A stretch of DNA of 44,379 nt, from positions 1 to 44,379 of the IMG/VR virus record IMGVR_UViG_3300045988_028516; one strand, written 5' to 3'. The stretch is from a virus. Numbering within the stretch: position 1 is the stretch's first letter; each line of letters begins with the position of its first letter. This document shows positions 1-44,379 of the stretch, piece after piece. The position numbers and the translations under genes were made by a program. The notes beneath the pieces are model-generated. The model was given only the letters and a program-made list of their open reading frames with translations. It was not told where the DNA came from and did not search any database.

Positions 1-180
1 GACCGTAAGGTTGTCCGGCAAAGATGTGATCTGCGTGCCGCGCAGGTCGAGACTGTCGCCGACCGTAAGGTTGTCCGGCAAAGATGTGATCTGCGTGCTG
101 CGCAGGTAGAGACTGCCGCCGACCGTAAGGTTGTCCGGCAAAGACGTGATCTGCGTGCCGCTCAGGTCGAGATCGCCGCC
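1..180. repeat. Three tandem 60-bp coding repeats (the array continues at 44230..44379)
   Basis: Units 1..60, 61..120 and 121..180 differ at only a few bases. Each encodes one 20-aa repeat. Confidence 0.95.
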
Positions 181-237
181 GTTGTTCTTCATAATATCTT
201 CCGCCTGTTTAAGCGAAAGCTTCCCTTTGAGTACCAT
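1..237 (-). CDS. LRR-like 20-aa-repeat protein, N-terminal part (continues at 43767..44324 if circular)
   Basis: ATG at 237 follows the purine tract GGAAAGGAAG. Translation is MVLKGKLSLKQAEDIMKNN followed by three (G)GxLxLxGTQITSLPDNLTV repeats. The frame is open to base 1 and in phase with ORF 43767..44345. Confidence 0.75.
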   Translation of the reverse strand, partial: MVLKGKLSLKQAEDIMKNNGGDLDLSGTQITSLPDNLTVGGSLYLRSTQITSLPDNLTVGDSLDLRGTQITSLPDNLTV

Positions 238-252
238 TGTTTTCTTCCTTTC

Positions 253-462
253 CTACCGCTTTACCATCCACCGCGCCAATTCGGTAATCGGCACGGAGTA
301 TTTGCTACCGACTTTCTTTGCGGGAAAGCTCCTGTCGGCAAGGAGCGTTCTCCGGTCGAGTTTCAGCGCGGCTTCACATTCAGTGATTTTCAGCGCCGCG
401 CGATTTGGGAAAAACTCTGTCAGCAATTCAAGCTGCTGGCGGTATCCTTCCGGCTCTCTCAT
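253..462 (-). CDS. Small excisionase/MerR-type HTH DNA-binding protein (putative)
   Basis: 69-aa ORF. KITECEAALKLDRRTLL...SVPITELARWMVKR resembles the HTH_17/excisionase-type pattern. It lies in the early operon after the Cro-like gene. Confidence 0.55.
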   Translation of the reverse strand: MREPEGYRQQLELLTEFFPNRAALKITECEAALKLDRRTLLADRSFPAKKVGSKYSVPITELARWMVKR

Positions 463-495
463 TTCGATACCCCCCCTCTGGCAGAGCCACCATAC

Positions 496-705
496 TCACA
501 AGAGCGGGCGGACAAGAATCGTTTTGTAATCTATACTGTGATTCGTGTCCTCTCCGCAGTCAAAGTCGTAGTAGCCTCTGGGTCCGTCCTCTCCCTTACG
601 CAACGGTCTGCACCGACCGCATACGCAGTGGAATACGCCTTTCGCATCTCGCCCGCAATCGCGACCACAGATTTGGTATGCGTAGTCTATGAACGGCTCT
701 CTCAT
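496..705 (-). CDS. Hypothetical Cys-rich small protein
   Basis: 69-aa ORF whose start overlaps the stop of the upstream gene. Several CxxC-like pairs. Confidence 0.5.
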   Translation of the reverse strand: MREPFIDYAYQICGRDCGRDAKGVFHCVCGRCRPLRKGEDGPRGYYDFDCGEDTNHSIDYKTILVRPLL

Positions 706-911
706 TTCGAGCCCTCCTTTTCGGAACGGCTACGAATGATTGCTGTAACCGCAGATTCAAGCCGTTCCCGCGCCTTTGGCGGCTTTCTTGCCCCGTTCAG
801 AATCATGGAAAGATAGCCTTTCGTGATTCCAAGCTCAGAAGCAAGCTCCGCGTATGTGACGCGCTCATTGTGCATCTTCCCGATCAGTGCGCCTGTCCAT
901 TTTTCAGGCAT
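702..911 (-). CDS. Cro-like XRE-family HTH regulator
   Basis: VTYAELASELGITKGYLSMILNG is an HTH motif. The SD is GGAGGCGAACAC before the ATG. It is the first gene of the leftward early operon and is divergent from the CI-like gene. Confidence 0.75.
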   Translation of the reverse strand: MPEKWTGALIGKMHNERVTYAELASELGITKGYLSMILNGARKPPKARERLESAVTAIIRSRSEKEGSK

Positions 912-1223
912 GTGTTCGCCTCCAATCTGTTAAAAATGTTGACTGCGGTATGGACTTCTGGTACACTTTGCTTTGTCGGAAGGAAGAAACGGGCAGCAGA
1001 CCTTTTTGAAAGGAGGTTCCCGTTTTGCCCAAGAATTCCGTTCGGACGTCGCGCAAAGTGGCGTCCAAAGCGGCGAGAACGCTTCGTTGCCGAAAGTCCT
1101 CAAAGACAAGCAAGCAACTTGCGGGCTCGGCGCTTTCAAACCGGCGGAAGTAACCGCCAGCCGCTCCGTGCCACCAGCGCGGGGCGGCTTTCCCATGCCG
1201 CAGTCAACTCTGAAAATTTATGG

Positions 1224-1252
1224 TTGAATTTGTTTACAGTTTGTGCTAATAT
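1224..1252 (+). promoter_or_regulatory. Sigma-70-like promoter facing the CI-like gene
   Basis: TTGAAT, 17 nt, TAATAT, with a TGc extended -10. Confidence 0.5.
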
Positions 1253-1314
1253 GTAATTGCGAGGTACATAATAGCTTTTGACACGGGCGGGTTTTGCCGG
1301 GGTCTTGTTTGTTG

Positions 1315-1391
1315 CAAACTTTTTCAACCACGTGACAATAATACATCAAACTTTTTCTACTGTCAATCGTATTATGCAAACTTTTTCTACT
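1315..1391. promoter_or_regulatory. Three operator-like direct repeats, CAAACTTTTTC(T/A)AC
   Basis: Copies at 1315..1328, 1347..1361 and 1377..1391, spaced 32 and 30 bp apart, between the divergent regulators. Confidence 0.55.
1338..1366 (-). promoter_or_regulatory. Sigma-70-like promoter facing the Cro-like early operon
   Basis: On the minus strand: TTGACA, 17 nt, TATTAT. Operator-like repeat copy B lies in the spacer. Confidence 0.55.
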
Positions 1392-1410
1392 TTGTAGAAT
1401 TGCACAATTT

Positions 1411-1776
1411 ATGAGGTGCATTATTGTGTTTTATGACAGTTTTGTGGCACTATGCGCCGCAAACTTAAAGAGCCCATCCGCTGTAGGGCGTGAACTCGGA
1501 ATCGACAAATCAACTGTTAGCTGTTGGAAGCGCAGAAAGGCGAATCCATCAGATGTAAACGCGAAGAAAATTGCCGACTATTTTGGCGTTTCTGTGGAAG
1601 ACCTGATGGGGGACAACATAAGGAATGAGGCCGAAGAAAAAGAGGCCGCCAATACAGGCGACCTCTCAGATGCAGAGCTGAAGCTTATAGAGCTTTTCAG
1701 AAAACTTCCTGCCGAAACACAGAGTTCTTTTCCGGCTCTGCTTGAAGCGACATTAAAAGCTCAAGGGCTACTCTGA
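1411..1776 (+). CDS. CI-like XRE-family repressor (no peptidase domain)
   Basis: SPSAVGRELGIDKSTVSCWKRRKANPSDVNAKKIADYFGVSVEDLMG is an HTH_XRE pattern. The true start is probably GTG 1426, 7 nt after GAGGTG. Confidence 0.8.
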   Translation: MRCIIVFYDSFVALCAANLKSPSAVGRELGIDKSTVSCWKRRKANPSDVNAKKIADYFGVSVEDLMGDNIRNEAEEKEAANTGDLSDAELKLIELFRKLPAETQSSFPALLEATLKAQGLL

Positions 1777-1881
1777 CGGCGGCTTCTTTGTCTTTCGACA
1801 CGCGTATTACTTCCATCATCTTGCGTTCATATTCGTTCATTTCCTCACTCCTACAATTTATTTGAAAAAGGTGGCGATGCT

Positions 1882-2580
1882 GTGTACGTTGTTACATGCC
1901 CAAGATGCGGGACTCAGTTTGACGAGAACTTACACAAATGTCCTACGTGTCAACTGAAAAACAGGAAAGCGGTATGCAAGACATGCGGTTCTCAAATTAG
2001 CGCAGATTCCAAGGTTTGTTTGTATTGCGGTGCGAAACGCAGGCCGAAAATGACTACCGGGAAAATATTAGGAATCTGTGCTCTGGTGTTTGTCGTTCTT
2101 CTAATTGAGATTCCTTTAATATCAGCGATTTTTGGCAGTGTGTCTGACAGCAGCGGAGACAGACACGAAAGCGCCAGCTCCGGTTCTTCCTTCGTTTCGG
2201 AGGACGAGCCTCAAGAGAAGACGCCGGAAGAAGAACGCGCAGAATACATTGCAAGCTGTGAGACGTTCCCGTACATGGATGTATCGAGATACCCCGACAG
2301 TTACGAAGGGAGGCCGTGCGTCATCTCCGGAACTGTCATTCAGGTGTCGGAAAGTTTCATAGACTTGTTCAACACGAGAACCGTTGACCTTAGAGTAGAG
2401 ACGCAAGAAGGAATATGGTATGTATCATACAATCGCCCGGAGGGTGGAAGCCGAATCCTTGAGGGAGACGAGGCCACCTTCTACGGAGAATGCGATGGCG
2501 TAACGACATACATTGCAATCATGGGAAACTCAGTGACAATACCAAAACTCACGCTGGAGTATTTTGAGCTGTCAGAGTAA
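1882..2580 (+). CDS. Zinc-ribbon membrane protein with an extracytoplasmic C-terminal domain
   Basis: GTG start after AAGGTGG. Two CPxCG/CxxCG zinc-ribbon pairs, one TM helix (ILGICALVFVVLLIEIPLISAIFG), and an acidic Ser-rich linker. Confidence 0.7.
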   Translation: MYVVTCPRCGTQFDENLHKCPTCQLKNRKAVCKTCGSQISADSKVCLYCGAKRRPKMTTGKILGICALVFVVLLIEIPLISAIFGSVSDSSGDRHESASSGSSFVSEDEPQEKTPEEERAEYIASCETFPYMDVSRYPDSYEGRPCVISGTVIQVSESFIDLFNTRTVDLRVETQEGIWYVSYNRPEGGSRILEGDEATFYGECDGVTTYIAIMGNSVTIPKLTLEYFELSE

Positions 2581-2645
2581 AGAGGATCGTTAATCCAATT
2601 TCTATTTCCTTTTCGCAAGGCCTGAAATTCCTCGGAGGTGTTTTA

Positions 2646-2855
2646 ATGCAGCGTGACTATAATGATTTTTTGGCGCACCTGACCAAGCACTTGCCCGAAA
2701 TGCAGTACGACATTTCGCGAAACATGCAATCTGCAAGTGCGGATGGTATGACACTATCGAAGGAAGATTTGCAGGTCGTTACGCAGGTTGCCCTTCAAGC
2801 GGCGTGTTCTGCGCTCCGGCAGTATCACAACTGGATTCATGAGAAAGCGACCTGA
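2646..2855 (+). CDS. Hypothetical protein
   Basis: 69-aa ORF with SD GGAGGTG 5 nt before the ATG. Confidence 0.55.
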   Translation: MQRDYNDFLAHLTKHLPEMQYDISRNMQSASADGMTLSKEDLQVVTQVALQAACSALRQYHNWIHEKAT

Positions 2856-3320
2856 TCGCGAGTTCGACGCCATTTGAAACAGCCTGTAAAATTTCCTTTT
2901 CAGACAACATGGGAATATCTCCTTTCGCAGCAATGGATTTTTTCTGGATCTGTTTATATATCTAATAATAGAACCTATGTTCCAATAAGTCAACTCGCGT
3001 GATGCACAAAAACCGATGCGTGAACTCTACGTCGCAAAACACGAAAAGTCCGATTTTTCGGACAGTGTATGTGATAAAATCACAACGGGAATATTTTTTA
3101 GAAAGAAGCTGGTGCTATGAATGATGTTTCTCCCCGTGCCAGCGAAAAACACTGACACGGGGATTTTCATGCAAGCGATTGGGAGCGCTTTGCATGTATC
3201 TATCGTATCAAGTGGCAGAAGATATTACCATGAGCAGAGTTGAGAAAGCGCCGCCATTTGTGCGAAACCGTTTACTCAGCTTTGCTATTTTTATTCAAAA
3301 ATGCGTATGGAGGCGTTAAT

Positions 3321-3914
3321 GTGCAGAATTCGTTGCAAAAACTATCGCCGTACATAGACGATTTTCAGTGCAGAATACGGCGAGAAAAGGACGCGAAGGG
3401 ATTTACCATCAATACACTGGCTGACGCGGCGGGCGTGCCCGTTACAGCCGTCGGGAGAATAAATGCAGGCACACAGACGGATGTAAAACTAGCCTACGCA
3501 GCGGCGCTCTGTGACGCTCTGGGGCTGTCCCTCGATAAACTAACAGGACTATCGACACCGACCGGAAACGAGCCGGAATTACTGGAAAAGGCGCATCGGC
3601 TCGAACTTGAGAACACAGAACTCGCCGGAGAAAACACACGCCTGCAAAGTGAAGTAGAACATCAAGCAGAAAAGGCCGCGTTGCTGCAAGCTCAGCTCAC
3701 AACACGTCGGCCTGTTATTTATACACTTTTATGCTCATGCGCGGTCATGGCGTTCGCGCTTCTGGTTTATATCATCCTCGACATTCGTGTTCCAGACGTC
3801 GGGCTGATCGTGCATGGCGACGTCAGCACGGCGGCGTGGATCGTTATCGGCATGATCGTAGCGGCGAGCGGAATCATCGCATGGTCTTTAGTCAAAACAA
3901 TTAGGAGGAGATAA
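3321..3914 (+). CDS. Membrane-anchored XRE-type HTH protein (HTH, coiled coil, two TM helices)
   Basis: GTG 3321 lies 8 nt after GGAGG. The HTH is GFTINTLADAAGVPVTAVGRINAG. There is a heptad-like ELENTELAGENTRLQSEVE segment and two C-terminal hydrophobic helices. Confidence 0.7.
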   Translation: MQNSLQKLSPYIDDFQCRIRREKDAKGFTINTLADAAGVPVTAVGRINAGTQTDVKLAYAAALCDALGLSLDKLTGLSTPTGNEPELLEKAHRLELENTELAGENTRLQSEVEHQAEKAALLQAQLTTRRPVIYTLLCSCAVMAFALLVYIILDIRVPDVGLIVHGDVSTAAWIVIGMIVAASGIIAWSLVKTIRRR

Positions 3915-4936
3915 TGGCGATTCCGAAATATTATGTTCGCCCTGACGGGCTTCATGAGTCTATCATCACGATAAACGGTAAGCGGAAAGCATTCAGAGGA
4001 AAAACAGACCGTGAAGTGTGGACAAAAATCAAGAACTACAAAGCAGAGGCAGAAAGCGGAAGGACGGACACCTTTGAGAACGTCGCGCACGATTGGTGGT
4101 GCGAGATCGAGCCGACGCTTGCGCCGAACTCCTTGCGAAACTACTCCCCAGCATACGAACGTGCAGTGTCCGAGTTCGGGAAAGCGGACGTTGCGAAGAT
4201 CACAGCGAAGGAAATCGAAAAGTACATAAACCGTTTTGCGAAAACGTATGCGAAAAAGACGGTCATCACCCAGCGGCAAATCATTCGGCAGATCATGAAC
4301 AAAGCCCAGCGTGAAGGATACATACAGTACAATCCAGCGGAGGCTGTCTTGCTCCCGAAAAACCTACCTCAGAAAAAGCGGCACGCACCAACACAGGATC
4401 AAATTCAGAAGATAAAGGACAGCGTAAATGACGAGTTCGGCCTTTTTGCTTTTCTGATTTATTATACCGGCTGCCGCCGAGGTGAAGCGCAAGGACTTAT
4501 GTTTGAGGACATTGACCGGAAGAAAAAGAGAATTCGCATCCAGCGAAGCGTATATAACACCGGGCCGAAGCCACAAATCAAGCTCCCGAAGACAGAGGCC
4601 GGAATTCGTTCTGTGCCATTATTATCCGCGTTGGAAGATATACTACCAGATAAAAAGCATGGGTACATTTTTTCCCCGGACGGCGGCGCATCGCCATTCC
4701 CCGGATGGAAACTGGATGATTTATACGCCGGATACAAAATGAGGACCGGAGTTACCGCATCGCCGCACGTAATCCGGCACGGCTACGCTTCAGCGCTTTA
4801 CGAGGCGGGCGTTGACTGGAAAACGATGCAGCAACTTCTTGGACACGCGCAACTCGCAACCACGATGGACACGTATGCAGAGATTTTTGACAAGCGCATT
4901 GACGAAGCAGCCGACCAGATGAATGCAAGATTCTAG
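3914..4936 (+). CDS. int: Tyrosine recombinase / phage integrase
   Basis: C-terminal catalytic pattern: GCRRGEA, HVIRHGYASALYEAGV, LLGHAQLATTMDTYAE. The ATG overlaps the upstream stop and follows GGAGGAG. Confidence 0.92.
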   Translation: MAIPKYYVRPDGLHESIITINGKRKAFRGKTDREVWTKIKNYKAEAESGRTDTFENVAHDWWCEIEPTLAPNSLRNYSPAYERAVSEFGKADVAKITAKEIEKYINRFAKTYAKKTVITQRQIIRQIMNKAQREGYIQYNPAEAVLLPKNLPQKKRHAPTQDQIQKIKDSVNDEFGLFAFLIYYTGCRRGEAQGLMFEDIDRKKKRIRIQRSVYNTGPKPQIKLPKTEAGIRSVPLLSALEDILPDKKHGYIFSPDGGASPFPGWKLDDLYAGYKMRTGVTASPHVIRHGYASALYEAGVDWKTMQQLLGHAQLATTMDTYAEIFDKRIDEAADQMNARF

Positions 4937-4943
4937 GAGATAA

Positions 4944-4966
4944 TTACTGTGTTCATTCTGTGTTCA
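4944..4966. repeat. Putative integrase arm-type site (left copy of a 23-bp direct repeat)
   Basis: TTACTGTGTTCATTCTGTGTTCA matches 5185..5207 at 22 of 23 positions. Confidence 0.5.
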
Positions 4967-5080
4967 CACTAATGTATTTTAGTGCTAGTTTATGCTATGT
5001 TTTGTGAAAAGCAAATTAGAGATAAAAATTTGTTGTTTTAATATTTATCACATTTTATTTGCGTTTTATGCTCAAAATAA

Positions 5081-5123
5081 ATAAAAAAGAAGCGTCGGGG
5101 TTTGATTTCCGATGCTTCTTTGT
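5081..5123 (-). terminator. Rho-independent terminator (roughly bidirectional) ending the 5227..6576 cassette
   Basis: Stem AGAAGCGTCGG / CCGATGCTTCT with one G.U pair. It is flanked by an A-run on the plus strand (a U-run on the minus strand) and by TTTGT. Confidence 0.6.
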
Positions 5124-5124
5124 A

Positions 5125-5153
5125 TGGTGGACCTGAAGAGACTCGAACTCTGA
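5125..5153 (-). other. tRNA 3'-end fragment (T-arm, acceptor 3' strand, CCA); candidate attP core
   Basis: The reverse complement reads AGAGTTCGAGTCTCTTCAGGTCCACCA. The sequence upstream does not complete a cloverleaf. Confidence 0.5.
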
Positions 5154-5184
5154 TAAGATTACCTATTATCAGTGCATGTAAGGC

Positions 5185-5207
5185 TTACTGTGTTTATTCT
5201 GTGTTCA
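5185..5207. repeat. Putative integrase arm-type site (right copy)
   Basis: TTACTGTGTTTATTCTGTGTTCA. Confidence 0.5.
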
Positions 5208-5226
5208 AACGTCACTCCCTGTGTTT

Positions 5227-5688
5227 TCAGCGCTCCACGATCCCCCTATAATATGCGCACAGTTTTTCCTCCGGGCCGGGGCCGTCCTTGTCCGTCAGAA
5301 ACGCCTCTGCCAAGGCGGCGTAAAACTCCGGGCGGTTCACTCCGAAGTCCACGGCCACACCGTAGTAATCGGAGTACATCATGTTCATCGCCACGCCCCA
5401 CGCCCAGCGGGGGACGTCGCGCCCGATGCCGCGCGCATCCGCCACGGCAGACGTTTGGTCCATCGTCCAGTGCGGGCCGGTCGAACCGTCGGCATTCTCC
5501 ATCTTCGCCGCCCATTCCTCCGCGTCCTCGCGCGTCAGCCCATCGCAGGCTCCGTGCCGCCTTTCCAGCTTTTCCAGCGCACGGATTGTGCCAGCGTATA
5601 CACCGGCCTCCTCGGCGCGGCAGAGCGTCACAGGGCGCTCCGTGACGGCCTCCAGCTCCTTGTACAGCTTTTCGATATACTCTCTCAT
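5227..5688 (-). CDS. Hypothetical protein (cargo cassette gene 3)
   Basis: ATG 5688 lies 6 nt after AGGAGG. 153 aa beginning MREYIEKLYKEL, with a Trp/Tyr-rich core WAWGVAMNMMYSDYYG. Confidence 0.65.
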   Translation of the reverse strand: MREYIEKLYKELEAVTERPVTLCRAEEAGVYAGTIRALEKLERRHGACDGLTREDAEEWAAKMENADGSTGPHWTMDQTSAVADARGIGRDVPRWAWGVAMNMMYSDYYGVAVDFGVNRPEFYAALAEAFLTDKDGPGPEEKLCAYYRGIVER

Positions 5689-5689
5689 G

Positions 5690-6028
5690 TCACGCCTCCT
5701 TGATGTATCTGTACAGCTTATCGAGATCGCCCACATCAAAGCGCAGTTCGCCGAGGATGGGCACGTTCACCGGCAGCTTCTGCCCGTCCATCTTCGGCCG
5801 GGCGGCATTGTACAGCCGGTCAATGTCGATGTTTCCTGACTCGTCCATAACGCCCATGAGCTGCACCGCCGGATGCTCGCGCAGCTTCATGAGGCGGTCT
5901 TTGCCGCCGTCCATGATAAGCGCCAGCGCAATGCCTGCGCCGATGCCCTTGCCGGTCGGCAGGTGCGGGATGACCTCGTTATCTGCAAACCGCATCGCGC
6001 CGCGCATGGCCTGATCGATCGTTACCAT
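5690..6028 (-). CDS. Hypothetical protein (cargo cassette gene 2)
   Basis: 112-aa ORF with SD GGAGGT 6 nt before the ATG. Confidence 0.6.
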   Translation of the reverse strand: MVTIDQAMRGAMRFADNEVIPHLPTGKGIGAGIALALIMDGGKDRLMKLREHPAVQLMGVMDESGNIDIDRLYNAARPKMDGQKLPVNVPILGELRFDVGDLDKLYRYIKEA

Positions 6029-6051
6029 AAGGATACCTCCATCTTATTTTT

Positions 6052-6075
6052 GGGGCGGCGCTTGCCGCCCCTTTT
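6052..6075 (+). other. GC-rich hairpin between cassette genes (terminator-like only in the plus orientation)
   Basis: GGGGCGGC gctt GCCGCCCC followed by TTTT on the plus strand. There is no U-tract on the minus strand. Confidence 0.4.
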
Positions 6076-6078
6076 GCA

Positions 6079-6576
6079 TTAAGTGGTCGCCGTTGCAGGC
6101 TCAACCGTCACTTTCGCCGCACCCCAGCCGGGGCACACGGAAGCGTTCGGCACGACGAGCTTCGTCAGCCCGAGCAGCTGATTCACCTGGTTCTGGATGC
6201 AGCCGATCGTCGCAGTGGTGGTGCCGTTGTACACGGCCTGCTGCATGTTGATCGCCACCTGCTCATCCTTGTTCGCGCGGACTTCTGCCGCCAGACCGAT
6301 CAGGCGGTTTTCGAGCTTGCTGTAGGACTCCGTGATCTTTCTGTTTGTTTCGTCCTGACCGCGCCAGTAGGAGATCTCCATGTCCTTCTCCGAGATGGTT
6401 TTCTGCTGGTTGAGCTCGTAGCGCGAGACCGGCGTGTTCTCGCTGCACACCGCCGCCGGGGCCATGCCCCAACCGCCGAGCAGGTTGCCAAGCCCACCGC
6501 CGAGTACGCCGAGGCCGGTTCCGATCGCGCCGAGCGTAACACCGAGATTGCCCTTGCCGTTACTTGCGTATTCCAT
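6079..6576 (-). CDS. Hypothetical protein with a Gly-rich hydrophobic N-terminus and a coiled-coil middle (cargo cassette gene 1)
   Basis: 165-aa ORF with SD GGAGGA 7 nt before the ATG. The N-terminus is GNLGVTLGAIGTGLGVLGGGLGNLLGGWG. Confidence 0.65.
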   Translation of the reverse strand: MEYASNGKGNLGVTLGAIGTGLGVLGGGLGNLLGGWGMAPAAVCSENTPVSRYELNQQKTISEKDMEISYWRGQDETNRKITESYSKLENRLIGLAAEVRANKDEQVAINMQQAVYNGTTTATIGCIQNQVNQLLGLTKLVVPNASVCPGWGAAKVTVEPATATT

Positions 6577-6745
6577 AAATAGTTCCTCCGAATCAAAAAG
6601 TAAGCTGGCCAGCTCCTATCCTCATTATGCGCCAGCCAGAAAATCTAAGGGATGCATTTGTGTGCGTTTGTGCTGTATTTGTGTGCGATTCCGATAAGTT
6701 ATATTTCCGTGTCGTTCCATGTCGTAAAAAAAGTTTCGATTCCGC

Positions 6746-6773
6746 TTGATTTTCATCTACAACATGCTATACT
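6746..6773 (+). promoter_or_regulatory. Promoter of the type III TA locus
   Basis: TTGATT, 16 nt, TGcTATACT (extended -10). Confidence 0.6.
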
Positions 6774-6835
6774 AAGGGTGCAGAGAGATCTGCATATATA
6801 AAGTGACGAACACTGCCTGTTCATCACCGCCCATC

Positions 6836-6909
6836 AAAGCGGAAAACCCTTGCCGTTAAGTAGGGAATGAAAAAAGCGGAAAACCCTTGCCGTTAAGTAG
6901 GGAATGAAA
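6836..6909 (+). ncRNA. ToxI/antiQ-like repeat RNA antitoxin (two abutting perfect 37-nt repeats)
   Basis: AAAGCGGAAAACCCTTGCCGTTAAGTAGGGAATGAAA at 6836..6872 and again at 6873..6909. It sits directly upstream of a terminator and a ToxN-family ORF. Confidence 0.7.
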
Positions 6910-6926
6910 AAATTGCATGGGCAATC

Positions 6927-6961
6927 AAAAGCGGGACGGCGTACACTGTCCCGCTTTTACT
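6927..6961 (+). terminator. Rho-independent terminator between the repeats and the toxin ORF
   Basis: AAAAGCGGGAC, 10-nt loop, GTCCCGCTTTT. Confidence 0.75.
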
Positions 6962-6980
6962 TTGCAAGAAAGGTCGAAAC

Positions 6981-7493
6981 ATGGAAAAACTGAGCATTTA
7001 CAGAATATCTGATAAATACATACATTTTTTGCACTCACGTGACAAACGCGTCCAGTTTAACAAGGACGCAAGAAGACCGTATGTCGGCGTCGTTTTGCTT
7101 GTCGGAGAATATCGATATTTTGTTCCAATGGAGTCTCCGAAGCCAAACCATGTTAGAATTAAGCCTGGAATTCACATATTCAAATTAGACGACGGAAAAC
7201 TCGGGATTCTTGGTTTCAACAACATGGTTCCCGTCCCTGATTGTGCCCTTATTAGATTTGATATTGATGACGAGACGGACGCCCAATACCGCGCACTTCT
7301 ATATAACCAGCTTGTCGAGATTGATCGCAACCGTGCTTCTATTTTCCAGAGATCCGCGAAAACGTATTTTGAGGTTGTCAACAAGAAAAACACATTTCTC
7401 TGTAATATCTCATGCGACTTTAAGACGCTCGAACGTGCCAGCAAGAGATATGATCCAAATTACATATGGAAGAACGCGAAGCCCGAGGCATAA
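6981..7493 (+). CDS. toxN: ToxN/AbiQ-family type III toxin (endoribonuclease)
   Basis: 170 aa. By eye it is collinear with ToxN/AbiQ: IYRISDKYIHFL, RPYVGVVLLVGEYRYFVPMESPKPNH, FKLDDGKLGILGFNNMVPV, YRALLYNQLVEI, CDFKTLE. Confidence 0.8.
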   Translation: MEKLSIYRISDKYIHFLHSRDKRVQFNKDARRPYVGVVLLVGEYRYFVPMESPKPNHVRIKPGIHIFKLDDGKLGILGFNNMVPVPDCALIRFDIDDETDAQYRALLYNQLVEIDRNRASIFQRSAKTYFEVVNKKNTFLCNISCDFKTLERASKRYDPNYIWKNAKPEA

Positions 7494-7507
7494 TGCCCCG
7501 GGCTTTT
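7479..7507 (+). terminator. Terminator hairpin overlapping the toxN stop codon
   Basis: AAGCCCGAGG, 7-nt loop, CCCCGGGCTT, then TTTT. Confidence 0.6.
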
Positions 7508-7508
7508 G

Positions 7509-7757
7509 CTATACGATATTCAGCCTTTTTGCCGTCCTGCGCGCCTCGTTTATGCTGTGTACAAGCCTCCGCGAGATCGTCGACCGGTCCATGTGCATCT
7601 CCGCCGCGATCTCAATCTGCGGCAGCCTGTCCATGACGTACATCCGCATGATCTGCCGATCTTCCCGGCCAAGCATCGCCTGCCCAAGGACGCGCTCCCA
7701 ATCGCCCGCCAGTAAGGTTTGCATCTCCACTGGTAGATTTACGCGCCCTCTTGCCAT
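7509..7757 (-). CDS. Small sigma-70 region-4-like HTH protein
   Basis: 82 aa. REDRQIMRMYVMDRLPQIEIAAEMHMDRSTISRRL resembles sigma region 4 / LuxR-type HTH. Confidence 0.55.
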   Translation of the reverse strand: MARGRVNLPVEMQTLLAGDWERVLGQAMLGREDRQIMRMYVMDRLPQIEIAAEMHMDRSTISRRLVHSINEARRTAKRLNIV

Positions 7758-7792
7758 TCGCGCCTCCTTTCGGCGCGCAGGACGGCGCAGGC

Positions 7793-8488
7793 TTACTTCG
7801 TTTCCAGCACGGCGATATTGCCCTTGTTGCTGACCTTCAGGCCGAGCGCTGCGGCGATGTCGCGCACCTTGACATAGTTTGTGCCGTTTTTCAGGATGCG
7901 CTCCACGGCGACCTCCTTGCCGTCCACGATCATTCTCGACTTTTCAACCACTTCATCATCAATCCTTTCCTTGAATCTCGCCCACTGCACGTTGCCGGAC
8001 GTGTTGTAGTGGGTGTTAATATCGTCCCCGACAAATGGCCTCGGGCACATCTTGCCCGACACGTCGTAGTGACGGATGACGTGATCCGCCGGGATGTTGT
8101 ACTGCTTCATGAGCCGCCGGATGAGCCACACGGCGTTTTCAAGCGTCTGCTCGTCAAAGTACCAGTCCGTGTCATACGCGCCGAGACGCGCCTTGTTGAC
8201 CTTCCTCGGGCGTACCTCCACGCCGATGGAATTCCAGTTCCGGCATTCCGGGTGCTTCTGTCCGTCTCCGCAGTGCCACGCAATGTCGGACTCCTTCACG
8301 CAGCGGTATATGACGTTGCCCTCATCCACGGCATAGTGGGCGCTGGCTCTGGCCTGCGGATTTTTAAACCACTCGGCCACGCTTGCCGCCGTGCCGAGCG
8401 CGCCGAAATAATGCACCACGATGTATTTCGGGCGGCAGCCGCCCTTGCTGTGGTTGCAGCTCGTCAGAGCGTCCTTAATTACCGGCAT
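7793..8488 (-). CDS. Endolysin: N-acetylmuramoyl-L-alanine amidase (Amidase_2/PGRP type) with a C-terminal wall-binding domain
   Basis: YIVVHYFGALG...SAHYAVDEG...IAWHCG...IGVE is the amidase_2 pattern. An alternative start exists at 8521. Confidence 0.88.
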   Translation of the reverse strand: MPVIKDALTSCNHSKGGCRPKYIVVHYFGALGTAASVAEWFKNPQARASAHYAVDEGNVIYRCVKESDIAWHCGDGQKHPECRNWNSIGVEVRPRKVNKARLGAYDTDWYFDEQTLENAVWLIRRLMKQYNIPADHVIRHYDVSGKMCPRPFVGDDINTHYNTSGNVQWARFKERIDDEVVEKSRMIVDGKEVAVERILKNGTNYVKVRDIAAALGLKVSNKGNIAVLETK

Positions 8489-8699
8489 CTCCCGCGCCGC
8501 CTCCTTTCTCGTCCACCGCATCCTGAAGCTTCTGGCTCTGCGTTCCGAAGTAGAACGCGATGATGACTGCGTAGATGGTCATGAAGTCCTGCGAGATCTT
8601 GCCAACGACCGCCATGTAGGCGAACACGCCCGTCAGCACCAGCGTCACCAGCGACTTCACGCTCAGCAGATTCCCCAGCCGTTTCTTGATATTATCCAT
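8475..8699 (-). CDS. Holin (two TM helices)
   Basis: ATG 8699 lies 7 nt after GGAGGG. 74 aa with two hydrophobic helices and a charged C-terminus, immediately upstream of the endolysin. Confidence 0.75.
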   Translation of the reverse strand: MDNIKKRLGNLLSVKSLVTLVLTGVFAYMAVVGKISQDFMTIYAVIIAFYFGTQSQKLQDAVDEKGGGAGDAGN

Positions 8700-8958
8700 C
8701 GTATGTCCCTCCATCTTCTTTGTCGTTCGGTTTTGCAAATACACGTTTTACAAGCAGGAGCAGCAGCTCCCCGCCGAAGGCCGCGCCCGCGAACACCAGC
8801 ACGTCCGAAAGGTCGCACGTCCGGTCGAGCAGCAGCGCCGCCGTCTTGACGACCATCGCCCACGCGAGCGCCGCCGTCAGCGCCCAGAGGCAGTAGTACA
8901 CCAGCTCCCGCGCCATCTTGCCCTTGGTCACGCGCGACTTCTTCACGATCTTCGGCAT
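8692..8958 (-). CDS. Holin-like / XhlB-like membrane protein
   Basis: 88 aa with two hydrophobic helices, lying between the XhlA-like gene and the holin. Confidence 0.6.
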   Translation of the reverse strand: MPKIVKKSRVTKGKMARELVYYCLWALTAALAWAMVVKTAALLLDRTCDLSDVLVFAGAAFGGELLLLLVKRVFAKPNDKEDGGTYDG

Positions 8959-8959
8959 T

Positions 8960-9259
8960 TCATCCACCCACCCCCAGCTTTGCCAGTGCAAAGCCGATCA
9001 GCCCCGCGATGAGCGCGGCAATGACGCCCTTCACGACCGCCTCCCAGCGGCTCCCCGGCAGCGCCTTGAGGCTTTTCACATCGGCCTTGATCTCGTTCAC
9101 GTTTTCCTCGATCGTCTCCTGCTTGGTGGCCAGAACCTCCACCGAGGTCGCCAGCTGATGCAGCGCCTTGTTGTCTGCCTCCAGCTCGTCGATCCTGTGC
9201 GAGTTGCTCTTGCATCGCGCCTCCACGGAGGCGATCTGCGCCTGAATCCCGTCTTCCAT
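8960..9259 (-). CDS. xhlA: XhlA-family lysis protein (coiled coil plus C-terminal TM helix)
   Basis: ATG 9259 lies 6 nt after AAAGGAG. A coiled coil is followed by VIAALIAGLIGFALAKL. The gene order resembles PBSX xhlA-xhlB-xlyA. Confidence 0.65.
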   Translation of the reverse strand: MEDGIQAQIASVEARCKSNSHRIDELEADNKALHQLATSVEVLATKQETIEENVNEIKADVKSLKALPGSRWEAVVKGVIAALIAGLIGFALAKLGVGG

Positions 9260-9289
9260 CTTGTGCTCCTTTCTCGCGGGCATTGCCCG

Positions 9290-11191
9290 TCATGTGATTT
9301 CTTCGTCCAGTGTTACGATCAGATCCGCGCCCTTGCCCTTGGCAGACACACGGAAATACTTCGCCCCCTGCGGCGGCGCAACATTCTCGTCCGTAGAAAA
9401 TGCCCCAGCGGCGTTCGGGTCCTCCACCTTGGTCGGGAAATAGATGCTGTTCCCGAGCTGATTGTAGCCAAGTACGTTTCCCTTCAGTGAAAAGTCTGCA
9501 TTGTACCACGCCAGCCTTGCGCCATATTCGTTCCATGCAATGCCGTCACCGCCGATGCGATAAATATGAACCGCGCCGCCGTCAAATGGGATAAAGCCGG
9601 TGGTCGTGAAGTGGCTGCTTGCCGACAATGCGCCGCTGGAGCTGAGCATCTGCCCATCCGTATACGGCGCAGAGGCCCCGCTCGTGTCCACAGCGATCGG
9701 GACAAGGTTATGATACGACACCACCTTTGTAGCCTTTGCCGTAATGACCACGTCGCCCGTGACCTTCGCGATGCGGATGACACCGGAGCTTTCCGTGTAG
9801 GCGGAGGCCGTGATGTCCACGCCGCCCATCGTGACCGAGACCGTCTCCATCGTGTAGCCGCTCACCGCCGAAAGCGCCGCCGTATATTCCGTGCCGTCCT
9901 CGGCAGCGACTGCGTCATTGCTCGTCGTCACATGCGTCAGCGTGTTCGTGATGCTGTGATAGACCGTTGCCGCGTACCCGATGGTTCTGTCCGTTCCTGC
10001 GCCGTAGCAGAACGAATAGATCACCTGCTCAGACGGATTGATGACGTTGATATTAAAGGCCGTGTCCTTGCCCGTTCCGGCCGTCTTGTCGTAGGCCGCG
10101 GGATCGCCGAATGAGATTCCGTACATGGTGACGACGCCGGAGTTGTTTCTGTAAAAACAGGCGTTCGGCGTGCACATCCGCCATGCGTCAAACTGTGTGC
10201 CTTTTCCGTTTTCCACGCTGTGGAGCTTTCCGAACTGGAAGCAGTGATTGTGCCCGTGGACATTTGCGACGAACTTCGCCGCGTTTTTCCCCTGAAAATT
10301 GATCCGTTCTCCTCCGACAACGGCTACTTCTCCATTCACATACGCCTTGACGATGTTTCCCGCGGGATACGCGCCGCCCAGATCGAGCGGATAGTGTGCC
10401 AGCACGAGGATGCCCCACTTGGCGGCATCGGCCTTGCCTCCCACATCGCTCAGCGTCTCCGCAAACCACATCAGCTGCGCACCGGAGAAGATTTTCGGAG
10501 CACTTGCGCCTCCCGTCGTCTCGCCCTCGCATGCGTTCAGACAGATCACGCGCAGCTTTCTGTCCGGAAAGTCCCGATAGCAGTAGCCGTATTCCGCGCT
10601 TCCGTAGACCGCGCCCTCGTTGTATTTCCCGATGTTGTTTTTCAGGAATGCCGCGCCGACAAGCGTGCTGTACTCTCCGGTGTCGTGGTTTCCGACCGTT
10701 CGGAACTGCGGCACATCGCGCCATGCCTCACCGAGCCAGCCGTTGATCTCGTCAAACTGTGCCTGCATCAGTTCGGTCGTGGTCTTTGCGTTTCCGAACG
10801 TCACATCGCCGAGCATACACGCAAAATCGAGCCTCGGCAGACTGTACGCCAGCACCTTGAGCGCCATGCAGGCGTGCAGATTTCCGGCGTTGATGTTCGT
10901 CTGCCAGCCGTCTGTCTGCGGCCCGGCGTGGTGAAAGTCGGAGACCGCCGCAAATACGATGCTGTCGTCTTTCAAGACACGCCTGACCTTCTCCGCCACC
11001 GAAAGCGCCTCATCCTTCACATAGTCCGGAATCTCCGCGTGCTGTATGCTTTCTTTTGCCGAAATCGCATCCACCGCATCTCCGAAGCCCTTTGCGTCGT
11101 CCCAAGTGAGCTTTGCCGCCGAGCCGGTTTTTGCGCGAATCCGGTCTGCCGTGTGGGTCAGCGCCGCACCGTTTGTCAGATATTCACTCAA
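9290..11191 (-). CDS. Tail-associated protein with an N-terminal calcineurin-like metallophosphoesterase domain
   Basis: Motifs VSDFHH, GDVTFGN, GNHD, VLAHYP and HGHNH, followed by beta-rich C-terminal domains. It is the last structural gene before the lysis cassette. Confidence 0.75.
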   Translation of the reverse strand: MSEYLTNGAALTHTADRIRAKTGSAAKLTWDDAKGFGDAVDAISAKESIQHAEIPDYVKDEALSVAEKVRRVLKDDSIVFAAVSDFHHAGPQTDGWQTNINAGNLHACMALKVLAYSLPRLDFACMLGDVTFGNAKTTTELMQAQFDEINGWLGEAWRDVPQFRTVGNHDTGEYSTLVGAAFLKNNIGKYNEGAVYGSAEYGYCYRDFPDRKLRVICLNACEGETTGGASAPKIFSGAQLMWFAETLSDVGGKADAAKWGILVLAHYPLDLGGAYPAGNIVKAYVNGEVAVVGGERINFQGKNAAKFVANVHGHNHCFQFGKLHSVENGKGTQFDAWRMCTPNACFYRNNSGVVTMYGISFGDPAAYDKTAGTGKDTAFNINVINPSEQVIYSFCYGAGTDRTIGYAATVYHSITNTLTHVTTSNDAVAAEDGTEYTAALSAVSGYTMETVSVTMGGVDITASAYTESSGVIRIAKVTGDVVITAKATKVVSYHNLVPIAVDTSGASAPYTDGQMLSSSGALSASSHFTTTGFIPFDGGAVHIYRIGGDGIAWNEYGARLAWYNADFSLKGNVLGYNQLGNSIYFPTKVEDPNAAGAFSTDENVAPPQGAKYFRVSAKGKGADLIVTLDEEIT

Positions 11192-12255
11192 AACGACGCA
11201 CCTCCCGCCGAAGGAACGGCCTCCGCCGTCCAGACTCCGTTCACGACCCGCAGGAACTTTCCGTTGTCCGCCGCCGTCACCGCAGGCGTCCCCGGCTCTC
11301 CTTTCGGGCCTCGTTCTCCGGCAGGGCCCTGTTCACCGCGCGGCCCCTGCACACCGGGGTCGCCCTTGTCGCCCTTCGGGCCTTGCGGGCCTCTCTCGCC
11401 CTGCGGGCCGGTCTCGCCCGGAATGCCCTGCGGTCCCTGAATGCCCTGTGGGCCTCGCTCGCCCTGCGGGCCAGTGTCGCCTTTCGCTCCGTCAGCACCC
11501 TTTTCGCCCGGAACACCCTGCGGGCCAGTGTCGCCCTTCAAGCCCTGTTCGCCTTGAGGCCCCGTTTCTCCGCGAGGGCCTTGTGGGCCTGTATCTCCCT
11601 TGGGGCCAGCGGGGCCTTGTGCGCCGTCAGCACCCTTCTCGCCGGGAATGCCCTGCGGGCCTGCTTCGCCCTTTGGGCCAGCTTCTCCCTTAAGCTCGCT
11701 CACGGCAATCAGGTTTTCCCACGTAACGCCGTCGTTAGAATACTGGATGTACCCGCCGGATACCCGCATATCAATCGTGCCGCCGCCGGAGCCGCCGCCC
11801 GTGCGCGCTGCCTCGTTGATCGCGGCAACAAGATTCTCCTTCGCTTTGGTGGTCAGCTTCGACAGGTCGCCGATTTGCGTCTGAATCGCCTCGAACCATG
11901 CCTTGCTCGGCGCGTCGGGCGCTTCCTCACCAGCCTCAAGCGCTTTCACAACAAAGAAGTCAAACTTATCGGATTTCGCAAGGGTATTCCCGACAAGCCA
12001 CTGTAATTCACACTGCCCGAAGCCTGCTTTCTCCGTATCTGCGCGTGTGACAGCCCAGTACGCCGTGTCAGCCTCGATTGTAAGCGGAACGGGATACGCG
12101 GCGGCGTCACCCTTTCGACGCGCCAGAAGCGCAGGACCGCCGTCAGGGAAGGTCTCTTTGAACGGGAGCAGAGAAAAGGCTACGCGAACAGCCTCGTTTT
12201 CTCCCGTGTGCCCCAGCTTGATAGGTGCACGATGTGTTGCTTTCATTTCAATCAT
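11188..12255 (-). CDS. Collagen-like (GXY repeat) tail fibre / baseplate upper protein-like
   Basis: About 45 uninterrupted Gly-X-Y triplets (GEAGPKGEAGPQGIPGEKG...). The N-terminus resembles the BppU N-domain. Confidence 0.8.
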   Translation of the reverse strand: MIEMKATHRAPIKLGHTGENEAVRVAFSLLPFKETFPDGGPALLARRKGDAAAYPVPLTIEADTAYWAVTRADTEKAGFGQCELQWLVGNTLAKSDKFDFFVVKALEAGEEAPDAPSKAWFEAIQTQIGDLSKLTTKAKENLVAAINEAARTGGGSGGGTIDMRVSGGYIQYSNDGVTWENLIAVSELKGEAGPKGEAGPQGIPGEKGADGAQGPAGPKGDTGPQGPRGETGPQGEQGLKGDTGPQGVPGEKGADGAKGDTGPQGERGPQGIQGPQGIPGETGPQGERGPQGPKGDKGDPGVQGPRGEQGPAGERGPKGEPGTPAVTAADNGKFLRVVNGVWTAEAVPSAGGASF

Positions 12256-12267
12256 TTTTTCACCGCC

Positions 12268-12840
12268 TTATGTCCCTGTGATTATAACTGTGTATAGTGC
12301 GGTATCCTCAAACAAGATGTTGTTGAAACCTATAATAATGTGATTTCCACTGATGTTGGCAATCGGAACTCCAACGCGAGATATATCCCACTTCGGTGTA
12401 TTCGTTCCGACAACCGCTGCGGCGTCAGTTCTATCGTTGTCCCACGCAAAAATCGCGCAATGGTTTTCTGGGATTTCGCTTGTGTTTCTTGCGGAAATCG
12501 TGACGCTTTCCACGTGTTGGAGTCCAACGTTATCCGTGTCTAATATGTCAAACGTCCTTTCTGTTTGTGGGTAAACGCTTTTCACGATTGCTTTCTTGCC
12601 GCTTGCAGGGTTTACGGTCACTCTATAAAGCCCATAGTATTGGCTATCTGCGTAAACAGTCTGCTGGGTCGAATTCGGTGTAACAGTCTTGCTTTGCAGA
12701 AGCGCGGCGTTCACGGTTACTTTGCTGAGTCCGTCATTCCCTGCGTCCGGCGTAACGACCTGCTGAGAACCAGACGGGGAAACTGTTTTCTCCTGCAAGG
12801 TCGGAGCGCCGCCGCCGACCATGTTGATAACATTCGCCAT
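12268..12840 (-). CDS. Hypothetical tail/baseplate protein
   Basis: ATG 12840 overlaps the upstream stop (TAATG). 190 aa with an internal duplication: KTVSPSGSQQVVTPD and KTVTPNSTQQTVYAD. Confidence 0.6.
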   Translation of the reverse strand: MANVINMVGGGAPTLQEKTVSPSGSQQVVTPDAGNDGLSKVTVNAALLQSKTVTPNSTQQTVYADSQYYGLYRVTVNPASGKKAIVKSVYPQTERTFDILDTDNVGLQHVESVTISARNTSEIPENHCAIFAWDNDRTDAAAVVGTNTPKWDISRVGVPIANISGNHIIIGFNNILFEDTALYTVIITGT

Positions 12841-13526
12841 TACTGCACCCTCACTCTCAAGACCTGCACAGACAAATTCGTTGTTGGCACGGTATCGCAT
12901 ACAAACGTCATCGAGCCGTTAACCGTAACGTCCTTTGCCTTGATTTTCGACTTGCTGTACGCGTCTGCATTCCCCCACGTCGGCGCGACAATGTACTTAT
13001 AGCCAGTGTTCAAAAACAGGCTGTTCGAAACAGTCTGCTGTTTGTTCGACCAGCCACCAGTGCTTAAAACAATGTCAAACGCTTTCGGGGTGGTATAAGC
13101 CGCGATGCCGCCTGCGCCCTTGATGGCATGGTCTGCGTCGTAATCGGAAGAAAGCATATCACCCGTGCCAGCTCCGGAAGCGCCCCGGCAGTATCCCGCA
13201 TCCTTTGTCGTGCCGTCCGAAAAGCTGAGAATCAAATGATACTGCGAATCGATAGACGCGCCTGTGACGGATACGCCGTCATTTCCCGTGACTTTGCCAG
13301 CATCAATATTTGCTCCGCTCGTCGTATGCAGAATCAGATGCCCGGCGGCATTGACCGTAGCATTGTTGATTTTCGCCGCTTCCACACCTGCCGCTCGCGC
13401 AAGTTCTTTCAGCGTCGAGCCTCGAATGACCTTCGTTATTCCAGTCTGCGAAACAAGAAGGAGGTCATTATCACCAAAACTGGAAGCAACGTTGAAGTCG
13501 GATATTTTCTTGTACACATCAGCCAT
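12840..13526 (-). CDS. Hypothetical tail fibre / receptor-binding-like protein
   Basis: 228-aa Gly/Thr/Ser-rich beta-type ORF in the tail-tip gene block. Confidence 0.6.
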   Translation of the reverse strand: MADVYKKISDFNVASSFGDNDLLLVSQTGITKVIRGSTLKELARAAGVEAAKINNATVNAAGHLILHTTSGANIDAGKVTGNDGVSVTGASIDSQYHLILSFSDGTTKDAGYCRGASGAGTGDMLSSDYDADHAIKGAGGIAAYTTPKAFDIVLSTGGWSNKQQTVSNSLFLNTGYKYIVAPTWGNADAYSKSKIKAKDVTVNGSMTFVCDTVPTTNLSVQVLRVRVQ

Positions 13527-13671
13527 TGTCTATCACCTCTTTCTCAGCGGAAATGAGCTTGTCCAGTTCGTTATTGATTGCCACAACGGCGTAGCAATCG
13601 TCGCGCCCTGAAACGCGGATTTTATTCAGCGTTTCCTTGATCGCGACAAGGGATTTCAGTTTTTCGCTCAT
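13519..13671 (-). CDS. Small hypothetical protein (50 aa), translationally coupled on both sides
   Basis: ATGA overlap with the upstream stop, and the ORF's stop overlaps the next ATG. Translation: MSEKLKSLVAIKETLNKIRVSGRDDCYAVVAINNELDKLISAEKEVIDNG. Confidence 0.45.
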   Translation of the reverse strand: MSEKLKSLVAIKETLNKIRVSGRDDCYAVVAINNELDKLISAEKEVIDNG

Positions 13672-15308
13672 ATTACCGTCCCTGTTCCATTCTTAAATTT
13701 CTTGATCGTGTGATTCGTAAAGTCAATTAAGAATCCGTCTCGCCAGTTCCGGTCTCCTATCCAAAGCCTGTGTGCGGATTCCTCAAAGACCTTCTGCACG
13801 ATTCCCGGCGTCGTATTACCTAGTTCCAAGGTAGGCGAATCATTGATTACCGCGAGTCCCATTTTGAAGGTGTTGTCCGTGTAGACCTCAAGACCAGTCG
13901 CAGTGATCTTCGCATACTCTTTTCTCGACTCCTGCGCGTAGATGTTGCAGCCTACAATGTCGATACCATAAAGAGAACCTACCGTGATCTCGTCCGCGTT
14001 TATGTTCTTTACGGCGATTTTATCCGCATCGATAGAGCCGATTTTCACGTCGCCAGTGATGGATACGCCGTCCTTCGACAGCGTGATAGATGCGCCGTTC
14101 TCGCCTGCGGTATAGGAAAGACTGAGGTTATTTAGATTCAGGTCTATCGCGGCCTGAACGTCCGCTGCGTCGGCCTTGCCTTCTACGGAGAGACGGATTT
14201 GTTCGGTGGTCTTTTCAATGCGGCTCTGACTTGTGGCAAGGCGGCGTTCCTCTCGCGTCCTAGACTGATATGGATATTCGTGGTTTACCTCCATATCAAT
14301 CGGTGCTTCAATGTTCGCACCCATGGAAACGCCGATTGTAAAGACAGCAGAGGCTAAAATGGCGGGATTCCCGTTCGGGCTGACGCTATCTCCAAGTTCC
14401 AGTGCAGGGTTTATGAATGCCGTCCCAGCGCTGTATGGCAGGTATCGCACGCCGTTCAGAATGCCTTTTACATAATTGCAAATGTCCTGCGTAGCATAGA
14501 TGCAGTCCGCTTGAATTTCGTATCCGGATGTTCCGGAGCTGTACTGTGTGTTCCCGTCTGGATACAGCGTGACCTTCCCGATGGCCTGAACATCGGAAAG
14601 AATGTCAAGAGACGCAACGCGCGTTTTCTCAACCGTTGCCGGAGACGTGATTCGGATAAGCCGGAGCTTGTTATTTTCGGTAATAACGAAGTTGCCGCCG
14701 GATGCCGCCGCAATCCCGCAAAGCACCTCGCGCATCGTGTAAAGCCCAACAGGGCTGTCAATGCTGTACGGGGCTATCTGGTTTCGGCTATCGACCTGAA
14801 TGCCAATAGCGTTTGCTATGTACGACACAGCATTACTCATGGTCATAGAGCCAGCAGAAGAAGGGAAGTCCTGCTCTGCTGTAAGCATTTTGTCGTATGC
14901 TGTGATGGTCATAAGACCGTTTGCCGCGATTTCCCTCGTGTCGATAAAGAACGTTCCGAATGGAATCCAGTCTGTACCGACAGAGTATGTTGAGGCGAGT
15001 ACAAAGCCGTCATCTGTTTTAATGACATTTGATGCCTCGTCAGTGATGACCGTCGTAGGGTCATAATTCGTCAGTCTGACATAGCACTCTATCTTTGCCG
15101 CAGGGGGGATTGCCCCCTGCGGTCTAAACACCATGTCGAGCATTGCCGACGTTGCCTGACCAATGGTCAGTTTGTCCATCATGGACTTTGTGATTTGTGC
15201 GGATTTGATAGAGCCGTAGGTGTATGTTGCGCCGTTTATAACCGCCTTGAACTCGGTTCTGTGGTCGAGATTGAAAACGTCGTTCCAATTACTCGGGACT
15301 GTCTGCAT
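13668..15308 (-). CDS. Tail tip / Tal-like minor structural protein
   Basis: 546 aa, positioned after the Dit-like gene and the tape measure gene. Confidence 0.65.
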   Translation of the reverse strand: MQTVPSNWNDVFNLDHRTEFKAVINGATYTYGSIKSAQITKSMMDKLTIGQATSAMLDMVFRPQGAIPPAAKIECYVRLTNYDPTTVITDEASNVIKTDDGFVLASTYSVGTDWIPFGTFFIDTREIAANGLMTITAYDKMLTAEQDFPSSAGSMTMSNAVSYIANAIGIQVDSRNQIAPYSIDSPVGLYTMREVLCGIAAASGGNFVITENNKLRLIRITSPATVEKTRVASLDILSDVQAIGKVTLYPDGNTQYSSGTSGYEIQADCIYATQDICNYVKGILNGVRYLPYSAGTAFINPALELGDSVSPNGNPAILASAVFTIGVSMGANIEAPIDMEVNHEYPYQSRTREERRLATSQSRIEKTTEQIRLSVEGKADAADVQAAIDLNLNNLSLSYTAGENGASITLSKDGVSITGDVKIGSIDADKIAVKNINADEITVGSLYGIDIVGCNIYAQESRKEYAKITATGLEVYTDNTFKMGLAVINDSPTLELGNTTPGIVQKVFEESAHRLWIGDRNWRDGFLIDFTNHTIKKFKNGTGTVI

Positions 15309-15316
15309 AGAATCAC

Positions 15317-15682
15317 CTACTTTTCAACAAGCGGGAACGTAATCCCGTTCCAAAACTCGCGTCCGTCCGGCTTCTTCATACAGAAAGATGCCGGGTTGTT
15401 GTTAGAGTACATTGTTTTCGTTACAATGCGCCCTTCCTGTGGGTCTGTATACTCGACCTGCACAAAAACCGGCATGATCGCGGTTAGAAGCTCAGACGCT
15501 TCGGAAAGAAGAAGCGGGCGGCATGTAATGTCAATTCTGACCTTTGTTGCAACGCGGGTGCGCTCCATAACACCGTCAAGCATACGCCCGGTGTCAGGCG
15601 AGTCAACGTCGTTTCTCGTCCACTTAAAGCCGCCGAATGCAATGTAATCGGTTATGTCCAAACCATTTATCTTTACTTTCAT
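15317..15682 (-). CDS. Distal tail protein-like (small)
   Basis: 121 aa, immediately downstream of the tape measure gene. Confidence 0.55.
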   Translation of the reverse strand: MKVKINGLDITDYIAFGGFKWTRNDVDSPDTGRMLDGVMERTRVATKVRIDITCRPLLLSEASELLTAIMPVFVQVEYTDPQEGRIVTKTMYSNNNPASFCMKKPDGREFWNGITFPLVEK

Positions 15683-15691
15683 ACGGCCTCC

Positions 15692-18085
15692 TTACACGCC
15701 GGACAGAGCCGCGCCGTACATGCGGTTTCTGCGGTTCTGACCTGCCGTGATTTCCTTTCCGTCAAGATAAATGTGCGTATCTCCGTTACGCATACCCGAC
15801 ATCAAAGGCGCAATCGCATTGTAAACGCCATTGGAAACAGCCTCTACAATCTGGTCATTGTTCGCGACAGCCGATCTGCCGCCGATAGAGCCGACCAGCT
15901 CCGGCCCGGACTCTCGTGCATAGAAAAGCTGACCGGATGTGACAAAGCCGCCGGATGCAAATTTGCCGACAGTGTGTGAAAACTTCGGCTTTACAACGTT
16001 GCTGACAGCCGGAAGCGTCGCATTATCACCGCCTGTAAAGATACTGACAATACTGTTTTTTGCATTGGTTATCCAAGGCTCTACTGTTGACGTCCACCAA
16101 TTTTTGATTTTGTTGAACGGCTCCTTGATCTTTTCTGTGATAGCATCCCAGTTCGGCTCACTTCCCGCAATGAGGGAGCCAACCGCTTCTTTAATCATCT
16201 CAAGCCCTAGCGGCGCGCCAACGCCGCTAAACAGCAAGACAACGCCAATAGCTAACATTCCTGAACTCATTGCAAGCCTTTTGATAGTCCCCCAAGCTTT
16301 GGATAGCCACTTTTCCACGGAATCCCAATTAACAGCAGCCGTCGTTGCCAGCCCAGCAGCACCGGCAACAATTAACCCAATTCCGAGAGGCAGTGCCGCC
16401 CCTGAAAACGCCAGAACTAGGCCAATAACAAGTAATCCACTAGAGACAAGCGCAATGGTTTTACCGAACTCTCCCTGTAGCGCATTTTTTATTGTGTCCC
16501 AATTAACTGCAACCACGCTGGCCAACCCCGCCGCACCGGCAATCATAAGCCCGATTCCAAGCGGGAGATTCGCACCGGAGAATGTAAGCACACAGCCCAA
16601 AACAAGCAATCCGGCAGACACAGCAGCGAGGATCTTCCCGAGCGTCCCTTGCAATTGCTTTTTCATTCGCTCCCAGTCGAGTTTCGCCGCCGCTCCAAGA
16701 GCCGCCGCGCCTGTCAGCATAAGGCCAATGCCAAGAGGAATATTCGCGCCGGAGAACGCAAGAATCACGCCAACAACAAGCACCCCCGCACCGACGGCAA
16801 TCATGATCTTCTCGATTGTGTCCTTGACCTTTTCGGTCATTTCGTCCCAGTTCGCCGCAATTTCTTTCGCAAATAGATACGCGCCCGCAGCCATGAGGCC
16901 GAGGCCCAGCAGAATGTTTGCGCCAGAGAATGTAAGAATTGCACCGATAACGAACATCCCGAGTGCAGACGTCAGGATTCCGTATGCGGAAGTAACGAAT
17001 TCCTGAATCCTTGTTAGGACTTCTGCGAATTTCTTTGCTTTTTCGCTGATCTGCGCTTCCTCGAACATATCCGAGTAGTACGCGCCAGCGGCTCCGCCGC
17101 CTCCACCCTTGTTTTCATCGTTCAGACGGTTGATCTCGTCGAAGCCGAGCAGCGTCTTTTGCAGTTCCTTTGCTGCGCTGGATGCACTCTTGAGGCTCTT
17201 CGCATAGTCCACTGTGTTCTTTTTTGCCTTTGTGAATGTGCTTTGACCTCTCAGTGCTTGGAAGAACTGATTGACGGCATTTGCCGCCGTTATAAATGCG
17301 CTTGCAATTGTGTTAATAACGGGGAGCAACGCTGCAAGTGCAGGCATGACCGCCGCGCCAACGGAATTTTTGACCTGTAGCAATGTTGACGCATACTCGG
17401 ACATGGTGGCGTTTGCGGTCGCCGCGTCTGTGCTGTTCAGGGCGGCGCTGTACTGCACGAGATTGTTCACGCCCTCTTTGCAGGCCGTAGATATTCCCTT
17501 GATCGCGAAACGAACTGCGCGATACACAGCGATACGCCCAAGAGATTTTACCAATCCCTTTATCTGGCTTCCTATTGCAGAGAGTGGAAATATCGCCGCC
17601 TTCGCCGCGCCGATAACGCCTTTATTTAATGCCTCCGAGAAAGCCTTGAAGTCAGATACGGACGCTCTCGCAGCGTCGCCAGCTTCCATGACCTGTTCCG
17701 TCACTTGCCCGACTTCAACTTCATCCGCCGCGCCCATTTGCACCGCCGCAGCTGGAGCATTTGCCGGAGTGCCGGTATTCCTCGGCCCATTCGCCGCGCC
17801 TGCTACAGCGTTCACGTTCTGCGCCGCCTCTCTGAGGTTTGAGAAGTCGATATCCGCAATGCCCTGTAGCGTCTGTAATGTCGTTGAAAGGCCGTCATTC
17901 GCGCCCGTGACATTATTTATCGCCGTACCCAAACTCTTTATCTGGTTGACAGCAGCCTTTAATCCCGCGCCACCTGAAACAGATTGCTTCAACTGCGTCA
18001 GCGCCGAAACAAGCCCCTCTATTCCGCTCGAGGCGTCCGAAGCGCTTTTTTTAATCTCAATTTCCAGTGTTTCAACTGTCGCCAC
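15692..18085 (-). CDS. Tape measure protein
   Basis: 797 aa, alpha-helical and Ala-rich, with five hydrophobic repeats of about 51 aa. It follows the frameshifted chaperone pair. Confidence 0.88.
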   Translation of the reverse strand: MATVETLEIEIKKSASDASSGIEGLVSALTQLKQSVSGGAGLKAAVNQIKSLGTAINNVTGANDGLSTTLQTLQGIADIDFSNLREAAQNVNAVAGAANGPRNTGTPANAPAAAVQMGAADEVEVGQVTEQVMEAGDAARASVSDFKAFSEALNKGVIGAAKAAIFPLSAIGSQIKGLVKSLGRIAVYRAVRFAIKGISTACKEGVNNLVQYSAALNSTDAATANATMSEYASTLLQVKNSVGAAVMPALAALLPVINTIASAFITAANAVNQFFQALRGQSTFTKAKKNTVDYAKSLKSASSAAKELQKTLLGFDEINRLNDENKGGGGGAAGAYYSDMFEEAQISEKAKKFAEVLTRIQEFVTSAYGILTSALGMFVIGAILTFSGANILLGLGLMAAGAYLFAKEIAANWDEMTEKVKDTIEKIMIAVGAGVLVVGVILAFSGANIPLGIGLMLTGAAALGAAAKLDWERMKKQLQGTLGKILAAVSAGLLVLGCVLTFSGANLPLGIGLMIAGAAGLASVVAVNWDTIKNALQGEFGKTIALVSSGLLVIGLVLAFSGAALPLGIGLIVAGAAGLATTAAVNWDSVEKWLSKAWGTIKRLAMSSGMLAIGVVLLFSGVGAPLGLEMIKEAVGSLIAGSEPNWDAITEKIKEPFNKIKNWWTSTVEPWITNAKNSIVSIFTGGDNATLPAVSNVVKPKFSHTVGKFASGGFVTSGQLFYARESGPELVGSIGGRSAVANNDQIVEAVSNGVYNAIAPLMSGMRNGDTHIYLDGKEITAGQNRRNRMYGAALSGV

Positions 18086-18796
18086 TCATATCACCACTTT
18101 TCTTTTTGAAATTCCGCTCCATATTCTTGAAGAATGCGATCGCCCTTTCTCTCTCACGCCTTGCCCGTGCCGCCCGTTCTTCCGGCGTGTCCGGTGTGAT
18201 CTTCCGGGGTTTGCTCGGATACTCGATGGGCTTTTTGCCTTTCCCGGCAAAGGCGTTGGACAGTGCGATAGAAATAGCATCAAAAAAATAAACGCCTTGG
18301 AGCCACAATTCATAATTCTTGCTCTCAAGACGTAATCTGTCTGCTTCAATATAAGGCTTCATCTTGGCGGGATTCATATTCCAGAATCCCGCCTCGCTGA
18401 TTCCGATCATGAGACATTGCGGAAGATACGTCTCAATGCACTCCTCACGAAAGGATGCGTAGTGCTTTTTTACGCAGTTTCCGTCTGGCCCTTGCTGTCC
18501 GCCGTTTCCGCTCTCTTGGACAGAGCCTGAAAAAAACCGCTTTCTTCGACGGCCTGACGGAGAACATCTGCAATCTCCTCCATCGTACCGCCGTTCAAAA
18601 TGTGCTTCTCGATCTCTTCTCCTGCCTGATCCGCCTTGACGCCCATGCACATAGCCGCGTAAGCACGGATAAACATGATGGACTTCGCTTCGATATCGGA
18701 CATGGGAACGCCCATATCCTCGAACTGGCAGACCGTGTTGAAGGTGATCTCCTTTGTCGGATACCCCTTCCCGTTAATTACGATTCTCTCCTGCAT
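18072..18796 (-). CDS. Tail assembly chaperone -1 frameshift product (gpGT-like)
   Basis: The -1 frame is open from the U7 slip site down to 18072. The post-slip reading FFSGSVQESGNGGQQGPDGN matches the 192-aa ORF in the track. Confidence 0.6.
18470..18796 (-). CDS. Tail assembly chaperone (gpG-like)
   Basis: Lies between the major tail protein and the tape measure gene. ATG 18796 is 7 nt after GGAGG. Confidence 0.75.
   Translation of the reverse strand: MQERIVINGKGYPTKEITFNTVCQFEDMGVPMSDIEAKSIMFIRAYAAMCMGVKADQAGEEIEKHILNGGTMEEIADVLRQAVEESGFFQALSKRAETADSKGQTETA
18530..18536 (-). promoter_or_regulatory. Slippery heptanucleotide (UUUUUUU on the mRNA) for a programmed -1 frameshift
   Basis: GGT TTT TTT CAG in the G frame, 20 codons before the G stop codon. 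Confidence 0.6.
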
Positions 18797-18814
18797 ACAC
18801 ATTCCTCCATGAAA

Positions 18815-19291
18815 TTAGGCACTTGCCGTCGGTTTTACTGCCGTGTTCCAGCCAATGTTTCCGTTCGGGGTGATATATGCCGTGTTCTCAAGAACACTGT
18901 CCACCTCCGCGCCAGCAAAGCCAAGCGGAGACGGGTTCCCCGTGAAGAAAAACGCCTTGGTCAGGCCGGGGACGTAGAATTCCCACCACGTTTTCTTTCC
19001 GGCTTCCGCTGCGGTCTTATACTGGTCAACAATATCATCCCAAGTCGTTTGCAGATCGTTGGACATGTTGAAGGTCACAGCCAGCGCCCCGCCGGGGTCT
19101 TTCAGACCGTCGATGTAGGTTTTCCATTCCGTCGCTTCGAGCGGCGTCGTTTCCAGCGTGGACGGCTCCGGATTCATGTCCGGGAGGCTCTTTGCGCCCT
19201 TGATCTGCGTGAAAGCCGACGGCTTTGTCCCCGCGACTGTTTCGATAGCATAGCCAAGCAGAATGCCTGCCGTGCTGAGTTCAATTGCCAT
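18815..19291 (-). CDS. Major tail protein
   Basis: 158 aa, positioned directly upstream of the chaperone pair. Confidence 0.75.
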   Translation of the reverse strand: MAIELSTAGILLGYAIETVAGTKPSAFTQIKGAKSLPDMNPEPSTLETTPLEATEWKTYIDGLKDPGGALAVTFNMSNDLQTTWDDIVDQYKTAAEAGKKTWWEFYVPGLTKAFFFTGNPSPLGFAGAEVDSVLENTAYITPNGNIGWNTAVKPTASA

Positions 19292-19295
19292 TTGG

Positions 19296-19703
19296 CTACC
19301 TCCTTAGAAGTCGTTTATTTTCGTCAACGACTGTCCGATACCGTGCGTTCATCCGGTAGATGGATGTTTCCGCGTTCGGCAATGTCATGGGTTGCCTGCT
19401 CAGTCTGGCAAAACCCATCGCTGACATTTTTTCGTCAATCGTCTGCATGATCTCTTTTGCCTGTGCTTTGCGCCCACTTTTGAGGTTGCTGTATACGTTG
19501 ACCTCATACATGAGCTGAGAGTGGTGTGAACCTTCCGTATCAAGCGCCGGAAGGTACGCTGCGTTGTCCTCTTCGATAATGCTGACAGCCGGGAAAAACT
19601 CAGGAGCGTGGACATACTCGCCAGTCACAAAAATGTCCCCGTATTTCGCTTCCAACGTCGTTGCAACCGCATCGAACACATCTGTCTCAATATCAGGAAC
19701 CAC
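19296..19703 (-). CDS. Tail terminator / tail completion protein-like
   Basis: 135 aa; assigned by position in the neck gene series. Confidence 0.55.
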   Translation of the reverse strand: MVPDIETDVFDAVATTLEAKYGDIFVTGEYVHAPEFFPAVSIIEEDNAAYLPALDTEGSHHSQLMYEVNVYSNLKSGRKAQAKEIMQTIDEKMSAMGFARLSRQPMTLPNAETSIYRMNARYRTVVDENKRLLRR

Positions 19704-20181
19704 CTGTGAACACCTCCCGCGCTATCCGCAAAATCTCCTGCTGTAGTTCTTTCCCCGTCTGGTACATCGTCGCGGACGGCGGGTTGCCGTATGTATGCAA
19801 GCCGCCCTTGCTTTTTGGAAGATACCATCCGCTCGGGTCATCCCAGTGTCCCTTTCCGGGGTATGTGCCGGGGCCGTATCCCATTGGGTCAGGATGTCCA
19901 TAGCCGTATTTGACGCCGGAGCCGAACTCGATGAACAGAACAGATTCACCGGACGCAATGATGGAATATCCGTTTTCTATCGGCTCGACCGATATGGAAA
20001 CGTCCTTTTCTCCCGTATATATGGCGTGGGAAAAGCCTAGTGAAGCCTTTGTAGCGCCCAACGTCGCAAGCCTACGAATCACTTCGTCAATTTTCCTGTC
20101 CCACTCCGCGTCCAGCTTCTTTATCTCTCGAATCGCCCTGTTGATGGATACGGCGTTCAGCTCTACCGTTATTTTCTTCAC
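19693..20181 (-). CDS. HK97 gp10-like neck/tail-component protein
   Basis: GTG 20181 overlaps the upstream TGA (GTGA). 162 aa beginning VKKITVELNAVSINRAIREIKKL. Confidence 0.55.
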   Translation of the reverse strand: MKKITVELNAVSINRAIREIKKLDAEWDRKIDEVIRRLATLGATKASLGFSHAIYTGEKDVSISVEPIENGYSIIASGESVLFIEFGSGVKYGYGHPDPMGYGPGTYPGKGHWDDPSGWYLPKSKGGLHTYGNPPSATMYQTGKELQQEILRIAREVFTGGS

Positions 20182-20555
20182 GACACTGACACCTTCTTGA
20201 TTGCAATGGTAGTGCTGTTGATAGACCGTGCGATTTTTGCAACAACATAGTCCCACGGCGTATCTGTCGAGCCGTCAGAAGCGATTTCCGGCGCTTTCTC
20301 AATCCACAGAACCGATGCCTCGTCTATGCCGAGATTCCGGTCACAGCTCGTTATCGTCCTGTCATAGTCAGCGTTGATTCCGAAATGCTCGTCATCCAAC
20401 GAACCGCGTGCAGCGGAAACATTCTCCATCGCCTTGACCGGATTCCCGTATCGCGTCACATACTGGCCGGTTCGCTTCCCGCCAGAAAGGGTTTCATCGC
20501 TTCCGACAAGGTTTGCGTACCAGAACGTCCTTTTGTTGCGTCTAAGTGATCTCAA
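20178..20555 (-). CDS. Head closure / head-tail adaptor protein
   Basis: 125 aa; assigned by position, with overlapping start and stop. Confidence 0.55.
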   Translation of the reverse strand: MRSLRRNKRTFWYANLVGSDETLSGGKRTGQYVTRYGNPVKAMENVSAARGSLDDEHFGINADYDRTITSCDRNLGIDEASVLWIEKAPEIASDGSTDTPWDYVVAKIARSINSTTIAIKKVSVS

Positions 20556-20872
20556 TACGTCACCACCTTCGCGCAGACGTTATTTCGGATATAGGCTACC
20601 ATGTCAGAATGCTTGAACACTCTGGAAATGCCGTTTTCGTTGTGGGATGTCTGGTTCTCCGTGCCGATCAGGTTGTATCCGGCGATCACTGCCATGATCT
20701 GAACTGTATCGTAGTTTGGGGAAACACTCTCAGCACCAGACCATGACAGGATTTCGCTTTCGGCCATAGACAGGTACGCACCGATCAGCTCGTCTTCCGC
20801 GCTCTCTCCCAAAAGGAGTTCAACCGTTCTGATTTTTTCGTCAAACGTCACGATGCGTACCCCCCTTATCAA
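20552..20872 (-). CDS. gp6-like head-tail connector protein
   Basis: 106 aa, immediately after the capsid gene. Confidence 0.55.
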   Translation of the reverse strand: MIRGVRIVTFDEKIRTVELLLGESAEDELIGAYLSMAESEILSWSGAESVSPNYDTVQIMAVIAGYNLIGTENQTSHNENGISRVFKHSDMVAYIRNNVCAKVVTY

Positions 20873-21804
20873 GCGATAGTGTACCAGCCCTTGTCCTTGG
20901 GACTGTCGCCGGAAGCGGGCGTAACGGCAACATAGCCGACGCCGGACTTTGCGTAGTAGGTCTTGCCGCTGTTTACGGACGTATCCTGCGATGCAGTCGC
21001 CGTGCCCTTGAAGATCTTCACGTCCTTTGTCTCGTCGGTGAGGGCGGCAAGGTAATACTTGCGGGAGAAGATGGTGTTCTCGCGCTTGTTCGCCGCTTCC
21101 TCGGAGCGGGTGTTCGCGGTGTTCTGCTCGATCTCCACGCCCTTCTTGTTGAACAGCGTGACTGCTTCCTTCGTCGCCATGTACACAGAACCGCTCGTTG
21201 CGTCCTTCTTGGTAAAGACGTTAACACCGGCAACCGTGCCGACGTAGCCGCTTCTAGCGAACGCCTCGACATACTGAAGGGTATCCTTGAGTTCCTTCCG
21301 CAGCTCCGCAACGTCGGACGGGCTGACAAAGGCGAAGATGCTCGTTCCTTCGAGGTTTTCGAGGTTAAGCATCGCCTGTGCGTCTGCGAAAGCATCGAAG
21401 TTCAGTTTCACGACGGGAACAACGATGGTTGCCTTCGCGAACTCGCCGTAAACATCGTCGTTGACGGTGTTGAACATGTCGGAACCGGCGCGGCGCATAC
21501 CGACGGGGACGATCATCGGGTCTTCCATTGCGTCCTCGTCAAAATACTTGAAGCGGTTCTGAGCCAGCTTGATTTCGTAGTCCTTCGGCACATAGCTGAC
21601 CTCGATGGTCTTCGTGTTGCCATCGCCCTTCTTGAGCTTTTCCGTACCGGCCGTCGCAGAATAGCGGTTGATCTTGCGAATCATGCCAGCAACGCCGGTC
21701 AGAGTGTTGTCTACCGTGCAAAACTGCTGGAGATCGAGGTGGGAATTGTACTGGTCTTCGACCTCATTCGAGAGGAAGAAATTGCTGTAAGGGTTGTTCG
21801 GCAT
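20869..21804 (-). CDS. Major capsid protein
   Basis: 311 aa, following the scaffold gene. Confidence 0.8.
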   Translation of the reverse strand: MPNNPYSNFFLSNEVEDQYNSHLDLQQFCTVDNTLTGVAGMIRKINRYSATAGTEKLKKGDGNTKTIEVSYVPKDYEIKLAQNRFKYFDEDAMEDPMIVPVGMRRAGSDMFNTVNDDVYGEFAKATIVVPVVKLNFDAFADAQAMLNLENLEGTSIFAFVSPSDVAELRKELKDTLQYVEAFARSGYVGTVAGVNVFTKKDATSGSVYMATKEAVTLFNKKGVEIEQNTANTRSEEAANKRENTIFSRKYYLAALTDETKDVKIFKGTATASQDTSVNSGKTYYAKSGVGYVAVTPASGDSPKDKGWYTIA

Positions 21805-21807
21805 AGT

Positions 21808-22371
21808 TTAGTTACCTCCGTAAAGTTTTTCGTACTGTTCCGGGTTCTTCTGCGAGAACTCGTATCGTTCTGCTACGCTCATCTTGCGCAGGCTATCGAT
21901 GGTAACACCGGCGTCTTTCCCGGCAGGGGGCTTTTCGTTGCCAGCAAGCTTCTCTGCGTCAGCAGCCGCTTTAAGCGCTTCGTTGTGCTTCTGCTGATTC
22001 GTAAAGACAACATCCATCTTTCCGTCTGCAAGCGCTTCCGCTGTTTCGGTCGCGAGCTGTTCCGCATAGCCAAGGCCGAGGAATCTTGCCTTGTAGTCGG
22101 CAACGACCTTCTCTTTTCTGAGCTGTTCAAGCTCCTCCATGATCTTTTTCTCGTTTGCCGCTCGCTCTGCCGCCGCCGCTTCGTCCTCCGTCATCTTCGA
22201 CTTGAGCTGTTTAGACAGGTCTGCCGCCTCAGACGCCTTACGGTCGAACACGGACTTTTCAACGTACTTCGACATGTCGACCGGATCGGCGAATTCCATG
22301 CCTGTAATTGCCTCTCTGGCCTCCTGCGGGAGCGCGTCGAAATTGGGGATTTTACTGGTGTCGATTTTCAT
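21808..22371 (-). CDS. Scaffolding protein
   Basis: 187 aa, acidic, helical, Ala/Glu/Lys-rich. Confidence 0.75.
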   Translation of the reverse strand: MKIDTSKIPNFDALPQEAREAITGMEFADPVDMSKYVEKSVFDRKASEAADLSKQLKSKMTEDEAAAAERAANEKKIMEELEQLRKEKVVADYKARFLGLGYAEQLATETAEALADGKMDVVFTNQQKHNEALKAAADAEKLAGNEKPPAGKDAGVTIDSLRKMSVAERYEFSQKNPEQYEKLYGGN

Positions 22372-22470
22372 AATTCATTCTCCTTTGGGATTTAAGGCTT
22401 CTCTGCCTATTCTTTTTGGGCTTTTTTCGCTGATCTCCCAGCGTTTGGGTTTAGGCTCTTCTCTGAGCTA

Positions 22471-22515
22471 AACAAAAAATGGCCGACAAGAAGGAAATAC
22501 CCTCTCGTCGGCCAT
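22471..22515 (-). terminator. Intrinsic terminator-like hairpin inside the late operon (upstream of the scaffold gene)
   Basis: On the minus strand: ATGGCCGAC, 19-nt loop, GTCGGCCAT, then TTTTTGTT. Confidence 0.55.
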
Positions 22516-22564
22516 GCCTTGCCGCTTCCATCGGTCATCAGTTTACCGATAGGCCGATATTCAG

Positions 22565-22699
22565 TTATTTGTCCGGTCTGTGCTTCACTTTCCGAGATAC
22601 TTCAACGACGACAATACCGGCTTTTTCGTTTTTGATCTCGGCGATACCGCCGTTTTTCAAAATTGCCTCGATTGCGGCCATCACTTTTTCGTCTAACAA
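22565..22699 (-). CDS. Possible small protein (44 aa from TTG, 38 aa from ATG 22681)
   Basis: GGAG lies 7 nt before TTG 22699. Translation includes MAAIEAILKNGGIAEIKNEKAGIVVVEVSRKVKHRPDK. Confidence 0.35.
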   Translation of the reverse strand: MLDEKVMAAIEAILKNGGIAEIKNEKAGIVVVEVSRKVKHRPDK

Positions 22700-22703
22700 A
22701 GTA

Positions 22704-23351
22704 TCACTCCCTCACAGGCTCTAATACGCACCTGCATCCGTAATGTGCCTTCGGCGGCACTTTGTCTATGTCGTAAACAACGCCGTTTCGCTTCCTGCAC
22801 TCCTTACAGACACGGTTGTCTCCCATCGTTACCCATCGGACGAGACGAACGCCGCTGTCCCGGAACGCATCACGCATCGCCGCGTCGCAAGCGCCGATTC
22901 CGTACTGCGTTGTCTGCTGCCACCAATACGCCGCAGAGCGTTTCAGATCGTGCTGGAATCCCTCTCTGCTGTCGTACTCGCGGTCTGTTAGGATACACTC
23001 GTTCAGCCGCATTCTGCGTCGAACAACCTCGTTTTCGTAGATGTAGCGCGTAACTGGATTGTATTCCTGCAAGTAGGACTCTACCCACTTTGCGTCGATT
23101 TTTCTCCTCTTTCCGGAAAAACCAAGCGATGAAGCCTGCCCGAATGCGAAAAGATACGCAAAGTATCCACTGTCCAGATACAGCTTTTTATTTTTCTCAG
23201 AAAGCCGTTTGTACATCTGCGCGGTCGTTTTTCGCGTGTTCAGCACGTTAAGCTCGTCAAATCCCATCAGAGACAGGCGGTTGAACTCACGTCGTAGGCT
23301 GTTCTTCACCTTCGGAAGCTCTTTGTCCAGCTTCTTGTAGATCGTCGTCAT
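22704..23351 (-). CDS. Minor head protein, SPP1 gp7 / Mu F-like
   Basis: The C-terminus has DNRVCKECRKRNGVVYDIDKVPPKAHYGCRCVL, the Phage_Mu_F signature. Confidence 0.82.
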   Translation of the reverse strand: MTTIYKKLDKELPKVKNSLRREFNRLSLMGFDELNVLNTRKTTAQMYKRLSEKNKKLYLDSGYFAYLFAFGQASSLGFSGKRRKIDAKWVESYLQEYNPVTRYIYENEVVRRRMRLNECILTDREYDSREGFQHDLKRSAAYWWQQTTQYGIGACDAAMRDAFRDSGVRLVRWVTMGDNRVCKECRKRNGVVYDIDKVPPKAHYGCRCVLEPVRE

Positions 23352-24768
23352 CGTCGCTTACCTCTTCCGGCTCCCATTTCTGCATCTGTTCTTGGTAGTA
23401 AGCCTCCGACATGTTGAACGCCGATTGCGGGTCAGAGAACAGGCCGCAATGCTCGAAGGCAAGCGCAGGGTGAATGTGCGGGTTGTTGAGCATGGAAACA
23501 AGCACCTGAGACTTGCTTTGAATATTATCGTAATTGTGCCGCGTGAATTTAATATCCACGTCTTTCAGCATAAGGGATAAACCGACCGTTCTCTTGATGA
23601 TGGCAAGCGCGATCTTAAGAAATTCTCTTTCGGAACGCTTGAAGTTTGCCTCGTCGGACTTCGCCCTTGCCTCAGCCGTTGACCATCCGTCACGGACAAT
23701 GACCGCCGCGCCCGTGTCGCTTGTGCTTGTGCCGCCGTTTCTGTTCGGCATACCGACGATCTCAAGAACCTTCTGGTAAAGATCGTCGATCAAGGTCTGC
23801 GTCTGTGTCTGGTTGAGCTGTTCGTTCAGAACCTTGATATCGGCCTTGTTTTCACCGAAGGATTTCAGAATAATAAGCCCTGCGTCTCGTAGATTCTTCG
23901 CCTTTTCCTCGTCGATCTCTGCATTGTACAGAACCATAAGAGACTGTATAAACTGGTCTACACCGTCGATTCTATCGCTCTGCGTCGCGTTGATCGCGTC
24001 CAAAAGCGGGAGTACGATTTCAAACGCGCCCTGTCTAGCATTGTTCAAGACATATTCGACAATCGGGATATACCGGACGGAGTTTGGGATCTCCTTTACG
24101 ATACGCCCGACTCCGTTTATGCCTCCGCTCTCGATCTCGAAGTACGTCGTGTCCGTCCAAACGCTATAAACAACCGTCAAATCGTCCTTTCTGACGTACT
24201 TGACGCCCATAACTGGCTTTTCCCCGATTCCGGAGTAATGGACAACAAACGCGCCGCGCGGGTCTAGGCAGTGCACAGAGAACGGCGCATCGTCTCCGAG
24301 GTCTGGCTTCTCTCCGACAGAAAGCGCAGGAACAGCCTTGCCCTTGATTGCGCTATCGTTCGGAAGAATGAGCCTGTACCCGATGCCGCAGATATAGAGC
24401 CATTCCGCAATCTCGTTGTCTACACATGCCTTGCTGCACAGCTCCATGATGTCGTTCAGCTCGCCGACCTCTTTGCTTGTGTCCGTGTCCGACCGGCTAA
24501 CGTATTGGATTGGCTCTCCAAGGAGATGCCCCGTTTTGAAGGACACAATCTCGTTCGCGATGTTCTCCACGATCTTGTTGCAGATTTCAGGACGGATTTC
24601 CTTTGTCCTCTGCAAAACAGGCTGGTTGCCCTTGAAGTAATTATACAGGTACTCAATATCTCCGTAGTTGGAGATATGGTCGTTCATTGCCGCCTCAAGC
24701 ACCGCAAGGACATTTCCCCTGTCTACGCGCTCGATGTCGGTTTTGATTTTTGTTCGTCCAAACTGCAT
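23287..24768 (-). CDS. Portal protein (SPP1 gp6-like)
   Basis: 493 aa from ATG 24768 (SD AGAGG). The longer ORF in the track would run into the tRNA genes. The C-terminal tail is acidic. Confidence 0.88.
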   Translation of the reverse strand: MQFGRTKIKTDIERVDRGNVLAVLEAAMNDHISNYGDIEYLYNYFKGNQPVLQRTKEIRPEICNKIVENIANEIVSFKTGHLLGEPIQYVSRSDTDTSKEVGELNDIMELCSKACVDNEIAEWLYICGIGYRLILPNDSAIKGKAVPALSVGEKPDLGDDAPFSVHCLDPRGAFVVHYSGIGEKPVMGVKYVRKDDLTVVYSVWTDTTYFEIESGGINGVGRIVKEIPNSVRYIPIVEYVLNNARQGAFEIVLPLLDAINATQSDRIDGVDQFIQSLMVLYNAEIDEEKAKNLRDAGLIILKSFGENKADIKVLNEQLNQTQTQTLIDDLYQKVLEIVGMPNRNGGTSTSDTGAAVIVRDGWSTAEARAKSDEANFKRSEREFLKIALAIIKRTVGLSLMLKDVDIKFTRHNYDNIQSKSQVLVSMLNNPHIHPALAFEHCGLFSDPQSAFNMSEAYYQEQMQKWEPEEVSDDDDDLQEAGQRASEGEEQPTT

Positions 24769-24785
24769 AACATACCTCTTTTTGT

Positions 24786-24858
24786 CGCAGGCGGCAGGAA
24801 TCGAACCTGCTAACCGAATTGCTGCCCATTCGAGCTTAACCATCTAGCTTCCGCCTGC
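24786..24858 (-). tRNA. tRNA-like gene with a non-canonical anticodon arm (8-nt loop, no U33); possible pseudo-tRNA
   Basis: Perfect 7-bp acceptor stem GCAGGCG/CGCCTGC, D arm AGCT-AGATGGTTA-AGCT, T arm GCAGG-TTCGATT-CCTGC. The anticodon arm folds only as CGAAT-GGGCAGCA-ATTCG. No encoded CCA. Confidence 0.5.
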
Positions 24859-24862
24859 GTAT

Positions 24863-24939
24863 TGGTGGGCCGTCTCGGAGTCGAACCGAGATATTACCGT
24901 TTATGAGACGGTCGCTCTAGCCATTTGAGATAACGGCCC
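24863..24939 (-). tRNA. tRNA-Met/Ile2 (anticodon CAT), CCA encoded
   Basis: Acceptor GGGCCGT/ACGGCCC, anticodon arm ACCGT-CTCATAA-ACGGT, T arm CTCGG-TTCGACT-CCGAG, then ACCA. Confidence 0.88.
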
Positions 24940-25105
24940 TTGGCTGTCTTCCCGCTTAGATTATCACATCACCGATTGCCGCTTTACATATGCGGCACCA
25001 TTACGCTGAGGCGGTTCCCTCCCACGGTGCAGTTTTCAGCGAGCATTGTCATTCTCTGTATGGCTCGACAGGCGCTCACACATCATCCGGGCGCGACCCG
25101 GCCTC

Positions 25106-25191
25106 TGGCGGTGGATGTAAGTGTCGAACTCAACAGCTCTCGCTGCGCGCTGTGTTCAAAGCAGGCTCCGGGCCGCCCGGATTCATCCACC
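25106..25191 (-). tRNA. Type-II-like tRNA (long variable arm), anticodon loop UUUGAAC giving UGA (Ser), with an unusual 8/4-type geometry
   Basis: 86 nt. 8-bp acceptor stem GGTGGATG/CATCCACC, discriminator G, CCA. 4-bp T stem TGAG/CTTA with loop TTCGACA. Variable-arm hairpin CAGC-GAGA-GCTG. 6-bp D stem TCCGGG/CCCGGA. The anticodon stem is imperfect. Confidence 0.5.
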
Positions 25192-25194
25192 GTA

Positions 25195-25270
25195 TGGCGG
25201 GGCATGAAGGATTTGAACCTCCGACCGTCGGATTAACAGTCCGATGCTCTTCCAACTGAGCTAATACCCC
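25195..25270 (-). tRNA. tRNA-Asn (anticodon GTT), CCA encoded
   Basis: GGGGTAT-TA-GCTC-AGTTGGAA-GAGC-A-TCGGA-CTGTTAA-TCCGA-CGGTC-GGAGG-TTCAAAT-CCTTC-ATGCCCC-G-CCA. Confidence 0.9.
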
Positions 25271-25453
25271 ATAATCCTGCACCTGCCTTGACCGCCGGAA
25301 ACCCGACGGCCAAAGAAACAGGAAGAAGAACATGGCTCATGGCAGCCAAGGCAGATGCAGAACTTCTTTATCCAATAATAGCATATTTCATTGCATATTT
25401 TACTGCATTTGAAACATTGCTTCTCTCAACATTGCACGCATGCGTGCACGAAT

Positions 25454-27097
25454 TTAGAACACGCGCTTCTTGATCTCTATCTGAGCGGAGCCGTGATAGA
25501 GTTCGTCGGCTAACATTGCTAGGCTGTCCGGCGCGTCGTCGTGCGTATTCTTTCCCGTTTGGGAGAAGGTACACACTTCGCGCATAAACTCGTCGTATTC
25601 CGGCGTTCGATGCTCCTTATCCACGAAATAGAATCGCTTGATCTCCGGAGAATACTGAATTATACGGCCTAGCTTGCTTTGATTGTTCGGCGCTCTCTGA
25701 GAAGTGATATTCGTTCTCACGCCGATTGCCCGGAGCATCCTGTCTACAGTGGAAGCATATTCACCGCCGCCGTTATTCGCCTCGAAGCGTTCTTTATGGG
25801 GCTTGTGCTCCTTCGTGCGATTGACGATCATCGGCTGTGTAACATCTTTCGTTCCCTTGCTGAAGATTACGTCGTGTATATACACACTCCCGTCCGATGC
25901 GATATACGCAAACGGCATTGCGAGGCTGTCACCGCCGCCCCACGCAACGTCACACACAGAGACCTTATAGAAATCACCGTCTGGAAGAACGCCGTTATAA
26001 TAGCGTAGAGACTCCGCAGGGAACAAAAGACCTTCTCTGACATACGGCTTGCCTTGATACTTCGCACACCACGTCGCATCGTCTATACTCGCCTTCATGT
26101 CCTTGTAATACTCCGTAGAGAATCCAAGGCCGTATTGATAGTTAAAGTTCGACTCACCCTTTTCGTTAAGGGCAGGAATTACCCGGAAACGATACCTCGG
26201 ATTTCCGGAATACTGTTCCTCTATCCGTCCGAGCGGGTCTGCTACGTTCCACCTTGTACCTACCATCAGCTCGAAAGCTCCGTCCTTCTTTCTGTCCTTA
26301 AGCTGATTGAGATACGCGTCGTATTTCGCCTGCAATCTAACAGGGTTCAAAGACTCCTCCAAGTCCTCGATCAAGTCGTCTACATACAGACAGCCGCCTG
26401 TGCCGACTTCGACCGCGCCCGTTAGCGTTCCTCCAACCGAACGCGCCGTAAACGTCGGAAACCGCTTCTTCCTTTCAAGGTCTATCGTCTCGTTCTTTGC
26501 AGAATTGTCTACGACCTTTACGCCTGGAAACACGTCCGACCAAAGATACGTTTCCGTGTCCGTCAGAATGTTCATTGCCTCTCTGTAAAAGCCGTCTGTC
26601 AGCTTATCCGAATGGCCTGACATGACATTTGCAACTGAAGGCCGCTTCCCCATAATCCAAGTCATGAAGAATATGCAAAGCGTCGATTTCCCGACTCTTG
26701 GAGGCAGAGACACGCCCAAGAAGTCTAACTTCCCGTCGTTCAAATCCTGCAAGTCTTGTACAAGAGGTCTAAGTGTAGCCCGCCTAGGAACATAGAAGCG
26801 CTTCTCCTTCTCCCTGTTCCACTCCAAGTACACACAGTACGAATCGAAATCGTCCTTTGCTGCCAGCAAATACGTCTTTTTGTTTATTTCGTAAAATTTT
26901 AATACCGCCTCCGAGCTTCCCGAATACCTTACCTGCAATGCCGTCGCATTCCTCAGCCAAAGGTTATGCTCGAACGCCTTTTCCTTATCTTCCTCCCACA
27001 TCGCCCTGACAACATCGAAATAGTCTCCGTATGCTGTGCTATCCTCGGGGTGCAGCTCTATATGACGCTTTATCCTTCTTAACGTCTCTTCGTACAT
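25454..27097 (-). CDS. terL: Terminase large subunit
   Basis: ATG 27097 follows GGAGGAG. Walker A-like PPRVGKST, a Walker B-like LYVDDLIED segment, and a C-terminal nuclease-like region. Confidence 0.88.
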   Translation of the reverse strand: MYEETLRRIKRHIELHPEDSTAYGDYFDVVRAMWEEDKEKAFEHNLWLRNATALQVRYSGSSEAVLKFYEINKKTYLLAAKDDFDSYCVYLEWNREKEKRFYVPRRATLRPLVQDLQDLNDGKLDFLGVSLPPRVGKSTLCIFFMTWIMGKRPSVANVMSGHSDKLTDGFYREAMNILTDTETYLWSDVFPGVKVVDNSAKNETIDLERKKRFPTFTARSVGGTLTGAVEVGTGGCLYVDDLIEDLEESLNPVRLQAKYDAYLNQLKDRKKDGAFELMVGTRWNVADPLGRIEEQYSGNPRYRFRVIPALNEKGESNFNYQYGLGFSTEYYKDMKASIDDATWCAKYQGKPYVREGLLFPAESLRYYNGVLPDGDFYKVSVCDVAWGGGDSLAMPFAYIASDGSVYIHDVIFSKGTKDVTQPMIVNRTKEHKPHKERFEANNGGGEYASTVDRMLRAIGVRTNITSQRAPNNQSKLGRIIQYSPEIKRFYFVDKEHRTPEYDEFMREVCTFSQTGKNTHDDAPDSLAMLADELYHGSAQIEIKKRVF

Positions 27098-27108
27098 GCC
27101 TCTCCTCC

Positions 27109-27139
27109 AAAACAAAAAGAGCCGACGCAAAGCGTCAGC
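27109..27139 (-). terminator. Strong intrinsic terminator immediately upstream of the terL ribosome-binding site
   Basis: On the minus strand: GCTGACGC-TTT-GCGTCGGC, then TCTTTTTGTTTT, running directly into GGAGGAG and the ATG. Confidence 0.65.
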
Positions 27140-27406
27140 CCTTCTGTGCTGCTTACACTGAACCGTTTATCAGTGCGTTATTACAAGGCAACATTGGGGA
27201 TGCCTTTTTACTTTTTCGGTGGTAAAAGGGTTCACCAGCGCTGGTGGCGGCGGGCGCTTTCCCCCTCCGGTATGCACTCTGTATGCGTGCATATTATACG
27301 CCCTATTCACTGCATATCTGTATAATGTTCAATGTTGCCGTTGTTTACTCATGTTTGAGCAACTTTTCGCAGACAACGAACGCAACAAAATAGATATTTG
27401 GTTGCG

Positions 27407-27988
27407 TTATTCGTTCGCGCCCTCTGGCGGTACATCCGCATCCGGCAGGGCGTCGCGGTATTTGTCCGCAATTGCATCAGGACTAGCCCCATCATCTAGT
27501 GGATTATGCGGAGAAAGTACTACATCTTGTGTATCTTTGTACCCGAACATATTTTTGCCAATAAATATACCAGATGCAGGGTTGATCTTGCCGGACTGCA
27601 TCCAATCATTCCACAGCATCTCTAGCACAGACATTGCCTTTTTTATCACTGGGCGGTGTGTATCCTCTCTGTAATCGCCTCTCCGCCATCTTGCAACTGT
27701 TGATGCGTCTACGCCTAGCCATAGCCCCATTCCCGGCACGCTTGGCTTTGCATCCTCCTGGATGCAGAATGCAAAATACTCTTGTATGCGGTACTCAACC
27801 TGCCTTGCATCGCTTATGTCGATCGGCGGGAGATCCCATGCAACCATAGCATTGCGCAGATATCGGGCATTGTCTCCCGGCTCGATGTGCTCTTGTCCAA
27901 AGTTGGCAAGATCGGGCCTGTTGCGCTTGCGCTTGGGCTTTGCGATCTCGGCGGGCTTGTCGGTTGCCGCCAGCTTGTCGGGTGCCAT
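27407..27988 (-). CDS. terS: Terminase small subunit (Terminase_2-like)
   Basis: Basic N-terminus, HTH-like PGMGLWLGVDASTVARWRRG, and ASGIFIGKNMFGYKD, which is typical of TerS. Confidence 0.8.
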   Translation of the reverse strand: MAPDKLAATDKPAEIAKPKRKRNRPDLANFGQEHIEPGDNARYLRNAMVAWDLPPIDISDARQVEYRIQEYFAFCIQEDAKPSVPGMGLWLGVDASTVARWRRGDYREDTHRPVIKKAMSVLEMLWNDWMQSGKINPASGIFIGKNMFGYKDTQDVVLSPHNPLDDGASPDAIADKYRDALPDADVPPEGANE

Positions 27989-28357
27989 GCTATCACCTCA
28001 AAATGAAAATTGCGCTTTTGCGTTGCTGCTGCGCGCAAGCTAGCTTGCGGCGCTGCTGCTAGCAAAAGCATAACATTGCTCAGGGTAAAAAAGCAAGTGT
28101 TTTTGCCTTGTGCGCGGGAATCATTGCACGCATGCATGCAACACTTGCATCGTTCGTGTGCTTTTGGCGCTGGGAGTGCTGCGCGTGACGGCACGCGGGC
28201 GCAGGGGCGCGAAGGAATACAAGAGCGGTGCAGATGCGTTTTGAAGGGCTTAAGCAACGCACGGACGGCGTGCAGAATCAGGGTGCGCAGGAATGCGCGG
28301 GAGCTGCATACATGCGAGCCGCTGACGCTCTCGCATTGCGAAGCCTTGCAGTGCAGA

Positions 28358-28403
28358 CGAAAAGAAGAACACCGGCCGCCGTTAATCGGTAGCCGGTGTT
28401 TTG
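28358..28403. terminator. Bidirectional terminator after the RHH gene
   Basis: AACACCGGC, 15-nt loop, GCCGGTGTT, flanked by an A-run and TTTT. Confidence 0.55.
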
Positions 28404-28576
28404 CTTAGCCGCTCTCGGATTGCATTTTTGATATACTCGTTAACTCGCTCGCCCCGCGCATCGGCGGCGGCTTTGAGCTGCTCATATTCCGCAATTTGCA
28501 TATCGAGCGGCACGCGCTTAATGTGCGCCGCGCGATACTTTGCGGCGGCGTTTTTGCTTGCCTCGCTGTATGCCAT
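28382..28576 (-). CDS. Ribbon-helix-helix (Arc/CopG-like) regulator
   Basis: ATG 28576 lies 7 nt after GGAGG. 64 aa: KRVPLDMQIAEYEQLKAAADARGERVNEYIKNAIRERL. Confidence 0.7.
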   Translation of the reverse strand: MAYSEASKNAAAKYRAAHIKRVPLDMQIAEYEQLKAAADARGERVNEYIKNAIRERLSKTPATD

Positions 28577-28596
28577 CGGATCGCCTCCCCGCTGTG

Positions 28597-28630
28597 ATTG
28601 TACCACATCCGCATCGCATGTGTACACATA
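28597..28630 (-). promoter_or_regulatory. Putative promoter of the RHH gene (extended -10, TGgTACAAT)
   Basis: On the minus strand, TGGTACAAT. The 12-bp palindrome ATGTGTACACAT overlaps the -35 position. Confidence 0.45.
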
Positions 28631-28707
28631 CAATTTGCACAAAATGTGTACGTATATTTTGTATATGTTTTTGCTGATTTACTCTTGCAATATATGTGTA
28701 CGTATAC
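28618..28707. promoter_or_regulatory. Three operator-like sites, ATGTGTAC(AC/GT)AT
   Basis: 28618..28629 is a perfect palindrome, ATGTGTACACAT. 28644..28657 is ATGTGTACGTATAT. 28694..28707 is ATGTGTACGTATAC. Confidence 0.6.
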
Positions 28708-28713
28708 TATAAT
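28685..28713 (+). promoter_or_regulatory. Near-consensus promoter of the plus-strand five-gene operon
   Basis: TTGCAA, 17 nt, TATAAT. Operator copy 3 fills the spacer. Confidence 0.65.
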
Positions 28714-28780
28714 AAGCATGTAAACAAGAGATACCAAGCGCCCCGCAGATCACGCGGGCACAATTTTAGGAGGAAACGAC

Positions 28781-29008
28781 ATGCAGACTCTCCCCATTAA
28801 CATCTCCCCGACTTGCTCTAGCATCTGGCACACCCCCGAAGAAATCCGCGCCGCTTCCGTCGGTGGCTTGCGCATCGACTACAAAGCGGGGCGAGATTAC
28901 ATCATCCACTGCCGCAAGGCGGCAAGCGTCAGCGGCTGGGGTACTGCCGTCACCGACTCCGGCGCGATCTTGCAAGCATGGGCGGGTGAATTCTCAGTTG
29001 CTTGCTGA
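28781..29008 (+). CDS. Hypothetical protein (operon gene 1)
   Basis: 75 aa; AGGAGG 7 nt before the ATG. Confidence 0.6.
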   Translation: MQTLPINISPTCSSIWHTPEEIRAASVGGLRIDYKAGRDYIIHCRKAASVSGWGTAVTDSGAILQAWAGEFSVAC

Positions 29009-29075
29009 ATCTTGGCTTCTGGGCGGTTGAGCCGATCAGCCGCACCACATAATCTTAAATCAGGAGGAACTACAC

Positions 29076-29813
29076 ATGAACGCATATAATTACACGATCA
29101 AGGACATCGAAAGCATGAGCGAAGCCAATCTGGCCGACATGGCCGATGAAGTCGAGACGATCAAAGGGCACACGGTTTATTTCGTTGACTTCGGCGGCGC
29201 TTTCGGGTTTTCCGCTTGCGTCTGCGCAGAAGGGAAGCACATCTACCACGCGAATGATTACGAACTGCACCACAGAGGCAAGAGCCGCGACGAACTGCGC
29301 GAGATTTACCGCCGGAAGTTAACCGGAATACTTTTCACAGAATCGGAACTTTCCACCGTCAGCGGATACGAGGACAAGAGTGTAAAAGAATACTTTCTGC
29401 GCAACCTTTACGCAATGCGTCGCCCGCATGTTTCAATGTTTCATATCGGACCCGCGCCGGATACCTCCGGAATGATTTTTAGTCCAGTGTTCATGGCATA
29501 TTATCGGGATGCCGATTTCGTGCAGCACGGCGCGGAGCTTCTGCGGGCGTTGAATGAGGCAGAACGCAAGAGCGCCGAATCATTCGACTACTGGAAAAGC
29601 GCGTTTCTGCACGAAATGTATAATCACGAATACGGCATCAACTGGCAGGCTGATTATGACGTATGCAGTTGCTTCGCTAATTGCAGCGGCGTAAAAGACT
29701 ACACCAGCGCAAGCGAGCTTTTCGCCACCTGCGGATTTACCGACACGCAAAAAGCCGCATACATGGCCGCACAGCGCGAATATTTCAAGACGCAGGCAGA
29801 AACGGAGGAATAA
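29076..29813 (+). CDS. Hypothetical protein (operon gene 2)
   Basis: 245 aa; SD AGGAGG. Contains the motif YFVDFGGAFGFSACVCAEGKHIYHANDYELHH. Confidence 0.7.
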   Translation: MNAYNYTIKDIESMSEANLADMADEVETIKGHTVYFVDFGGAFGFSACVCAEGKHIYHANDYELHHRGKSRDELREIYRRKLTGILFTESELSTVSGYEDKSVKEYFLRNLYAMRRPHVSMFHIGPAPDTSGMIFSPVFMAYYRDADFVQHGAELLRALNEAERKSAESFDYWKSAFLHEMYNHEYGINWQADYDVCSCFANCSGVKDYTSASELFATCGFTDTQKAAYMAAQREYFKTQAETEE

Positions 29814-29816
29814 ACA

Positions 29817-30470
29817 ATGAAAATCATTAACAGCTGTGAAGAATTCCGCATCTTCGACTTTTGGGACCAGTGCGATGACCTTTATTTTTCTGATTCGCTC
29901 ATTTTTGCCCGTCCGTACCGCTATAGCCTCGTTATTATCGACCTGGCTAACGCGATGAAGAACGGCAAGACCTGCACGCGCTGGCTTTTCTCGGTCAGCC
30001 CGTGGCACATGGACACATCCAAGCTTAGCTTCACTGCGTATATCATGATGGCCGCGCCGGAGTGCGACACCCTCGCGGAGCTTGTCGCATGGCTTCGCGC
30101 CGGGAAGCCCTTGCAGGAGGTGGACGGCCTGACGGTTTCCGTTGGCGGGCAGCCGGGCAACCGCACATTTTCCCCGTTCGCACCGATTAAGCCCGTGAAG
30201 CTGGGCGACCGCCTGACCGCCGCAACGATTGCAAAGGCCATTCGCGCCGGGCAGATCGTCGCAGGCCGAACCGATGGCAGATACACGGATGATTACGCAT
30301 TCGACGCCGCTACAAACTTCGGGCGCGGAGAAATCGACGTGCAGGCGTTCGCGAAAGACATCTACGAGGACCCGTGCGGCTGGCGCTTCTGGTGGCACGA
30401 CGACACCCGGCGCGAGATCGTTGCAGCGTGCCACACGTTTGATTACAAAACGCTTGCGGTGGCGGTCTAA
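29817..30470 (+). CDS. Hypothetical protein (operon gene 3)
   Basis: 217 aa; starts 4 nt after the upstream stop; SD GGAGGA. Confidence 0.7.
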   Translation: MKIINSCEEFRIFDFWDQCDDLYFSDSLIFARPYRYSLVIIDLANAMKNGKTCTRWLFSVSPWHMDTSKLSFTAYIMMAAPECDTLAELVAWLRAGKPLQEVDGLTVSVGGQPGNRTFSPFAPIKPVKLGDRLTAATIAKAIRAGQIVAGRTDGRYTDDYAFDAATNFGRGEIDVQAFAKDIYEDPCGWRFWWHDDTRREIVAACHTFDYKTLAVAV

Positions 30471-30499
30471 CCGCCCCGCACGGGATGGAGGGTAAAGCA

Positions 30500-30775
30500 A
30501 TGGCATATTTATACATCGCCGTACAGGTACGGCAAGACCGCAACGAACGGGTATTTACGCCGCGCCCGTCTCCGGAGTACGACCCCGGCTATTATGCCGA
30601 TGTTATCCGCTGTGCCGAGTCCGACAACCTCGCGAGCGTTCTCGATCACATCGGCGGGCTTGTTTCTGCGAACATCTTCCCGACGAAAAAGCGGGCGCGA
30701 GAGGTCGCGGACTATTGGAACAGGCGTTTCATGGAGAATGGAACTTATTTCTTCGATGGAGGTAAAACAGCATGA
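30500..30775 (+). CDS. Hypothetical protein (operon gene 4)
   Basis: ATG 30500 lies 7 nt after GGAGGG; 91 aa. Confidence 0.6.
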   Translation: MAYLYIAVQVRQDRNERVFTPRPSPEYDPGYYADVIRCAESDNLASVLDHIGGLVSANIFPTKKRAREVADYWNRRFMENGTYFFDGGKTA

Positions 30776-31503
30776 AAATTACAAGCATGGGCGGGCAGGT
30801 TCCCGCCCTGTTCGCGGACATGTTGGAGCAGCCGCATCTTTTGATTGCTGGCGCGTCCGGCTCCGGTAAATCCGTTCTGCTCAATGGTCTGGTGTGCGCC
30901 ATTCTGCGACACCATCCGAACGAAAAGCAGATGATCCTGATCGACCCGAAGCGCACAGAGCTGAACGAATATGCAGGAATGCCGCACACGCTCCGGCACT
31001 CCACCGAGGGCGGCGAGATCATCGCGGCGCTTGATTATGCTCTGAGCATAACCGAGGCACGATATAAGCGGATGCAGCGTCGCAGGCTTCGCACGTTCTG
31101 CGGGCCGGACGTGTATATCATTATTGAGGAATTCGCCGACCTCATGACAACGATGAAAAAGCAAGCGCTTCCGGCCGTCCAGCGCCTTTGCCAGATCGGG
31201 CGCGCGGCAAAAGTGCATGTGATACTGGTAACACAGTGCCCGCTTGCAACAATCATTCCAACAGCTGTAAAGGTAAACTTTACCGCCATTTGCGGCCTGC
31301 ACACCGCCACCCGGCAGCAGAGCAGAAACATACTAGATATGCCCGGCTTGGAGCTTCTGCCGCAATGCGGCCAGTGCATCTATCAAACGCCCGCCGGAGT
31401 TTGGCGGTACGATGTACCCTATACCGGATACGAGGAAATATCCGCGGTTACAACGTTTTACAAAAAGCAGCGTTCTTTTCTGCAAAGAGTCTTTGCGAGA
31501 TAA
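30772..31503 (+). CDS. FtsK/SpoIIIE-like P-loop ATPase (motor domain only)
   Basis: Walker A IAGASGSGKS, LIDPKRTEL, Walker B YIIIEEFADL, and VHVILVTQCP. There is no TM or gamma domain. Confidence 0.75.
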   Translation: MKITSMGGQVPALFADMLEQPHLLIAGASGSGKSVLLNGLVCAILRHHPNEKQMILIDPKRTELNEYAGMPHTLRHSTEGGEIIAALDYALSITEARYKRMQRRRLRTFCGPDVYIIIEEFADLMTTMKKQALPAVQRLCQIGRAAKVHVILVTQCPLATIIPTAVKVNFTAICGLHTATRQQSRNILDMPGLELLPQCGQCIYQTPAGVWRYDVPYTGYEEISAVTTFYKKQRSFLQRVFAR

Positions 31504-31508
31504 GCTAA

Positions 31509-31540
31509 CACCGCCCACATCGGGCGGGGTTCTTTTTCTG
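31509..31540 (+). terminator. Rho-independent terminator of the plus-strand operon
   Basis: CCGCCC-ACATC-GGGCGG, then GGTTCTTTTTCTG. Confidence 0.7.
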
Positions 31541-31555
31541 CGGTATCGCAAAAGT

Positions 31556-31744
31556 TTATTCCGTGTCTCCGGTATCTTCTCTTTCTTCTTTGTTCTTCCC
31601 GTTTTTCTGCAATGACGCTCGCAGAAACGCAGTTATCAGGATGTTCGCCTGTTCTTCTGTTGCGCCCGCGTTTATCGTGGCTTTGTAAAACAGCAGCGAC
31701 ATTTCTGCAAGCGCTCCAACGGCGTCAAAAAGTTCTCCCATCAT
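31556..31744 (-). CDS. Hypothetical small protein
   Basis: ATGA overlap with the upstream stop; 62 aa. Confidence 0.5.
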   Translation of the reverse strand: MMGELFDAVGALAEMSLLFYKATINAGATEEQANILITAFLRASLQKNGKNKEEREDTGDTE

Positions 31745-32241
31745 ATCTGTATCCCCTTTACAAATTTGTCGTAGTACGTCGTAGCTACCGCCATAGCCGC
31801 CCACATGTCAGAGGAAAAGCCGAAGAAAAAGCCCGGTTGTTTCTTTGTGCCTTTTCCGAAGTTCGGCTGTCCGGGCGCGTAGCGGTCGGCAAGCGCCTGC
31901 CTGATGTTCGCATCCTTCGCACGCGGAGACGCGCAAAGGCACAGCTTTTCTTCCCGTCGGTATATGTACTGCATTTCCCGGAAATCCCTTGTGAGCGCCC
32001 GCTCCCAAAAGCGGCCTATCCATACACAGGTATCAAAGACTTCCTTGCCAACGGTCATACCCATCCCCGCGATCATCTCGATCACAAAGTCAATTTTTTC
32101 GCTTTCTGCGATGATCTGCATGATCTCGTGGTTTTCCAGTTTCCCGACGCGGAGCACTCGCGTTATGTCGCGCTCGTCGTACTCTGCAATAACAAAACCG
32201 CTCTCGATGTTTCCGGGGTCAATCGCAAGTATTTTTCCCAT
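31741..32241 (-). CDS. RuvC-like Holliday junction resolvase
   Basis: The N-terminus KILAIDPGNIESGFVI is the RuvC-fold catalytic Asp motif. 166 aa. Confidence 0.65.
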   Translation of the reverse strand: MGKILAIDPGNIESGFVIAEYDERDITRVLRVGKLENHEIMQIIAESEKIDFVIEMIAGMGMTVGKEVFDTCVWIGRFWERALTRDFREMQYIYRREEKLCLCASPRAKDANIRQALADRYAPGQPNFGKGTKKQPGFFFGFSSDMWAAMAVATTYYDKFVKGIQI

Positions 32242-32425
32242 TTTCGTCCTCCGGCATGAAATTTTTCATTTCGAGCAGAAGCCTTTCTGCGTTTCGTATG
32301 TTCCTTTCTGCGCGTGTTACCGTCCGGCACACCGTTGAAGGATTCACTCTGTACTTTCTGGCGATCTGCCCCATGCTGTACCCGGACATATACAGCTTGT
32401 AAAAGTGTTTCTGCCGATCTGTCAT
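32219..32425 (-). CDS. Small sigma region-4-like HTH regulator
   Basis: 68 aa: YKLYMSGYSMGQIARKYRVNPSTVCRTVTRAERNI. Confidence 0.55.
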   Translation of the reverse strand: MTDRQKHFYKLYMSGYSMGQIARKYRVNPSTVCRTVTRAERNIRNAERLLLEMKNFMPEDENGKNTCD

Positions 32426-32649
32426 AGCGTATCCAACTCAAACATGCCGCCATCGCCGCACATAAAGATCAGCTTTACAAGGTCTTTGAAGTTATGCGGA
32501 TTCAGCCCTGTTTTCACCTCCACCATGCGAAGGTGATAATCAATGTCCTGTAGGCTCAGGAAACACGCTTCTGCGGTTTTCCTGCGGCTCATGTTACAAC
32601 GGGCGTATACCATCAATATATGTCTCTGCGTCCACGTAATGGCTCTCAA
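32422..32649 (-). CDS. Small LuxR/GerE-like HTH protein
   Basis: TTG 32649 lies 7 nt after GAGGAGG. TQRHILMVYARCNMSRRKTAEACFLSLQDIDYHLRMVEVKTGL. Confidence 0.5.
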   Translation of the reverse strand: MRAITWTQRHILMVYARCNMSRRKTAEACFLSLQDIDYHLRMVEVKTGLNPHNFKDLVKLIFMCGDGGMFELDTL

Positions 32650-32651
32650 GG

Positions 32652-32996
32652 CTACACCTCCTCGCACTCGTTCCAACGTACATTTACCCTGTGACCGTTC
32701 ACGACGACCACATATCCGACGTTTTTTCCGTACTGGTATCTTTCTGCGGTATACTCCGCGCCGAGCTCCGGCTTGAACTCCGGGTACAGAAAGATTTCCT
32801 TCGTGATTCTGATTCTTGCCTTTCTGCATGTTTTCGCGTCGTGCGTCCCGCAGTATGCCTTGTACTTGTTCTTCGCGTGCTTTCTGCGGTATGCCGTGTA
32901 GCATTCTGTGGAGCAATATCTATGCTTCGCGCCGTCATCATTTACGGCTTTTGTTACCGTCTTTCCGCACCCGTGACAAACAAATGTCATTCTCAC
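32652..32996 (-). CDS. Zinc-ribbon protein
   Basis: 114 aa with CHGCG...CSTEC. Confidence 0.55.
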   Translation of the reverse strand: MRMTFVCHGCGKTVTKAVNDDGAKHRYCSTECYTAYRRKHAKNKYKAYCGTHDAKTCRKARIRITKEIFLYPEFKPELGAEYTAERYQYGKNVGYVVVVNGHRVNVRWNECEEV

Positions 32997-33761
32997 TTAC
33001 TCCACCTCGTTCTTTCTGCTCGAGTAAAAGAGTTTGCTGTACGCCTCATAGCGTTCGTCGATATGCGTCGTGGCAACCATATCTGCCGTTCTATTCGTTG
33101 GTTTCCGAATCGGTTTTGTAACGACACATTCTGGTTTCCAGCCTCGTTTAATCCTTCTTTTAATTGTAGCGTATGGGATTCCCGTCTTATCTGCCCACTG
33201 GGACATAGTCAACGTTTCCCCAAATGCTTCAATATAGTGGTTTCTTCTGGTATTGTTGCATTGCGTCTTATGGTCAACCCATCTGCAATTATCTGGCGTA
33301 TAATCACCATCGTTATCGATTCTGTCGATAGACAATTCAGGAGAATACCCCGCGCCAAGTGCCCATTTTTTGAACGCGCAGTAATCATTTCTCCATTTAT
33401 CATCCATCTTGATTCCTCGCGCCCCATACCATTTGTAATGATATTCCGTTTCGCAGTAACACCTTGCGCGCATTCCACTCCAAATGTTATGAAGGCGTTT
33501 ATGACTGTCTCCATGTATCGTTGCATTTTTCCTTCTGTATTCGTTGTTCTTGCACCCGCAGCTCTTACGTTTTTTCTTTTTTATCTCCTGCGTGGATAAG
33601 TAACGTATGTTTCCGCATGAGCACAAGCACTTCCACCGTCTTACCTTATGGCCGTCATTCCTGATTTTGGGTTCACCTTCTTCTAGTACTTTGAACTCAC
33701 CGAAGGAGTATCCTGTTAAATCAATTTTTGGTTCTTTGGAGCCACTGATTATACTTTCCAT
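32997..33761 (-). CDS. HNH_3/AP2-type homing-endonuclease-like protein
   Basis: SIDRIDNDGDYTPDNCRWVDHKTQCNNTR, plus an N-terminal CLCSCG zinc motif. ATG 33761 follows GGGAGAG. Confidence 0.7.
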   Translation of the reverse strand: MESIISGSKEPKIDLTGYSFGEFKVLEEGEPKIRNDGHKVRRWKCLCSCGNIRYLSTQEIKKKKRKSCGCKNNEYRRKNATIHGDSHKRLHNIWSGMRARCYCETEYHYKWYGARGIKMDDKWRNDYCAFKKWALGAGYSPELSIDRIDNDGDYTPDNCRWVDHKTQCNNTRRNHYIEAFGETLTMSQWADKTGIPYATIKRRIKRGWKPECVVTKPIRKPTNRTADMVATTHIDERYEAYSKLFYSSRKNEVE

Positions 33762-34314
33762 AACGTCTCTCCCATGAAACAAGTTCATCCTTCGTCATGT
33801 CCCTAGAGAACCAATCCCAGAATCCGCACGGATTCATTTCTGAGCAAAATCCTCGATAGACACAGTTACACACCAGCACATCCGCAATTTCCGGCTCAAT
33901 CTCATGCAAGGCCGCCTTGAAGTCCTCGGCGTACTGCCGCGTCTCAGGCGAGGACTGGTGGCACAAACGCTTTCGCATCGTATCAATCAATGCCTGTACA
34001 TTTGCGTCTCCTGTGAAGTCAACAGGCGCGTCCTGCGGCAGATTGTCACGGTCAATCCCCGTGCGGTCTGAGCGCTGTGTCTTTACAAAACACTCCCATT
34101 TGTGCCGCGTCCAGTGCGTTGCTACCCAGCTCTTGATTCCGCGCCATGTCCACCTCACGCAAATGTCCCGAATCGGGCTGTGCTCTGCGATCAGGATTTT
34201 TCTCTTAAAGTCTGCGCTCGGCTCTTTACCAAGCGGCGGCTTGCCAACGGTCAGGCGGCAGTCAGAAGCGACTTCCTCCCAATCGCCCTTGATTTTAAGA
34301 ATCTCCGTTTTCAT
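33721..34314 (-). CDS. Divergent ThyX-like (flavin-dependent thymidylate synthase fold) protein
   Basis: EHSPIRD...[26 protein letters not shown] parallels the ThyX pattern HSP...G.SR....Q..RHR..S....SQR, but with substitutions. ATG 34314 lies 6 nt after AGGAGG. Confidence 0.45.
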
Positions 34315-34618
34315 GCTTCGCCTCCTGCTCCATTTCGACGGCAAAGGCAACTCTGCAAAGCGCATGTGCCAAATGCTCATTTGTCTCGTCTCCGGCGAGC
34401 CATGCGAACAGGTGCGTCAAAGCGCGGCCTACATGCTCCTTTGCCGGAATCAGTTTGTAATTGTTCTCTGGATAGTGATGCACCGCGTCCGACTCATACC
34501 GCACCTGTGAGAGCTTCAGCATCGCTTTCGGTGGAAGCCATTCACTTTTAAAAGGGCGAAATGACTGCACTCCGCCGCTCTCGTTCTCCTGTTTGTCAGT
34601 TACTTTCTCAAGGCTCAT
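34295..34618 (-). CDS. DUF5664-like / dNTP diphosphohydrolase-like domain protein
   Basis: [13 protein letters not shown]...[36 protein letters not shown] resembles that family's pattern. Confidence 0.4.
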
Positions 34619-34767
34619 TTTTTATCCCCCGTAGGTTTTTTTCTATGCTCCTCGGCGTCTTTCAGCGCCTTAAACGTCATCACATATACCTCTCGCGCGA
34701 AGTCTGTATTTGTAGGAATCAGCGGCGCGATGAAGTGCCAGCAGTCCATGAATGTAATATCACCCAT
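34615..34767 (-). CDS. Hypothetical small protein
   Basis: ATG 34767 lies 7 nt after GAGGAA. An alternative start exists at 34812. Confidence 0.4.
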
Positions 34768-35107
34768 TCCCGCGTTCCTCGCCGTAGCTGCAAAAATCGT
34801 TTTCGCTGACATTGCGTCTGTTACATGGCGAATATTTGTTGTGGCAAGTCAGTGTTCCCGGCTTCCCATACCTCTGTGTAAGTTCAGATGGAAGTGTGCT
34901 GTGCTTACAGTCCTTGCACCGTATCACTTCTTCAACATCCGCCGTTTTGGAAGCCCCAATCTCGTCTATGATCTCTTGCCATTCATCATAGCGCTCTCTG
35001 TCCGTTCCATACACGTAATTTCTGCCGTAACGTCCAACCGGGCAAAGTTTCTTTTGCTTTTCTTCAATGATGGCAATCACCGCGTCAATGGACATGTATT
35101 CACTCAT
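34760..35107 (-). CDS. Cys-motif paralog 1 (ADVxxV[IV]RCKDC...DFCSYGE family)
   Basis: 115 aa with ADVEEVIRCKDCKH...NDFCSYGEE. Confidence 0.65.
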   Translation of the reverse strand: MSEYMSIDAVIAIIEEKQKKLCPVGRYGRNYVYGTDRERYDEWQEIIDEIGASKTADVEEVIRCKDCKHSTLPSELTQRYGKPGTLTCHNKYSPCNRRNVSENDFCSYGEERGNG

Positions 35108-35411
35108 TCGTCACACCTCCCATATTTGTCTGATACTCCCCGTAGCTGCAAAAATCGTCCGGTGCAATCTCCATATTGCTGATGTCGCAGATGAGAAAGC
35201 CGTTAGCGTTAATCGTCGCATCAACACGATACTTGCAGTCATTACACCGCACCACCGGCGCAACATCGGCTTCTGGGAAGTTTTCAACGGTAGTGACTGC
35301 CTCGTCAAAACCACAGGTATAATGGTCATGCTCGCCTTTCTCCGCTTTCAAGAACGAAAGTCGGTAATTTAGCGCAACCTCAAGCACCTCCCGCGCAATG
35401 TATTTAGCCAT
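35100..35411 (-). CDS. Cys-motif paralog 2
   Basis: ATG 35411 lies 6 nt after GGGAGGTG. Contains ADVAPVVRCNDCKY...DDFCSYGEY. Confidence 0.65.
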   Translation of the reverse strand: MAKYIAREVLEVALNYRLSFLKAEKGEHDHYTCGFDEAVTTVENFPEADVAPVVRCNDCKYRVDATINANGFLICDISNMEIAPDDFCSYGEYQTNMGGVTNE

Positions 35412-35583
35412 GCGTCGCACCTCCCGGATAGGCGATGCCCATCCACGGCGGAGTATACGGCCTGCATTGCGGAATATCGATCCATTCCCATGCATCGTTG
35501 CGGTAAATCAGAAATATTTCCGCCTCCGGCTGGACGGCATACACGGTAAACACACCGCCCGATAAAAGCTCAACCTGAAACAT
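35404..35583 (-). CDS. Hypothetical small protein
   Basis: ATG 35583 lies 6 nt after GGAGGTG; 59 aa. Confidence 0.5.
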   Translation of the reverse strand: MFQVELLSGGVFTVYAVQPEAEIFLIYRNDAWEWIDIPQCRPYTPPWMGIAYPGGATHG

Positions 35584-35863
35584 CGTTTTCACCTCCATCC
35601 TTTCTCACGCCTCGGCTACAAAAATCGTCCGGCCTGCAATACGGCATCACATATAGGCAGCAGGCATGAAGCCCATCCCTTAAGAGATTCCCGAAATGTG
35701 CGCAGTCCTTGCACCGCACCACCTCCGCAACGTCTGCGGCGGGAAGCGTTACGATGTCACAACGAATACGATCAAGCATCAAATTTTGCGCAGGGCTGGT
35801 GTTTGCACACCTCTGTTTTTGTATTGCACGTAAAGCGTCCAGTTTCAGAATATAAGCAGTCAT
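35570..35863 (-). CDS. Cys-motif paralog 3
   Basis: 97 aa with ADVAEVVRCKDCAH...DDFCSRG. Confidence 0.6.
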   Translation of the reverse strand: MTAYILKLDALRAIQKQRCANTSPAQNLMLDRIRCDIVTLPAADVAEVVRCKDCAHFGNLLRDGLHACCLYVMPYCRPDDFCSRGVRKDGGENDVSG

Positions 35864-36033
35864 CCTTTAGCCTCCTTTTCACGTTCCATCCGTTTCTGTT
35901 CCATACGTGCCGGCCGATCGTCGCTTGCGACAGTCCATTTCCGACGTTCTGCCGATTTCGGGCGGCGCAGGAAATCAGCTCTGGCGTTCGAGGTATAGGC
36001 GGCTGGCATACCCAGCTTTTTCGGCTTAGCCAT
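35860..36033 (-). CDS. Small basic protein (57 aa)
   Basis: ATG 36033 lies 8 nt after GGAGGA, and the stop overlaps the next ATG. Begins MAKPKKLGMPAAYTSNARADFLRRPKSAERRKW... Confidence 0.45.
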   Translation of the reverse strand: MAKPKKLGMPAAYTSNARADFLRRPKSAERRKWTVASDDRPARMEQKRMEREKEAKG

Positions 36034-36238
36034 CTTTTGCTTCCTCCAATTCGATAACTAATGTGTTGAAAAACCAGCGCGCTTCTTTGATCTCCCGGTC
36101 TGCAAGTTCAAGCGGCAAGGAACGAAGCGTCTCGCCTATCGAGCATTCCTCATAGATGCGTTTCTCATCTTTTACGCAGAGATTTACAGGCGAAAGCGGA
36201 TTCTTCAATTCGTTGAACTTGAACTCACGAAGTTTCAT
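36026..36238 (-). CDS. Hypothetical protein
   Basis: 70-aa ORF with overlapping neighbours. Confidence 0.5.
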   Translation of the reverse strand: MKLREFKFNELKNPLSPVNLCVKDEKRIYEECSIGETLRSLPLELADREIKEARWFFNTLVIELEEAKDG

Positions 36239-36485
36239 CTTCCCTTATCTCCATCTTCTCGAAATCGTCCTGCACCTCCACGCCAGCCTCGTCCAGCAGG
36301 TCAGAAAGATCGGTGTCCACGCTGCTACCAATAAACTCGCCATTTTCGTCGTAGTGGTTGTACTCCGTGGTCGGCCGGGATTCTATCCCTGAAAACTCTT
36401 TTAAAAGTCTCAGATATTCGTCGTTATCGATGAGCTGAGCCTGATAGAGTTGTCTCAACTGCGCTTTGGTTATGCGCTTAGCCAT
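36225..36485 (-). CDS. Hypothetical acidic protein
   Basis: ATG 36485 follows GGAGGG; 86 aa. Confidence 0.5.
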   Translation of the reverse strand: MAKRITKAQLRQLYQAQLIDNDEYLRLLKEFSGIESRPTTEYNHYDENGEFIGSSVDTDLSDLLDEAGVEVQDDFEKMEIREDETS

Positions 36486-36927
36486 CCTTCTTGCCCTCCA
36501 TTGATTCCTGAACTTCGCTAAGATCGAACAAGGCAACCGTCCTTCCGCTCGGTGTCGGCTGATTTTCTGCAAACGCGGTAAGATGGATATTCCAGTGGTC
36601 TGGCTTGAAAGCGATGCCGTTTCGCATGAGAACAATGTCTGCATCGCCCCGGCATGGAAGCAGCACCACGCGCCCGTCCTTGTCAGCCTTGGCAAGCTCT
36701 TTCATGCGGTCGTGGCTGCTGTAGTGTTTAATCGCAGACTCCAAAAGGGGAAGTTCGCCGTACATCCTGAAAAAAAGCTCTGGTGCTCGAACGGTGTCCT
36801 CAAACTGCTTGAGCCGCTCCCACACTTTTTTCTGGTAGCACGCGCCATCCTCGCAGAAGCTTCCGCCCGGAACATTGCGGCACTGTGCAATATCGCAGAA
36901 GTTTCCGTCAAACGTTAGTCGTTCCAT
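36478..36927 (-). CDS. Hypothetical protein (MERLTFDG... family)
   Basis: ATG 36927; 149 aa. Confidence 0.55.
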   Translation of the reverse strand: MERLTFDGNFCDIAQCRNVPGGSFCEDGACYQKKVWERLKQFEDTVRAPELFFRMYGELPLLESAIKHYSSHDRMKELAKADKDGRVVLLPCRGDADIVLMRNGIAFKPDHWNIHLTAFAENQPTPSGRTVALFDLSEVQESMEGKKDG

Positions 36928-37508
36928 ATTTGTTCCTCCACATAGCACCAGCTCTGCGGCGGGCGTCGAATCTGCAAATTACCATTGCCGCAGGTCCCGT
37001 TATACTCACTGTACATAGCGCAGCTCTCACACCACCAGTCATTTTTACATGCCCGTCTGAAGTCGTCCAATTCGCGCGGCGTATCGTAAATCTTGAGATT
37101 GGATATGTGCCAGCCGAAGCCGGTGGCAGCTCCGAGATACTGGTGCAGCTCCGCAGGCTCTAGGCAGGTTGGCCGCGCAGCATCCGACGGGATTCTTCCC
37201 GCGCCGTTAATGTTGATGATCTGATCGCACAGAAATTCCCCGATAACCTTTTGCCGCTTATCCCATAAGCCAGTGGTCGGCGCTTTTTCCGTCTTTATGA
37301 AAACCGGCTTGCCGTGATACGTTTCTCCATAATTCTCATCGCCGTCTTTTATAATGGTGAGTAGCTTTTCCTCCGGTTTTGTGCAGTAGATATAGCACTT
37401 AAACGGCGTATCCATCTTCGGGCGCGTCTTTCGCACCTCAATCGTTTTCTCACCGCTTATGATCTTCTCGCACCACTTCGGGCGAATGCTGATTAAAACA
37501 GCTTTCAT
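36915..37508 (-). CDS. ASCH (PUA-like) domain protein
   Basis: The N-terminus MKAVLISIRPKWCEKIISGEKTIEVRK is a typical ASCH start. There is a Cys-rich C-terminus. Confidence 0.65.
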   Translation of the reverse strand: MKAVLISIRPKWCEKIISGEKTIEVRKTRPKMDTPFKCYIYCTKPEEKLLTIIKDGDENYGETYHGKPVFIKTEKAPTTGLWDKRQKVIGEFLCDQIININGAGRIPSDAARPTCLEPAELHQYLGAATGFGWHISNLKIYDTPRELDDFRRACKNDWWCESCAMYSEYNGTCGNGNLQIRRPPQSWCYVEEQIWND

Positions 37509-37580
37509 GCCTTTTCTCCCTCCTCCGGCGCTTCCGGCAGCGGTATCCGCGACCTTACTTTGTCGAAGAATCTCAGAAAA

Positions 37581-38243
37581 TCATCCATTTTCGTCCCCGT
37601 ACCTTTCTTTGATCGCCGCTTTTGCCTCTTCTTCCGTCTTGAATACGGAACCCGCTCTGTTACGGTCATCGCGACCGTCAACGATCAACGTTTCCGTACT
37701 CCATCTATTCATGCGATTGCTAGAATCGAAGCAGAGCAACATCCTGACATTCTTGATTTTTGACTTTTTGGGGAAATACGTTAATTTTGAAACGGCCCCG
37801 TAGCCTCTGCATGTGGGGCAGTCAATTTCAAGCGTCTCCCCGCCAATGTCAGCCGACACTTTCTTTTTGCCGCCGCACTTCTCACAGGTATGCCGTTCGT
37901 ATTCCGAACCGATCACCCAGCACTCATCGCCGGGGCGGAAGTCCTTTGTCAGATGGTTGACGATTGCCTTGACCTGCATTGCCGGAACCTCGTGCGCTTC
38001 GACATAGACCTTCTGCTCACGAAGCTGCTTGATTTCTTCCTCAAGCTGCGCTTTTTCCCAATTCAGGCTGTAAACCTCTCTTCTGATTTCATCGGCTTTC
38101 GTCTTCGCCTCGTTGGCATCGTCCATCAGCTGCTTGACTTCCTCGGTCATCTCATTCCAGAGCGCAGCCTTTGCGTCCTCAATGATCTGTTCCGCCCTTG
38201 ACGGTTCAGAGAACATATCATCGTATTCCTCAAAATAACTCAT
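37581..38243 (-). CDS. Coiled-coil plus zinc-ribbon protein, hypothetical
   Basis: ATG 38243; 220 aa with CEKCGG...CPTCRGYG. Confidence 0.55.
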   Translation of the reverse strand: MSYFEEYDDMFSEPSRAEQIIEDAKAALWNEMTEEVKQLMDDANEAKTKADEIRREVYSLNWEKAQLEEEIKQLREQKVYVEAHEVPAMQVKAIVNHLTKDFRPGDECWVIGSEYERHTCEKCGGKKKVSADIGGETLEIDCPTCRGYGAVSKLTYFPKKSKIKNVRMLLCFDSSNRMNRWSTETLIVDGRDDRNRAGSVFKTEEEAKAAIKERYGDENG

Positions 38244-38253
38244 GTTTTTGCTT

Positions 38254-38532
38254 TCATCCTTTCTGCATCGTTTTCGCGTATTCCAGCAGCGCGTTCCTCT
38301 CGGCTTCTGCCTCCGCCTGCTTTCTCTGTGCGAGGGCAATCACCATGTCCTTCCACTCGATTTCCTTGCGCAGCTCTGCGTTCTCGGCGGTCAGGCGCTC
38401 GATCATAGTGATAGATTCATCCGCCAGACGCTCCGTGCAACGCACATACTTCATTTGTGGACAAAGCCCGCAACCCTTCTCTATATGCGTCGCGCAGATA
38501 CGCAGCGCCTGTATAATTTCCTTGTCTGTCAT
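38254..38532 (-). CDS. Hypothetical protein
   Basis: 92-aa ORF with a Cys cluster followed by a coiled coil. Confidence 0.5.
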   Translation of the reverse strand: MTDKEIIQALRICATHIEKGCGLCPQMKYVRCTERLADESITMIERLTAENAELRKEIEWKDMVIALAQRKQAEAEAERNALLEYAKTMQKG

Positions 38533-39398
38533 ATATCCTCCATTCCTTCAAAAACCATTTGTCCCGGCAAAACGCCGTCCTCCAGACTCCAGTGCAGGAC
38601 GTCTTCGCCGGTCTGCCAATCGCACGGCAGGCCGCGGCTGCGGCGCTCCTCGATCATCCGGTCATAAGCCCGGATGTAGGCATTCCGGTATCCGGGGTAG
38701 CGCGCGAGCTGCACCTTCCGGCGCTTGCCCGCCATCGGGCAATTGATGCAGCCCACGCGATCTTCGCCGCAGGCGTAAAGCGGATTCATACAGATCTTTT
38801 CTGCTGCGCAGTAATCCCAGATGGATTCGGTCGGCCAATCGATAATCGGATTGACCGTTCGGGTCCCCTTGAGCTGGCAATTTTCTATCAGCATCCGGCT
38901 TTCGTCATTGTCGTTCATCAGTGTCAGCCGCTTGGATTTATCCCTGTGCAGGGTCTCCATAACGCCACGGGATTTGCGCTTTTGCGATTCCTCCCAGCGG
39001 ACGCCGGTCGCGATCCACCTGCCACGTCCGCTGGTCTCTTTGAGCGCCGCGCAGCAGTAGCGCATAATGCGTGTCGGCGGCACCAGCTTCAGCGGGATTA
39101 GTCGCCACATGGTCATGTACGTCCCGTCCGGCTGCTTGTGCTTATCGATATCGCACGGTACGCCCGCCAGCTCCAGCCTTCGGAATGTTTCCCACACATG
39201 CCAGACGGTCTCCGGCGCATCAGCTGTCGTCAGCGAGTGCAGCACCTCATACGGGATGCCCGATTTCCCAGCCAGATGCAGAAGTACGTCCGAGTCCTTT
39301 CCGCCTGAGTAAGTAATCACAAGTGCTCGCTTATACAGGCGCATACTCATGTCCGATGCCATTTTAAGCCGCTCAATGGCTGTCTGCTCCAAATCCAT
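38529..39398 (-). CDS. PAPS reductase-family (PP-loop) protein
   Basis: PP-loop SGGKDS. ATG 39398 lies 5 nt after GGAGGGG. The C-terminus has a CINCPMAG Cys cluster. Confidence 0.78.
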   Translation of the reverse strand: MDLEQTAIERLKMASDMSMRLYKRALVITYSGGKDSDVLLHLAGKSGIPYEVLHSLTTADAPETVWHVWETFRRLELAGVPCDIDKHKQPDGTYMTMWRLIPLKLVPPTRIMRYCCAALKETSGRGRWIATGVRWEESQKRKSRGVMETLHRDKSKRLTLMNDNDESRMLIENCQLKGTRTVNPIIDWPTESIWDYCAAEKICMNPLYACGEDRVGCINCPMAGKRRKVQLARYPGYRNAYIRAYDRMIEERRSRGLPCDWQTGEDVLHWSLEDGVLPGQMVFEGMEDI

Positions 39399-39400
39399 GT

Positions 39401-39580
39401 TTACCCCTCCGTGTTGTACACGATCATCGCGGTGTACATCCGCTCTGCAACACCCATGCTCTTGATCGCGCAAGAGCTAAACTTGATGTCAACGACTCGA
39501 TACGGCGTCTTCTCAAGAAATTCGTTTACGCGAAGCTCGATTTCAAATGGCGTAACGCCCTGTAGAATTTTAACTTCCAT
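39401..39580 (-). CDS. Hypothetical small protein
   Basis: ATG 39580 lies 6 nt after AAGGAG; 59 aa beginning MEVKILQGVTPFEIELRVNEFL. Confidence 0.5.
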   Translation of the reverse strand: MEVKILQGVTPFEIELRVNEFLEKTPYRVVDIKFSSCAIKSMGVAERMYTAMIVYNTEG

Positions 39581-39695
39581 CTGTTTCTCCTTCACATTTT
39601 TCATCACCAAAATGCCGTTTCGTTACTGCAATGCAGAACGGCTCGATATCCGCGCCGATGATCTTGCAAATATCGCCATAGTGCTTCACCAAATG

Positions 39696-39944
39696 TCACC
39701 TCCAATGGCAGCGCCCGCGCTGAGCGGCCTTTTCATGCCTCCGTCGAGCCGATTTCGAGGCCGCTGTAGGCCCTCTTCGGTTGTAGTAATACTCCGAGAC
39801 ACGTTGCCTGCGCTCGTATTCTTCGGCTTTCATCGCCTCGTACACAGCCCACTCATGGCATGTCTTCCGACACTCTGCGCTACGCTTAGCACAGTCTTGT
39901 TTGCAAGGGCAGTTCTTCTCAAAACGCCCAACGGGTCTAGTCAT
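39696..39944 (-). CDS. Cys-rich basic small protein
   Basis: ATG 39944; 82 aa with CPCKQDCAKRSAECRKTCHEW. Confidence 0.5.
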   Translation of the reverse strand: MTRPVGRFEKNCPCKQDCAKRSAECRKTCHEWAVYEAMKAEEYERRQRVSEYYYNRRGPTAASKSARRRHEKAAQRGRCHWR

Positions 39945-40659
39945 CCGGCATACCCCTTTCAAGCATTTTCTTCATGGCCTGACGCTCAAATTCGCCCATT
40001 TCATCGCCGTGTTCAACGTAACTTCTGCTTTCGTTCTTCACGCGCCTTTTCTTCTCGTTCGACTCCCACGTCAAGAACTTCTGCTTCCAGCTCTGGACTG
40101 GCTTCCCGGTCGAGTCGCACCACTCGCCAGCGGTGAAATACTCGAAGAAGGTTTTTCCCAAGTCCGGCACGCCGCGTTCTTCTGCATAAGCCTCTACTTC
40201 CTCAAGCGTTGGTGCTGTAAATTCCTTTCCCTTTTTCTTCTTCTCAGAAATAGAACTATTATCTTTTATATTTCCATTTCCATTTCCATTTCCTAAAGGT
40301 AATACCGTGGTATTACCATGGTTGTTACCATCGCGCATACCAGATGCGCAGTTTTGCTTATTCCAACGCTTTGCCACATTCTCGCGTTGACGCTGACAAT
40401 GTGCTTCTCGTTTTTCAATTTCCAAGTCCATGCGTCGGTTGTAATACTTGCCGTCATCGTCCTTTTGAAACTTGCGCATGACCTCCGTAGACGGCTTTTT
40501 GACAGCTCTTACAATCTCCTGCATTGTCATGTGCCCTCGCTCTCTTTGGAGGCACAGGAGCGTGATGTACTGCCCACGCTCCCGCATATCCATCAAGGCA
40601 CAGCCGGACAGAAAATCAGATGTATAAAACAGAACTGCTGGATCTTTATTTTTCCCCAT
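39937..40659 (-). CDS. DUF1376 (YdaU-like) putative replication/primosome protein
   Basis: The N-terminus FYTSDFLSGCALMDMRERGQYITLLCLQRERG fits the DUF1376 pattern. There is an internal GNGNGNGN tract. Confidence 0.65.
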   Translation of the reverse strand: MGKNKDPAVLFYTSDFLSGCALMDMRERGQYITLLCLQRERGHMTMQEIVRAVKKPSTEVMRKFQKDDDGKYYNRRMDLEIEKREAHCQRQRENVAKRWNKQNCASGMRDGNNHGNTTVLPLGNGNGNGNIKDNSSISEKKKKGKEFTAPTLEEVEAYAEERGVPDLGKTFFEYFTAGEWCDSTGKPVQSWKQKFLTWESNEKKRRVKNESRSYVEHGDEMGEFERQAMKKMLERGMPDD

Positions 40660-40670
40660 CCCTTACACCC

Positions 40671-41057
40671 CTAAAAAGGAAGGGCTTCGTCGTTCGTGAT
40701 CTCCGAGAACTCGCTTTTAGTTTCCTCCGTTCCGGTCGGCTTTGAGTCTCCGAAATAGAAATGGTCGGCAAGGATTTCTGCGGTACGGCGCTTGTTGCCT
40801 TCCTTGTCCGTCCAGCCGCGAATCTGCAAGCGCCCTGTCACAACAGCCATACGGCCTTTTGTGAAGAACTTCTCGGCGAATTCAGCCGTTTTCCCGAAAG
40901 CGACAACATCGATGAAGTCTGTTACCTTTTCGCCGCCCTGCGGCGCGTAGTCGCGCTCACAGGCGATGGAGAACGATGCAACAGCCGTTCCACTTTCAAG
41001 CCGACGCAATTCGGGGTCTTTCGTCAGCCTGCCCATGATCGTGATGGTATTCAGCAT
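40671..41057 (-). CDS. ssb: Single-stranded DNA-binding protein
   Basis: OB-fold start MLNTITIMGRLTKDPELR and acidic C-terminal tip DEALPF. Confidence 0.9.
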   Translation of the reverse strand: MLNTITIMGRLTKDPELRRLESGTAVASFSIACERDYAPQGGEKVTDFIDVVAFGKTAEFAEKFFTKGRMAVVTGRLQIRGWTDKEGNKRRTAEILADHFYFGDSKPTGTEETKSEFSEITNDEALPF

Positions 41058-41221
41058 TTCTCGCCCTCCTTTTCCTTCGGCCCAAACAAAAGCAGAAGGA
41101 TGTCATCGAATCGATAGCTCTGAAGCTCGCGGTATGCTTTTTCGAGGAACTTCAGCTGTTCTCTTGCGGAGACAAGCTCCTCATAGCGTTCGGTGCTGAT
41201 GCCAATGATGTTTTCAGACAT
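41051..41221 (-). CDS. Small hypothetical protein (56 aa)
   Basis: ATG 41221. The stop overlaps the ssb start. Begins MSENIIGISTERYEELVSAREQLKFLEKAYRELQSY... Confidence 0.45.
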   Translation of the reverse strand: MSENIIGISTERYEELVSAREQLKFLEKAYRELQSYRFDDILLLLFGPKEKEGEKC

Positions 41222-41224
41222 TTT

Positions 41225-41542
41225 TTACATTCCTTTCCTGTATACAAGTTTTTCTGCATCCCAATCTGGATATTTGCTTTTTAGATAATGCTCTATTGTG
41301 CTCTTAAACGGCTGGCGAAGGTATGACTGATCGTAGAGAAAATGGCAGGTGTCGCACAGCGTTATGATGTTCTCGGCGATTCCAAGACCACCGTGGGAGC
41401 GCGGTATGTAGTGACACCATGGGCTTCCCGGTCTACCGCAAACAATGCAGCAACCGCCGTCACGCTCCATGACAGCCTCTTTTACAGAGGCTGGGATACT
41501 AGTTGCCTTTGTCTGTTTGTGCAGCTCTCTCACCCCATTCAA
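41225..41542 (-). CDS. HNH endonuclease
   Basis: CIVCGRPGSPWCHYIPRSHGG...NIITLCDTCH. Confidence 0.8.
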   Translation of the reverse strand: MNGVRELHKQTKATSIPASVKEAVMERDGGCCIVCGRPGSPWCHYIPRSHGGLGIAENIITLCDTCHFLYDQSYLRQPFKSTIEHYLKSKYPDWDAEKLVYRKGM

Positions 41543-42062
41543 TGTTCATCCGAGCCAGCTCGTCAGGCGTCAAGGTCTCGATTCCGAGGCTTTTTGCATC
41601 CTGCACAGCCATATCGATAATCCGGCTCATTTGCTTCGCGTTGTATCGAGACGAGCCGTAATAGGCTCTGACAACAACGCCGTCACCGTCCTGCTGATAG
41701 TCAACTTCTTCGGTCGGCCAGCCAGTCCCGAGCATCGACCACGCCGTCCGGAACGTCGGCGCGTCCTCTCTTGTGAGGTGGAAGTCCTTAAATACGCCGA
41801 CCGACTTGATATAGTCGATGTATATGTCTTCTTTCGTCCGTCCGAGCTTGTCCGCGATCTGATCGCAGAGCTGCCAGAAGTAGTTGTTTGAATCAAGGCT
41901 GCGCTTCTTGCGGAACTCCTTGATCTCCGCAACGTACTTCTTTCCGGGAATCATCGTTGCAAGAAACATCTGCGCTTTTGCGGGGACGTCCGCGCGGATG
42001 CGAAGCCATGTACCAGCAGAGTCTAGCGACCAATCGGCGGCGGTAAAGGTTATATCAACCAT
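41499..42062 (-). CDS. NinB/Orf-family recombination mediator-like protein
   Basis: KRSLDSNNYFWQLCDQIA and GSSRYNAKQMSRIIDMAVQDAKSLGIETLTPDE parallel lambda NinB's RSLDQNRKLWACLGDVS and STSRMRVGEFAELLELIQAFG. Confidence 0.6.
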   Translation of the reverse strand: MVDITFTAADWSLDSAGTWLRIRADVPAKAQMFLATMIPGKKYVAEIKEFRKKRSLDSNNYFWQLCDQIADKLGRTKEDIYIDYIKSVGVFKDFHLTREDAPTFRTAWSMLGTGWPTEEVDYQQDGDGVVVRAYYGSSRYNAKQMSRIIDMAVQDAKSLGIETLTPDELARMNIEWGERAAQTDKGN

Positions 42063-42777
42063 TTTGCACCTGCTTCATGTAGCAGTCCCAGCACAGACAA
42101 CGTCCGTACTTCTTTGTCGTGTTTTCCGCGATCGACCATGCGGAATACTTCTTGCCGTCGAAAACAGTTGGCTCTACTGCGTTTCCGCAGTCCGCGCAGC
42201 GGAAGCCCGTCTGGCGTTCCTGCTTCTTCGGCTGCTCCGGCTCCTTTGCGGGCGGTGCTGCCCTTGTTCCGTGCCCGAAGGTATACACGACACGCCCGCG
42301 TGAGGTCAGAGTCAGCGTCTTGATGCGCTCCGCATCATCGTAACTGATTTCCGACACGTCAAATCGGTCATTGCACTGCCATCTGCCCTTGTCGTTCTTT
42401 TTCAGTCGTTCGCAAAGGGCAGCGTCAACCCAAATGAACGGAGCGGAATACAGCTCACGCCCGATTCCGTGCTTGAATCCAGCACGCTTGAAAGCGTCTG
42501 ACGCGCGGCCTTTTTCAGCCTCGGTGTTGCTCTCGGTGCCAGCATCCCATTTCCACACAAGATGCCCGTTCCCGATGTAGTCGATGCCGATTCCGCCGTA
42601 TAGGACGCCATCGACCAGTTTGAAATCGTTCTCCCAATTTTGGGAGCCTACGGTTTCATCCAAAATGTCTGCGTCCGTCCGTGCCGTCTTGTAAAGCAGG
42701 ATGGACGCGCCTTTTTCGTTGCACTGCGCAACGCGGCACTCAATCTCATCCGGCCTCAGTGTCCGAAACTGTTTCAT
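42055..42777 (-). CDS. Rad52/Sak-family single-strand annealing protein with a C-terminal zinc ribbon
   Basis: EAEKGRASDAFKRAGFKHGIGRELY is the Rad52_Rad22 signature. SD GGAGGG. Confidence 0.8.
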   Translation of the reverse strand: MKQFRTLRPDEIECRVAQCNEKGASILLYKTARTDADILDETVGSQNWENDFKLVDGVLYGGIGIDYIGNGHLVWKWDAGTESNTEAEKGRASDAFKRAGFKHGIGRELYSAPFIWVDAALCERLKKNDKGRWQCNDRFDVSEISYDDAERIKTLTLTSRGRVVYTFGHGTRAAPPAKEPEQPKKQERQTGFRCADCGNAVEPTVFDGKKYSAWSIAENTTKKYGRCLCWDCYMKQVQNG

Positions 42778-43060
42778 TGTTTCCCTCCGTTATTCTGCAT
42801 CGTGAATTTCGTTCGCTATTGTCAAGTGCCTTTCCGGACAACGCCTTATCATCCGCCCAGTCGGAATAATCGTCAATCGGAATTAGCGGGCAACTGTGAC
42901 CGGCTCCGCGTGTGTCACTCAGATATTCACCAGTTAATCTGCACTGCTTTCTCTGGTAGACCTCCATGCACGGGCATGTTTCGCAGCGAACCGGTCCGTC
43001 CCAAAACGTGATCTTTGCAATCGCAAGCTCATATTTTGTGCAGCCGCTTGAATAGCTCAT
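42746..43060 (-). CDS. Hypothetical Cys-rich protein
   Basis: 104-aa ORF. Confidence 0.45.
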   Translation of the reverse strand: MSYSSGCTKYELAIAKITFWDGPVRCETCPCMEVYQRKQCRLTGEYLSDTRGAGHSCPLIPIDDYSDWADDKALSGKALDNSERNSRCRITEGNNETVSDTEAG

Positions 43061-43291
43061 TCAACCACCTCGTTCGTAAGTTTTTTTGACATAGCCAAGC
43101 GCCTCCAGAATGTTCCGCGTACCCAACTGCTCCACAAGCAGAGAAATGATGCTGTTCCGGCTGTCATAGTTGTCATCCAGCGGGTCGGCGAAGATTCCTT
43201 CATCGCCCTCCCAATATTCCTCCCCGGCGTAAATCTCCACGCCGAACAGGTCGTAAATGTACGCCGACTCCGGCGGTTCAAAGTTGCTCAT
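43061..43291 (-). CDS. Hypothetical acidic protein
   Basis: 76-aa ORF. Confidence 0.5.
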   Translation of the reverse strand: MSNFEPPESAYIYDLFGVEIYAGEEYWEGDEGIFADPLDDNYDSRNSIISLLVEQLGTRNILEALGYVKKTYERGG

Positions 43292-43502
43292 CGCTGTCCT
43301 CCAAACTGTACTCAGCGTAGTGCGTTACCTCGCCGAATCTGTTTCTTCCTGTTACGATTTTGCTTTTGATCTGGTGCCCATCTTGGCGAAGGTCGCATAT
43401 TCTAGCGCCAAGCCGGAGACACCCGTATTCCCTAATCGCGTCCATCGGCGTGATCGTGCCGAACTCGCGCAGATGCCGAAGCACCTTTTCGCACTGCGTC
43501 AT
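43278..43502 (-). CDS. Small winged-helix/HTH protein
   Basis: ATG 43502 (ATGA overlap). MTQCEKVLRHLREFGTITPMDAIREYGCLRLGARICDLRQDGHQI. Confidence 0.6.
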   Translation of the reverse strand: MTQCEKVLRHLREFGTITPMDAIREYGCLRLGARICDLRQDGHQIKSKIVTGRNRFGEVTHYAEYSLEDSDEQL

Positions 43503-43765
43503 GGCTCGTAAAACGCAACAGCGCCGAAGCCGAAGATGGCGGCAACGCCGCAGGTGACAAGCGCAGACTTCGGAAATCCGAAGCCGAAGAAAACGGCAGA
43601 CGCGCCAGCCGCCATACAGGCGACAACGACACAAACGGCCTCAGCCATTTTCAGAGCGTTGCTTCTGTGCTTCTGCTTCTTGACGATCACTTCCCAGCGT
43701 TCGCCAAGCTCATGCTCTCTTACGCGACGGTGATTCCGCTCAGTGATGATCTCAACGTCTTCCAT
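43499..43765 (-). CDS. Small membrane protein (two TM helices)
   Basis: ATG 43765. The C-terminal half is AVCVVVACMAAGASAVFFGFGF...CGVAAIFGFGAVAF. Confidence 0.5.
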   Translation of the reverse strand: MEDVEIITERNHRRVREHELGERWEVIVKKQKHRSNALKMAEAVCVVVACMAAGASAVFFGFGFPKSALVTCGVAAIFGFGAVAFYEP

Positions 43766-43766
43766 G

Positions 43767-44379
43767 TCAGCCCTCCCCAAAAAACTCTGCAAATTTTGTA
43801 GCGTTATACTGGCCTTTTGTCACCTCGATCATCTCGCGCACGGTGTAGGCCTCCTGCAATTTGTCTCCAAGGCTCTGCGCGAACTGCTCTGTACCAGCTC
43901 TGCACGCGCCCGTGATAATGCGATACATTGTTTTCGCATCTTCAAGCGGGATTTTCGCGTCGAGTGAAATCCCCTTATACTGACCCGCACCACGCTCAGC
44001 CGCTTTTTTGAATGCAATATCCGCAATTCCGTCGCGGAGCGTTTTGCAGTGCGCATAAATCTTTCCGTCGCTTACTACGTTACGGTTCTTGATCTTTCCA
44101 ACATACAAGGTGTATTCGCCAATCTTGCGCTTTTTGGAAACATGTGTGAGAATGCCGTCACAATACAAATACCGTCCGGCAACATAATCACCATCTTGCA
44201 ATGACTTGACCTTTCGCATTTCCTCTGACGTGATCTGCGTGCCGCCCAGGTAGATACTGTCGCCGACCGTAAGGTTGTCCGGCAAAGATGTGATCTGCGT
44301 GCCGCCCAGGTCGAGCCAGCCGCCGACCGTAAGGTTGTCCGGCAAAGATGTGATCTGCGTGCCGCGCAGGTCGAGACTG
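43767..44379 (-). CDS. LRR-like repeat protein, C-terminal part (repeats plus a unique domain of about 150 aa)
   Basis: The frame is open to the window end and in phase with 1..237. The circular joint gives a protein of about 264 aa. Confidence 0.75.
   Translation of the reverse strand, partial: SLDLRGTQITSLPDNLTVGGWLDLGGTQITSLPDNLTVGDSIYLGGTQITSEEMRKVKSLQDGDYVAGRYLYCDGILTHVSKKRKIGEYTLYVGKIKNRNVVSDGKIYAHCKTLRDGIADIAFKKAAERGAGQYKGISLDAKIPLEDAKTMYRIITGACRAGTEQFAQSLGDKLQEAYTVREMIEVTKGQYNATKFAEFFGEG
44230..44379. repeat. 60-bp coding repeats (one partial copy, one full copy, and a 55-bp copy identical to 1..55)
   Basis: 44265..44324 is a full unit. 44325..44379 equals 1..55. Confidence 0.95.

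What the first reader, a model, noticed from the sequence alone, without database searches (positions are those of the whole stretch)
6746..7507. Phage-borne type III toxin-antitoxin locus (ToxIN/AbiQ-like) with a 37-nt, two-copy RNA repeat
The sequence shows four elements in order. First, a good promoter: TTGATT, 16 nt, TGcTATACT. Second, two perfect abutting 37-nt direct repeats, AAAGCGGAAAACCCTTGCCGTTAAGTAGGGAATGAAA. Third, a strong intrinsic terminator. Fourth, 20 nt later, a 170-aa ORF that is collinear by eye with ToxN/AbiQ (IYRISDKYIHFL, YFVPMESPKPNH, LGFNNMVPV, YRALLYNQLVEI). This matches the diagnostic type III TA architecture: a repeat RNA antitoxin, a leaky terminator, and an endoribonuclease toxin that processes the repeats. 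The A-rich repeat junction (GAAUGAAA/AAAGCGG) fits the A-rich cleavage sites of this family. The locus lies on the strand opposite the late operon, between the lysis genes and att. A prophage could therefore express it to abort infection by competing phages. The period and copy number (37 nt, 2.0 copies) differ from ToxI, which as I recall has a 36-nt unit in about 5.5 copies, and from antiQ, which as I recall has a 35-nt unit in about 2.8 copies. It may therefore be a separate subfamily.
Basis: partly seen in the sequence, partly recalled or inferred. Interest (0 to 1): 0.85.

Follow-up and report, generated by a model that had tools for sequence, protein, structure and literature searches.

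The report
Phage-carried ToxIN RNA–protein toxin–antitoxin locus
This is an ordinary, intact member of the known ToxIN/AbiQ family of RNA-antitoxin/RNase-toxin pairs, carried as accessory cargo by a temperate human-gut phage; its 37-nt repeat length and two-copy count do not mark it as a new type.

Summary
The window has a promoter-like site (6746-6773), two perfect 37-nt units (6836-6912), a strong terminator hairpin (6927-6958) and a 170-aa ORF (6981-7493).

The ORF is a full-length ToxN/AbiQ toxin. Pfam PF13958 gives E=8e-45. The AlphaFold model (pLDDT 90.6) matches only the four solved ToxN/AbiQ structures, at TM 0.74-0.83.

Across 68 distinct units from relatives, covariation supports a ToxI-type pseudoknot rather than the minimum-energy hairpin.

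The locus lies between the lysis genes and the integrase of a temperate phage. Dozens of related IMG/VR phage contigs carry it at the same site.

The suggested "separate subfamily" is not supported:
- 37 nt x 2.1 falls inside the published toxIN range (31-62 nt, 1.9-5.6 copies).
- Nearly all relatives have three units.
- Assemblies encoding the identical toxin show 1, 2 or 3 perfect units, and one has a scaffold gap inside the array.
- The exact protein is already in GenBank as "Toxin ToxN [Caudoviricetes sp.]".

Extras found here:
- a conserved two-hairpin 5' leader;
- a natural toxN-deletion variant that keeps toxI, in three assemblies;
- other cargo at the same hotspot.

Toxicity, RNA processing and phage exclusion remain untested.

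The parts
6746..6773 (+). Sigma-70-type promoter: -35 TTGATT, 16-nt spacer, extended -10 TGcTATACT
   Evidence: 9 of 12 consensus matches, TG extension. A -35/-10 pair ends 5-7 nt before the first leader hairpin in 20 diverged relatives. The transcription start was not mapped.
6780..6793 (+). Leader hairpin 1 (GCAGA-GAGA-UCUGC), probably at the very 5' end of the transcript
   Evidence: Fold (leader -15.9 kcal/mol, z = -3.9). The same hairpin occurs in 20 of 20 diverged leaders. Covariation on a sequence-only alignment: pair 10:19 is G-C in 10 and A-U in 7 sequences; score 0.311 against 0.227 shuffled, 0 of 500 shuffles as high.
6803..6827 (+). Leader hairpin 2 (GUGA.CGAAC ... GUUCA.UCAC)
   Evidence: A second hairpin, usually opening GUGA and closing UCAC, is predicted at this position in all 20 diverged leaders. 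MAFFT could not align it, so no formal pair count was made.
6829..6834 (+). 5' strand (GCCCAU) of a possible long-range helix that closes the whole repeat array
   Evidence: It pairs with AUGGGC at 6917-6922 in the centroid fold. Relatives L022 and L034 have GCUCGUG paired with CACGGGC, and the L043 group has GCCCAUG paired with CAUGGGC. That amounts to one compensatory A-U to G-C change. The evidence is thin.
6836..6872 (+). ToxI unit 1 (37 nt). Its 5' side follows CAUC, so only three A's precede G4 and there is no full A-tract
   Evidence: Pseudoknot: C5-G7 (6840-6842) pair with C18-G20 (6853-6855), and C12-U15 (6847-6850) pair with A27-G30 (6862-6865), supported by covariation.
6873..6909 (+). 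ToxI unit 2 (37 nt), identical to unit 1 and flanked on both sides by GAAUGAAA|AAAG A-tracts
   Evidence: The junction A's are conserved (A2, A3 and A36 invariant, A37 in at least 90% of 68 units).
6910..6926 (+). AAA (the 0.1 copy, which completes the last A-tract) plus the spacer UUGCAUGGGCAAUC
   Evidence: The AUGGGC box is kept in relatives in which the local UUGC/GCAA hairpin is not.
6927..6964 (+). Intrinsic terminator between toxI and toxN. Its 5' arm starts with AAAGCGG, the same motif that starts a repeat unit
   Evidence: -21.2 kcal/mol, z = -5.75. A terminator whose 5' arm begins AAAG[C/A]GG, or a close variant, follows the array in nearly every relative. Readthrough ('leakiness') is inferred from the ToxIN paradigm, not shown.
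6968..6973 (+). Shine-Dalgarno-like GAAAGG, 7 nt before the ATG
   Evidence: Read directly from the sequence. The same AAGGUCGAA-N-AUG context occurs in the phage relatives that share the gene order.
6981..7493 (+). toxN: 170-aa ToxN/AbiQ-family endoribonuclease toxin
   Evidence: PF13958 E=8.1e-45, covering profile positions 1-159 of 159. PADLOC AbiQ 1.5e-44. PDB 4ATO 1.6e-21. AF2 model pLDDT 90.6. Foldseek: 4ATO, 7D8O, 2XD0 and 4GLK at TM 0.74-0.83, with nothing else below E=0.1. pN 0.10-0.30 against pS 0.63-0.91.
7476..7509 (+). Hairpin that spans the toxN stop codon and reaches the first base (7509) of the convergent gene's stop codon. It is a probable 3' terminator
   Evidence: -21.7 kcal/mol, z = -4.5. 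It is retained at the deletion junction of the toxN-deleted variants.

Best explanation
This is a complete ToxIN-family type III toxin-antitoxin locus carried as accessory cargo by a temperate phage of human-gut Bacillota.

Proposed mechanism:
1. One promoter drives a transcript that starts with two stem-loops and then runs through the tandem ToxI units. There are two units in this assembly and three in almost all relatives.
2. Most transcripts stop at the strong terminator. A minority read through and are translated into ToxN, so the antitoxin RNA is made in excess.
3. ToxN is an endoribonuclease. It cuts the precursor in the six-A tracts between units, which releases about 37-nt RNAs.
4. Each released RNA folds into a small pseudoknot and binds ToxN, holding it inactive.
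5. If synthesis of the unstable RNA stops, ToxN is freed and degrades RNA. This could happen when a superinfecting lytic phage shuts off host transcription, or after the prophage is lost. The result is an aborted infection or a penalty on cured cells.

Status of each step:
- Shown here: family membership of the toxin by sequence and predicted fold; the locus architecture; the conserved pseudoknot, by covariation; the conserved A-tract junctions; purifying selection on toxN; the position in a variable cargo site of a prophage.
- Inferred from the characterised ToxIN/AbiQ systems: RNase activity, the cleavage site, terminator readthrough, complex formation, the trigger, and the phage-exclusion phenotype.
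For: Toxin:
- Searches give full-length ToxN/AbiQ profile and PDB sequence matches.
- Searches give a confident model whose only significant PDB neighbours are the four ToxN/AbiQ structures.
- S52, K54 and R32 align with ToxN_Pa S53, K55 and K33, and S52 aligns with the essential AbiQ Ser51 (alignments; residue roles from PMC5086642).

RNA:
- on 68 distinct units, 92.3% of cells are paired against 76.7% when shuffled. The covariation score is 0.437 against 0.146 (0 of 500 shuffles as high), and slid controls reach at most 0.094.
- All four core hairpin pairs show double changes with no unpaired cell.
- Pseudoknot pair 5:20 is C-G in 58 units and A-U in 10, with none unpaired.
- The loop lengths (3-4, 2 and 5-6 nt) fit the ToxI template of Blower 2012.
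- The junction A's are invariant or nearly so. This matches the A/AAAA and A/AAA specificities of ToxN_Bt and AbiQ.

Function is maintained:
- pN is 0.10-0.30 against pS 0.63-0.91; dN/dS is 0.04-0.24 in the five gene pairs where dS could be estimated.
- Every toxN locus whose upstream sequence was available has a repeat array.
- The only partial form seen lacks toxN but keeps toxI. That is the asymmetry expected for a toxin-antitoxin pair.

Context:
- Repressor-like HTH gene and tyrosine integrase at 3240-4936; amidase endolysin and holin-like genes at 7793-8744.
- The same gene order is seen in about 50 IMG/VR contigs.
- The locus sits inside 110-kb and 340-kb bacterial contigs.
- GC is 0.43 against about 0.60 in the flanks.
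Against: - Nothing functional was tested.
- Thr52 of the ToxN_Pa active site is Glu51 here, and this Glu is invariant in the clade. Tyr29 lies in a segment that this clade lacks. The active site therefore differs in detail.
- Unit 1 has no full A-tract on its 5' side. In a two-unit array only one unit would be released with both ends processed.
- By analogy with antiQ, removing one repeat kept the antitoxin working but lowered phage resistance (PMC5086642). If the two-unit array is real, it may be a weakened allele.
- Phage exclusion has not been shown for any member of this clade. In Blower 2012 the cptIN loci tested, which came from gut Firmicutes, gave no phage resistance in E. coli.
Confidence: 0.85

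Rival explanations
1. The main role is addiction: the locus stabilises the prophage (post-segregational killing or growth arrest of cells that lose it) rather than excluding other phages. The molecular mechanism is the same; the selective benefit differs.
For: ToxIN_Pa and CptIN_Er raise plasmid retention, and ToxIN_Bt stabilises a plasmid through sporulation (PMC5086642). The locus lies within about 1.8 kb of the prophage end. It has stayed at one site while ToxN diverged to about 60% identity.
Against: The site is a variable cargo hotspot. Close relatives carry other genes there or have lost toxN, so the phage does not depend on the locus. An integrated prophage is rarely lost by mis-segregation. 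The two roles do not exclude each other.
Confidence: 0.3
2. The repeat array serves the phage as a counter-defence: a supply of ToxI that neutralises the ToxN made by related resident prophages, so that the phage can superinfect ToxIN lysogens. On this view toxN is secondary.
For: Phage TE escapes ToxIN_Pa by expanding or acquiring ToxI-like repeats (PMC5086642). A near-identical phage variant has a clean deletion of about 475 bp that removes toxN but keeps the promoter, leader, perfect ToxI units and terminator. It is found in three independent assemblies: L101/L112, L113 and L114.
Against: In this window toxN is intact and under strong purifying selection. 9 of 12 contigs anchored on the neighbouring gene keep toxN. 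Simple loss of a costly toxin explains the deleted variants equally well.
Confidence: 0.1
3. This is a distinct subfamily of type III systems, set apart from ToxIN/AbiQ by its repeat period and copy number.
For: The clade has its own invariant active-site motif, PMESPK, with Glu where ToxN_Pa has Thr. It has a conserved two-hairpin leader that is not part of the ToxIN locus description in Blower 2012. Its best PDB relative is only 30% identical.
Against: The period and copy number fall inside the published toxIN range. The toxin matches PF13958 end to end, about 128 bits above the family threshold. The RNA fits the published ToxI pseudoknot template. The copy number is not stable.
Confidence: 0.1
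4. This is a decaying or silent remnant. An array contracted to two units marks a locus that is being lost.
For: The array has one unit fewer than the three found in the rest of the clade. toxN-deleted alleles exist in the same phage population.
Against: The ORF, ribosome-binding site, promoter, leader and terminator are all intact and identical to those of the three-unit alleles. The exact protein occurs in 306 blocks of the public assembly collection. antiQ with one repeat removed is still a working antitoxin. The two-unit count may simply be an assembly collapse.
Confidence: 0.05

Closest known systems
ToxIN_Bt of Bacillus thuringiensis plasmid pAW63 (PDB 4ATO)
   Same: It is the best sequence and fold match (E=1.6e-21; profile E=7e-32; TM 0.81; 30% identity). 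It shares the FNKD..RPYVG and YFVP..S motifs. The locus order is the same: promoter, short tandem RNA repeats, terminator, toxin. The usual copy number is about 3 (2.9 in ToxI_Bt). It cleaves in an A-tract (A/AAAA), which matches the AAAAAA junction here.
   Different: Its unit is 34 nt, not 37. It is on a plasmid, not a phage. Its active-site loop reads PLTSRNDK where this locus has PMESPK. No structured two-hairpin leader is part of the generic locus description in the papers read here.
AbiQ/antiQ of Lactococcus lactis pSRQ900 (PDB 4GLK)
   Same: Same fold (TM 0.81). The essential Ser51 aligns with S52 here. It has 35 nt x 2.8 repeats and A/AAA cleavage. It is the PADLOC model that this protein hits. 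Experiments show that adding or removing one repeat is tolerated by the antitoxin but lowers phage resistance, which bears directly on the two-unit versus three-unit alleles seen here.
   Different: 23% identity; plasmid-borne; different repeat sequence.
ToxIN_Pa of Pectobacterium atrosepticum pECA1039 (PDB 2XD0/2XDD) and E. coli ToxIN (7D8O)
   Same: Same fold (TM 0.74-0.79). Same architecture and same pseudoknot topology: two nested 3-4-bp stems with loops of 3-4, 1-2 and at most 7 nt.
   Different: 36 nt x 5.5 repeats; AA/AU cleavage; active-site Tyr29 and Thr52 have no conservative counterparts here; proteobacterial plasmid.
toxIN on Clostridium botulinum phage D-1873 (a plasmid prophage), and tenpIN loci in viral genomes
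   Same: These are phage-borne type III systems. D-1873 was the single phage entry among 67 toxIN loci in Blower 2012. It is also one of only three GenBank phage records with a relative of this toxin (36.7% identity). A 2025 survey reports 42 viral tenpN loci and says no other phage-borne type III system had been reported (PMC12283969).
   Different: The locus studied here sits in an integrating temperate phage lineage of the human gut. It is fixed at one site, between the lysis cassette and the integrase, in dozens of IMG/VR contigs.

Membership tests
toxIN family of type III TA systems (Blower et al. 2012; Pfam PF13958) | The toxin is a ToxN/AbiQ homologue | tested here: met
   PF13958 at 153.3 bits (cut-off 25), covering profile positions 1-159 of 159. 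PADLOC AbiQ. All four solved ToxN/AbiQ chains are the only PDB sequence hits.
toxIN family of type III TA systems (Blower et al. 2012; Pfam PF13958) | ToxN fold: a twisted antiparallel beta core with surrounding helices, including the long helix H3 | tested here: met
   AF2 model pLDDT 90.6, pTM 0.85. Foldseek TM 0.74-0.83 to 4ATO, 7D8O, 2XD0 and 4GLK. The next hits are MazF/Kid at E>0.1. This is a predicted structure, not a solved one.
toxIN family of type III TA systems (Blower et al. 2012; Pfam PF13958) | A tandem array of short direct repeats immediately upstream of the toxin gene, with length and number in the family range (31-62 nt; 1.9-5.6 copies) | tested here: met
   37 nt x 2.1 at 6836-6912. 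The range comes from Table 2 of PMC3401426. Relatives have 36-37 nt x about 3.
toxIN family of type III TA systems (Blower et al. 2012; Pfam PF13958) | A palindromic terminator between the repeats and the toxin gene | tested here: met
   Hairpin at 6927-6958, -21.2 kcal/mol, z = -5.75, followed by a U-rich tail. It is conserved in position in relatives. Termination efficiency was not measured.
toxIN family of type III TA systems (Blower et al. 2012; Pfam PF13958) | The repeat RNA folds as a ToxI-type hairpin pseudoknot: two nested 3-4-bp stems with loops of 3-4, 1-2 and a variable number of nt | tested here: met
   Stems 5-7:18-20 and 12-15:27-30 with loops of 4, 2 and 6 nt. The covariation score is 0.437 against 0.146 shuffled (0 of 500), with double changes in five pairs. 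The nested minimum-energy alternative shows no covariation (0.133 against 0.129). Base triplexes cannot be assessed.
toxIN family of type III TA systems (Blower et al. 2012; Pfam PF13958) | Active-site residues (ToxN_Pa Tyr29, Lys33, Thr52, Ser53, Lys55; AbiQ Ser51) | tested here: inconclusive
   S52 aligns with Ser53 and with AbiQ Ser51, K54 with Lys55 and R32 with Lys33, and all three are invariant in 33 relatives. The Thr52 position is Glu51, also invariant. Tyr29 lies in an insertion that is absent here (residue list).
toxIN family of type III TA systems (Blower et al. 2012; Pfam PF13958) | The toxin is an endoribonuclease that processes its own repeat precursor at an A-rich site | not testable with these tools
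   Only indirect evidence is available: the AAAAAA unit junction is conserved and resembles the A/AAAA and A/AAA sites of ToxN_Bt and AbiQ.
toxIN family of type III TA systems (Blower et al. 2012; Pfam PF13958) | The toxin is toxic and is neutralised by the cognate repeat RNA | not testable with these tools
   Indirect evidence: no toxN was found without an upstream array, whereas toxI without toxN occurs in three assemblies.
Abortive-infection systems (AbiQ/ToxIN phenotype) | Reduces plating of phages by killing or arresting infected cells | not testable with these tools
   No host or phages are available. The prophage location is compatible with this role but proves nothing.
cptIN and tenpIN families of type III TA systems | A CptN- or TenpN-type toxin with longer repeats (40-48 nt and 39-57 nt respectively) | tested here: not met
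   The only Pfam and PADLOC hits are ToxN_toxin and AbiQ. The 37-nt unit is shorter than either range. CptN and TenpN profiles as such were not available as separate named models.

The most novel reading that the evidence does not exclude
In this gut phage lineage, the site between the lysis cassette and the prophage end may be an arena of phage-versus-phage conflict. It holds the full ToxIN in some contigs, a toxI-only allele (toxN cleanly deleted, RNA array and promoter intact) in others, and unrelated cargo in others. The toxI-only phages could be natural antitoxin carriers that superinfect ToxIN lysogens, a wild counterpart of the laboratory phage TE escape mutants. In addition, the conserved two-hairpin leader, and perhaps an array-closing helix, could be an undescribed layer that sets ToxI stability or processing in this clade.
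Probability: 0.2. Interest if true: 0.55.

Novelty: new member of a known kind. Interest (0 to 1): 0.3.

Why it matters
For annotation, the result is simple: this is a ToxIN/AbiQ-type defence or addiction module, and the upstream repeats should be annotated as its RNA antitoxin.

Three points have some wider value.

First, phage-borne toxIN loci are barely mentioned in the literature read here: one botulinum phage in 2012, and a 2025 statement that none had been added since. Yet at least 79 IMG/VR contigs carry relatives. One temperate gut-phage lineage keeps the locus at a fixed site while ToxN diverges to about 60% identity. Prophages therefore look like a long-term reservoir of type III systems in gut Bacillota.

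Second, perfect short tandem arrays are mis-counted by short-read assemblers. Here the count is 1, 2, 3 or a gap for the same locus. Copy number in a metagenomic contig should not be used to define subtypes.

Third, the naturally occurring toxI-only alleles and the conserved structured leader are cheap experimental leads into how phages carry, regulate and evade these systems.

Tried and rejected
- Rfam. No family matched the repeats or the leader at E<=10. All hits were sub-threshold matches to the terminator hairpin. I do not know whether Rfam holds a ToxI model.
- Simple terminator scan. It missed both hairpins and instead called leader hairpin 2 on the minus strand. I treated that call as an artefact of an inverted repeat.
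- Minimum-energy fold of a single unit. It gives a 6-bp hairpin in a different register, with z = -0.58. Covariation does not support it, so I rejected it in favour of the pseudoknot.
- MAFFT plus RNAalifold on 20 leaders. It predicted no pairs because hairpin 2 was misaligned. I fell back on folding each leader separately and on a pair count for hairpin 1 only.
- Genome-contig scan with the single protein. No systematic host assignment was therefore possible.
- Supplementary tables of Blower 2012. They are not held, so I could not check whether this ToxI sequence type was already catalogued in 2012.
- The convergent 82-aa sigma-70-region-4-like gene (7509-7757) as a possible third component. 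I rejected this. It accompanies ToxIN only within the phage lineage that shares this gene order, it is absent from the other ToxIN contexts, and it persists where ToxIN is replaced by other cargo.
- PADLOC on eight neighbouring ORFs. Only marginal hits (E>0.002), so no second defence system was identified next to the locus.
- A search for further ToxI-like units elsewhere in the window found none.
Full report

Yes. Tandem Repeats Finder reports a 37-nt unit, 2.1 copies, 100% identical, at 6836-6912. The 30-nt core of the unit occurs only at these two places in the 44-kb window, and none of 100 shuffles produced a match.

A sigma-70-like promoter (TTGATT, 16 nt, TATACT with a TG extension) lies at 6746-6773. 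That scan alone is no better than chance: 2 sites were found against 1.6 expected.

The hairpin at 6927-6958 folds at -21.2 kcal/mol with z = -5.75, and a U-rich tail follows it. The simple terminator scan missed it. My reading is that the maximal stem swallows the first four U's, so the scan's T-count window fails.

**2. The protein**

- The ORF matches Pfam ToxN_toxin (PF13958) end to end: E=8.1e-45, 153 bits against a cut-off of 25.
- It matches the PADLOC AbiQ model at 1.5e-44.
- Its only PDB sequence relatives are the four ToxN/AbiQ entries. The best is ToxN of B. thuringiensis (4ATO, 1.6e-21; 7e-32 with a profile).
- An AlphaFold2 model built on 33 relatives has pLDDT 90.6 and pTM 0.85.
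- Foldseek against the PDB returns exactly those four structures, at TM 0.74-0.83. The next hits are MazF/Kid at E>0.1, which is the known distant relationship.

The active site can be compared with ToxN_Pa (Tyr29, Lys33, Thr52, Ser53, Lys55) and with the essential Ser51 of AbiQ (PMC5086642).
- Conserved: S52, K54 and R32 here align with Ser53 (and AbiQ Ser51), Lys55 and Lys33. All three are invariant in the clade.
- Different: the Thr52 position is an invariant Glu51. Tyr29 falls in a segment that is absent here.

Comparison with phage-borne relatives shows strong purifying selection. pN is 0.10-0.30 while synonymous sites are near saturation (pS 0.63-0.91). dN/dS is 0.04-0.24 in the five pairs where dS could be estimated.

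**3. The RNA**

I collected the regions upstream of toxN relatives from 79 IMG/VR contigs and one MAG. Almost every distinct locus has three units of 36-37 nt that begin AAAG[C/A]GG. This includes loci whose units are too diverged for Tandem Repeats Finder to detect.

An alignment of 68 distinct units (A2) supports a pseudoknot.
- Stem 5-7 pairs with 18-20, and stem 12-15 pairs with 27-30.
- 92.3% of cells are paired, against 76.7% when shuffled.
- The covariation score is 0.437 against 0.146 (0 of 500 shuffles as high), and slid controls reach at most 0.094.
- All four core hairpin pairs show compensatory double changes and no unpaired cell.
- Pseudoknot pair 5:20 is C-G in 58 units and A-U in 10, with none unpaired.

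The minimum-energy hairpin for a single unit uses a different register. It has z = -0.58 and no covariation (0.133 against 0.129).

The loop lengths (4, 2 and 6 nt) fit the ToxI structural template described by Blower et al. 2012: two nested 3-4-bp stems with loops of 3-4, 1-2 and at most 7 nt (their 'Group I').

The unit junction is a run of six A's. A2, A3 and A36 are invariant and A37 is present in at least 90% of units. This matches the A/AAAA and A/AAA specificities of ToxN_Bt and AbiQ.

Unit 1 is preceded by CAUC rather than an A-tract. It probably stays attached to the leader.

**4. Copy number and the 'separate subfamily' idea**

Blower 2012 Table 2 gives the toxIN family a repeat length of 31-62 nt (mean 38.1), 1.9-5.6 copies (mean 2.8) and a mean toxin length of 168 aa. 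A locus with 37 nt x 2.1 copies and a 170-aa toxin is typical.

The two-copy count is also not robust. Among ten assemblies that encode the identical toxin:
- the perfect unit occurs once in two MEGAHIT k141 contigs;
- it occurs twice in three contigs;
- it occurs three times in four contigs, including a 340-kb NCBI contig;
- one scaffold has 100 N's inside the array.

IMG/VR contigs with the same toxin likewise show 2 or 3 units. Relatives whose units differ in sequence cannot be collapsed by an assembler, and they have three units.

The window's unit differs by one base from unit 3 of the relative whose toxin is 82% identical. The array in this sub-lineage has therefore been homogenised recently. 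That makes it prone both to real slippage and to assembly collapse, and I cannot tell which applies here.

By analogy with antiQ, one repeat fewer still neutralises the toxin but lowers phage resistance, while 0.8 of a repeat is lethal (PMC5086642).

**5. Context**

The window is a temperate phage.
- A repressor-like HTH gene (3240-3914) and a tyrosine integrase (3914-4936) lie on the plus strand.
- An amidase endolysin (7793-8521), a holin-like gene and tail genes lie on the minus strand.

The TA locus is on the plus strand. It lies between a small sigma-70-region-4-like gene (7509-7757, minus strand) and three minus-strand genes of unknown function (5227-6576). Its GC is 0.43 against about 0.60 in the flanks.

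The exact protein occurs in 306 blocks of the public assembly collection. These include 110-kb and 340-kb bacterial contigs with host genes beside the element. Matching contigs are labelled human gut metagenome.

About 50 IMG/VR contigs share the same gene order, with ToxN at 60-100% identity and the flanking genes diverged to a similar degree. The locus is therefore an old resident of this phage lineage.

In other viral contigs, toxIN relatives lie next to an integrase gene (L001, L021, L075).

GenBank phages contain only three relatives: pCD1602_4, C. botulinum phage D-1873 and Fusobacterium phiFN37.

**6. Is it already known?**

The identical protein is in NCBI nr as DAG07772.1 and DAI60277.1, 'MAG TPA: Toxin ToxN, type III toxin-antitoxin system [Caudoviricetes sp.]', and elsewhere as 'protein AbiQ'.

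In the literature read here, phage-borne toxIN is represented by phage D-1873 alone. A 2025 paper states that no other type III system had been reported in phages before its own viral tenpN survey (PMC12283969).

This is therefore a new, unremarkable member of a known kind. The only modest novelty is how common it is in phages.

**7.

(a) Leader. The transcript should begin with two stem-loops, at 6780-6793 and 6803-6827. Twenty diverged leaders all fold into this two-hairpin form, with z between -1.5 and -6.9. Hairpin 1 covaries even on a sequence-only alignment. A 5'-terminal stem-loop would be expected to stabilise the RNA; that is an inference.

(b) Possible array-closing helix. The linker GCCCAU (6829-6834) is complementary to AUGGGC (6917-6922) just after the array. 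Relatives show GCUCGUG paired with CACGGGC, and GCCCAUG paired with CAUGGGC. That is a single compensatory change, so the evidence is weak.

(c) Terminator arm. The 5' arm of the terminator begins with the unit-start motif AAAG[C/A]GG, or a close variant, in nearly every locus.

(d) Variation at the site. Anchoring on the neighbouring sigma-like gene gave 12 contigs.
- Nine carry ToxIN.
- Two carry unrelated cargo at the same site.
- One has a clean deletion of about 475 bp that removes toxN but keeps the promoter, leader, ToxI units and terminator.
- The same deletion junction occurs in two further human-gut assemblies.

No toxN without toxI was seen. This asymmetry is what a toxin-antitoxin pair predicts. 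It also shows that the phage can do without the locus.

**8. Mechanism and verdict**

The best-supported account is the standard ToxIN mechanism, placed in a prophage.
- The ToxI precursor is transcribed constitutively.
- The terminator limits readthrough into toxN.
- ToxN cuts the precursor in the A-tracts.
- The pseudoknot RNAs sequester ToxN.
- ToxN is released when ToxI synthesis stops. The cited trigger for ToxIN is shutoff of host transcription by an infecting phage (Guegler and Laub 2021, as cited in the bioRxiv paper read).

The identity of the locus is secure (about 0.9). Its biological role cannot be resolved without experiments: exclusion of other phages, prophage stabilisation, or both.

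Interest is low to moderate (0.3). Its novelty argument was not.

Noticed in passing
L101 3230-3760 (= L112 about 7650-8020); L113 and L114 around 1090-1116: A near-identical phage variant has a clean deletion of about 475 bp that removes toxN (ATGGAAAAACTGAGCATTT|GAAGCCCGAGGCATAA). It keeps the promoter, leader, 2-3 perfect ToxI units, terminator and ribosome-binding site. The same junction is present in one IMG/VR contig and two independent human-gut metagenome contigs.
   Followed up: partly
L105 3250-4650; L110 3250-4480: At the same site (between the sigma-like gene and the Gly-rich 165-211-aa gene), two related phages carry different cargo instead of ToxIN. One has an HTH-like 112-aa ORF, a Cys-rich 201-aa ORF and a 97-aa ORF. 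In the other the first two are fused into a 238-aa ORF. The site behaves as a variable cargo hotspot. These ORFs were not identified.
   Followed up: no
L090-L099, about 400 nt upstream of position 3001: For one and the same locus (identical ToxN, identical flanks), the number of perfect 37-nt units in public assemblies is 1, 2 or 3. One scaffold has a 100-N gap inside the array. The two single-unit contigs are both MEGAHIT k141 contigs.
   Followed up: yes
window 6780-6835: A structured 5' leader with two hairpins lies between the promoter and the first ToxI unit. Its architecture is conserved in 20 of 20 diverged relatives. Many leaders end in a pyrimidine-rich CACCUCCUUU-like linker that resembles the 3' end of 16S rRNA. 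This leader is not part of the ToxIN locus description in the papers read here.
   Followed up: partly
window 6829-6834 with 6917-6922: GCCCAU just before the array is complementary to AUGGGC just after it, and the complementarity is kept with one compensatory change in relatives (L022, L034, L043 group). This may be a helix that closes the whole array. In the class with 36-nt units, the linker is instead partly complementary to the 5' arm of the terminator.
   Followed up: partly
window 6653-6686 and 6705-6725: Two short 10-nt tandem repeats (TGCATTTGTG x3.3 and TTCCATGTCG x2.1) lie in the intergenic region between the divergent minus-strand gene (start at 6576) and the toxIN promoter. They are conserved in close relatives and could be operator or binding sites.
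   Followed up: no
window 7131-7145 (codons 51-55 of toxN): The active-site loop reads PMESPK in all 33 aligned relatives. A Glu occupies the position of the catalytic-site Thr52 of ToxN_Pa, and the segment that holds Tyr29 is absent.
   Followed up: partly
L096 4722-4922; L097 4722-4922: Some close relatives carry a 66-aa gene with a Pfam Acb2_Tad1_hairpin hit (the anti-CBASS/anti-Thoeris sponge family) between the holin-like gene and the next gene. The window appears to lack this roughly 200-bp gene.
   Followed up: no
window 24863-24939 and 25195-25270: Two phage-borne tRNA genes (tRNA-Met CAT and tRNA-Asn GTT) lie on the minus strand, in the middle of the phage genome.
   Followed up: no
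window 6746-7507 and the equivalent region of 11 related loci: The toxIN module has a lower GC content than its surroundings in every context examined, by 3-15 percentage points. This holds even in the phage lineage where it appears to be an old resident.
   Followed up: partly

What the first reader, a model, noticed from the sequence alone, without database searches (positions are those of the whole stretch)
25106..25191. Long-variable-arm tRNA-like gene with 8/4 acceptor/T-stem geometry, reminiscent of tRNASec or allo-tRNA
This 86-nt minus-strand element lies 3 nt from tRNA-Asn. It folds with an 8-bp acceptor stem (GGTGGATG/CATCCACC), discriminator G and an encoded CCA. The T stem is only 4 bp (TGAG/CTTA) around a canonical TTCGACA loop. 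The D stem is 6 bp (TCCGGG/CCCGGA) with a tiny loop. The variable arm is a GNRA-capped hairpin (CAGC-GAGA-GCTG). The anticodon loop UUUGAAC gives anticodon UGA (Ser, codon UCA). The anticodon stem is imperfect: 3 to 5 pairs, with a bulge or mismatches. An 8-bp acceptor with a 4-bp T stem, a long D stem, a long V arm and G73 is the architecture described for allo-tRNAs and is close to tRNASec. Such a tRNA carried by a phage would be unusual. It could affect decoding or act as a decoy.
Basis: partly seen in the sequence, partly recalled or inferred. Interest (0 to 1): 0.7.

Follow-up and report, generated by a model that had tools for sequence, protein, structure and literature searches.

The report
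Phage serine tRNA with 8/4 shape
This is a real serine tRNA gene with an unusual but already described "8/4" cloverleaf, carried by a temperate human-gut phage and missed by standard tRNA finders; it adds a member to a class reported in 2017 and is not a new kind of molecule.

Summary
The 86-nt element at 25191-25106 (minus strand) is as described. It has an 8-bp acceptor stem, a 4-bp T stem, a 6-bp D stem, a GAGA-capped variable arm, G73, an encoded CCA and anticodon UGA.

ARAGORN and the Rfam tRNA and tRNA-Sec models do not call it. They also miss better-formed relatives, so this is a property of the class.

Scans found about 25 distinct relatives, mostly in gut-phage contigs. Across 17 of them, 13 of 29 base pairs show compensatory changes spread over all five stems. 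With the anticodon left free in the search, every true member reads UGA or CGA, and an independent 8/4 tRNA reads GCU. All three are serine anticodons.

The gene sits in a tRNA slot of a mini-array between the terminase and portal genes. In near-identical phages it is gained or lost exactly at its own ends.

Mukai et al. 2017 already reported (8/4) tRNA-Ser in bacteriophages and rumen Clostridia. So this is a new member of a known kind, most likely a SerRS-charged tRNA-Ser(UGA).

The more novel by-product is next door: a roughly 166-nt covarying RNA module that follows tRNA 3' ends in more than 119 viral contigs and has no Rfam match.

The parts
25106..25191 (-). (8/4) tRNA-Ser(UGA) gene, 86 nt, including G73 and the encoded CCA
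   Evidence: Sequence. The MFE cloverleaf has z = -3.0. Covariation: 4 compensatory pairs in the close clade and 13 of 29 across the family. The family models score it at 112.6 bits.
25184..25191 (-). Acceptor stem, 5' strand GGUGGAUG. It pairs with 25110-25117 (CAUCCACC).
   Evidence: There are 8 pairs, and pairs 3 and 4 covary (UA/CG/AU and GC/AU).
25167..25181 (-). D arm: 6-bp stem UCCGGG/CCCGGA with loop CGG (CGGC in most relatives)
   Evidence: Five of the six D-stem pairs show double-sided changes across the family.
25147..25166 (-). Anticodon arm. The stem has six layers with a bulged C43 and a C31.A39 mismatch. The loop is UUUGAAC.
   Evidence: The outermost pair covaries (GC/CG/UA), and the bulged pyrimidine is present in all members. 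Pair 31-39 is U-A outside the window's clade.
25156..25158 (-). Anticodon UGA (reads the serine codon UCA, and UCG by wobble)
   Evidence: Searches with the anticodon left free find only UGA or CGA in true relatives.
25133..25146 (-). Variable arm: 5-bp stem with a GAGA tetraloop
   Evidence: Three compensatory pairs occur within the window's own clade. Relatives have GNRA-type loops GAGA, GAAA and GCAA.
25118..25132 (-). T arm: 4-bp stem UGAG/CUUA with loop UUCGACA
   Evidence: Two of the four pairs covary (UA/GC and AU/GC), and the G.U pair is invariant.
25106..25109 (-). Discriminator G73 and the encoded CCA
   Evidence: GCCA is conserved in all gut-phage members.
25195..25270 (-). tRNA-Asn(GUU), the upstream neighbour in the same mini-array
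   Evidence: ARAGORN and Rfam RF00005 at 72.4 bits.
24940..25105 (-). Unclassified structured RNA module ('spacer element') that starts directly after the candidate's CCA
   Evidence: It has no Rfam match. Its motif occurs in more than 119 viral contigs. Helices P1-P3 are 98.4% paired, with 8 of 18 compensatory pairs. In other phages it follows ordinary tRNAs at the same distance.
24863..24939 (-). tRNA with anticodon CAU (called Met), the downstream member of the array
   Evidence: ARAGORN and RF00005 at 56.1 bits.
24786..24858 (-). Irregular 7/5 tRNA-like gene with an 8-nt 'anticodon' loop GGGCAGCA, no U33 and no encoded CCA
   Evidence: Only a sub-threshold RF01852 match, 28.1 bits. The stems covary in L297: CGAAU/AUUCG changes to CGCUU/AAGCG, and GCAGG/CCUGC changes to UCAGG/CCUGA.
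25454..27097 (-). Terminase large subunit, the upstream flanking gene
   Evidence: PHROG 38, E = 8e-61. The identical 547-aa protein is found in 45 assembly blocks.
23287..24768 (-). Portal protein, the downstream flanking gene
   Evidence: PHROG 64, E = 3e-67. SPP1_portal Pfam on sister contigs.

Best explanation
The element is a functional, phage-encoded serine tRNA, tRNA-Ser(UGA), built on the non-canonical 8/4 cloverleaf of the (8/4) tRNA-Ser / allo-tRNA class.

Shown here:
- The RNA has a conserved, covarying cloverleaf with an 8-bp acceptor stem and a 4-bp T stem. Together they give the standard 12-bp acceptor/T helix.
- The D loop keeps GG and the T loop keeps UUC, which are the bases needed for the elbow contact.
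- It has a long variable arm, G73, an encoded CCA and a serine anticodon.
- It occupies a tRNA slot in a small tRNA array between the terminase and portal genes of a temperate siphovirus.

Inferred:
- It is transcribed with the array.
- RNase P cuts it at G1, 3 nt after tRNA-Asn, and its 3' end is trimmed back to the encoded CCA.
- Host SerRS charges it with serine through the long variable arm and G73. SerRS does not read the anticodon.
- EF-Tu and the ribosome accept it because the acceptor/T helix has the normal length.
- It decodes UCA, and UCG by wobble, during phage gene expression as an accessory supplement to the host tRNA pool.
For: Structure:
- The MFE fold equals the 8/4 cloverleaf, z = -3.0.
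- In 17 distinct family sequences, 96.9% of cells are paired and 13 of 29 pairs have changes on both sides (acceptor 2, D 5, anticodon 1, variable 3, T 2). Slid controls give at most 2.

Serine identity:
- Scans with the anticodon left free found only UGA or CGA in all true members. These are 4 extra viral contigs and 32 metagenome members confirmed by the family model.
- An independent 8/4 tRNA in L102 reads GCU.
- G73 and the long variable arm are present in all gut-phage members.
- The anticodon arm resembles that of annotated canonical phage tRNA-Ser(UGA) genes.

Context:
- Ordinary tRNAs (Trp, Gln, Gly, Ile, Lys, Met, Arg, Ser and others) sit at exactly the same position in front of the spacer element in other phages.
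- In L302 exactly UAC plus the 86 nt are absent, so the unit of gain and loss is the tRNA itself.

Literature:
- (8/4) tRNA-Ser is reported in bacteriophages and Clostridia.
- SerRS recognises 8/4 substrates, and allo-tRNAs insert serine efficiently in E. coli (PMC5389517; PMC7609411).
Against: - There are no expression, processing or aminoacylation data for this gene or this family.
- The window's clade deviates from the family consensus. Pair 31-39 is C.A instead of U-A, the loop is UUUGAAC instead of CUUGAAA, the D loop has 3 nt, and the T stem is weaker.
- UCA is only about 11% of serine codons in the window's ORFs, so there is no obvious codon demand.
- Phages with the identical terminase do without the gene.
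- No sigma-70-like promoter was found near the array.
- The scan patterns fixed part of the sequence (GATGAAT, CGG, CCTG, CAGNG), so only relatives that keep those blocks were sampled.
Confidence: 0.72

Rival explanations
1. It is a decaying or neutral copy. The gene descends from a functional 8/4 tRNA-Ser, but in this phage clade it no longer works in translation and is carried passively in a variable cargo slot.
For: - The window's clade alone has the C31.A39 mismatch, a U32/C38 loop, a 3-nt D loop in several copies and a weaker T stem.
- L297 has a further D-stem mismatch.
- L011 and L040 have an A.C mismatch in the acceptor stem.
- L007 and L012 have the gene truncated after about 28 nt.
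- Phages with the same terminase lack the gene.
- UCA is a rare codon here.
Against: - Within the window's own shallow clade, the changes that do occur are compensatory: three variable-arm pairs and one acceptor pair, with 99.5% of cells paired.
- The anticodon loop, T loop, G73 and CCA are invariant in that clade.
- A protonated A.C pair at 31-39 can be isosteric with a wobble pair and need not abolish function (established knowledge, not tested here).
Confidence: 0.12
2. It is a tRNA-shaped RNA that is not used for decoding. One option is that it serves as a processing handle, recruiting RNase P and 3' trimming enzymes to define the ends of the adjacent 166-nt spacer RNA. The other is that it is a decoy or a resistant substitute aimed at host tRNA-targeting defence nucleases.
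For: - The spacer RNA starts directly after the CCA here and in L148, L209 and L221. In other phages it always follows a tRNA or a tRNA-like 3' end.
- These arrays are rich in irregular tRNA-like genes, with 8-nt or 6-nt loops and mini-tRNAs.
- The 2017 paper notes that some allo-tRNAs are probably not used for translation.
Against: - A mere handle would not need an anticodon. Yet the anticodon stays within the serine box (UGA, CGA, GCU) while the stems diverge.
- G73 and the variable arm, which are the SerRS identity elements, are kept.
- Most family members (L210-L216 and others) are followed by an ordinary tRNA, not by the spacer RNA.
- Ordinary tRNAs serve equally well in front of the spacer RNA.
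Confidence: 0.13
3. It is a selenocysteine tRNA or another recoding or suppressor tRNA.
For: The general look is tRNA-Sec-like: an 8-bp acceptor stem, a 6-bp D stem with a small loop, a long variable arm, G73 and a UUCGAC T loop.
Against: - The anticodon is UGA (it reads UCA), not UCA, CUA or UUA.
- The acceptor branch is 8+4 = 12 bp, not 13.
- RF01852 gives no match at E <= 10.
- Stop-codon usage in the window's ORFs is ordinary: TGA 27, TAA 21, TAG 8.
Confidence: 0.01

Closest known systems
(8/4) tRNA-Ser, a subgroup of (8/4) allo-tRNA (Mukai et al. 2017, Nucleic Acids Res 45:2776, PMC5389517)
   Same: It shares the 8-bp acceptor plus 4-bp T stem (a 12-bp branch), the long variable arm, the long D stem with a small loop, the lengthened anticodon stem, G73 and a serine anticodon. 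It is also found in phage tRNA clusters and is missed by routine tRNA finders.
   Different: - The published phage examples came from marine (macroalgal surface) and alpha-proteobacterial phages. This family is mainly in human-gut phage contigs, including a temperate siphovirus.
- The window's copy has a 3-nt D loop and a C.A mismatch at 31-39.
- The family has a conserved bulged pyrimidine in the 3' strand of the anticodon stem. I could not compare sequences directly, because the paper's supplement is not held.
Bacterial tRNA-Sec (selC, Rfam RF01852)
   Same: It shares the 8-bp acceptor stem, the 6-bp D stem with a tetraloop-size loop, the long variable arm, G73, the UUCGAC-type T loop and charging by SerRS.
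   Different: tRNA-Sec has an 8/5 (13-bp) branch and anticodon UCA, and it needs SelA and SelB. Here the branch is 8/4 (12 bp), the anticodon is UGA, and the RF01852 model gives no match.
Canonical class II tRNA-Ser (7/5), for example tRNA-Ser(UGA) of Rhodococcus phage Trina and Synechococcus phage S-CREM1
   Same: It shares the long variable arm, G73 and anticodon UGA in the loop CUUGAAA. The anticodon arm is closely similar in sequence.
   Different: The canonical genes have a 7-bp acceptor stem, a 5-bp T stem, and a short D stem with a large D loop. They are recognised by ARAGORN, by RF00005 or by the record's annotation.
Non-serine allo-tRNAs and selC* tRNA-Cys (same paper)
   Same: They share the 8/4 geometry and the tRNA-Sec-like arms.
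   Different: Those carry anticodons that do not match their serine or cysteine identity (missense or nonsense suppression), or they carry U73 with GCA or UCA. Here the anticodon and the identity elements agree, so no recoding is expected.

Membership tests
(8/4) tRNA-Ser / (8/4) allo-tRNA (Mukai et al. 2017) | 8-bp acceptor stem | tested here: met
   GGUGGAUG/CAUCCACC forms 8 pairs. Across the family 97.8% of cells are paired and 2 pairs covary.
(8/4) tRNA-Ser / (8/4) allo-tRNA (Mukai et al. 2017) | 4-bp T stem, giving a 12-bp acceptor/T branch | tested here: met
   UGAG/CUUA surrounds the 7-nt loop UUCGACA. Relatives have GGGG/CCUC, and 2 of the 4 pairs covary. The MFE fold adds a fifth U-A pair by shrinking the T loop to 5 nt, which would break the canonical T loop.
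(8/4) tRNA-Ser / (8/4) allo-tRNA (Mukai et al. 2017) | Long variable arm | tested here: met
   A 5-bp stem with a GAGA tetraloop. Three pairs covary inside the window's clade.
(8/4) tRNA-Ser / (8/4) allo-tRNA (Mukai et al. 2017) | Long D stem | tested here: met
   The stem has 6 bp, and 5 of the 6 pairs covary.
(8/4) tRNA-Ser / (8/4) allo-tRNA (Mukai et al. 2017) | D tetraloop with a pyrimidine at position 20 | tested here: inconclusive
   Most relatives have CGGC. The window and several sister copies have only CGG. Opening the closing G-C pair would give a 5-nt loop, GCGGC.
(8/4) tRNA-Ser / (8/4) allo-tRNA (Mukai et al. 2017) | Anticodon stem longer than the canonical 5 bp | tested here: met
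   There are six layers plus a conserved bulged pyrimidine, and the outermost pair covaries (GC/CG/UA). In the window the innermost layer is a C.A mismatch.
(8/4) tRNA-Ser / (8/4) allo-tRNA (Mukai et al. 2017) | Discriminator G73 or U73 | tested here: met
   G73 followed by CCA.
(8/4) tRNA-Ser / (8/4) allo-tRNA (Mukai et al. 2017) | Serine anticodon (this separates the tRNA-Ser subgroup from the other allo-tRNAs) | tested here: met
   The window has UGA. Scans with the anticodon left free find only UGA or CGA in relatives. A separate 8/4 tRNA has GCU.
(8/4) tRNA-Ser / (8/4) allo-tRNA (Mukai et al. 2017) | Serylation by SerRS and activity in translation | not testable with these tools
   The literature shows this only for other allo-tRNAs in E. 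coli.
Bacterial tRNA-Sec (RF01852) | 13-bp acceptor/T branch (8/5) | tested here: not met
   The branch is 8+4 = 12 bp.
Bacterial tRNA-Sec (RF01852) | Anticodon UCA, which reads UGA | tested here: not met
   The anticodon is UGA.
Bacterial tRNA-Sec (RF01852) | Reaches the Rfam gathering score of 47 bits | tested here: not met
   There is no match at E <= 10 in a 751-nt search.
Bacterial tRNA-Sec (RF01852) | Selenocysteine machinery (selA, selB, selD) or SECIS elements nearby | not tested
   Only ten large ORFs of the window were annotated, and none of them is related to selenocysteine.
Canonical tRNA (RF00005) / class II tRNA-Ser | 7-bp acceptor stem and 5-bp T stem; recognised by RF00005 (29 bits) or ARAGORN | tested here: not met
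   ARAGORN makes no call and RF00005 gives no match at E <= 10. The same holds for the well-formed relative in L209.
selC* tRNA-Cys | U73 with anticodon GCA or UCA | tested here: not met
   The element has G73 and anticodon UGA.

The most novel reading that the evidence does not exclude
The 8/4 geometry may be an adaptation rather than a curiosity. In this reading, gut phages carry a serine tRNA that SerRS can charge, but whose altered acceptor/T, D and anticodon-stem architecture lets it escape a host or rival tRNA-targeting nuclease or other tRNA-directed defence. It would work together with the other irregular tRNA-like genes and with the unclassified roughly 166-nt RNA that sits after tRNA 3' ends in these arrays. 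The array would then be an anti-defence or host-takeover RNA cassette, not a codon-supply cassette.
Probability: 0.1. Interest if true: 0.75.

Novelty: new member of a known kind. Interest (0 to 1): 0.4.

Why it matters
The practical point is an annotation blind spot. ARAGORN and the Rfam tRNA and tRNA-Sec models all miss this class, so phage tRNA inventories are undercounted. Inferences drawn from those inventories about codon supply or recoding are affected too. I found unannotated 8/4 tRNA-Ser genes even in two cultured phages.

Biologically, the finding extends (8/4) tRNA-Ser from marine and proteobacterial phages to a sizeable family in human-gut phages, including a temperate siphovirus. 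It also shows that the gene behaves as a cassette, gained and lost exactly at the tRNA's own boundaries.

8/4 and 9/3 tRNAs are used as chassis for genetic-code expansion, so natural, covariation-validated variants have some engineering value.

The neighbouring widespread RNA module with no Rfam match may be the more valuable lead.

Tried and rejected
- **tRNA-Sec or suppressor tRNA.** Rejected on the anticodon, the 12-bp branch and the absence of an RF01852 match.
- **Two-piece or standard tmRNA spanning the candidate and the spacer.** Rejected because the candidate closes its own acceptor stem, ARAGORN finds no tmRNA, and the only tmRNA_permuted hit is 14 bits, in L001.
- **Spacer element as an HDV-like/theta ribozyme, hatchet, RNase P RNA, 6S RNA, phi29 pRNA, group I intron, or GOLLD/ROOL.**
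  - Four permissive Rfam searches gave nothing.
  - Inspecting the topology by hand, J4/3 ends in CUAA followed by a helix strand, as in HDV J4/2, but the nested P1/P3 pseudoknot strands are missing.
  - The resemblance of GAAAACUACGC to the E. coli tmRNA tag region is out of frame and varies in length.
- **Host or bacterial origin of the family.** The genome-contig scan gave 58 hits. That is close to the roughly 35 expected by chance, and none scored with the family model.
- **The four non-gut contigs that matched the D-arm pattern (L082, L085-L087).** None matched the family model.
- **Codon-usage rationale.** UCA is a rare codon in the window, and no host genome was available for comparison.
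- **Promoter search.** Nothing was found.
- **Exact-protein look-up of the terminase from its TTG start.** This failed; the ATG start at 27097 is the called gene.
- **Pseudoknot between the P2 loop and the GACAA strands of the spacer.** The pattern is not consistent across variants (by eye).
- **Sequence search of the literature for the spacer's invariant strands.** No relevant paper was found.

Full report
**Observation.** On the minus strand, 25191..25106 reads GGUGGAUG-AA-UCCGGG-CGG-CCCGGA-GCCUGC-UUUGAAC-ACAG(C)GC-GCAGC-GAGA-GCUGU-UGAG-UUCGACA-CUUA-CAUCCACC-G-CCA. The element starts 3 nt after tRNA-Asn(GUU), which ARAGORN places at 25270..25195. An unconstrained RNA fold gives the same cloverleaf at -35.4 kcal/mol, z = -3.0, and none of 200 dinucleotide shuffles folds as well. 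Two refinements apply. The variable stem has 5 pairs, not 4. The anticodon stem has six layers with a bulged C and a C.A mismatch next to the loop. ARAGORN does not call the element. Neither RF00005 nor RF01852 matches it, even at E <= 10 in a 751-nt search.

**Context.** The window is a temperate siphovirus with an integrase, tape-measure protein, major head protein, portal and large terminase. On the minus strand the order is:
- terminase (27097..25454);
- a leader of about 180 nt with a terminator-like hairpin;
- tRNA-Asn;
- the candidate;
- a 166-nt conserved spacer;
- a CAU tRNA (24939..24863);
- an irregular tRNA-like gene with an 8-nt loop (24858..24786);
- portal, starting at 24768.

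**Relatives and covariation.**
- The terminase brought in 80 syntenic viral loci. Eleven of them carry the candidate at 91-99% identity. Within this shallow clade, four pairs change on both sides (three in the variable arm, one in the acceptor stem) and 99.5% of cells are paired.
- L148 carries a diverged copy in front of the same spacer element. A pattern built from the two copies found more members in gut-phage contigs of 30-110 kb and in one 313-kb contig.
- On 17 distinct sequences, the 8/4 cloverleaf has 96.9% of cells paired. Thirteen of 29 pairs change on both sides: acceptor 2, D 5, anticodon 1, variable 3, T 2. Partner columns slid by 1-3 positions give at most 2 such pairs. The structure is therefore real and under selection.
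- One caveat: the scan pattern fixed GATGAAT, CGG, CCTG and CAGNG, so those columns are invariant by construction. The covarying columns lie outside them.

**Identity.**
- The first pattern fixed the anticodon, so I rescanned with the loop left free. In viral contigs this added four members with loop CUCGAAA, i.e. anticodon CGA, plus three chance hits with no tRNA shape.
- In metagenomes, 98 pattern hits contained 32 true members by the family model, and all of them read UGA or CGA.
- The family model also found an independent 8/4 tRNA with anticodon GCU in L102, and canonical 7/5 tRNA-Ser genes in sister arrays.
- So the stems drift while the anticodon stays inside the serine box. G73 and the long variable arm, which are the SerRS identity elements, are kept.
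- The D loop keeps GG and the T loop keeps UUC, which are the bases that form the tRNA elbow (read from the sequence; their role is established tRNA knowledge).
- The family consensus weakly matches annotated canonical phage tRNA-Ser(UGA) genes through the anticodon arm. It also uncovers unannotated 8/4 tRNA-Ser(UGA) genes in Synechococcus phage S-CBWM1 (MG450654.1 12446-12527) and Cellulophaga phage phi10:1 (KC821618.1 31845-31929).
- A scan of 185,579 representative bacterial genomes gave only chance hits. With this pattern, the sequence family is seen only in viral or metagenomic DNA.

**Behaviour as a tRNA unit.**
- In dozens of other viral contigs, ordinary tRNAs (Trp, Gln, Gly, Ile, Lys, Met, Asp, Arg, Val, Cys, Ser) end at the same distance in front of the spacer element as the candidate does here.
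- The identical terminase protein occurs in 45 assembly blocks, with terminase-to-portal gaps of about 360 to 1070 nt. Some of these phages have only the CAU tRNA. Some have tRNA-Asn, the 8/4 tRNA, the spacer and the CAU tRNA.
- In L302, tRNA-Asn is followed directly by the spacer. Exactly UAC plus the 86 nt are missing.
- In L007 and L012, the gene is cut after about 28 nt by DNA that carries an ORF.
- The gene is thus an accessory cassette whose boundaries are the tRNA's own ends.

**Comparison with what is known.**
- Mukai et al. 2017 (PMC5389517) defined allo-tRNAs by five features: an 8/4 or 9/3 split of a 12-bp acceptor branch, a long variable arm, a long D stem with a tetraloop, a longer anticodon stem, and G73 or U73.
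- They also showed that SerRS accepts such substrates and that allo-tRNAs insert serine in E. coli.
- All the structural criteria are met here, except that the window's D loop has 3 nt where most relatives have CGGC.
- The tRNA-Sec criteria are not met: the branch is 12 bp, not 13; the anticodon is UGA, not UCA; and the RF01852 score is below threshold.
- A well-formed relative in L209 also fails RF00005 and RF01852. Failing those models is therefore a property of the class, not evidence against this gene.

**Mechanism and rivals.**
- The best reading (0.72) is a functional tRNA-Ser(UGA). It would be co-transcribed with the array, cut by RNase P at G1, trimmed to its encoded CCA, and serylated by host SerRS. 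It would then decode UCA and UCG.
- What is shown: the structure, the identity elements, the conservation of a serine anticodon, and the tRNA-slot context.
- What is inferred: expression, processing, charging and use in translation.
- Points against: the window's clade has a C.A mismatch at 31-39, a U32/C38 loop and a short D loop. UCA is only about 11% of serine codons. Sister phages do without the gene.
- Rival 1, a decaying copy (0.12).
- Rival 2, a non-decoding tRNA-shaped handle or decoy (0.13). This is weakened by the anticodon staying within serine, and by family members that are not followed by the spacer.
- Rival 3, tRNA-Sec or a suppressor (0.01).

**The neighbouring module.**
- The 166-nt spacer (25105..24940) is a structured module in its own right. 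It consists of:
  - hairpin P1 (CCGGG/CCCGG, loop U[A/C]GCN);
  - hairpin P2 (GUGAG/CUCAC; GUGUG/CAUAC in the window);
  - the strand GAAUGACAAUG;
  - a long-range helix P3 (CUCGCU/AGCGGG) that encloses a variable hairpin domain, flanked by the invariant strands GAAAACU and GUGAYAAUCUA.
- P1-P3 are 98.4% paired, with 8 of 18 pairs changed on both sides.
- It has no Rfam 15 match in four permissive searches.
- Among GenBank phage records it occurs only in one unannotated fecal contig.
- No paper holds its invariant strands.
- A second class of copies shares the P3/P4 half but has a different, longer 5' half.
- I could not assign a function.

**Verdict.** The element is a new member of a known kind, (8/4) tRNA-Ser, and I score it as of moderate interest.

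Noticed in passing
window 24940-25105 (minus strand); also L001 3004-3180, L148, L209, L221, L302 and more than 119 IMG/VR contigs: A structured RNA module of about 166 nt with no Rfam 15 match lies directly after the candidate's CCA. Elsewhere it lies directly after ordinary tRNAs, usually 10-20 nt before the next tRNA. It has three covarying helices (8 of 18 pairs compensatory) and the invariant strands GAAAACU and GUGAYAAUCUA around a variable hairpin domain. A second form has a different, longer 5' half (for example L128 about 1990-2300). Its function is unknown and it may be a new RNA family.
   Followed up: partly
window 24786-24858 (minus strand); L002, L004, L297, L299, L302: This is an irregular 7/5 tRNA-like gene with an 8-nt 'anticodon' loop (GGGCAGCA, GGACAGCA or GGGCGGUA). 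It has no U33 and no encoded CCA. ARAGORN does not call it, and Rfam tRNA-Sec gives only 28 bits. Its anticodon stem and T stem covary in L297, so it is conserved as a structure.
   Followed up: partly
L103, L106, L121, L174, L179, L203 (regions just upstream of the spacer motif): ARAGORN reports several tRNAs of undetermined type in these gut-phage arrays, with 4-base or 2-base 'anticodons', meaning 8-nt or 6-nt loops. One example is a Met-like tRNA with loop CUCAUUAA in L174. Irregular anticodon loops seem common in these arrays.
   Followed up: no
L124, L145, L165, L178, L204 (about 70 nt before the spacer motif): This is a mini tRNA-like gene: GGCCAUAAAGGAAUGGGUAGAGCGGUGUAUGCCGUUGCAGCAGUUCGAGUCUGCUGAUGGCCUCCA. 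It has an acceptor stem, a canonical T arm and CCA, but only about 31 nt where the D and anticodon arms should be.
   Followed up: no
L001 about 2806-2912; L112 upstream of 3926: This module of about 105 nt is closed by a 7-bp acceptor-like stem (GCGGCAU/AUGCCGC) followed by ACCA, but its interior is not tRNA-like. In L112 it sits directly in front of the spacer element.
   Followed up: no
MG450654.1 12446-12527 (L294 139-220); KC821618.1 31845-31929 (L295 127-211): Two cultured phages, Synechococcus phage S-CBWM1 and Cellulophaga phage phi10:1, have unannotated 8/4 tRNA-Ser(UGA) genes inside their tRNA clusters. Each has an 8-bp acceptor stem, the 4-bp T stem GGGG/CCUC and G73, with no encoded CCA. 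ARAGORN misses both.
   Followed up: partly
L102 121-204 (minus strand): This is an independent 8/4 tRNA with anticodon GCU (serine AGY). Its acceptor stem is GCAGAGUG/CGCUCUGC, its D stem is CCGUGU/ACACGG with loop GGG, and its T stem is GGGG/CCUC. It ends in G73-CCA.
   Followed up: partly
window 24768-25454 compared with L002, L004, L005, L298, L301, L302, L297, L011, L007, L012: The terminase-to-portal gap is a hypervariable cargo slot in phages whose terminase is 97-100% identical. The contents differ: the CAU tRNA only; tRNA-Asn plus spacer plus CAU tRNA; the full set; or an extra ORF of about 118 aa inserted after the spacer (L297, L011). In L007 and L012 the 8/4 gene is cut after about 28 nt by DNA carrying a different ORF.
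   Followed up: partly
L304 445-531, L354 3119-3205, L220 3945-4032: These are divergent 8/4 tRNA-Ser(UGA) members with low GC and no encoded CCA. Their contigs appear not to be from gut samples, and one is a 313-kb viral contig. Their D stems differ (UUACAG/CUGUAA, UCACAG/CUGUGA, UCAGUC/GACUGA), and in one of them (L304) position 73 is U.
   Followed up: no
window 38529-39473 (minus strand): This ORF matches phage PAPS-reductase-like families (PHROG 424, E = 3e-35). It is an auxiliary gene and has no evident link to the tRNA array.
   Followed up: no

Follow-up and report, generated by a model that had tools for sequence, protein, structure and literature searches.

The 44,379-nucleotide sequence analyzed here (the window) comes from a temperate gut phage, one of many uncultured siphoviruses of the gut, a large clade whose members share a hotspot. 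The cassette at this site is a moron-type accessory operon under the control of a repressor. In approximately 70 related viral contigs, the recurring parts of this cassette are a small divergent DNA-binding regulator and an FtsK-type ATPase, and nothing else. The intervening genes are exchangeable cargo, so the five genes do not form a constant set. They are small, swappable genes of a kind that mobile elements employ to evade host defences.

Organization of the cassette

The antisense accessory unit consists of a divergent ribbon–helix–helix (RHH) gene and five plus-strand ORFs led by Shine–Dalgarno (SD) motifs, with the packaging genes adjacent. TerL (25454–27130) and TerS (27407–27988; GP3_package) are encoded on the minus strand, and a Holliday-junction resolvase gene, also on the minus strand, flanks the cassette at 31741–32241. 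The five ORFs, denoted as O1–O5, encode proteins of 75, 245, 217, 91, and 243 aa, and an AGGAGG/GGAGG motif lies 6–9 nt upstream of the start of each cassette ORF. The intergenic gaps are 67 nt (O1–O2), 3 nt (O2–O3), and 29 nt (O3–O4), while the O4 stop and O5 start overlap by 4 nt as ATGA, an arrangement of translational coupling. An independent gene caller reproduced the gene set of 64, 75, 245, 217, 91, and 243 aa on other assemblies. No transmembrane (TM) segment was found in any cassette protein. The integrase gene at 3914–4936 in the window indicates that the phage is temperate. The preliminary description had correctly placed the RHH gene, the five ORFs, the promoter, the operators, and the strands of the flanking genes, and it was also right that, on this temperate phage, the unit runs on the opposite strand, is insulated, and has a promoter and a repressor to itself.

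Promoter, operators, and the divergent regulator

The operon is driven by a sigma-70 consensus promoter, TTGCAA-17-TATAAT (28685–28713, plus strand), which matches 10 of the 12 consensus positions. Three copies of an operator motif, ATGTGTAC(A/G)(C/T)ATA, start at 28618, 28644, and 28694. Copy 1, ATGTGTACACATA (28618–28630), has a palindromic core and overlaps a promoter-like site on the minus strand (TGTACA-18-TACAAT with TG, 28597–28626; 9 of 12 consensus positions), which would serve the RHH gene. Copy 2 is ATGTGTACGTATA (28644–28656), and copy 3 (28694–28706) lies inside the spacer of the operon promoter. The motif is confined to this intergenic region and is absent from the rest of the 44 kb window; its four matches, against 0.02 expected by chance, represent the three sites, one of which is also counted on the opposite strand.

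The regulator gene (28382–28576, minus strand) encodes 64 aa from an ATG at 28576 that follows GGGGAGG, although the mechanical ORF reaches further, to a TTG at 28642. The evidence that the regulator is RHH-like, as had been proposed, is weak but coherent. The protein matches phrog_13890 (E = 6.5e-9) and the Arc-like repressor phrog_582 (E = 0.0026), and its family profile matches ParG, AvtR, Arc, omega, VapB, and ParD over an identical residue span with E-values of 0.007–0.9, while the score for Pfam RHH_7 (13.9 bits) is under the cut-off of 27 bits. The gene is kept in all close relatives as three sequence variants. An alignment of nine relatives shows constant −35 and −10 hexamers and a spacer operator that varies with the RHH variant, such that the three variants correspond to three different operator words while the −35, −10, and leader remain fixed. 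Since the operator sequence tracks the divergent RHH variant, the operon is very probably repressed by the RHH protein encoded beside it. The promoter is followed by a conserved leader, GCATGTAAACAAGAGATAC (28716–28734), and then by a small GC hairpin, the whole element spanning 28716–28762 on the plus strand. Its core, GTAAACAAGAG, is invariant and the remainder near-invariant across loci that differ in RHH and operator type. The leader sequence occurs once in the window, and no Rfam family was found for it.

A hairpin, CCGCCCACATCGGGCGG (31511–31527), with a T-run (whole element 31511–31540, plus strand), lies directly 3' of the O5 stop, resembles an intrinsic terminator, and ends the operon. 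At the other end, a GC-rich hairpin, CACCGGC...GCCGGTG (approximately 28370–28404), overlaps the RHH stop codon and has a T-rich tract on each side; it is likely a bidirectional terminator insulating the cassette from TerS, but the terminator scanner scored it only as a weaker inner form (28385–28397). The scanner found five terminator-like sites in the region, against 4.3 expected by chance, which is no excess.

Exchangeable cargo genes

The relatives show that the five genes are not one dedicated system. In 73 cassettes the cargo comprises 74 families (median length, 114 aa; median pI, 5.65), and different cargo precedes ATPases that are 96–98% identical. In the close relatives, either O2 or O3 is present, not the two together, and O4 may or may not accompany it; in others, quite different small genes take their place. 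O1–O4 thus fail to co-occur; homologs of O2 and O3 are found elsewhere without FtsK, and some hotspot cassettes lack the ATPase. O1–O4 probably represent four independent cargo genes rather than subunits of an ATPase complex. The regulator slot itself is constant while its family varies among RHH, XRE-type HTH, and small serine recombinase.

O1–O4 gave no significant match in Pfam, PHROGs, NCBIfam, or PADLOC. O1 (28781–29008, plus strand) has no family or PDB match and was seen in just two of approximately 25 close relatives (L014 and L015). O2 (29076–29813, plus strand) is acidic (pI 5.1) and belongs to a family with 507 homologs and 334 representative clusters at 50% identity, with numerous invariant polar residues (DFGG, HH, RR, E-M-x-N-H-E-Y, and D-x-D). 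Its AF2 model (pLDDT 90) has no fold match in the PDB (best E = 2.1), and O2 is likely an enzyme whose fold is not represented there. Its FtsK-less homologs adjoin genes for ANT, DpnD-PcfM, DUF4942, MT-A70, LPD18, LPD11, and GP88; no plasmid homolog was found. O3 (29817–30470, plus strand; 88 homologs), which alternates with O2 in the relatives, likewise yielded a confident AF2 model (pLDDT 92) without a significant PDB match, the best being PCNA (E = 0.16, TM 0.15). Plasmids of Bacillus, Clostridium, and Vibrio encode remote homologs of O3 (29–35% identity), which are surrounded by small hypothetical genes and have ParB-like and SprT-like genes nearby; O3 homologs thus also occur with no FtsK gene present. 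O4 (30500–30775, plus strand), for which PDB and Pfam searches found no match, starts at an SD-preceded ATG and would be 96 aa long if started at 30485. Members of the O2 and O3 families are also carried by other phages, ICE-like regions, and plasmids, beside genes of counter-defence or establishment type.

The annotated cargo of the relatives is of this type as well. One ATPase cassette (L100) encodes ArdA (E = 1.2e-42) and the anti-restriction family phrog_2059 (E = 7.8e-33), another (L079) carries LPD25, and GP88 is among the cargo in six loci with the ATPase. Both LPD25 and ArdA are among the domains that make up the polyvalent proteins with which phages and conjugative elements counter defence (PMC5512222). 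The suggested role in conflict finds support on the anti-defence side. No genuine defence family was found in the cargo, the sole PADLOC matches being coiled-coil artefacts.

O5 is a mini-FtsK

O5 (30772–31503, plus strand) consists of the β (RecA-like) motor domain only, and matches Pfam FtsK_SpoIIIE (PF01580) with E = 5.9e-29 (101.5 bits; cut-off, 24). It had been described as a stand-alone FtsK-type P-loop ATPase without a TM or γ domain, which is confirmed; the α domain is missing too. Following the assignment of HerA/FtsK hallmark residues (PMC10853773), O5 contains Walker A GSGKS (K33), Walker B IIIEEFADL, sensor-1 Q155, and R144 as a candidate Arg finger, and the catalytic residues are invariant across the ATPase family. 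Cellular FtsK/SpoIIIE (2ius/2iuu) has in common with O5 the RecA-like β domain, both Walker motifs, the sensor-1 glutamine, and an arginine that immediately precedes strand 4, and O5 aligns with residues 160–396 of the E. coli FtsK chain 2ius. In contrast to its cellular relatives, which comprise 590–1248 aa and are approximately 35% identical, O5 lacks the membrane anchor, linker, α domain, and γ wHTH, and has a short basic/aromatic C-terminal tail in place of these parts. The FtsK TQRP motif is invariably TQCP in the O5 family. Without the γ wHTH, neither KOPS/SRS reading nor XerD activation is expected. The NCBIfam scores (FtsK, E = 7.9e-30; EccC, 2.5e-16; TraB, 6.2e-5) place O5 closest to genuine cellular FtsK. 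Its 103 bits are far under the FtsK equivalog cut-off of 1566.

O5 also matches phrog_1358 (E = 1.5e-46), and 342 phage FtsK/SpoIIIE-like records were collected at <60% identity. Phage FtsK/SpoIIIE-like proteins (phrog_1358/3551), like O5, are phage-encoded FtsK-family ATPases (PMC4113786), including those of Bacillus gamma-like phages and Bacillus phage Jayan and the "FtsK-like DNA translocase" of cluster-type mycobacteriophages. The Jayan protein, the one annotated example inspected, has 437 aa, is co-oriented with replication genes, and lacks the regulator-plus-cargo architecture, whereas the O5 family is approximately 243 aa, antisense, and terminase-proximal.

A terminase-proximal hotspot

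Across hundreds of phage contigs, the cassette with its ATPase keeps to one place in the genome. The cassette is antisense to and adjoins TerS/TerL in 53 of 55 loci, most often splitting TerS from TerL, and the ATPase is convergent with TerS at a distance of 113–513 bp in 30 of the 32 TerS-downstream loci. It is present in all 17 relatives with TerL identity of at least 84% but in only 6 of the 35 with TerL identity of 59–76% (absent from 29), and phage Maintenon lacks it. ATPases that are 50–55% identical occur in phages whose TerL proteins are just 32–34% identical and whose portals are 48–50% identical. GP88 and O4-like cargo families sit at the same hotspot in ATPase-less antisense cassettes, as in L221, which holds an O4-like gene. 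The patchiness relative to TerL is as expected of a moron. The genes do not behave as conserved core replication or packaging genes: the ATPase, despite its fixed place next to the terminase genes, is antisense to them and patchy relative to TerL.

Lambda-type morons and P2/P4 hotspots are accessory sites of temperate phages. They share with the cassette their own promoter and terminator, a patchy distribution, a content that varies at a fixed site, and insertion between genes adjacent in relatives. P2/P4 hotspots mostly hold prophage-expressed defence systems, whereas here the annotated cargo falls into the counter-defence class and, in most of the clade, the insertion site separates TerS from TerL. 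A temperate phage suits a prophage-expressed defence moron equally.

Functional interpretation

We tentatively read the cassette as an operon for establishment or anti-defence, gated by its repressor in an Aca-like manner and placed in the terminase-proximal hotspot, and we give this reading somewhat less than an even chance. Known parallels are Aca-controlled anti-CRISPR operons (acr–aca loci) and islands of anti-defence genes on phages and plasmids, such as acr clusters with ardA/klcA and plasmid leading-region islands. The cassette shares with them a strong promoter, overlapping operators for a small locus-encoded HTH/RHH repressor, hypervariable small, often acidic proteins, ArdA cargo, and a conserved anchor gene beside the variable genes. 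It differs in that the anchor is an ATPase rather than the regulator and that the regulator is divergent and not the last gene; Aca genes usually lie downstream within their operon, which counts against the likeness. The anti-defence label rests on three annotated families out of 74 and on the neighborhood resemblance. The window contains no known Acr or other characterized inhibitor, and none of its cargo genes has an annotated or demonstrated anti-defence function.

A moron for defence or superinfection exclusion, expressed from the prophage, appears unlikely. In such a lysogen, a mini-FtsK anchored to DNA or to the membrane would intercept or expel incoming foreign DNA, with the upstream genes as sensors or effectors. 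HerA/FtsK domains have repeatedly been recruited into anti-invader systems, and interception or expulsion of foreign DNA has been proposed for defence systems with such captured domains (PMC10853773). The temperate lifestyle and the insulated unit with its own sigma-70 promoter and repressor are consistent with this role, as are the PADLOC matches of O5 to SspH (E = 2.8e-21) and mad8 (E = 6.2e-20). DndH/SspH and MADS mad8 are indeed FtsK-clade ATPases in a conflict context (PMC10853773), but the matches cover the FtsK domain alone, no other domains or Ssp, Dnd, or MADS partner genes are present, and those proteins belong to host islands rather than phages. Moreover, the cargo is swapped while the ATPase is unchanged, unlike in a sensor–effector system, ATPase-less cargo cassettes exist, and the ArdA anti-restriction gene of one cassette would harm the lysogen if expressed constitutively.

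Another reading makes the mini-FtsK a quasi-core phage function. It would move or untangle replicated phage DNA or pass it on, in concatemer processing, segregation, or delivery to the terminase, with unrelated cargo sharing only its transcription unit. The position beside TerS/TerL, the convergence with TerS, and conservation at the level of the portal where TerL is far more diverged point in this direction, as do the adjoining Holliday-junction resolvase, the small serine recombinases adjoining the ATPase in six loci, and the FtsK/SpoIIIE-like gene kept in the replication module of Bacillus phages. We nevertheless consider this quite unlikely: the ATPase is antisense to the packaging and replication genes and not co-transcribed with either, is missing from most phages of intermediate TerL identity and from Maintenon, and has no γ domain to engage recombinases, and these phages already possess a complete TerS/TerL/portal machine. 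It is very doubtful that the protein mimics or poisons host FtsK/SpoIIIE, delaying division or chromosome/forespore DNA translocation during phage establishment. Its closeness to the β domain of genuine cellular FtsK and its loss of the α, γ, and membrane parts would fit such a role, and the FtsK/SpoIIIE genes of Bacillus gamma-like phages have prompted speculation about a role in sporulation or DNA translocation (PMC4113786), but the catalytic residues are all invariant, for which a passively poisoning subunit would have no need, and co-assembly with the host ring is uncertain at 35% identity. Finally, two RHH variants of relatives weakly match a NikA-like mobilization family (best E = 9.4e-5), FtsK-like ATPases act as coupling proteins or TraB pumps, and LPD25 is typical of conjugative elements; a remnant of a mobilizable or conjugative element, with the RHH protein as relaxosome accessory and O5 as coupling protein or TraB-type DNA pump, is nonetheless extremely improbable, given that relaxase, TM segment, and T4SS genes are absent, that TraB, VirB4, and TrwB models score O5 far under their cut-offs, that the phage site is fixed, and that O2 lacks plasmid homologs.

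In the favored establishment or anti-defence operon, host RNA polymerase would fire the promoter upon DNA entry, and early expression would deliver establishment or anti-defence proteins before the RHH protein switches the operon off, following the logic of Aca-controlled anti-CRISPR operons. We know of no anti-defence island with a conserved FtsK-type ATPase, so that any place for the mini-FtsK here is conjectural; it might be no more than the most frequent cargo gene, or a conserved neighbor with no connection to the rest. Since Walker A/B are kept, along with the arginine acting in trans and the sensor glutamine, the mini-FtsK is predicted to be an oligomeric, DNA-stimulated ATPase. It would most likely act on incoming or replicating phage DNA during establishment, by translocation or protein clearance, and may be tethered by its basic/aromatic C-terminal tail.

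Architecture of the cassette

The cassette set out in the preliminary description, with its ORFs, promoter, operator-like palindromes and terminators at both ends, is present at 28370–31540. A minus-strand gene for a putative ribbon-helix-helix (RHH) regulator (28382–28576, 64 aa), whose ATG follows a GGGGAGG motif, diverges from five plus-strand ORFs: O1 (28781–29008, 75 aa), O2 (29076–29813, 245 aa), O3 (29817–30470, 217 aa), O4 (30500–30775, 91 aa) and O5 (30772–31503, 243 aa). O5 is a mini-FtsK, hereafter the ATPase, and O1–O4 are denoted as cargo genes. Each ORF of the cassette is preceded by an AGGAGG or GGAGG motif. The gaps between the operon ORFs are 67, 3 and 29 nt, and an ATGA overlap joins O4 and O5. 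A hairpin with a T-run lies after O5 (31511–31527), and a GC hairpin with T-rich flanks (approximately 28370–28404) overlaps the stop codon of the RHH gene. None of the cassette proteins contains a transmembrane segment. A second, independent gene caller, applied to other metagenome assemblies, predicted the same gene set, and the exact five-gene configuration occurs on six contigs assembled from different samples.

The genes on both flanks lie on the minus strand. One flank carries the small terminase gene (TerS, P22 gp3-like), the large terminase gene (TerL) and the portal gene, and the other carries genes for a Holliday-junction resolvase and an HTH protein. An integrase gene (3914–4936) and a repressor-like gene (3240–3914) identify the phage as temperate by its gene content. 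The cassette is an insulated, probably repressor-gated operon driven by a sigma-70 promoter in a terminase-proximal hotspot.

O5 is a minimal FtsK-family ATPase

O5 is an FtsK-family ATPase, matching Pfam PF01580 (FtsK/SpoIIIE, HerA/FtsK clade) at 101.5 bits (cut-off 24, E=5.9e-29) and phrog_1358 at E=1.5e-46. Its residues 13–211 align to residues 160–396 of the 512-residue E. coli FtsK motor chain (2ius), and on this alignment O5 comprises the RecA-like beta domain only. The first ~150 and last ~100 residues of 2ius have no counterpart in O5, so that the alpha domain and the gamma wHTH are absent. Only 12 residues precede the aligned domain, and a membrane anchor was not found in O5, where the sole hydrophobic segment is a strand of the RecA core. 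Among cellular sequences, those closest to O5 are full-length FtsK/SpoIIIE proteins of 590–1248 aa, approximately 35% identical, with 230–900 extra residues at the N-terminus and approximately 100 at the C-terminus. These relatives were obtained by scanning genome contigs with patterns that were Walker-A-like, which is why only full-length host FtsK genes came back. Against the NCBIfam FtsK equivalog NF007615, O5 scores 103 bits, below the cut-off of 1566. O5 is therefore not a cellular-type FtsK, as it has neither the membrane anchor, nor the alpha and gamma domains, nor the equivalog score.

The residues G30-S-G-K33-S34, E120/D123, R144 and Q155 are invariant in 19 members of the O5 family. 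The hallmarks of the HerA/FtsK clade are an arginine finger lying shortly upstream of strand 4 and a sensor-1 glutamine (PMC10853773), which correspond to R144 and Q155 of O5, respectively. Since Walker A (GSGKS), Walker B, R144 and Q155 are all invariant, O5 is predicted to be an ATPase that should be active and oligomeric. The FtsK motif TQRP reads TQCP(L) in every family member examined (O5 residues 154–158), with an invariant cysteine. Loss of the arginine finger, considered on account of this substitution, was rejected because the finger of this clade lies upstream of strand 4 and R144 is invariant. The final 20 residues are basic and aromatic, with a median net charge of +4, and their hydrophobic moment is among the highest few per cent of windows within the same protein. 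This tail may act as a tether. The PADLOC matches of O5 to SspH and mad8 are restricted to the ATPase domain and are accounted for by defence proteins having "captured" FtsK domains repeatedly (PMC10853773). Only O5 matches PADLOC models, and no other component of Ssp/Dnd or MADS lies beside it.

Regulator, putative operators and a conserved leader

The RHH gene product scores 13.9 bits against Pfam RHH_7 (threshold 27) and matches the PHROG Arc-like repressor at E=0.0026 and phrog_13890 at E=6.5e-9. The top seven PDB matches of its family profile are all RHH proteins aligned over the same residues (E 0.007–0.9), among them ParG (E=0.0067), AvtR, Arc, omega, VapB26 and ParD. These weak but coherent matches indicate that the divergent regulator is probably RHH-like. 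The operon promoter, TTGCAA-17-TATAAT, lies at 28685–28713 and agrees with the consensus at 10 of 12 positions. The motif ATGTGTAC(A/G)(C/T)ATA occurs at 28618, 28644 and 28694, the last copy falling inside the promoter spacer, and is absent from the rest of the 44 kb window; the pattern search returned four matches (three sites, one of them matched on both strands) against 0.02 expected.

Alignment of the control regions of nine loci revealed that the -35 (TTGAC) and -10 (TATAAT) elements are fixed, while the word in the promoter spacer and its two upstream copies vary with the RHH variant. Specifically, ATGTGTACGTATA pairs with the window-type RHH, ATACGTTGTAAC-like words with the "MAVSEAQRRANQKW" type and ATAACCGTTAACG-like words with the "MPVSDAHKRASARW" type. 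Of the evidence available, this covariation argues most strongly that the RHH protein represses the operon promoter, with the repeated words as putative operators.

The leader GCATGTAAACAAGAGATAC is conserved in the window and the aligned loci (L001, L002, L004, L006, L007, L013, L017 and L028), its core GTAAACAAGAG being invariant and the remainder near-invariant. It lies directly 3' of the -10 element (window 28716–28762), keeps this conservation across loci with differing RHH proteins and operators, and is followed by a GC hairpin of variable sequence. The leader is found once only in the window and matches no family in an Rfam search. It may be the site of a second regulator or an RNA element.

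Position and distribution among related phages

Probing with O5 yielded 23 close and 73 more distant IMG/VR loci, and further contexts were taken from metagenome assemblies. Genes in the related loci were called with a simple codon-usage caller, which reproduced the genes of the window and missed some short ones. Position was judged in 55 distinct loci with enough flanking sequence, and the ATPase is antisense to and adjoins the terminase genes in 53 of them. In 32 loci the cassette separates TerS from TerL, and in 20, as in the window, it sits just upstream of TerS. TerS is convergent, 113–513 bp past the ATPase stop codon, in 30 of the 32 loci with the split arrangement, and TerL lies 1.7–5.7 kb upstream across the whole set. 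The ATPase is last or near-last in a co-directional array of 0–8 genes. The small DNA-binding gene transcribed away from the array encodes an RHH protein in the window lineage and an XRE-type HTH protein in the distant one, whereas six loci have a small serine recombinase in this place (L031, L090, L092, L095, L100 and L109; 207–270 aa, Resolvase and Recombinase domains).

The antisense cassette separates TerS and TerL in most of the wider clade (L026–L112, e.g. L026 3339–8636), in which a small HTH regulator is apparently the first gene of the TerL transcription unit. This unit consists of genes for 72 aa and 82 aa proteins followed by TerL, which are spaced 15 and 73 nt apart. The HTH regulator of the wider clade may tie the switching-off of the cassette to the start of late transcription.

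Patchiness was assessed in a sample seeded with TerL rather than with the ATPase. The ATPase is present in all 17 relatives with TerL identity of at least 84% and in 6 of 35 with TerL identity of 59–76%. ATPases 50–55% identical occur in phages whose TerL proteins are only 32–34% identical. In phage Maintenon (TerL 49%), tRNAs and small genes occupy the TerS–TerL gap and the ATPase is absent. Other relatives devoid of the ATPase hold short clusters of antisense genes in the same place, including a GP88 gene and an O4-like gene. Given these clusters and the patchy distribution, the terminase-proximal site is an accessory hotspot, of which the mini-FtsK is the commonest tenant and not a requirement. 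The features by which morons and hotspots are recognized, namely a promoter and terminator of their own, opposite orientation and presence or absence among syntenic relatives, were all found. Two tRNA genes (24866–24939 and 25198–25270, minus strand; Rfam, 56 and 72 bits) lie between the portal gene and TerL in the window. In this lineage, insertions are tolerated at several junctions of the packaging module.

Exchange and annotation of the cargo genes

Across 73 cassettes, the genes between the regulator and the ATPase sort into 74 families; their products have a median length of 114 aa, and the median pI is 5.65. Close relatives of the window carry O2 or O3, never both, with O4 present or absent, and their first cargo gene is O1 or encodes a 66-aa coiled-coil protein or a 113-aa Cys-rich protein. 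A single-linkage grouping of O3 with these small first-position genes ("f0") was rejected as an artefact of over-extended ORFs, and the families are separate. ATPases 96–98% identical stand behind cargo sets labelled A+O2, A+O3 or A+B, so the cargo recombines freely, with no compensation in the ATPase. This free exchange and the cassettes without an ATPase weigh against a multi-subunit system. By eye, the Cys-rich cargo (…GYCDL…Y.CG.YGWN.D.Y…) of locus L221 (6134–6457, cassette without an ATPase) resembles that of L089 (2452–2862, cassette with an ATPase), a further family common to both cassette types.

One representative of each cargo family was scanned, and the annotation was informative in only 3 of the 74. 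In locus L100, ArdA (E=1.2e-42; anti-restriction phrog_2059, E=7.8e-33), an inhibitor of restriction enzymes, is encoded at the head of an array of eight genes, the last of them the ATPase. The other annotated cargo comprises LPD25 in L079, GP88 in six loci and DUF7678. LPD25 is a domain of the polyvalent counter-defence proteins of conjugative elements, and solo versions occur in phages (PMC5512222). PADLOC detected no genuine defence family among the cargo representatives; its assignments of one cargo protein to LmuB, JetC, PbeC and DndD were rejected as coiled-coil artefacts.

In the window itself, searches of O1–O4 against Pfam, PHROGs, NCBIfam and PADLOC returned nothing significant, and thus no known anti-defence gene. 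Their sequence profiles matched no PDB sequence, and blastn of the cassette against isolated phages gave no match. The O2 family counts 507 homologs and 334 representative clusters at 50% identity, nearly all stand-alone proteins of approximately 250 aa. The AlphaFold model of O2 (pLDDT 90) has no match in the PDB by Foldseek (best E=2.1), and its sole match in BFVD is a 71%-identical homolog, A0A8S5V079. The machine-given name of this homolog, "Queuosine biosynthesis protein", is distrusted because no family model supports it. The conservation of many invariant polar residues (DFGG, HH, RR, E-M-x-N-H-E-Y and D-x-D-x-x-x-C) suggests that O2 is an enzyme. No match to O2 was found by tblastn against phages or plasmids. 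Homologs of O2 without any FtsK lie near integrases or in long arrays, where their partners are ANT/AntA, DpnD-PcfM, DUF4942, MT-A70, LPD18, LPD11 and GP88 genes. O3 has 88 homologs and a predicted model (pLDDT 92) with no significant structural match in the PDB; a clamp-like fold was rejected, as the PCNA/beta-clamp matches are not significant (E=0.16, TM 0.15, rmsd 15). Relatives of O3 with 29–35% identity are carried by plasmids of Bacillus, Clostridium and Vibrio, where small hypothetical genes surround them and ParB-like and SprT-like genes lie close by. The cargo and the contexts of O2 and O3 point to a common reservoir from which mobile elements draw establishment and counter-defence genes.

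Possible functions of the cassette

Judged by sequence, the mini-FtsK is conserved with its catalytic residues intact, and the cargo is exchangeable and partly of a known counter-defence type. The reading that we favour, tentatively and with slightly less than even confidence, is an Aca-like, repressor-gated establishment or anti-defence operon with a DNA-acting mini-FtsK in a terminase-proximal hotspot. Host RNA polymerase would fire the operon at DNA entry, and the cargo proteins would neutralize host barriers or otherwise aid establishment. The RHH protein would then build up and close the promoter, following an Aca-like logic, while the mini-FtsK would assemble on DNA and translocate or clear it. 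The acr-aca operons and anti-defence islands share similar regulatory and cargo logic with the cassette, whose placement is of the same kind as that of morons and hotspots. Alternatively, the cassette might be a defence or exclusion moron expressed from the prophage. The occurrence of ArdA in such a cassette speaks against constitutive expression in the lysogen, and we consider this explanation unlikely. It is somewhat less likely still that the ATPase is a helper of phage DNA metabolism that merely shares a transcription unit with the cargo; the FtsK-like protein of Bacillus phage Jayan, the one annotated example inspected, is encoded in a replication module and is longer (437 aa). Mimicry of FtsK to manipulate host division or sporulation appears improbable. 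A remnant of a conjugative element is scarcely credible: O5 scores 21.7 bits against TraB NF041214 (cut-off 800) and likewise falls under the cut-offs of the VirB4 and TrwB models, and the features sought of a conjugative coupling protein or TraB pump did not appear, with no transmembrane segment in O5 and no relaxase-like match among O1–O4.

A bolder form of the establishment reading, which we regard as doubtful, makes the mini-FtsK the conserved engine of an unrecognized class of phage establishment islands. An early-made ring motor, tethered by its tail, would actively pull in the phage chromosome as it arrives, or clear it, and so strip away or outpace restriction, SMC-type and other DNA-tracking defences. 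The swappable upstream genes, including O2 and O3 with their folds unmatched in the PDB, would encode new anti-defence proteins that the ATPase, as a genomic anchor, would help to find. The logic would resemble that of phi29 p17 in the "pull" step or of the pre-early genes of T5. The idea that the cassette enters the cell ahead of all other phage DNA is unsupportable, since the P22 gp3-like TerS implies headful packaging and permuted ends.

FtsK/SpoIIIE-like genes are already known in Bacillus phages and mycobacteriophages, without an established function. A full-text literature search on phage FtsK/ArdA anti-defence and on terminase-side accessory hotspots found no description of the present arrangement. 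If the favoured reading is right, a 243-aa FtsK-like gene marks a fixed counter-defence or establishment site in hundreds of uncultured gut phages, and the ATPase could serve as a guilt-by-association anchor for the 74 mostly unannotated families in 73 cassettes. The aca genes have served as a comparable anchor for anti-CRISPRs. As widespread families with confident predicted folds, no PDB match and many invariant polar residues, O2 and O3 are candidates for structural and biochemical study. The cassette also bears on why tailed phages that own a terminase carry FtsK/SpoIIIE-type ATPases, here in a minimal form, a lone beta domain with a clean regulatory switch, that suits genetics and biochemistry. 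For genome architecture, it offers a case in which an antisense accessory operon splits TerS and TerL in most of a clade. Interest would be high if the ATPase is an establishment motor or if the locus is a rich source of anti-defence genes.

Other features of the window

A PAPS-reductase-like protein is encoded in the early region (38529–39473, minus strand; phrog_424, E=2.3e-35), and relatives encode dGTP diphosphohydrolase-like, dUTPase, Thy1-like and Lar restriction-alleviation genes. Together with the queuosine-named homolog of O2, these genes raise a possible theme of DNA modification or nucleotide pools. An HNH endonuclease gene in the late-early region (32997–33788, minus strand; phrog_374, E=2e-63) is 40–78% identical to its relatives, whereas its neighbours are 96–100% identical; this variable identity beside near-constant neighbours suggests a mobile, homing-type gene. 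The G+C content rises to 0.58–0.64 at 8001–12000, compared with approximately 0.50–0.54 elsewhere in the window. This stretch, which may be of mosaic origin, covers two large minus-strand ORFs (9290–11191 and 11188–12255) that are probably a tail or host-recognition region.
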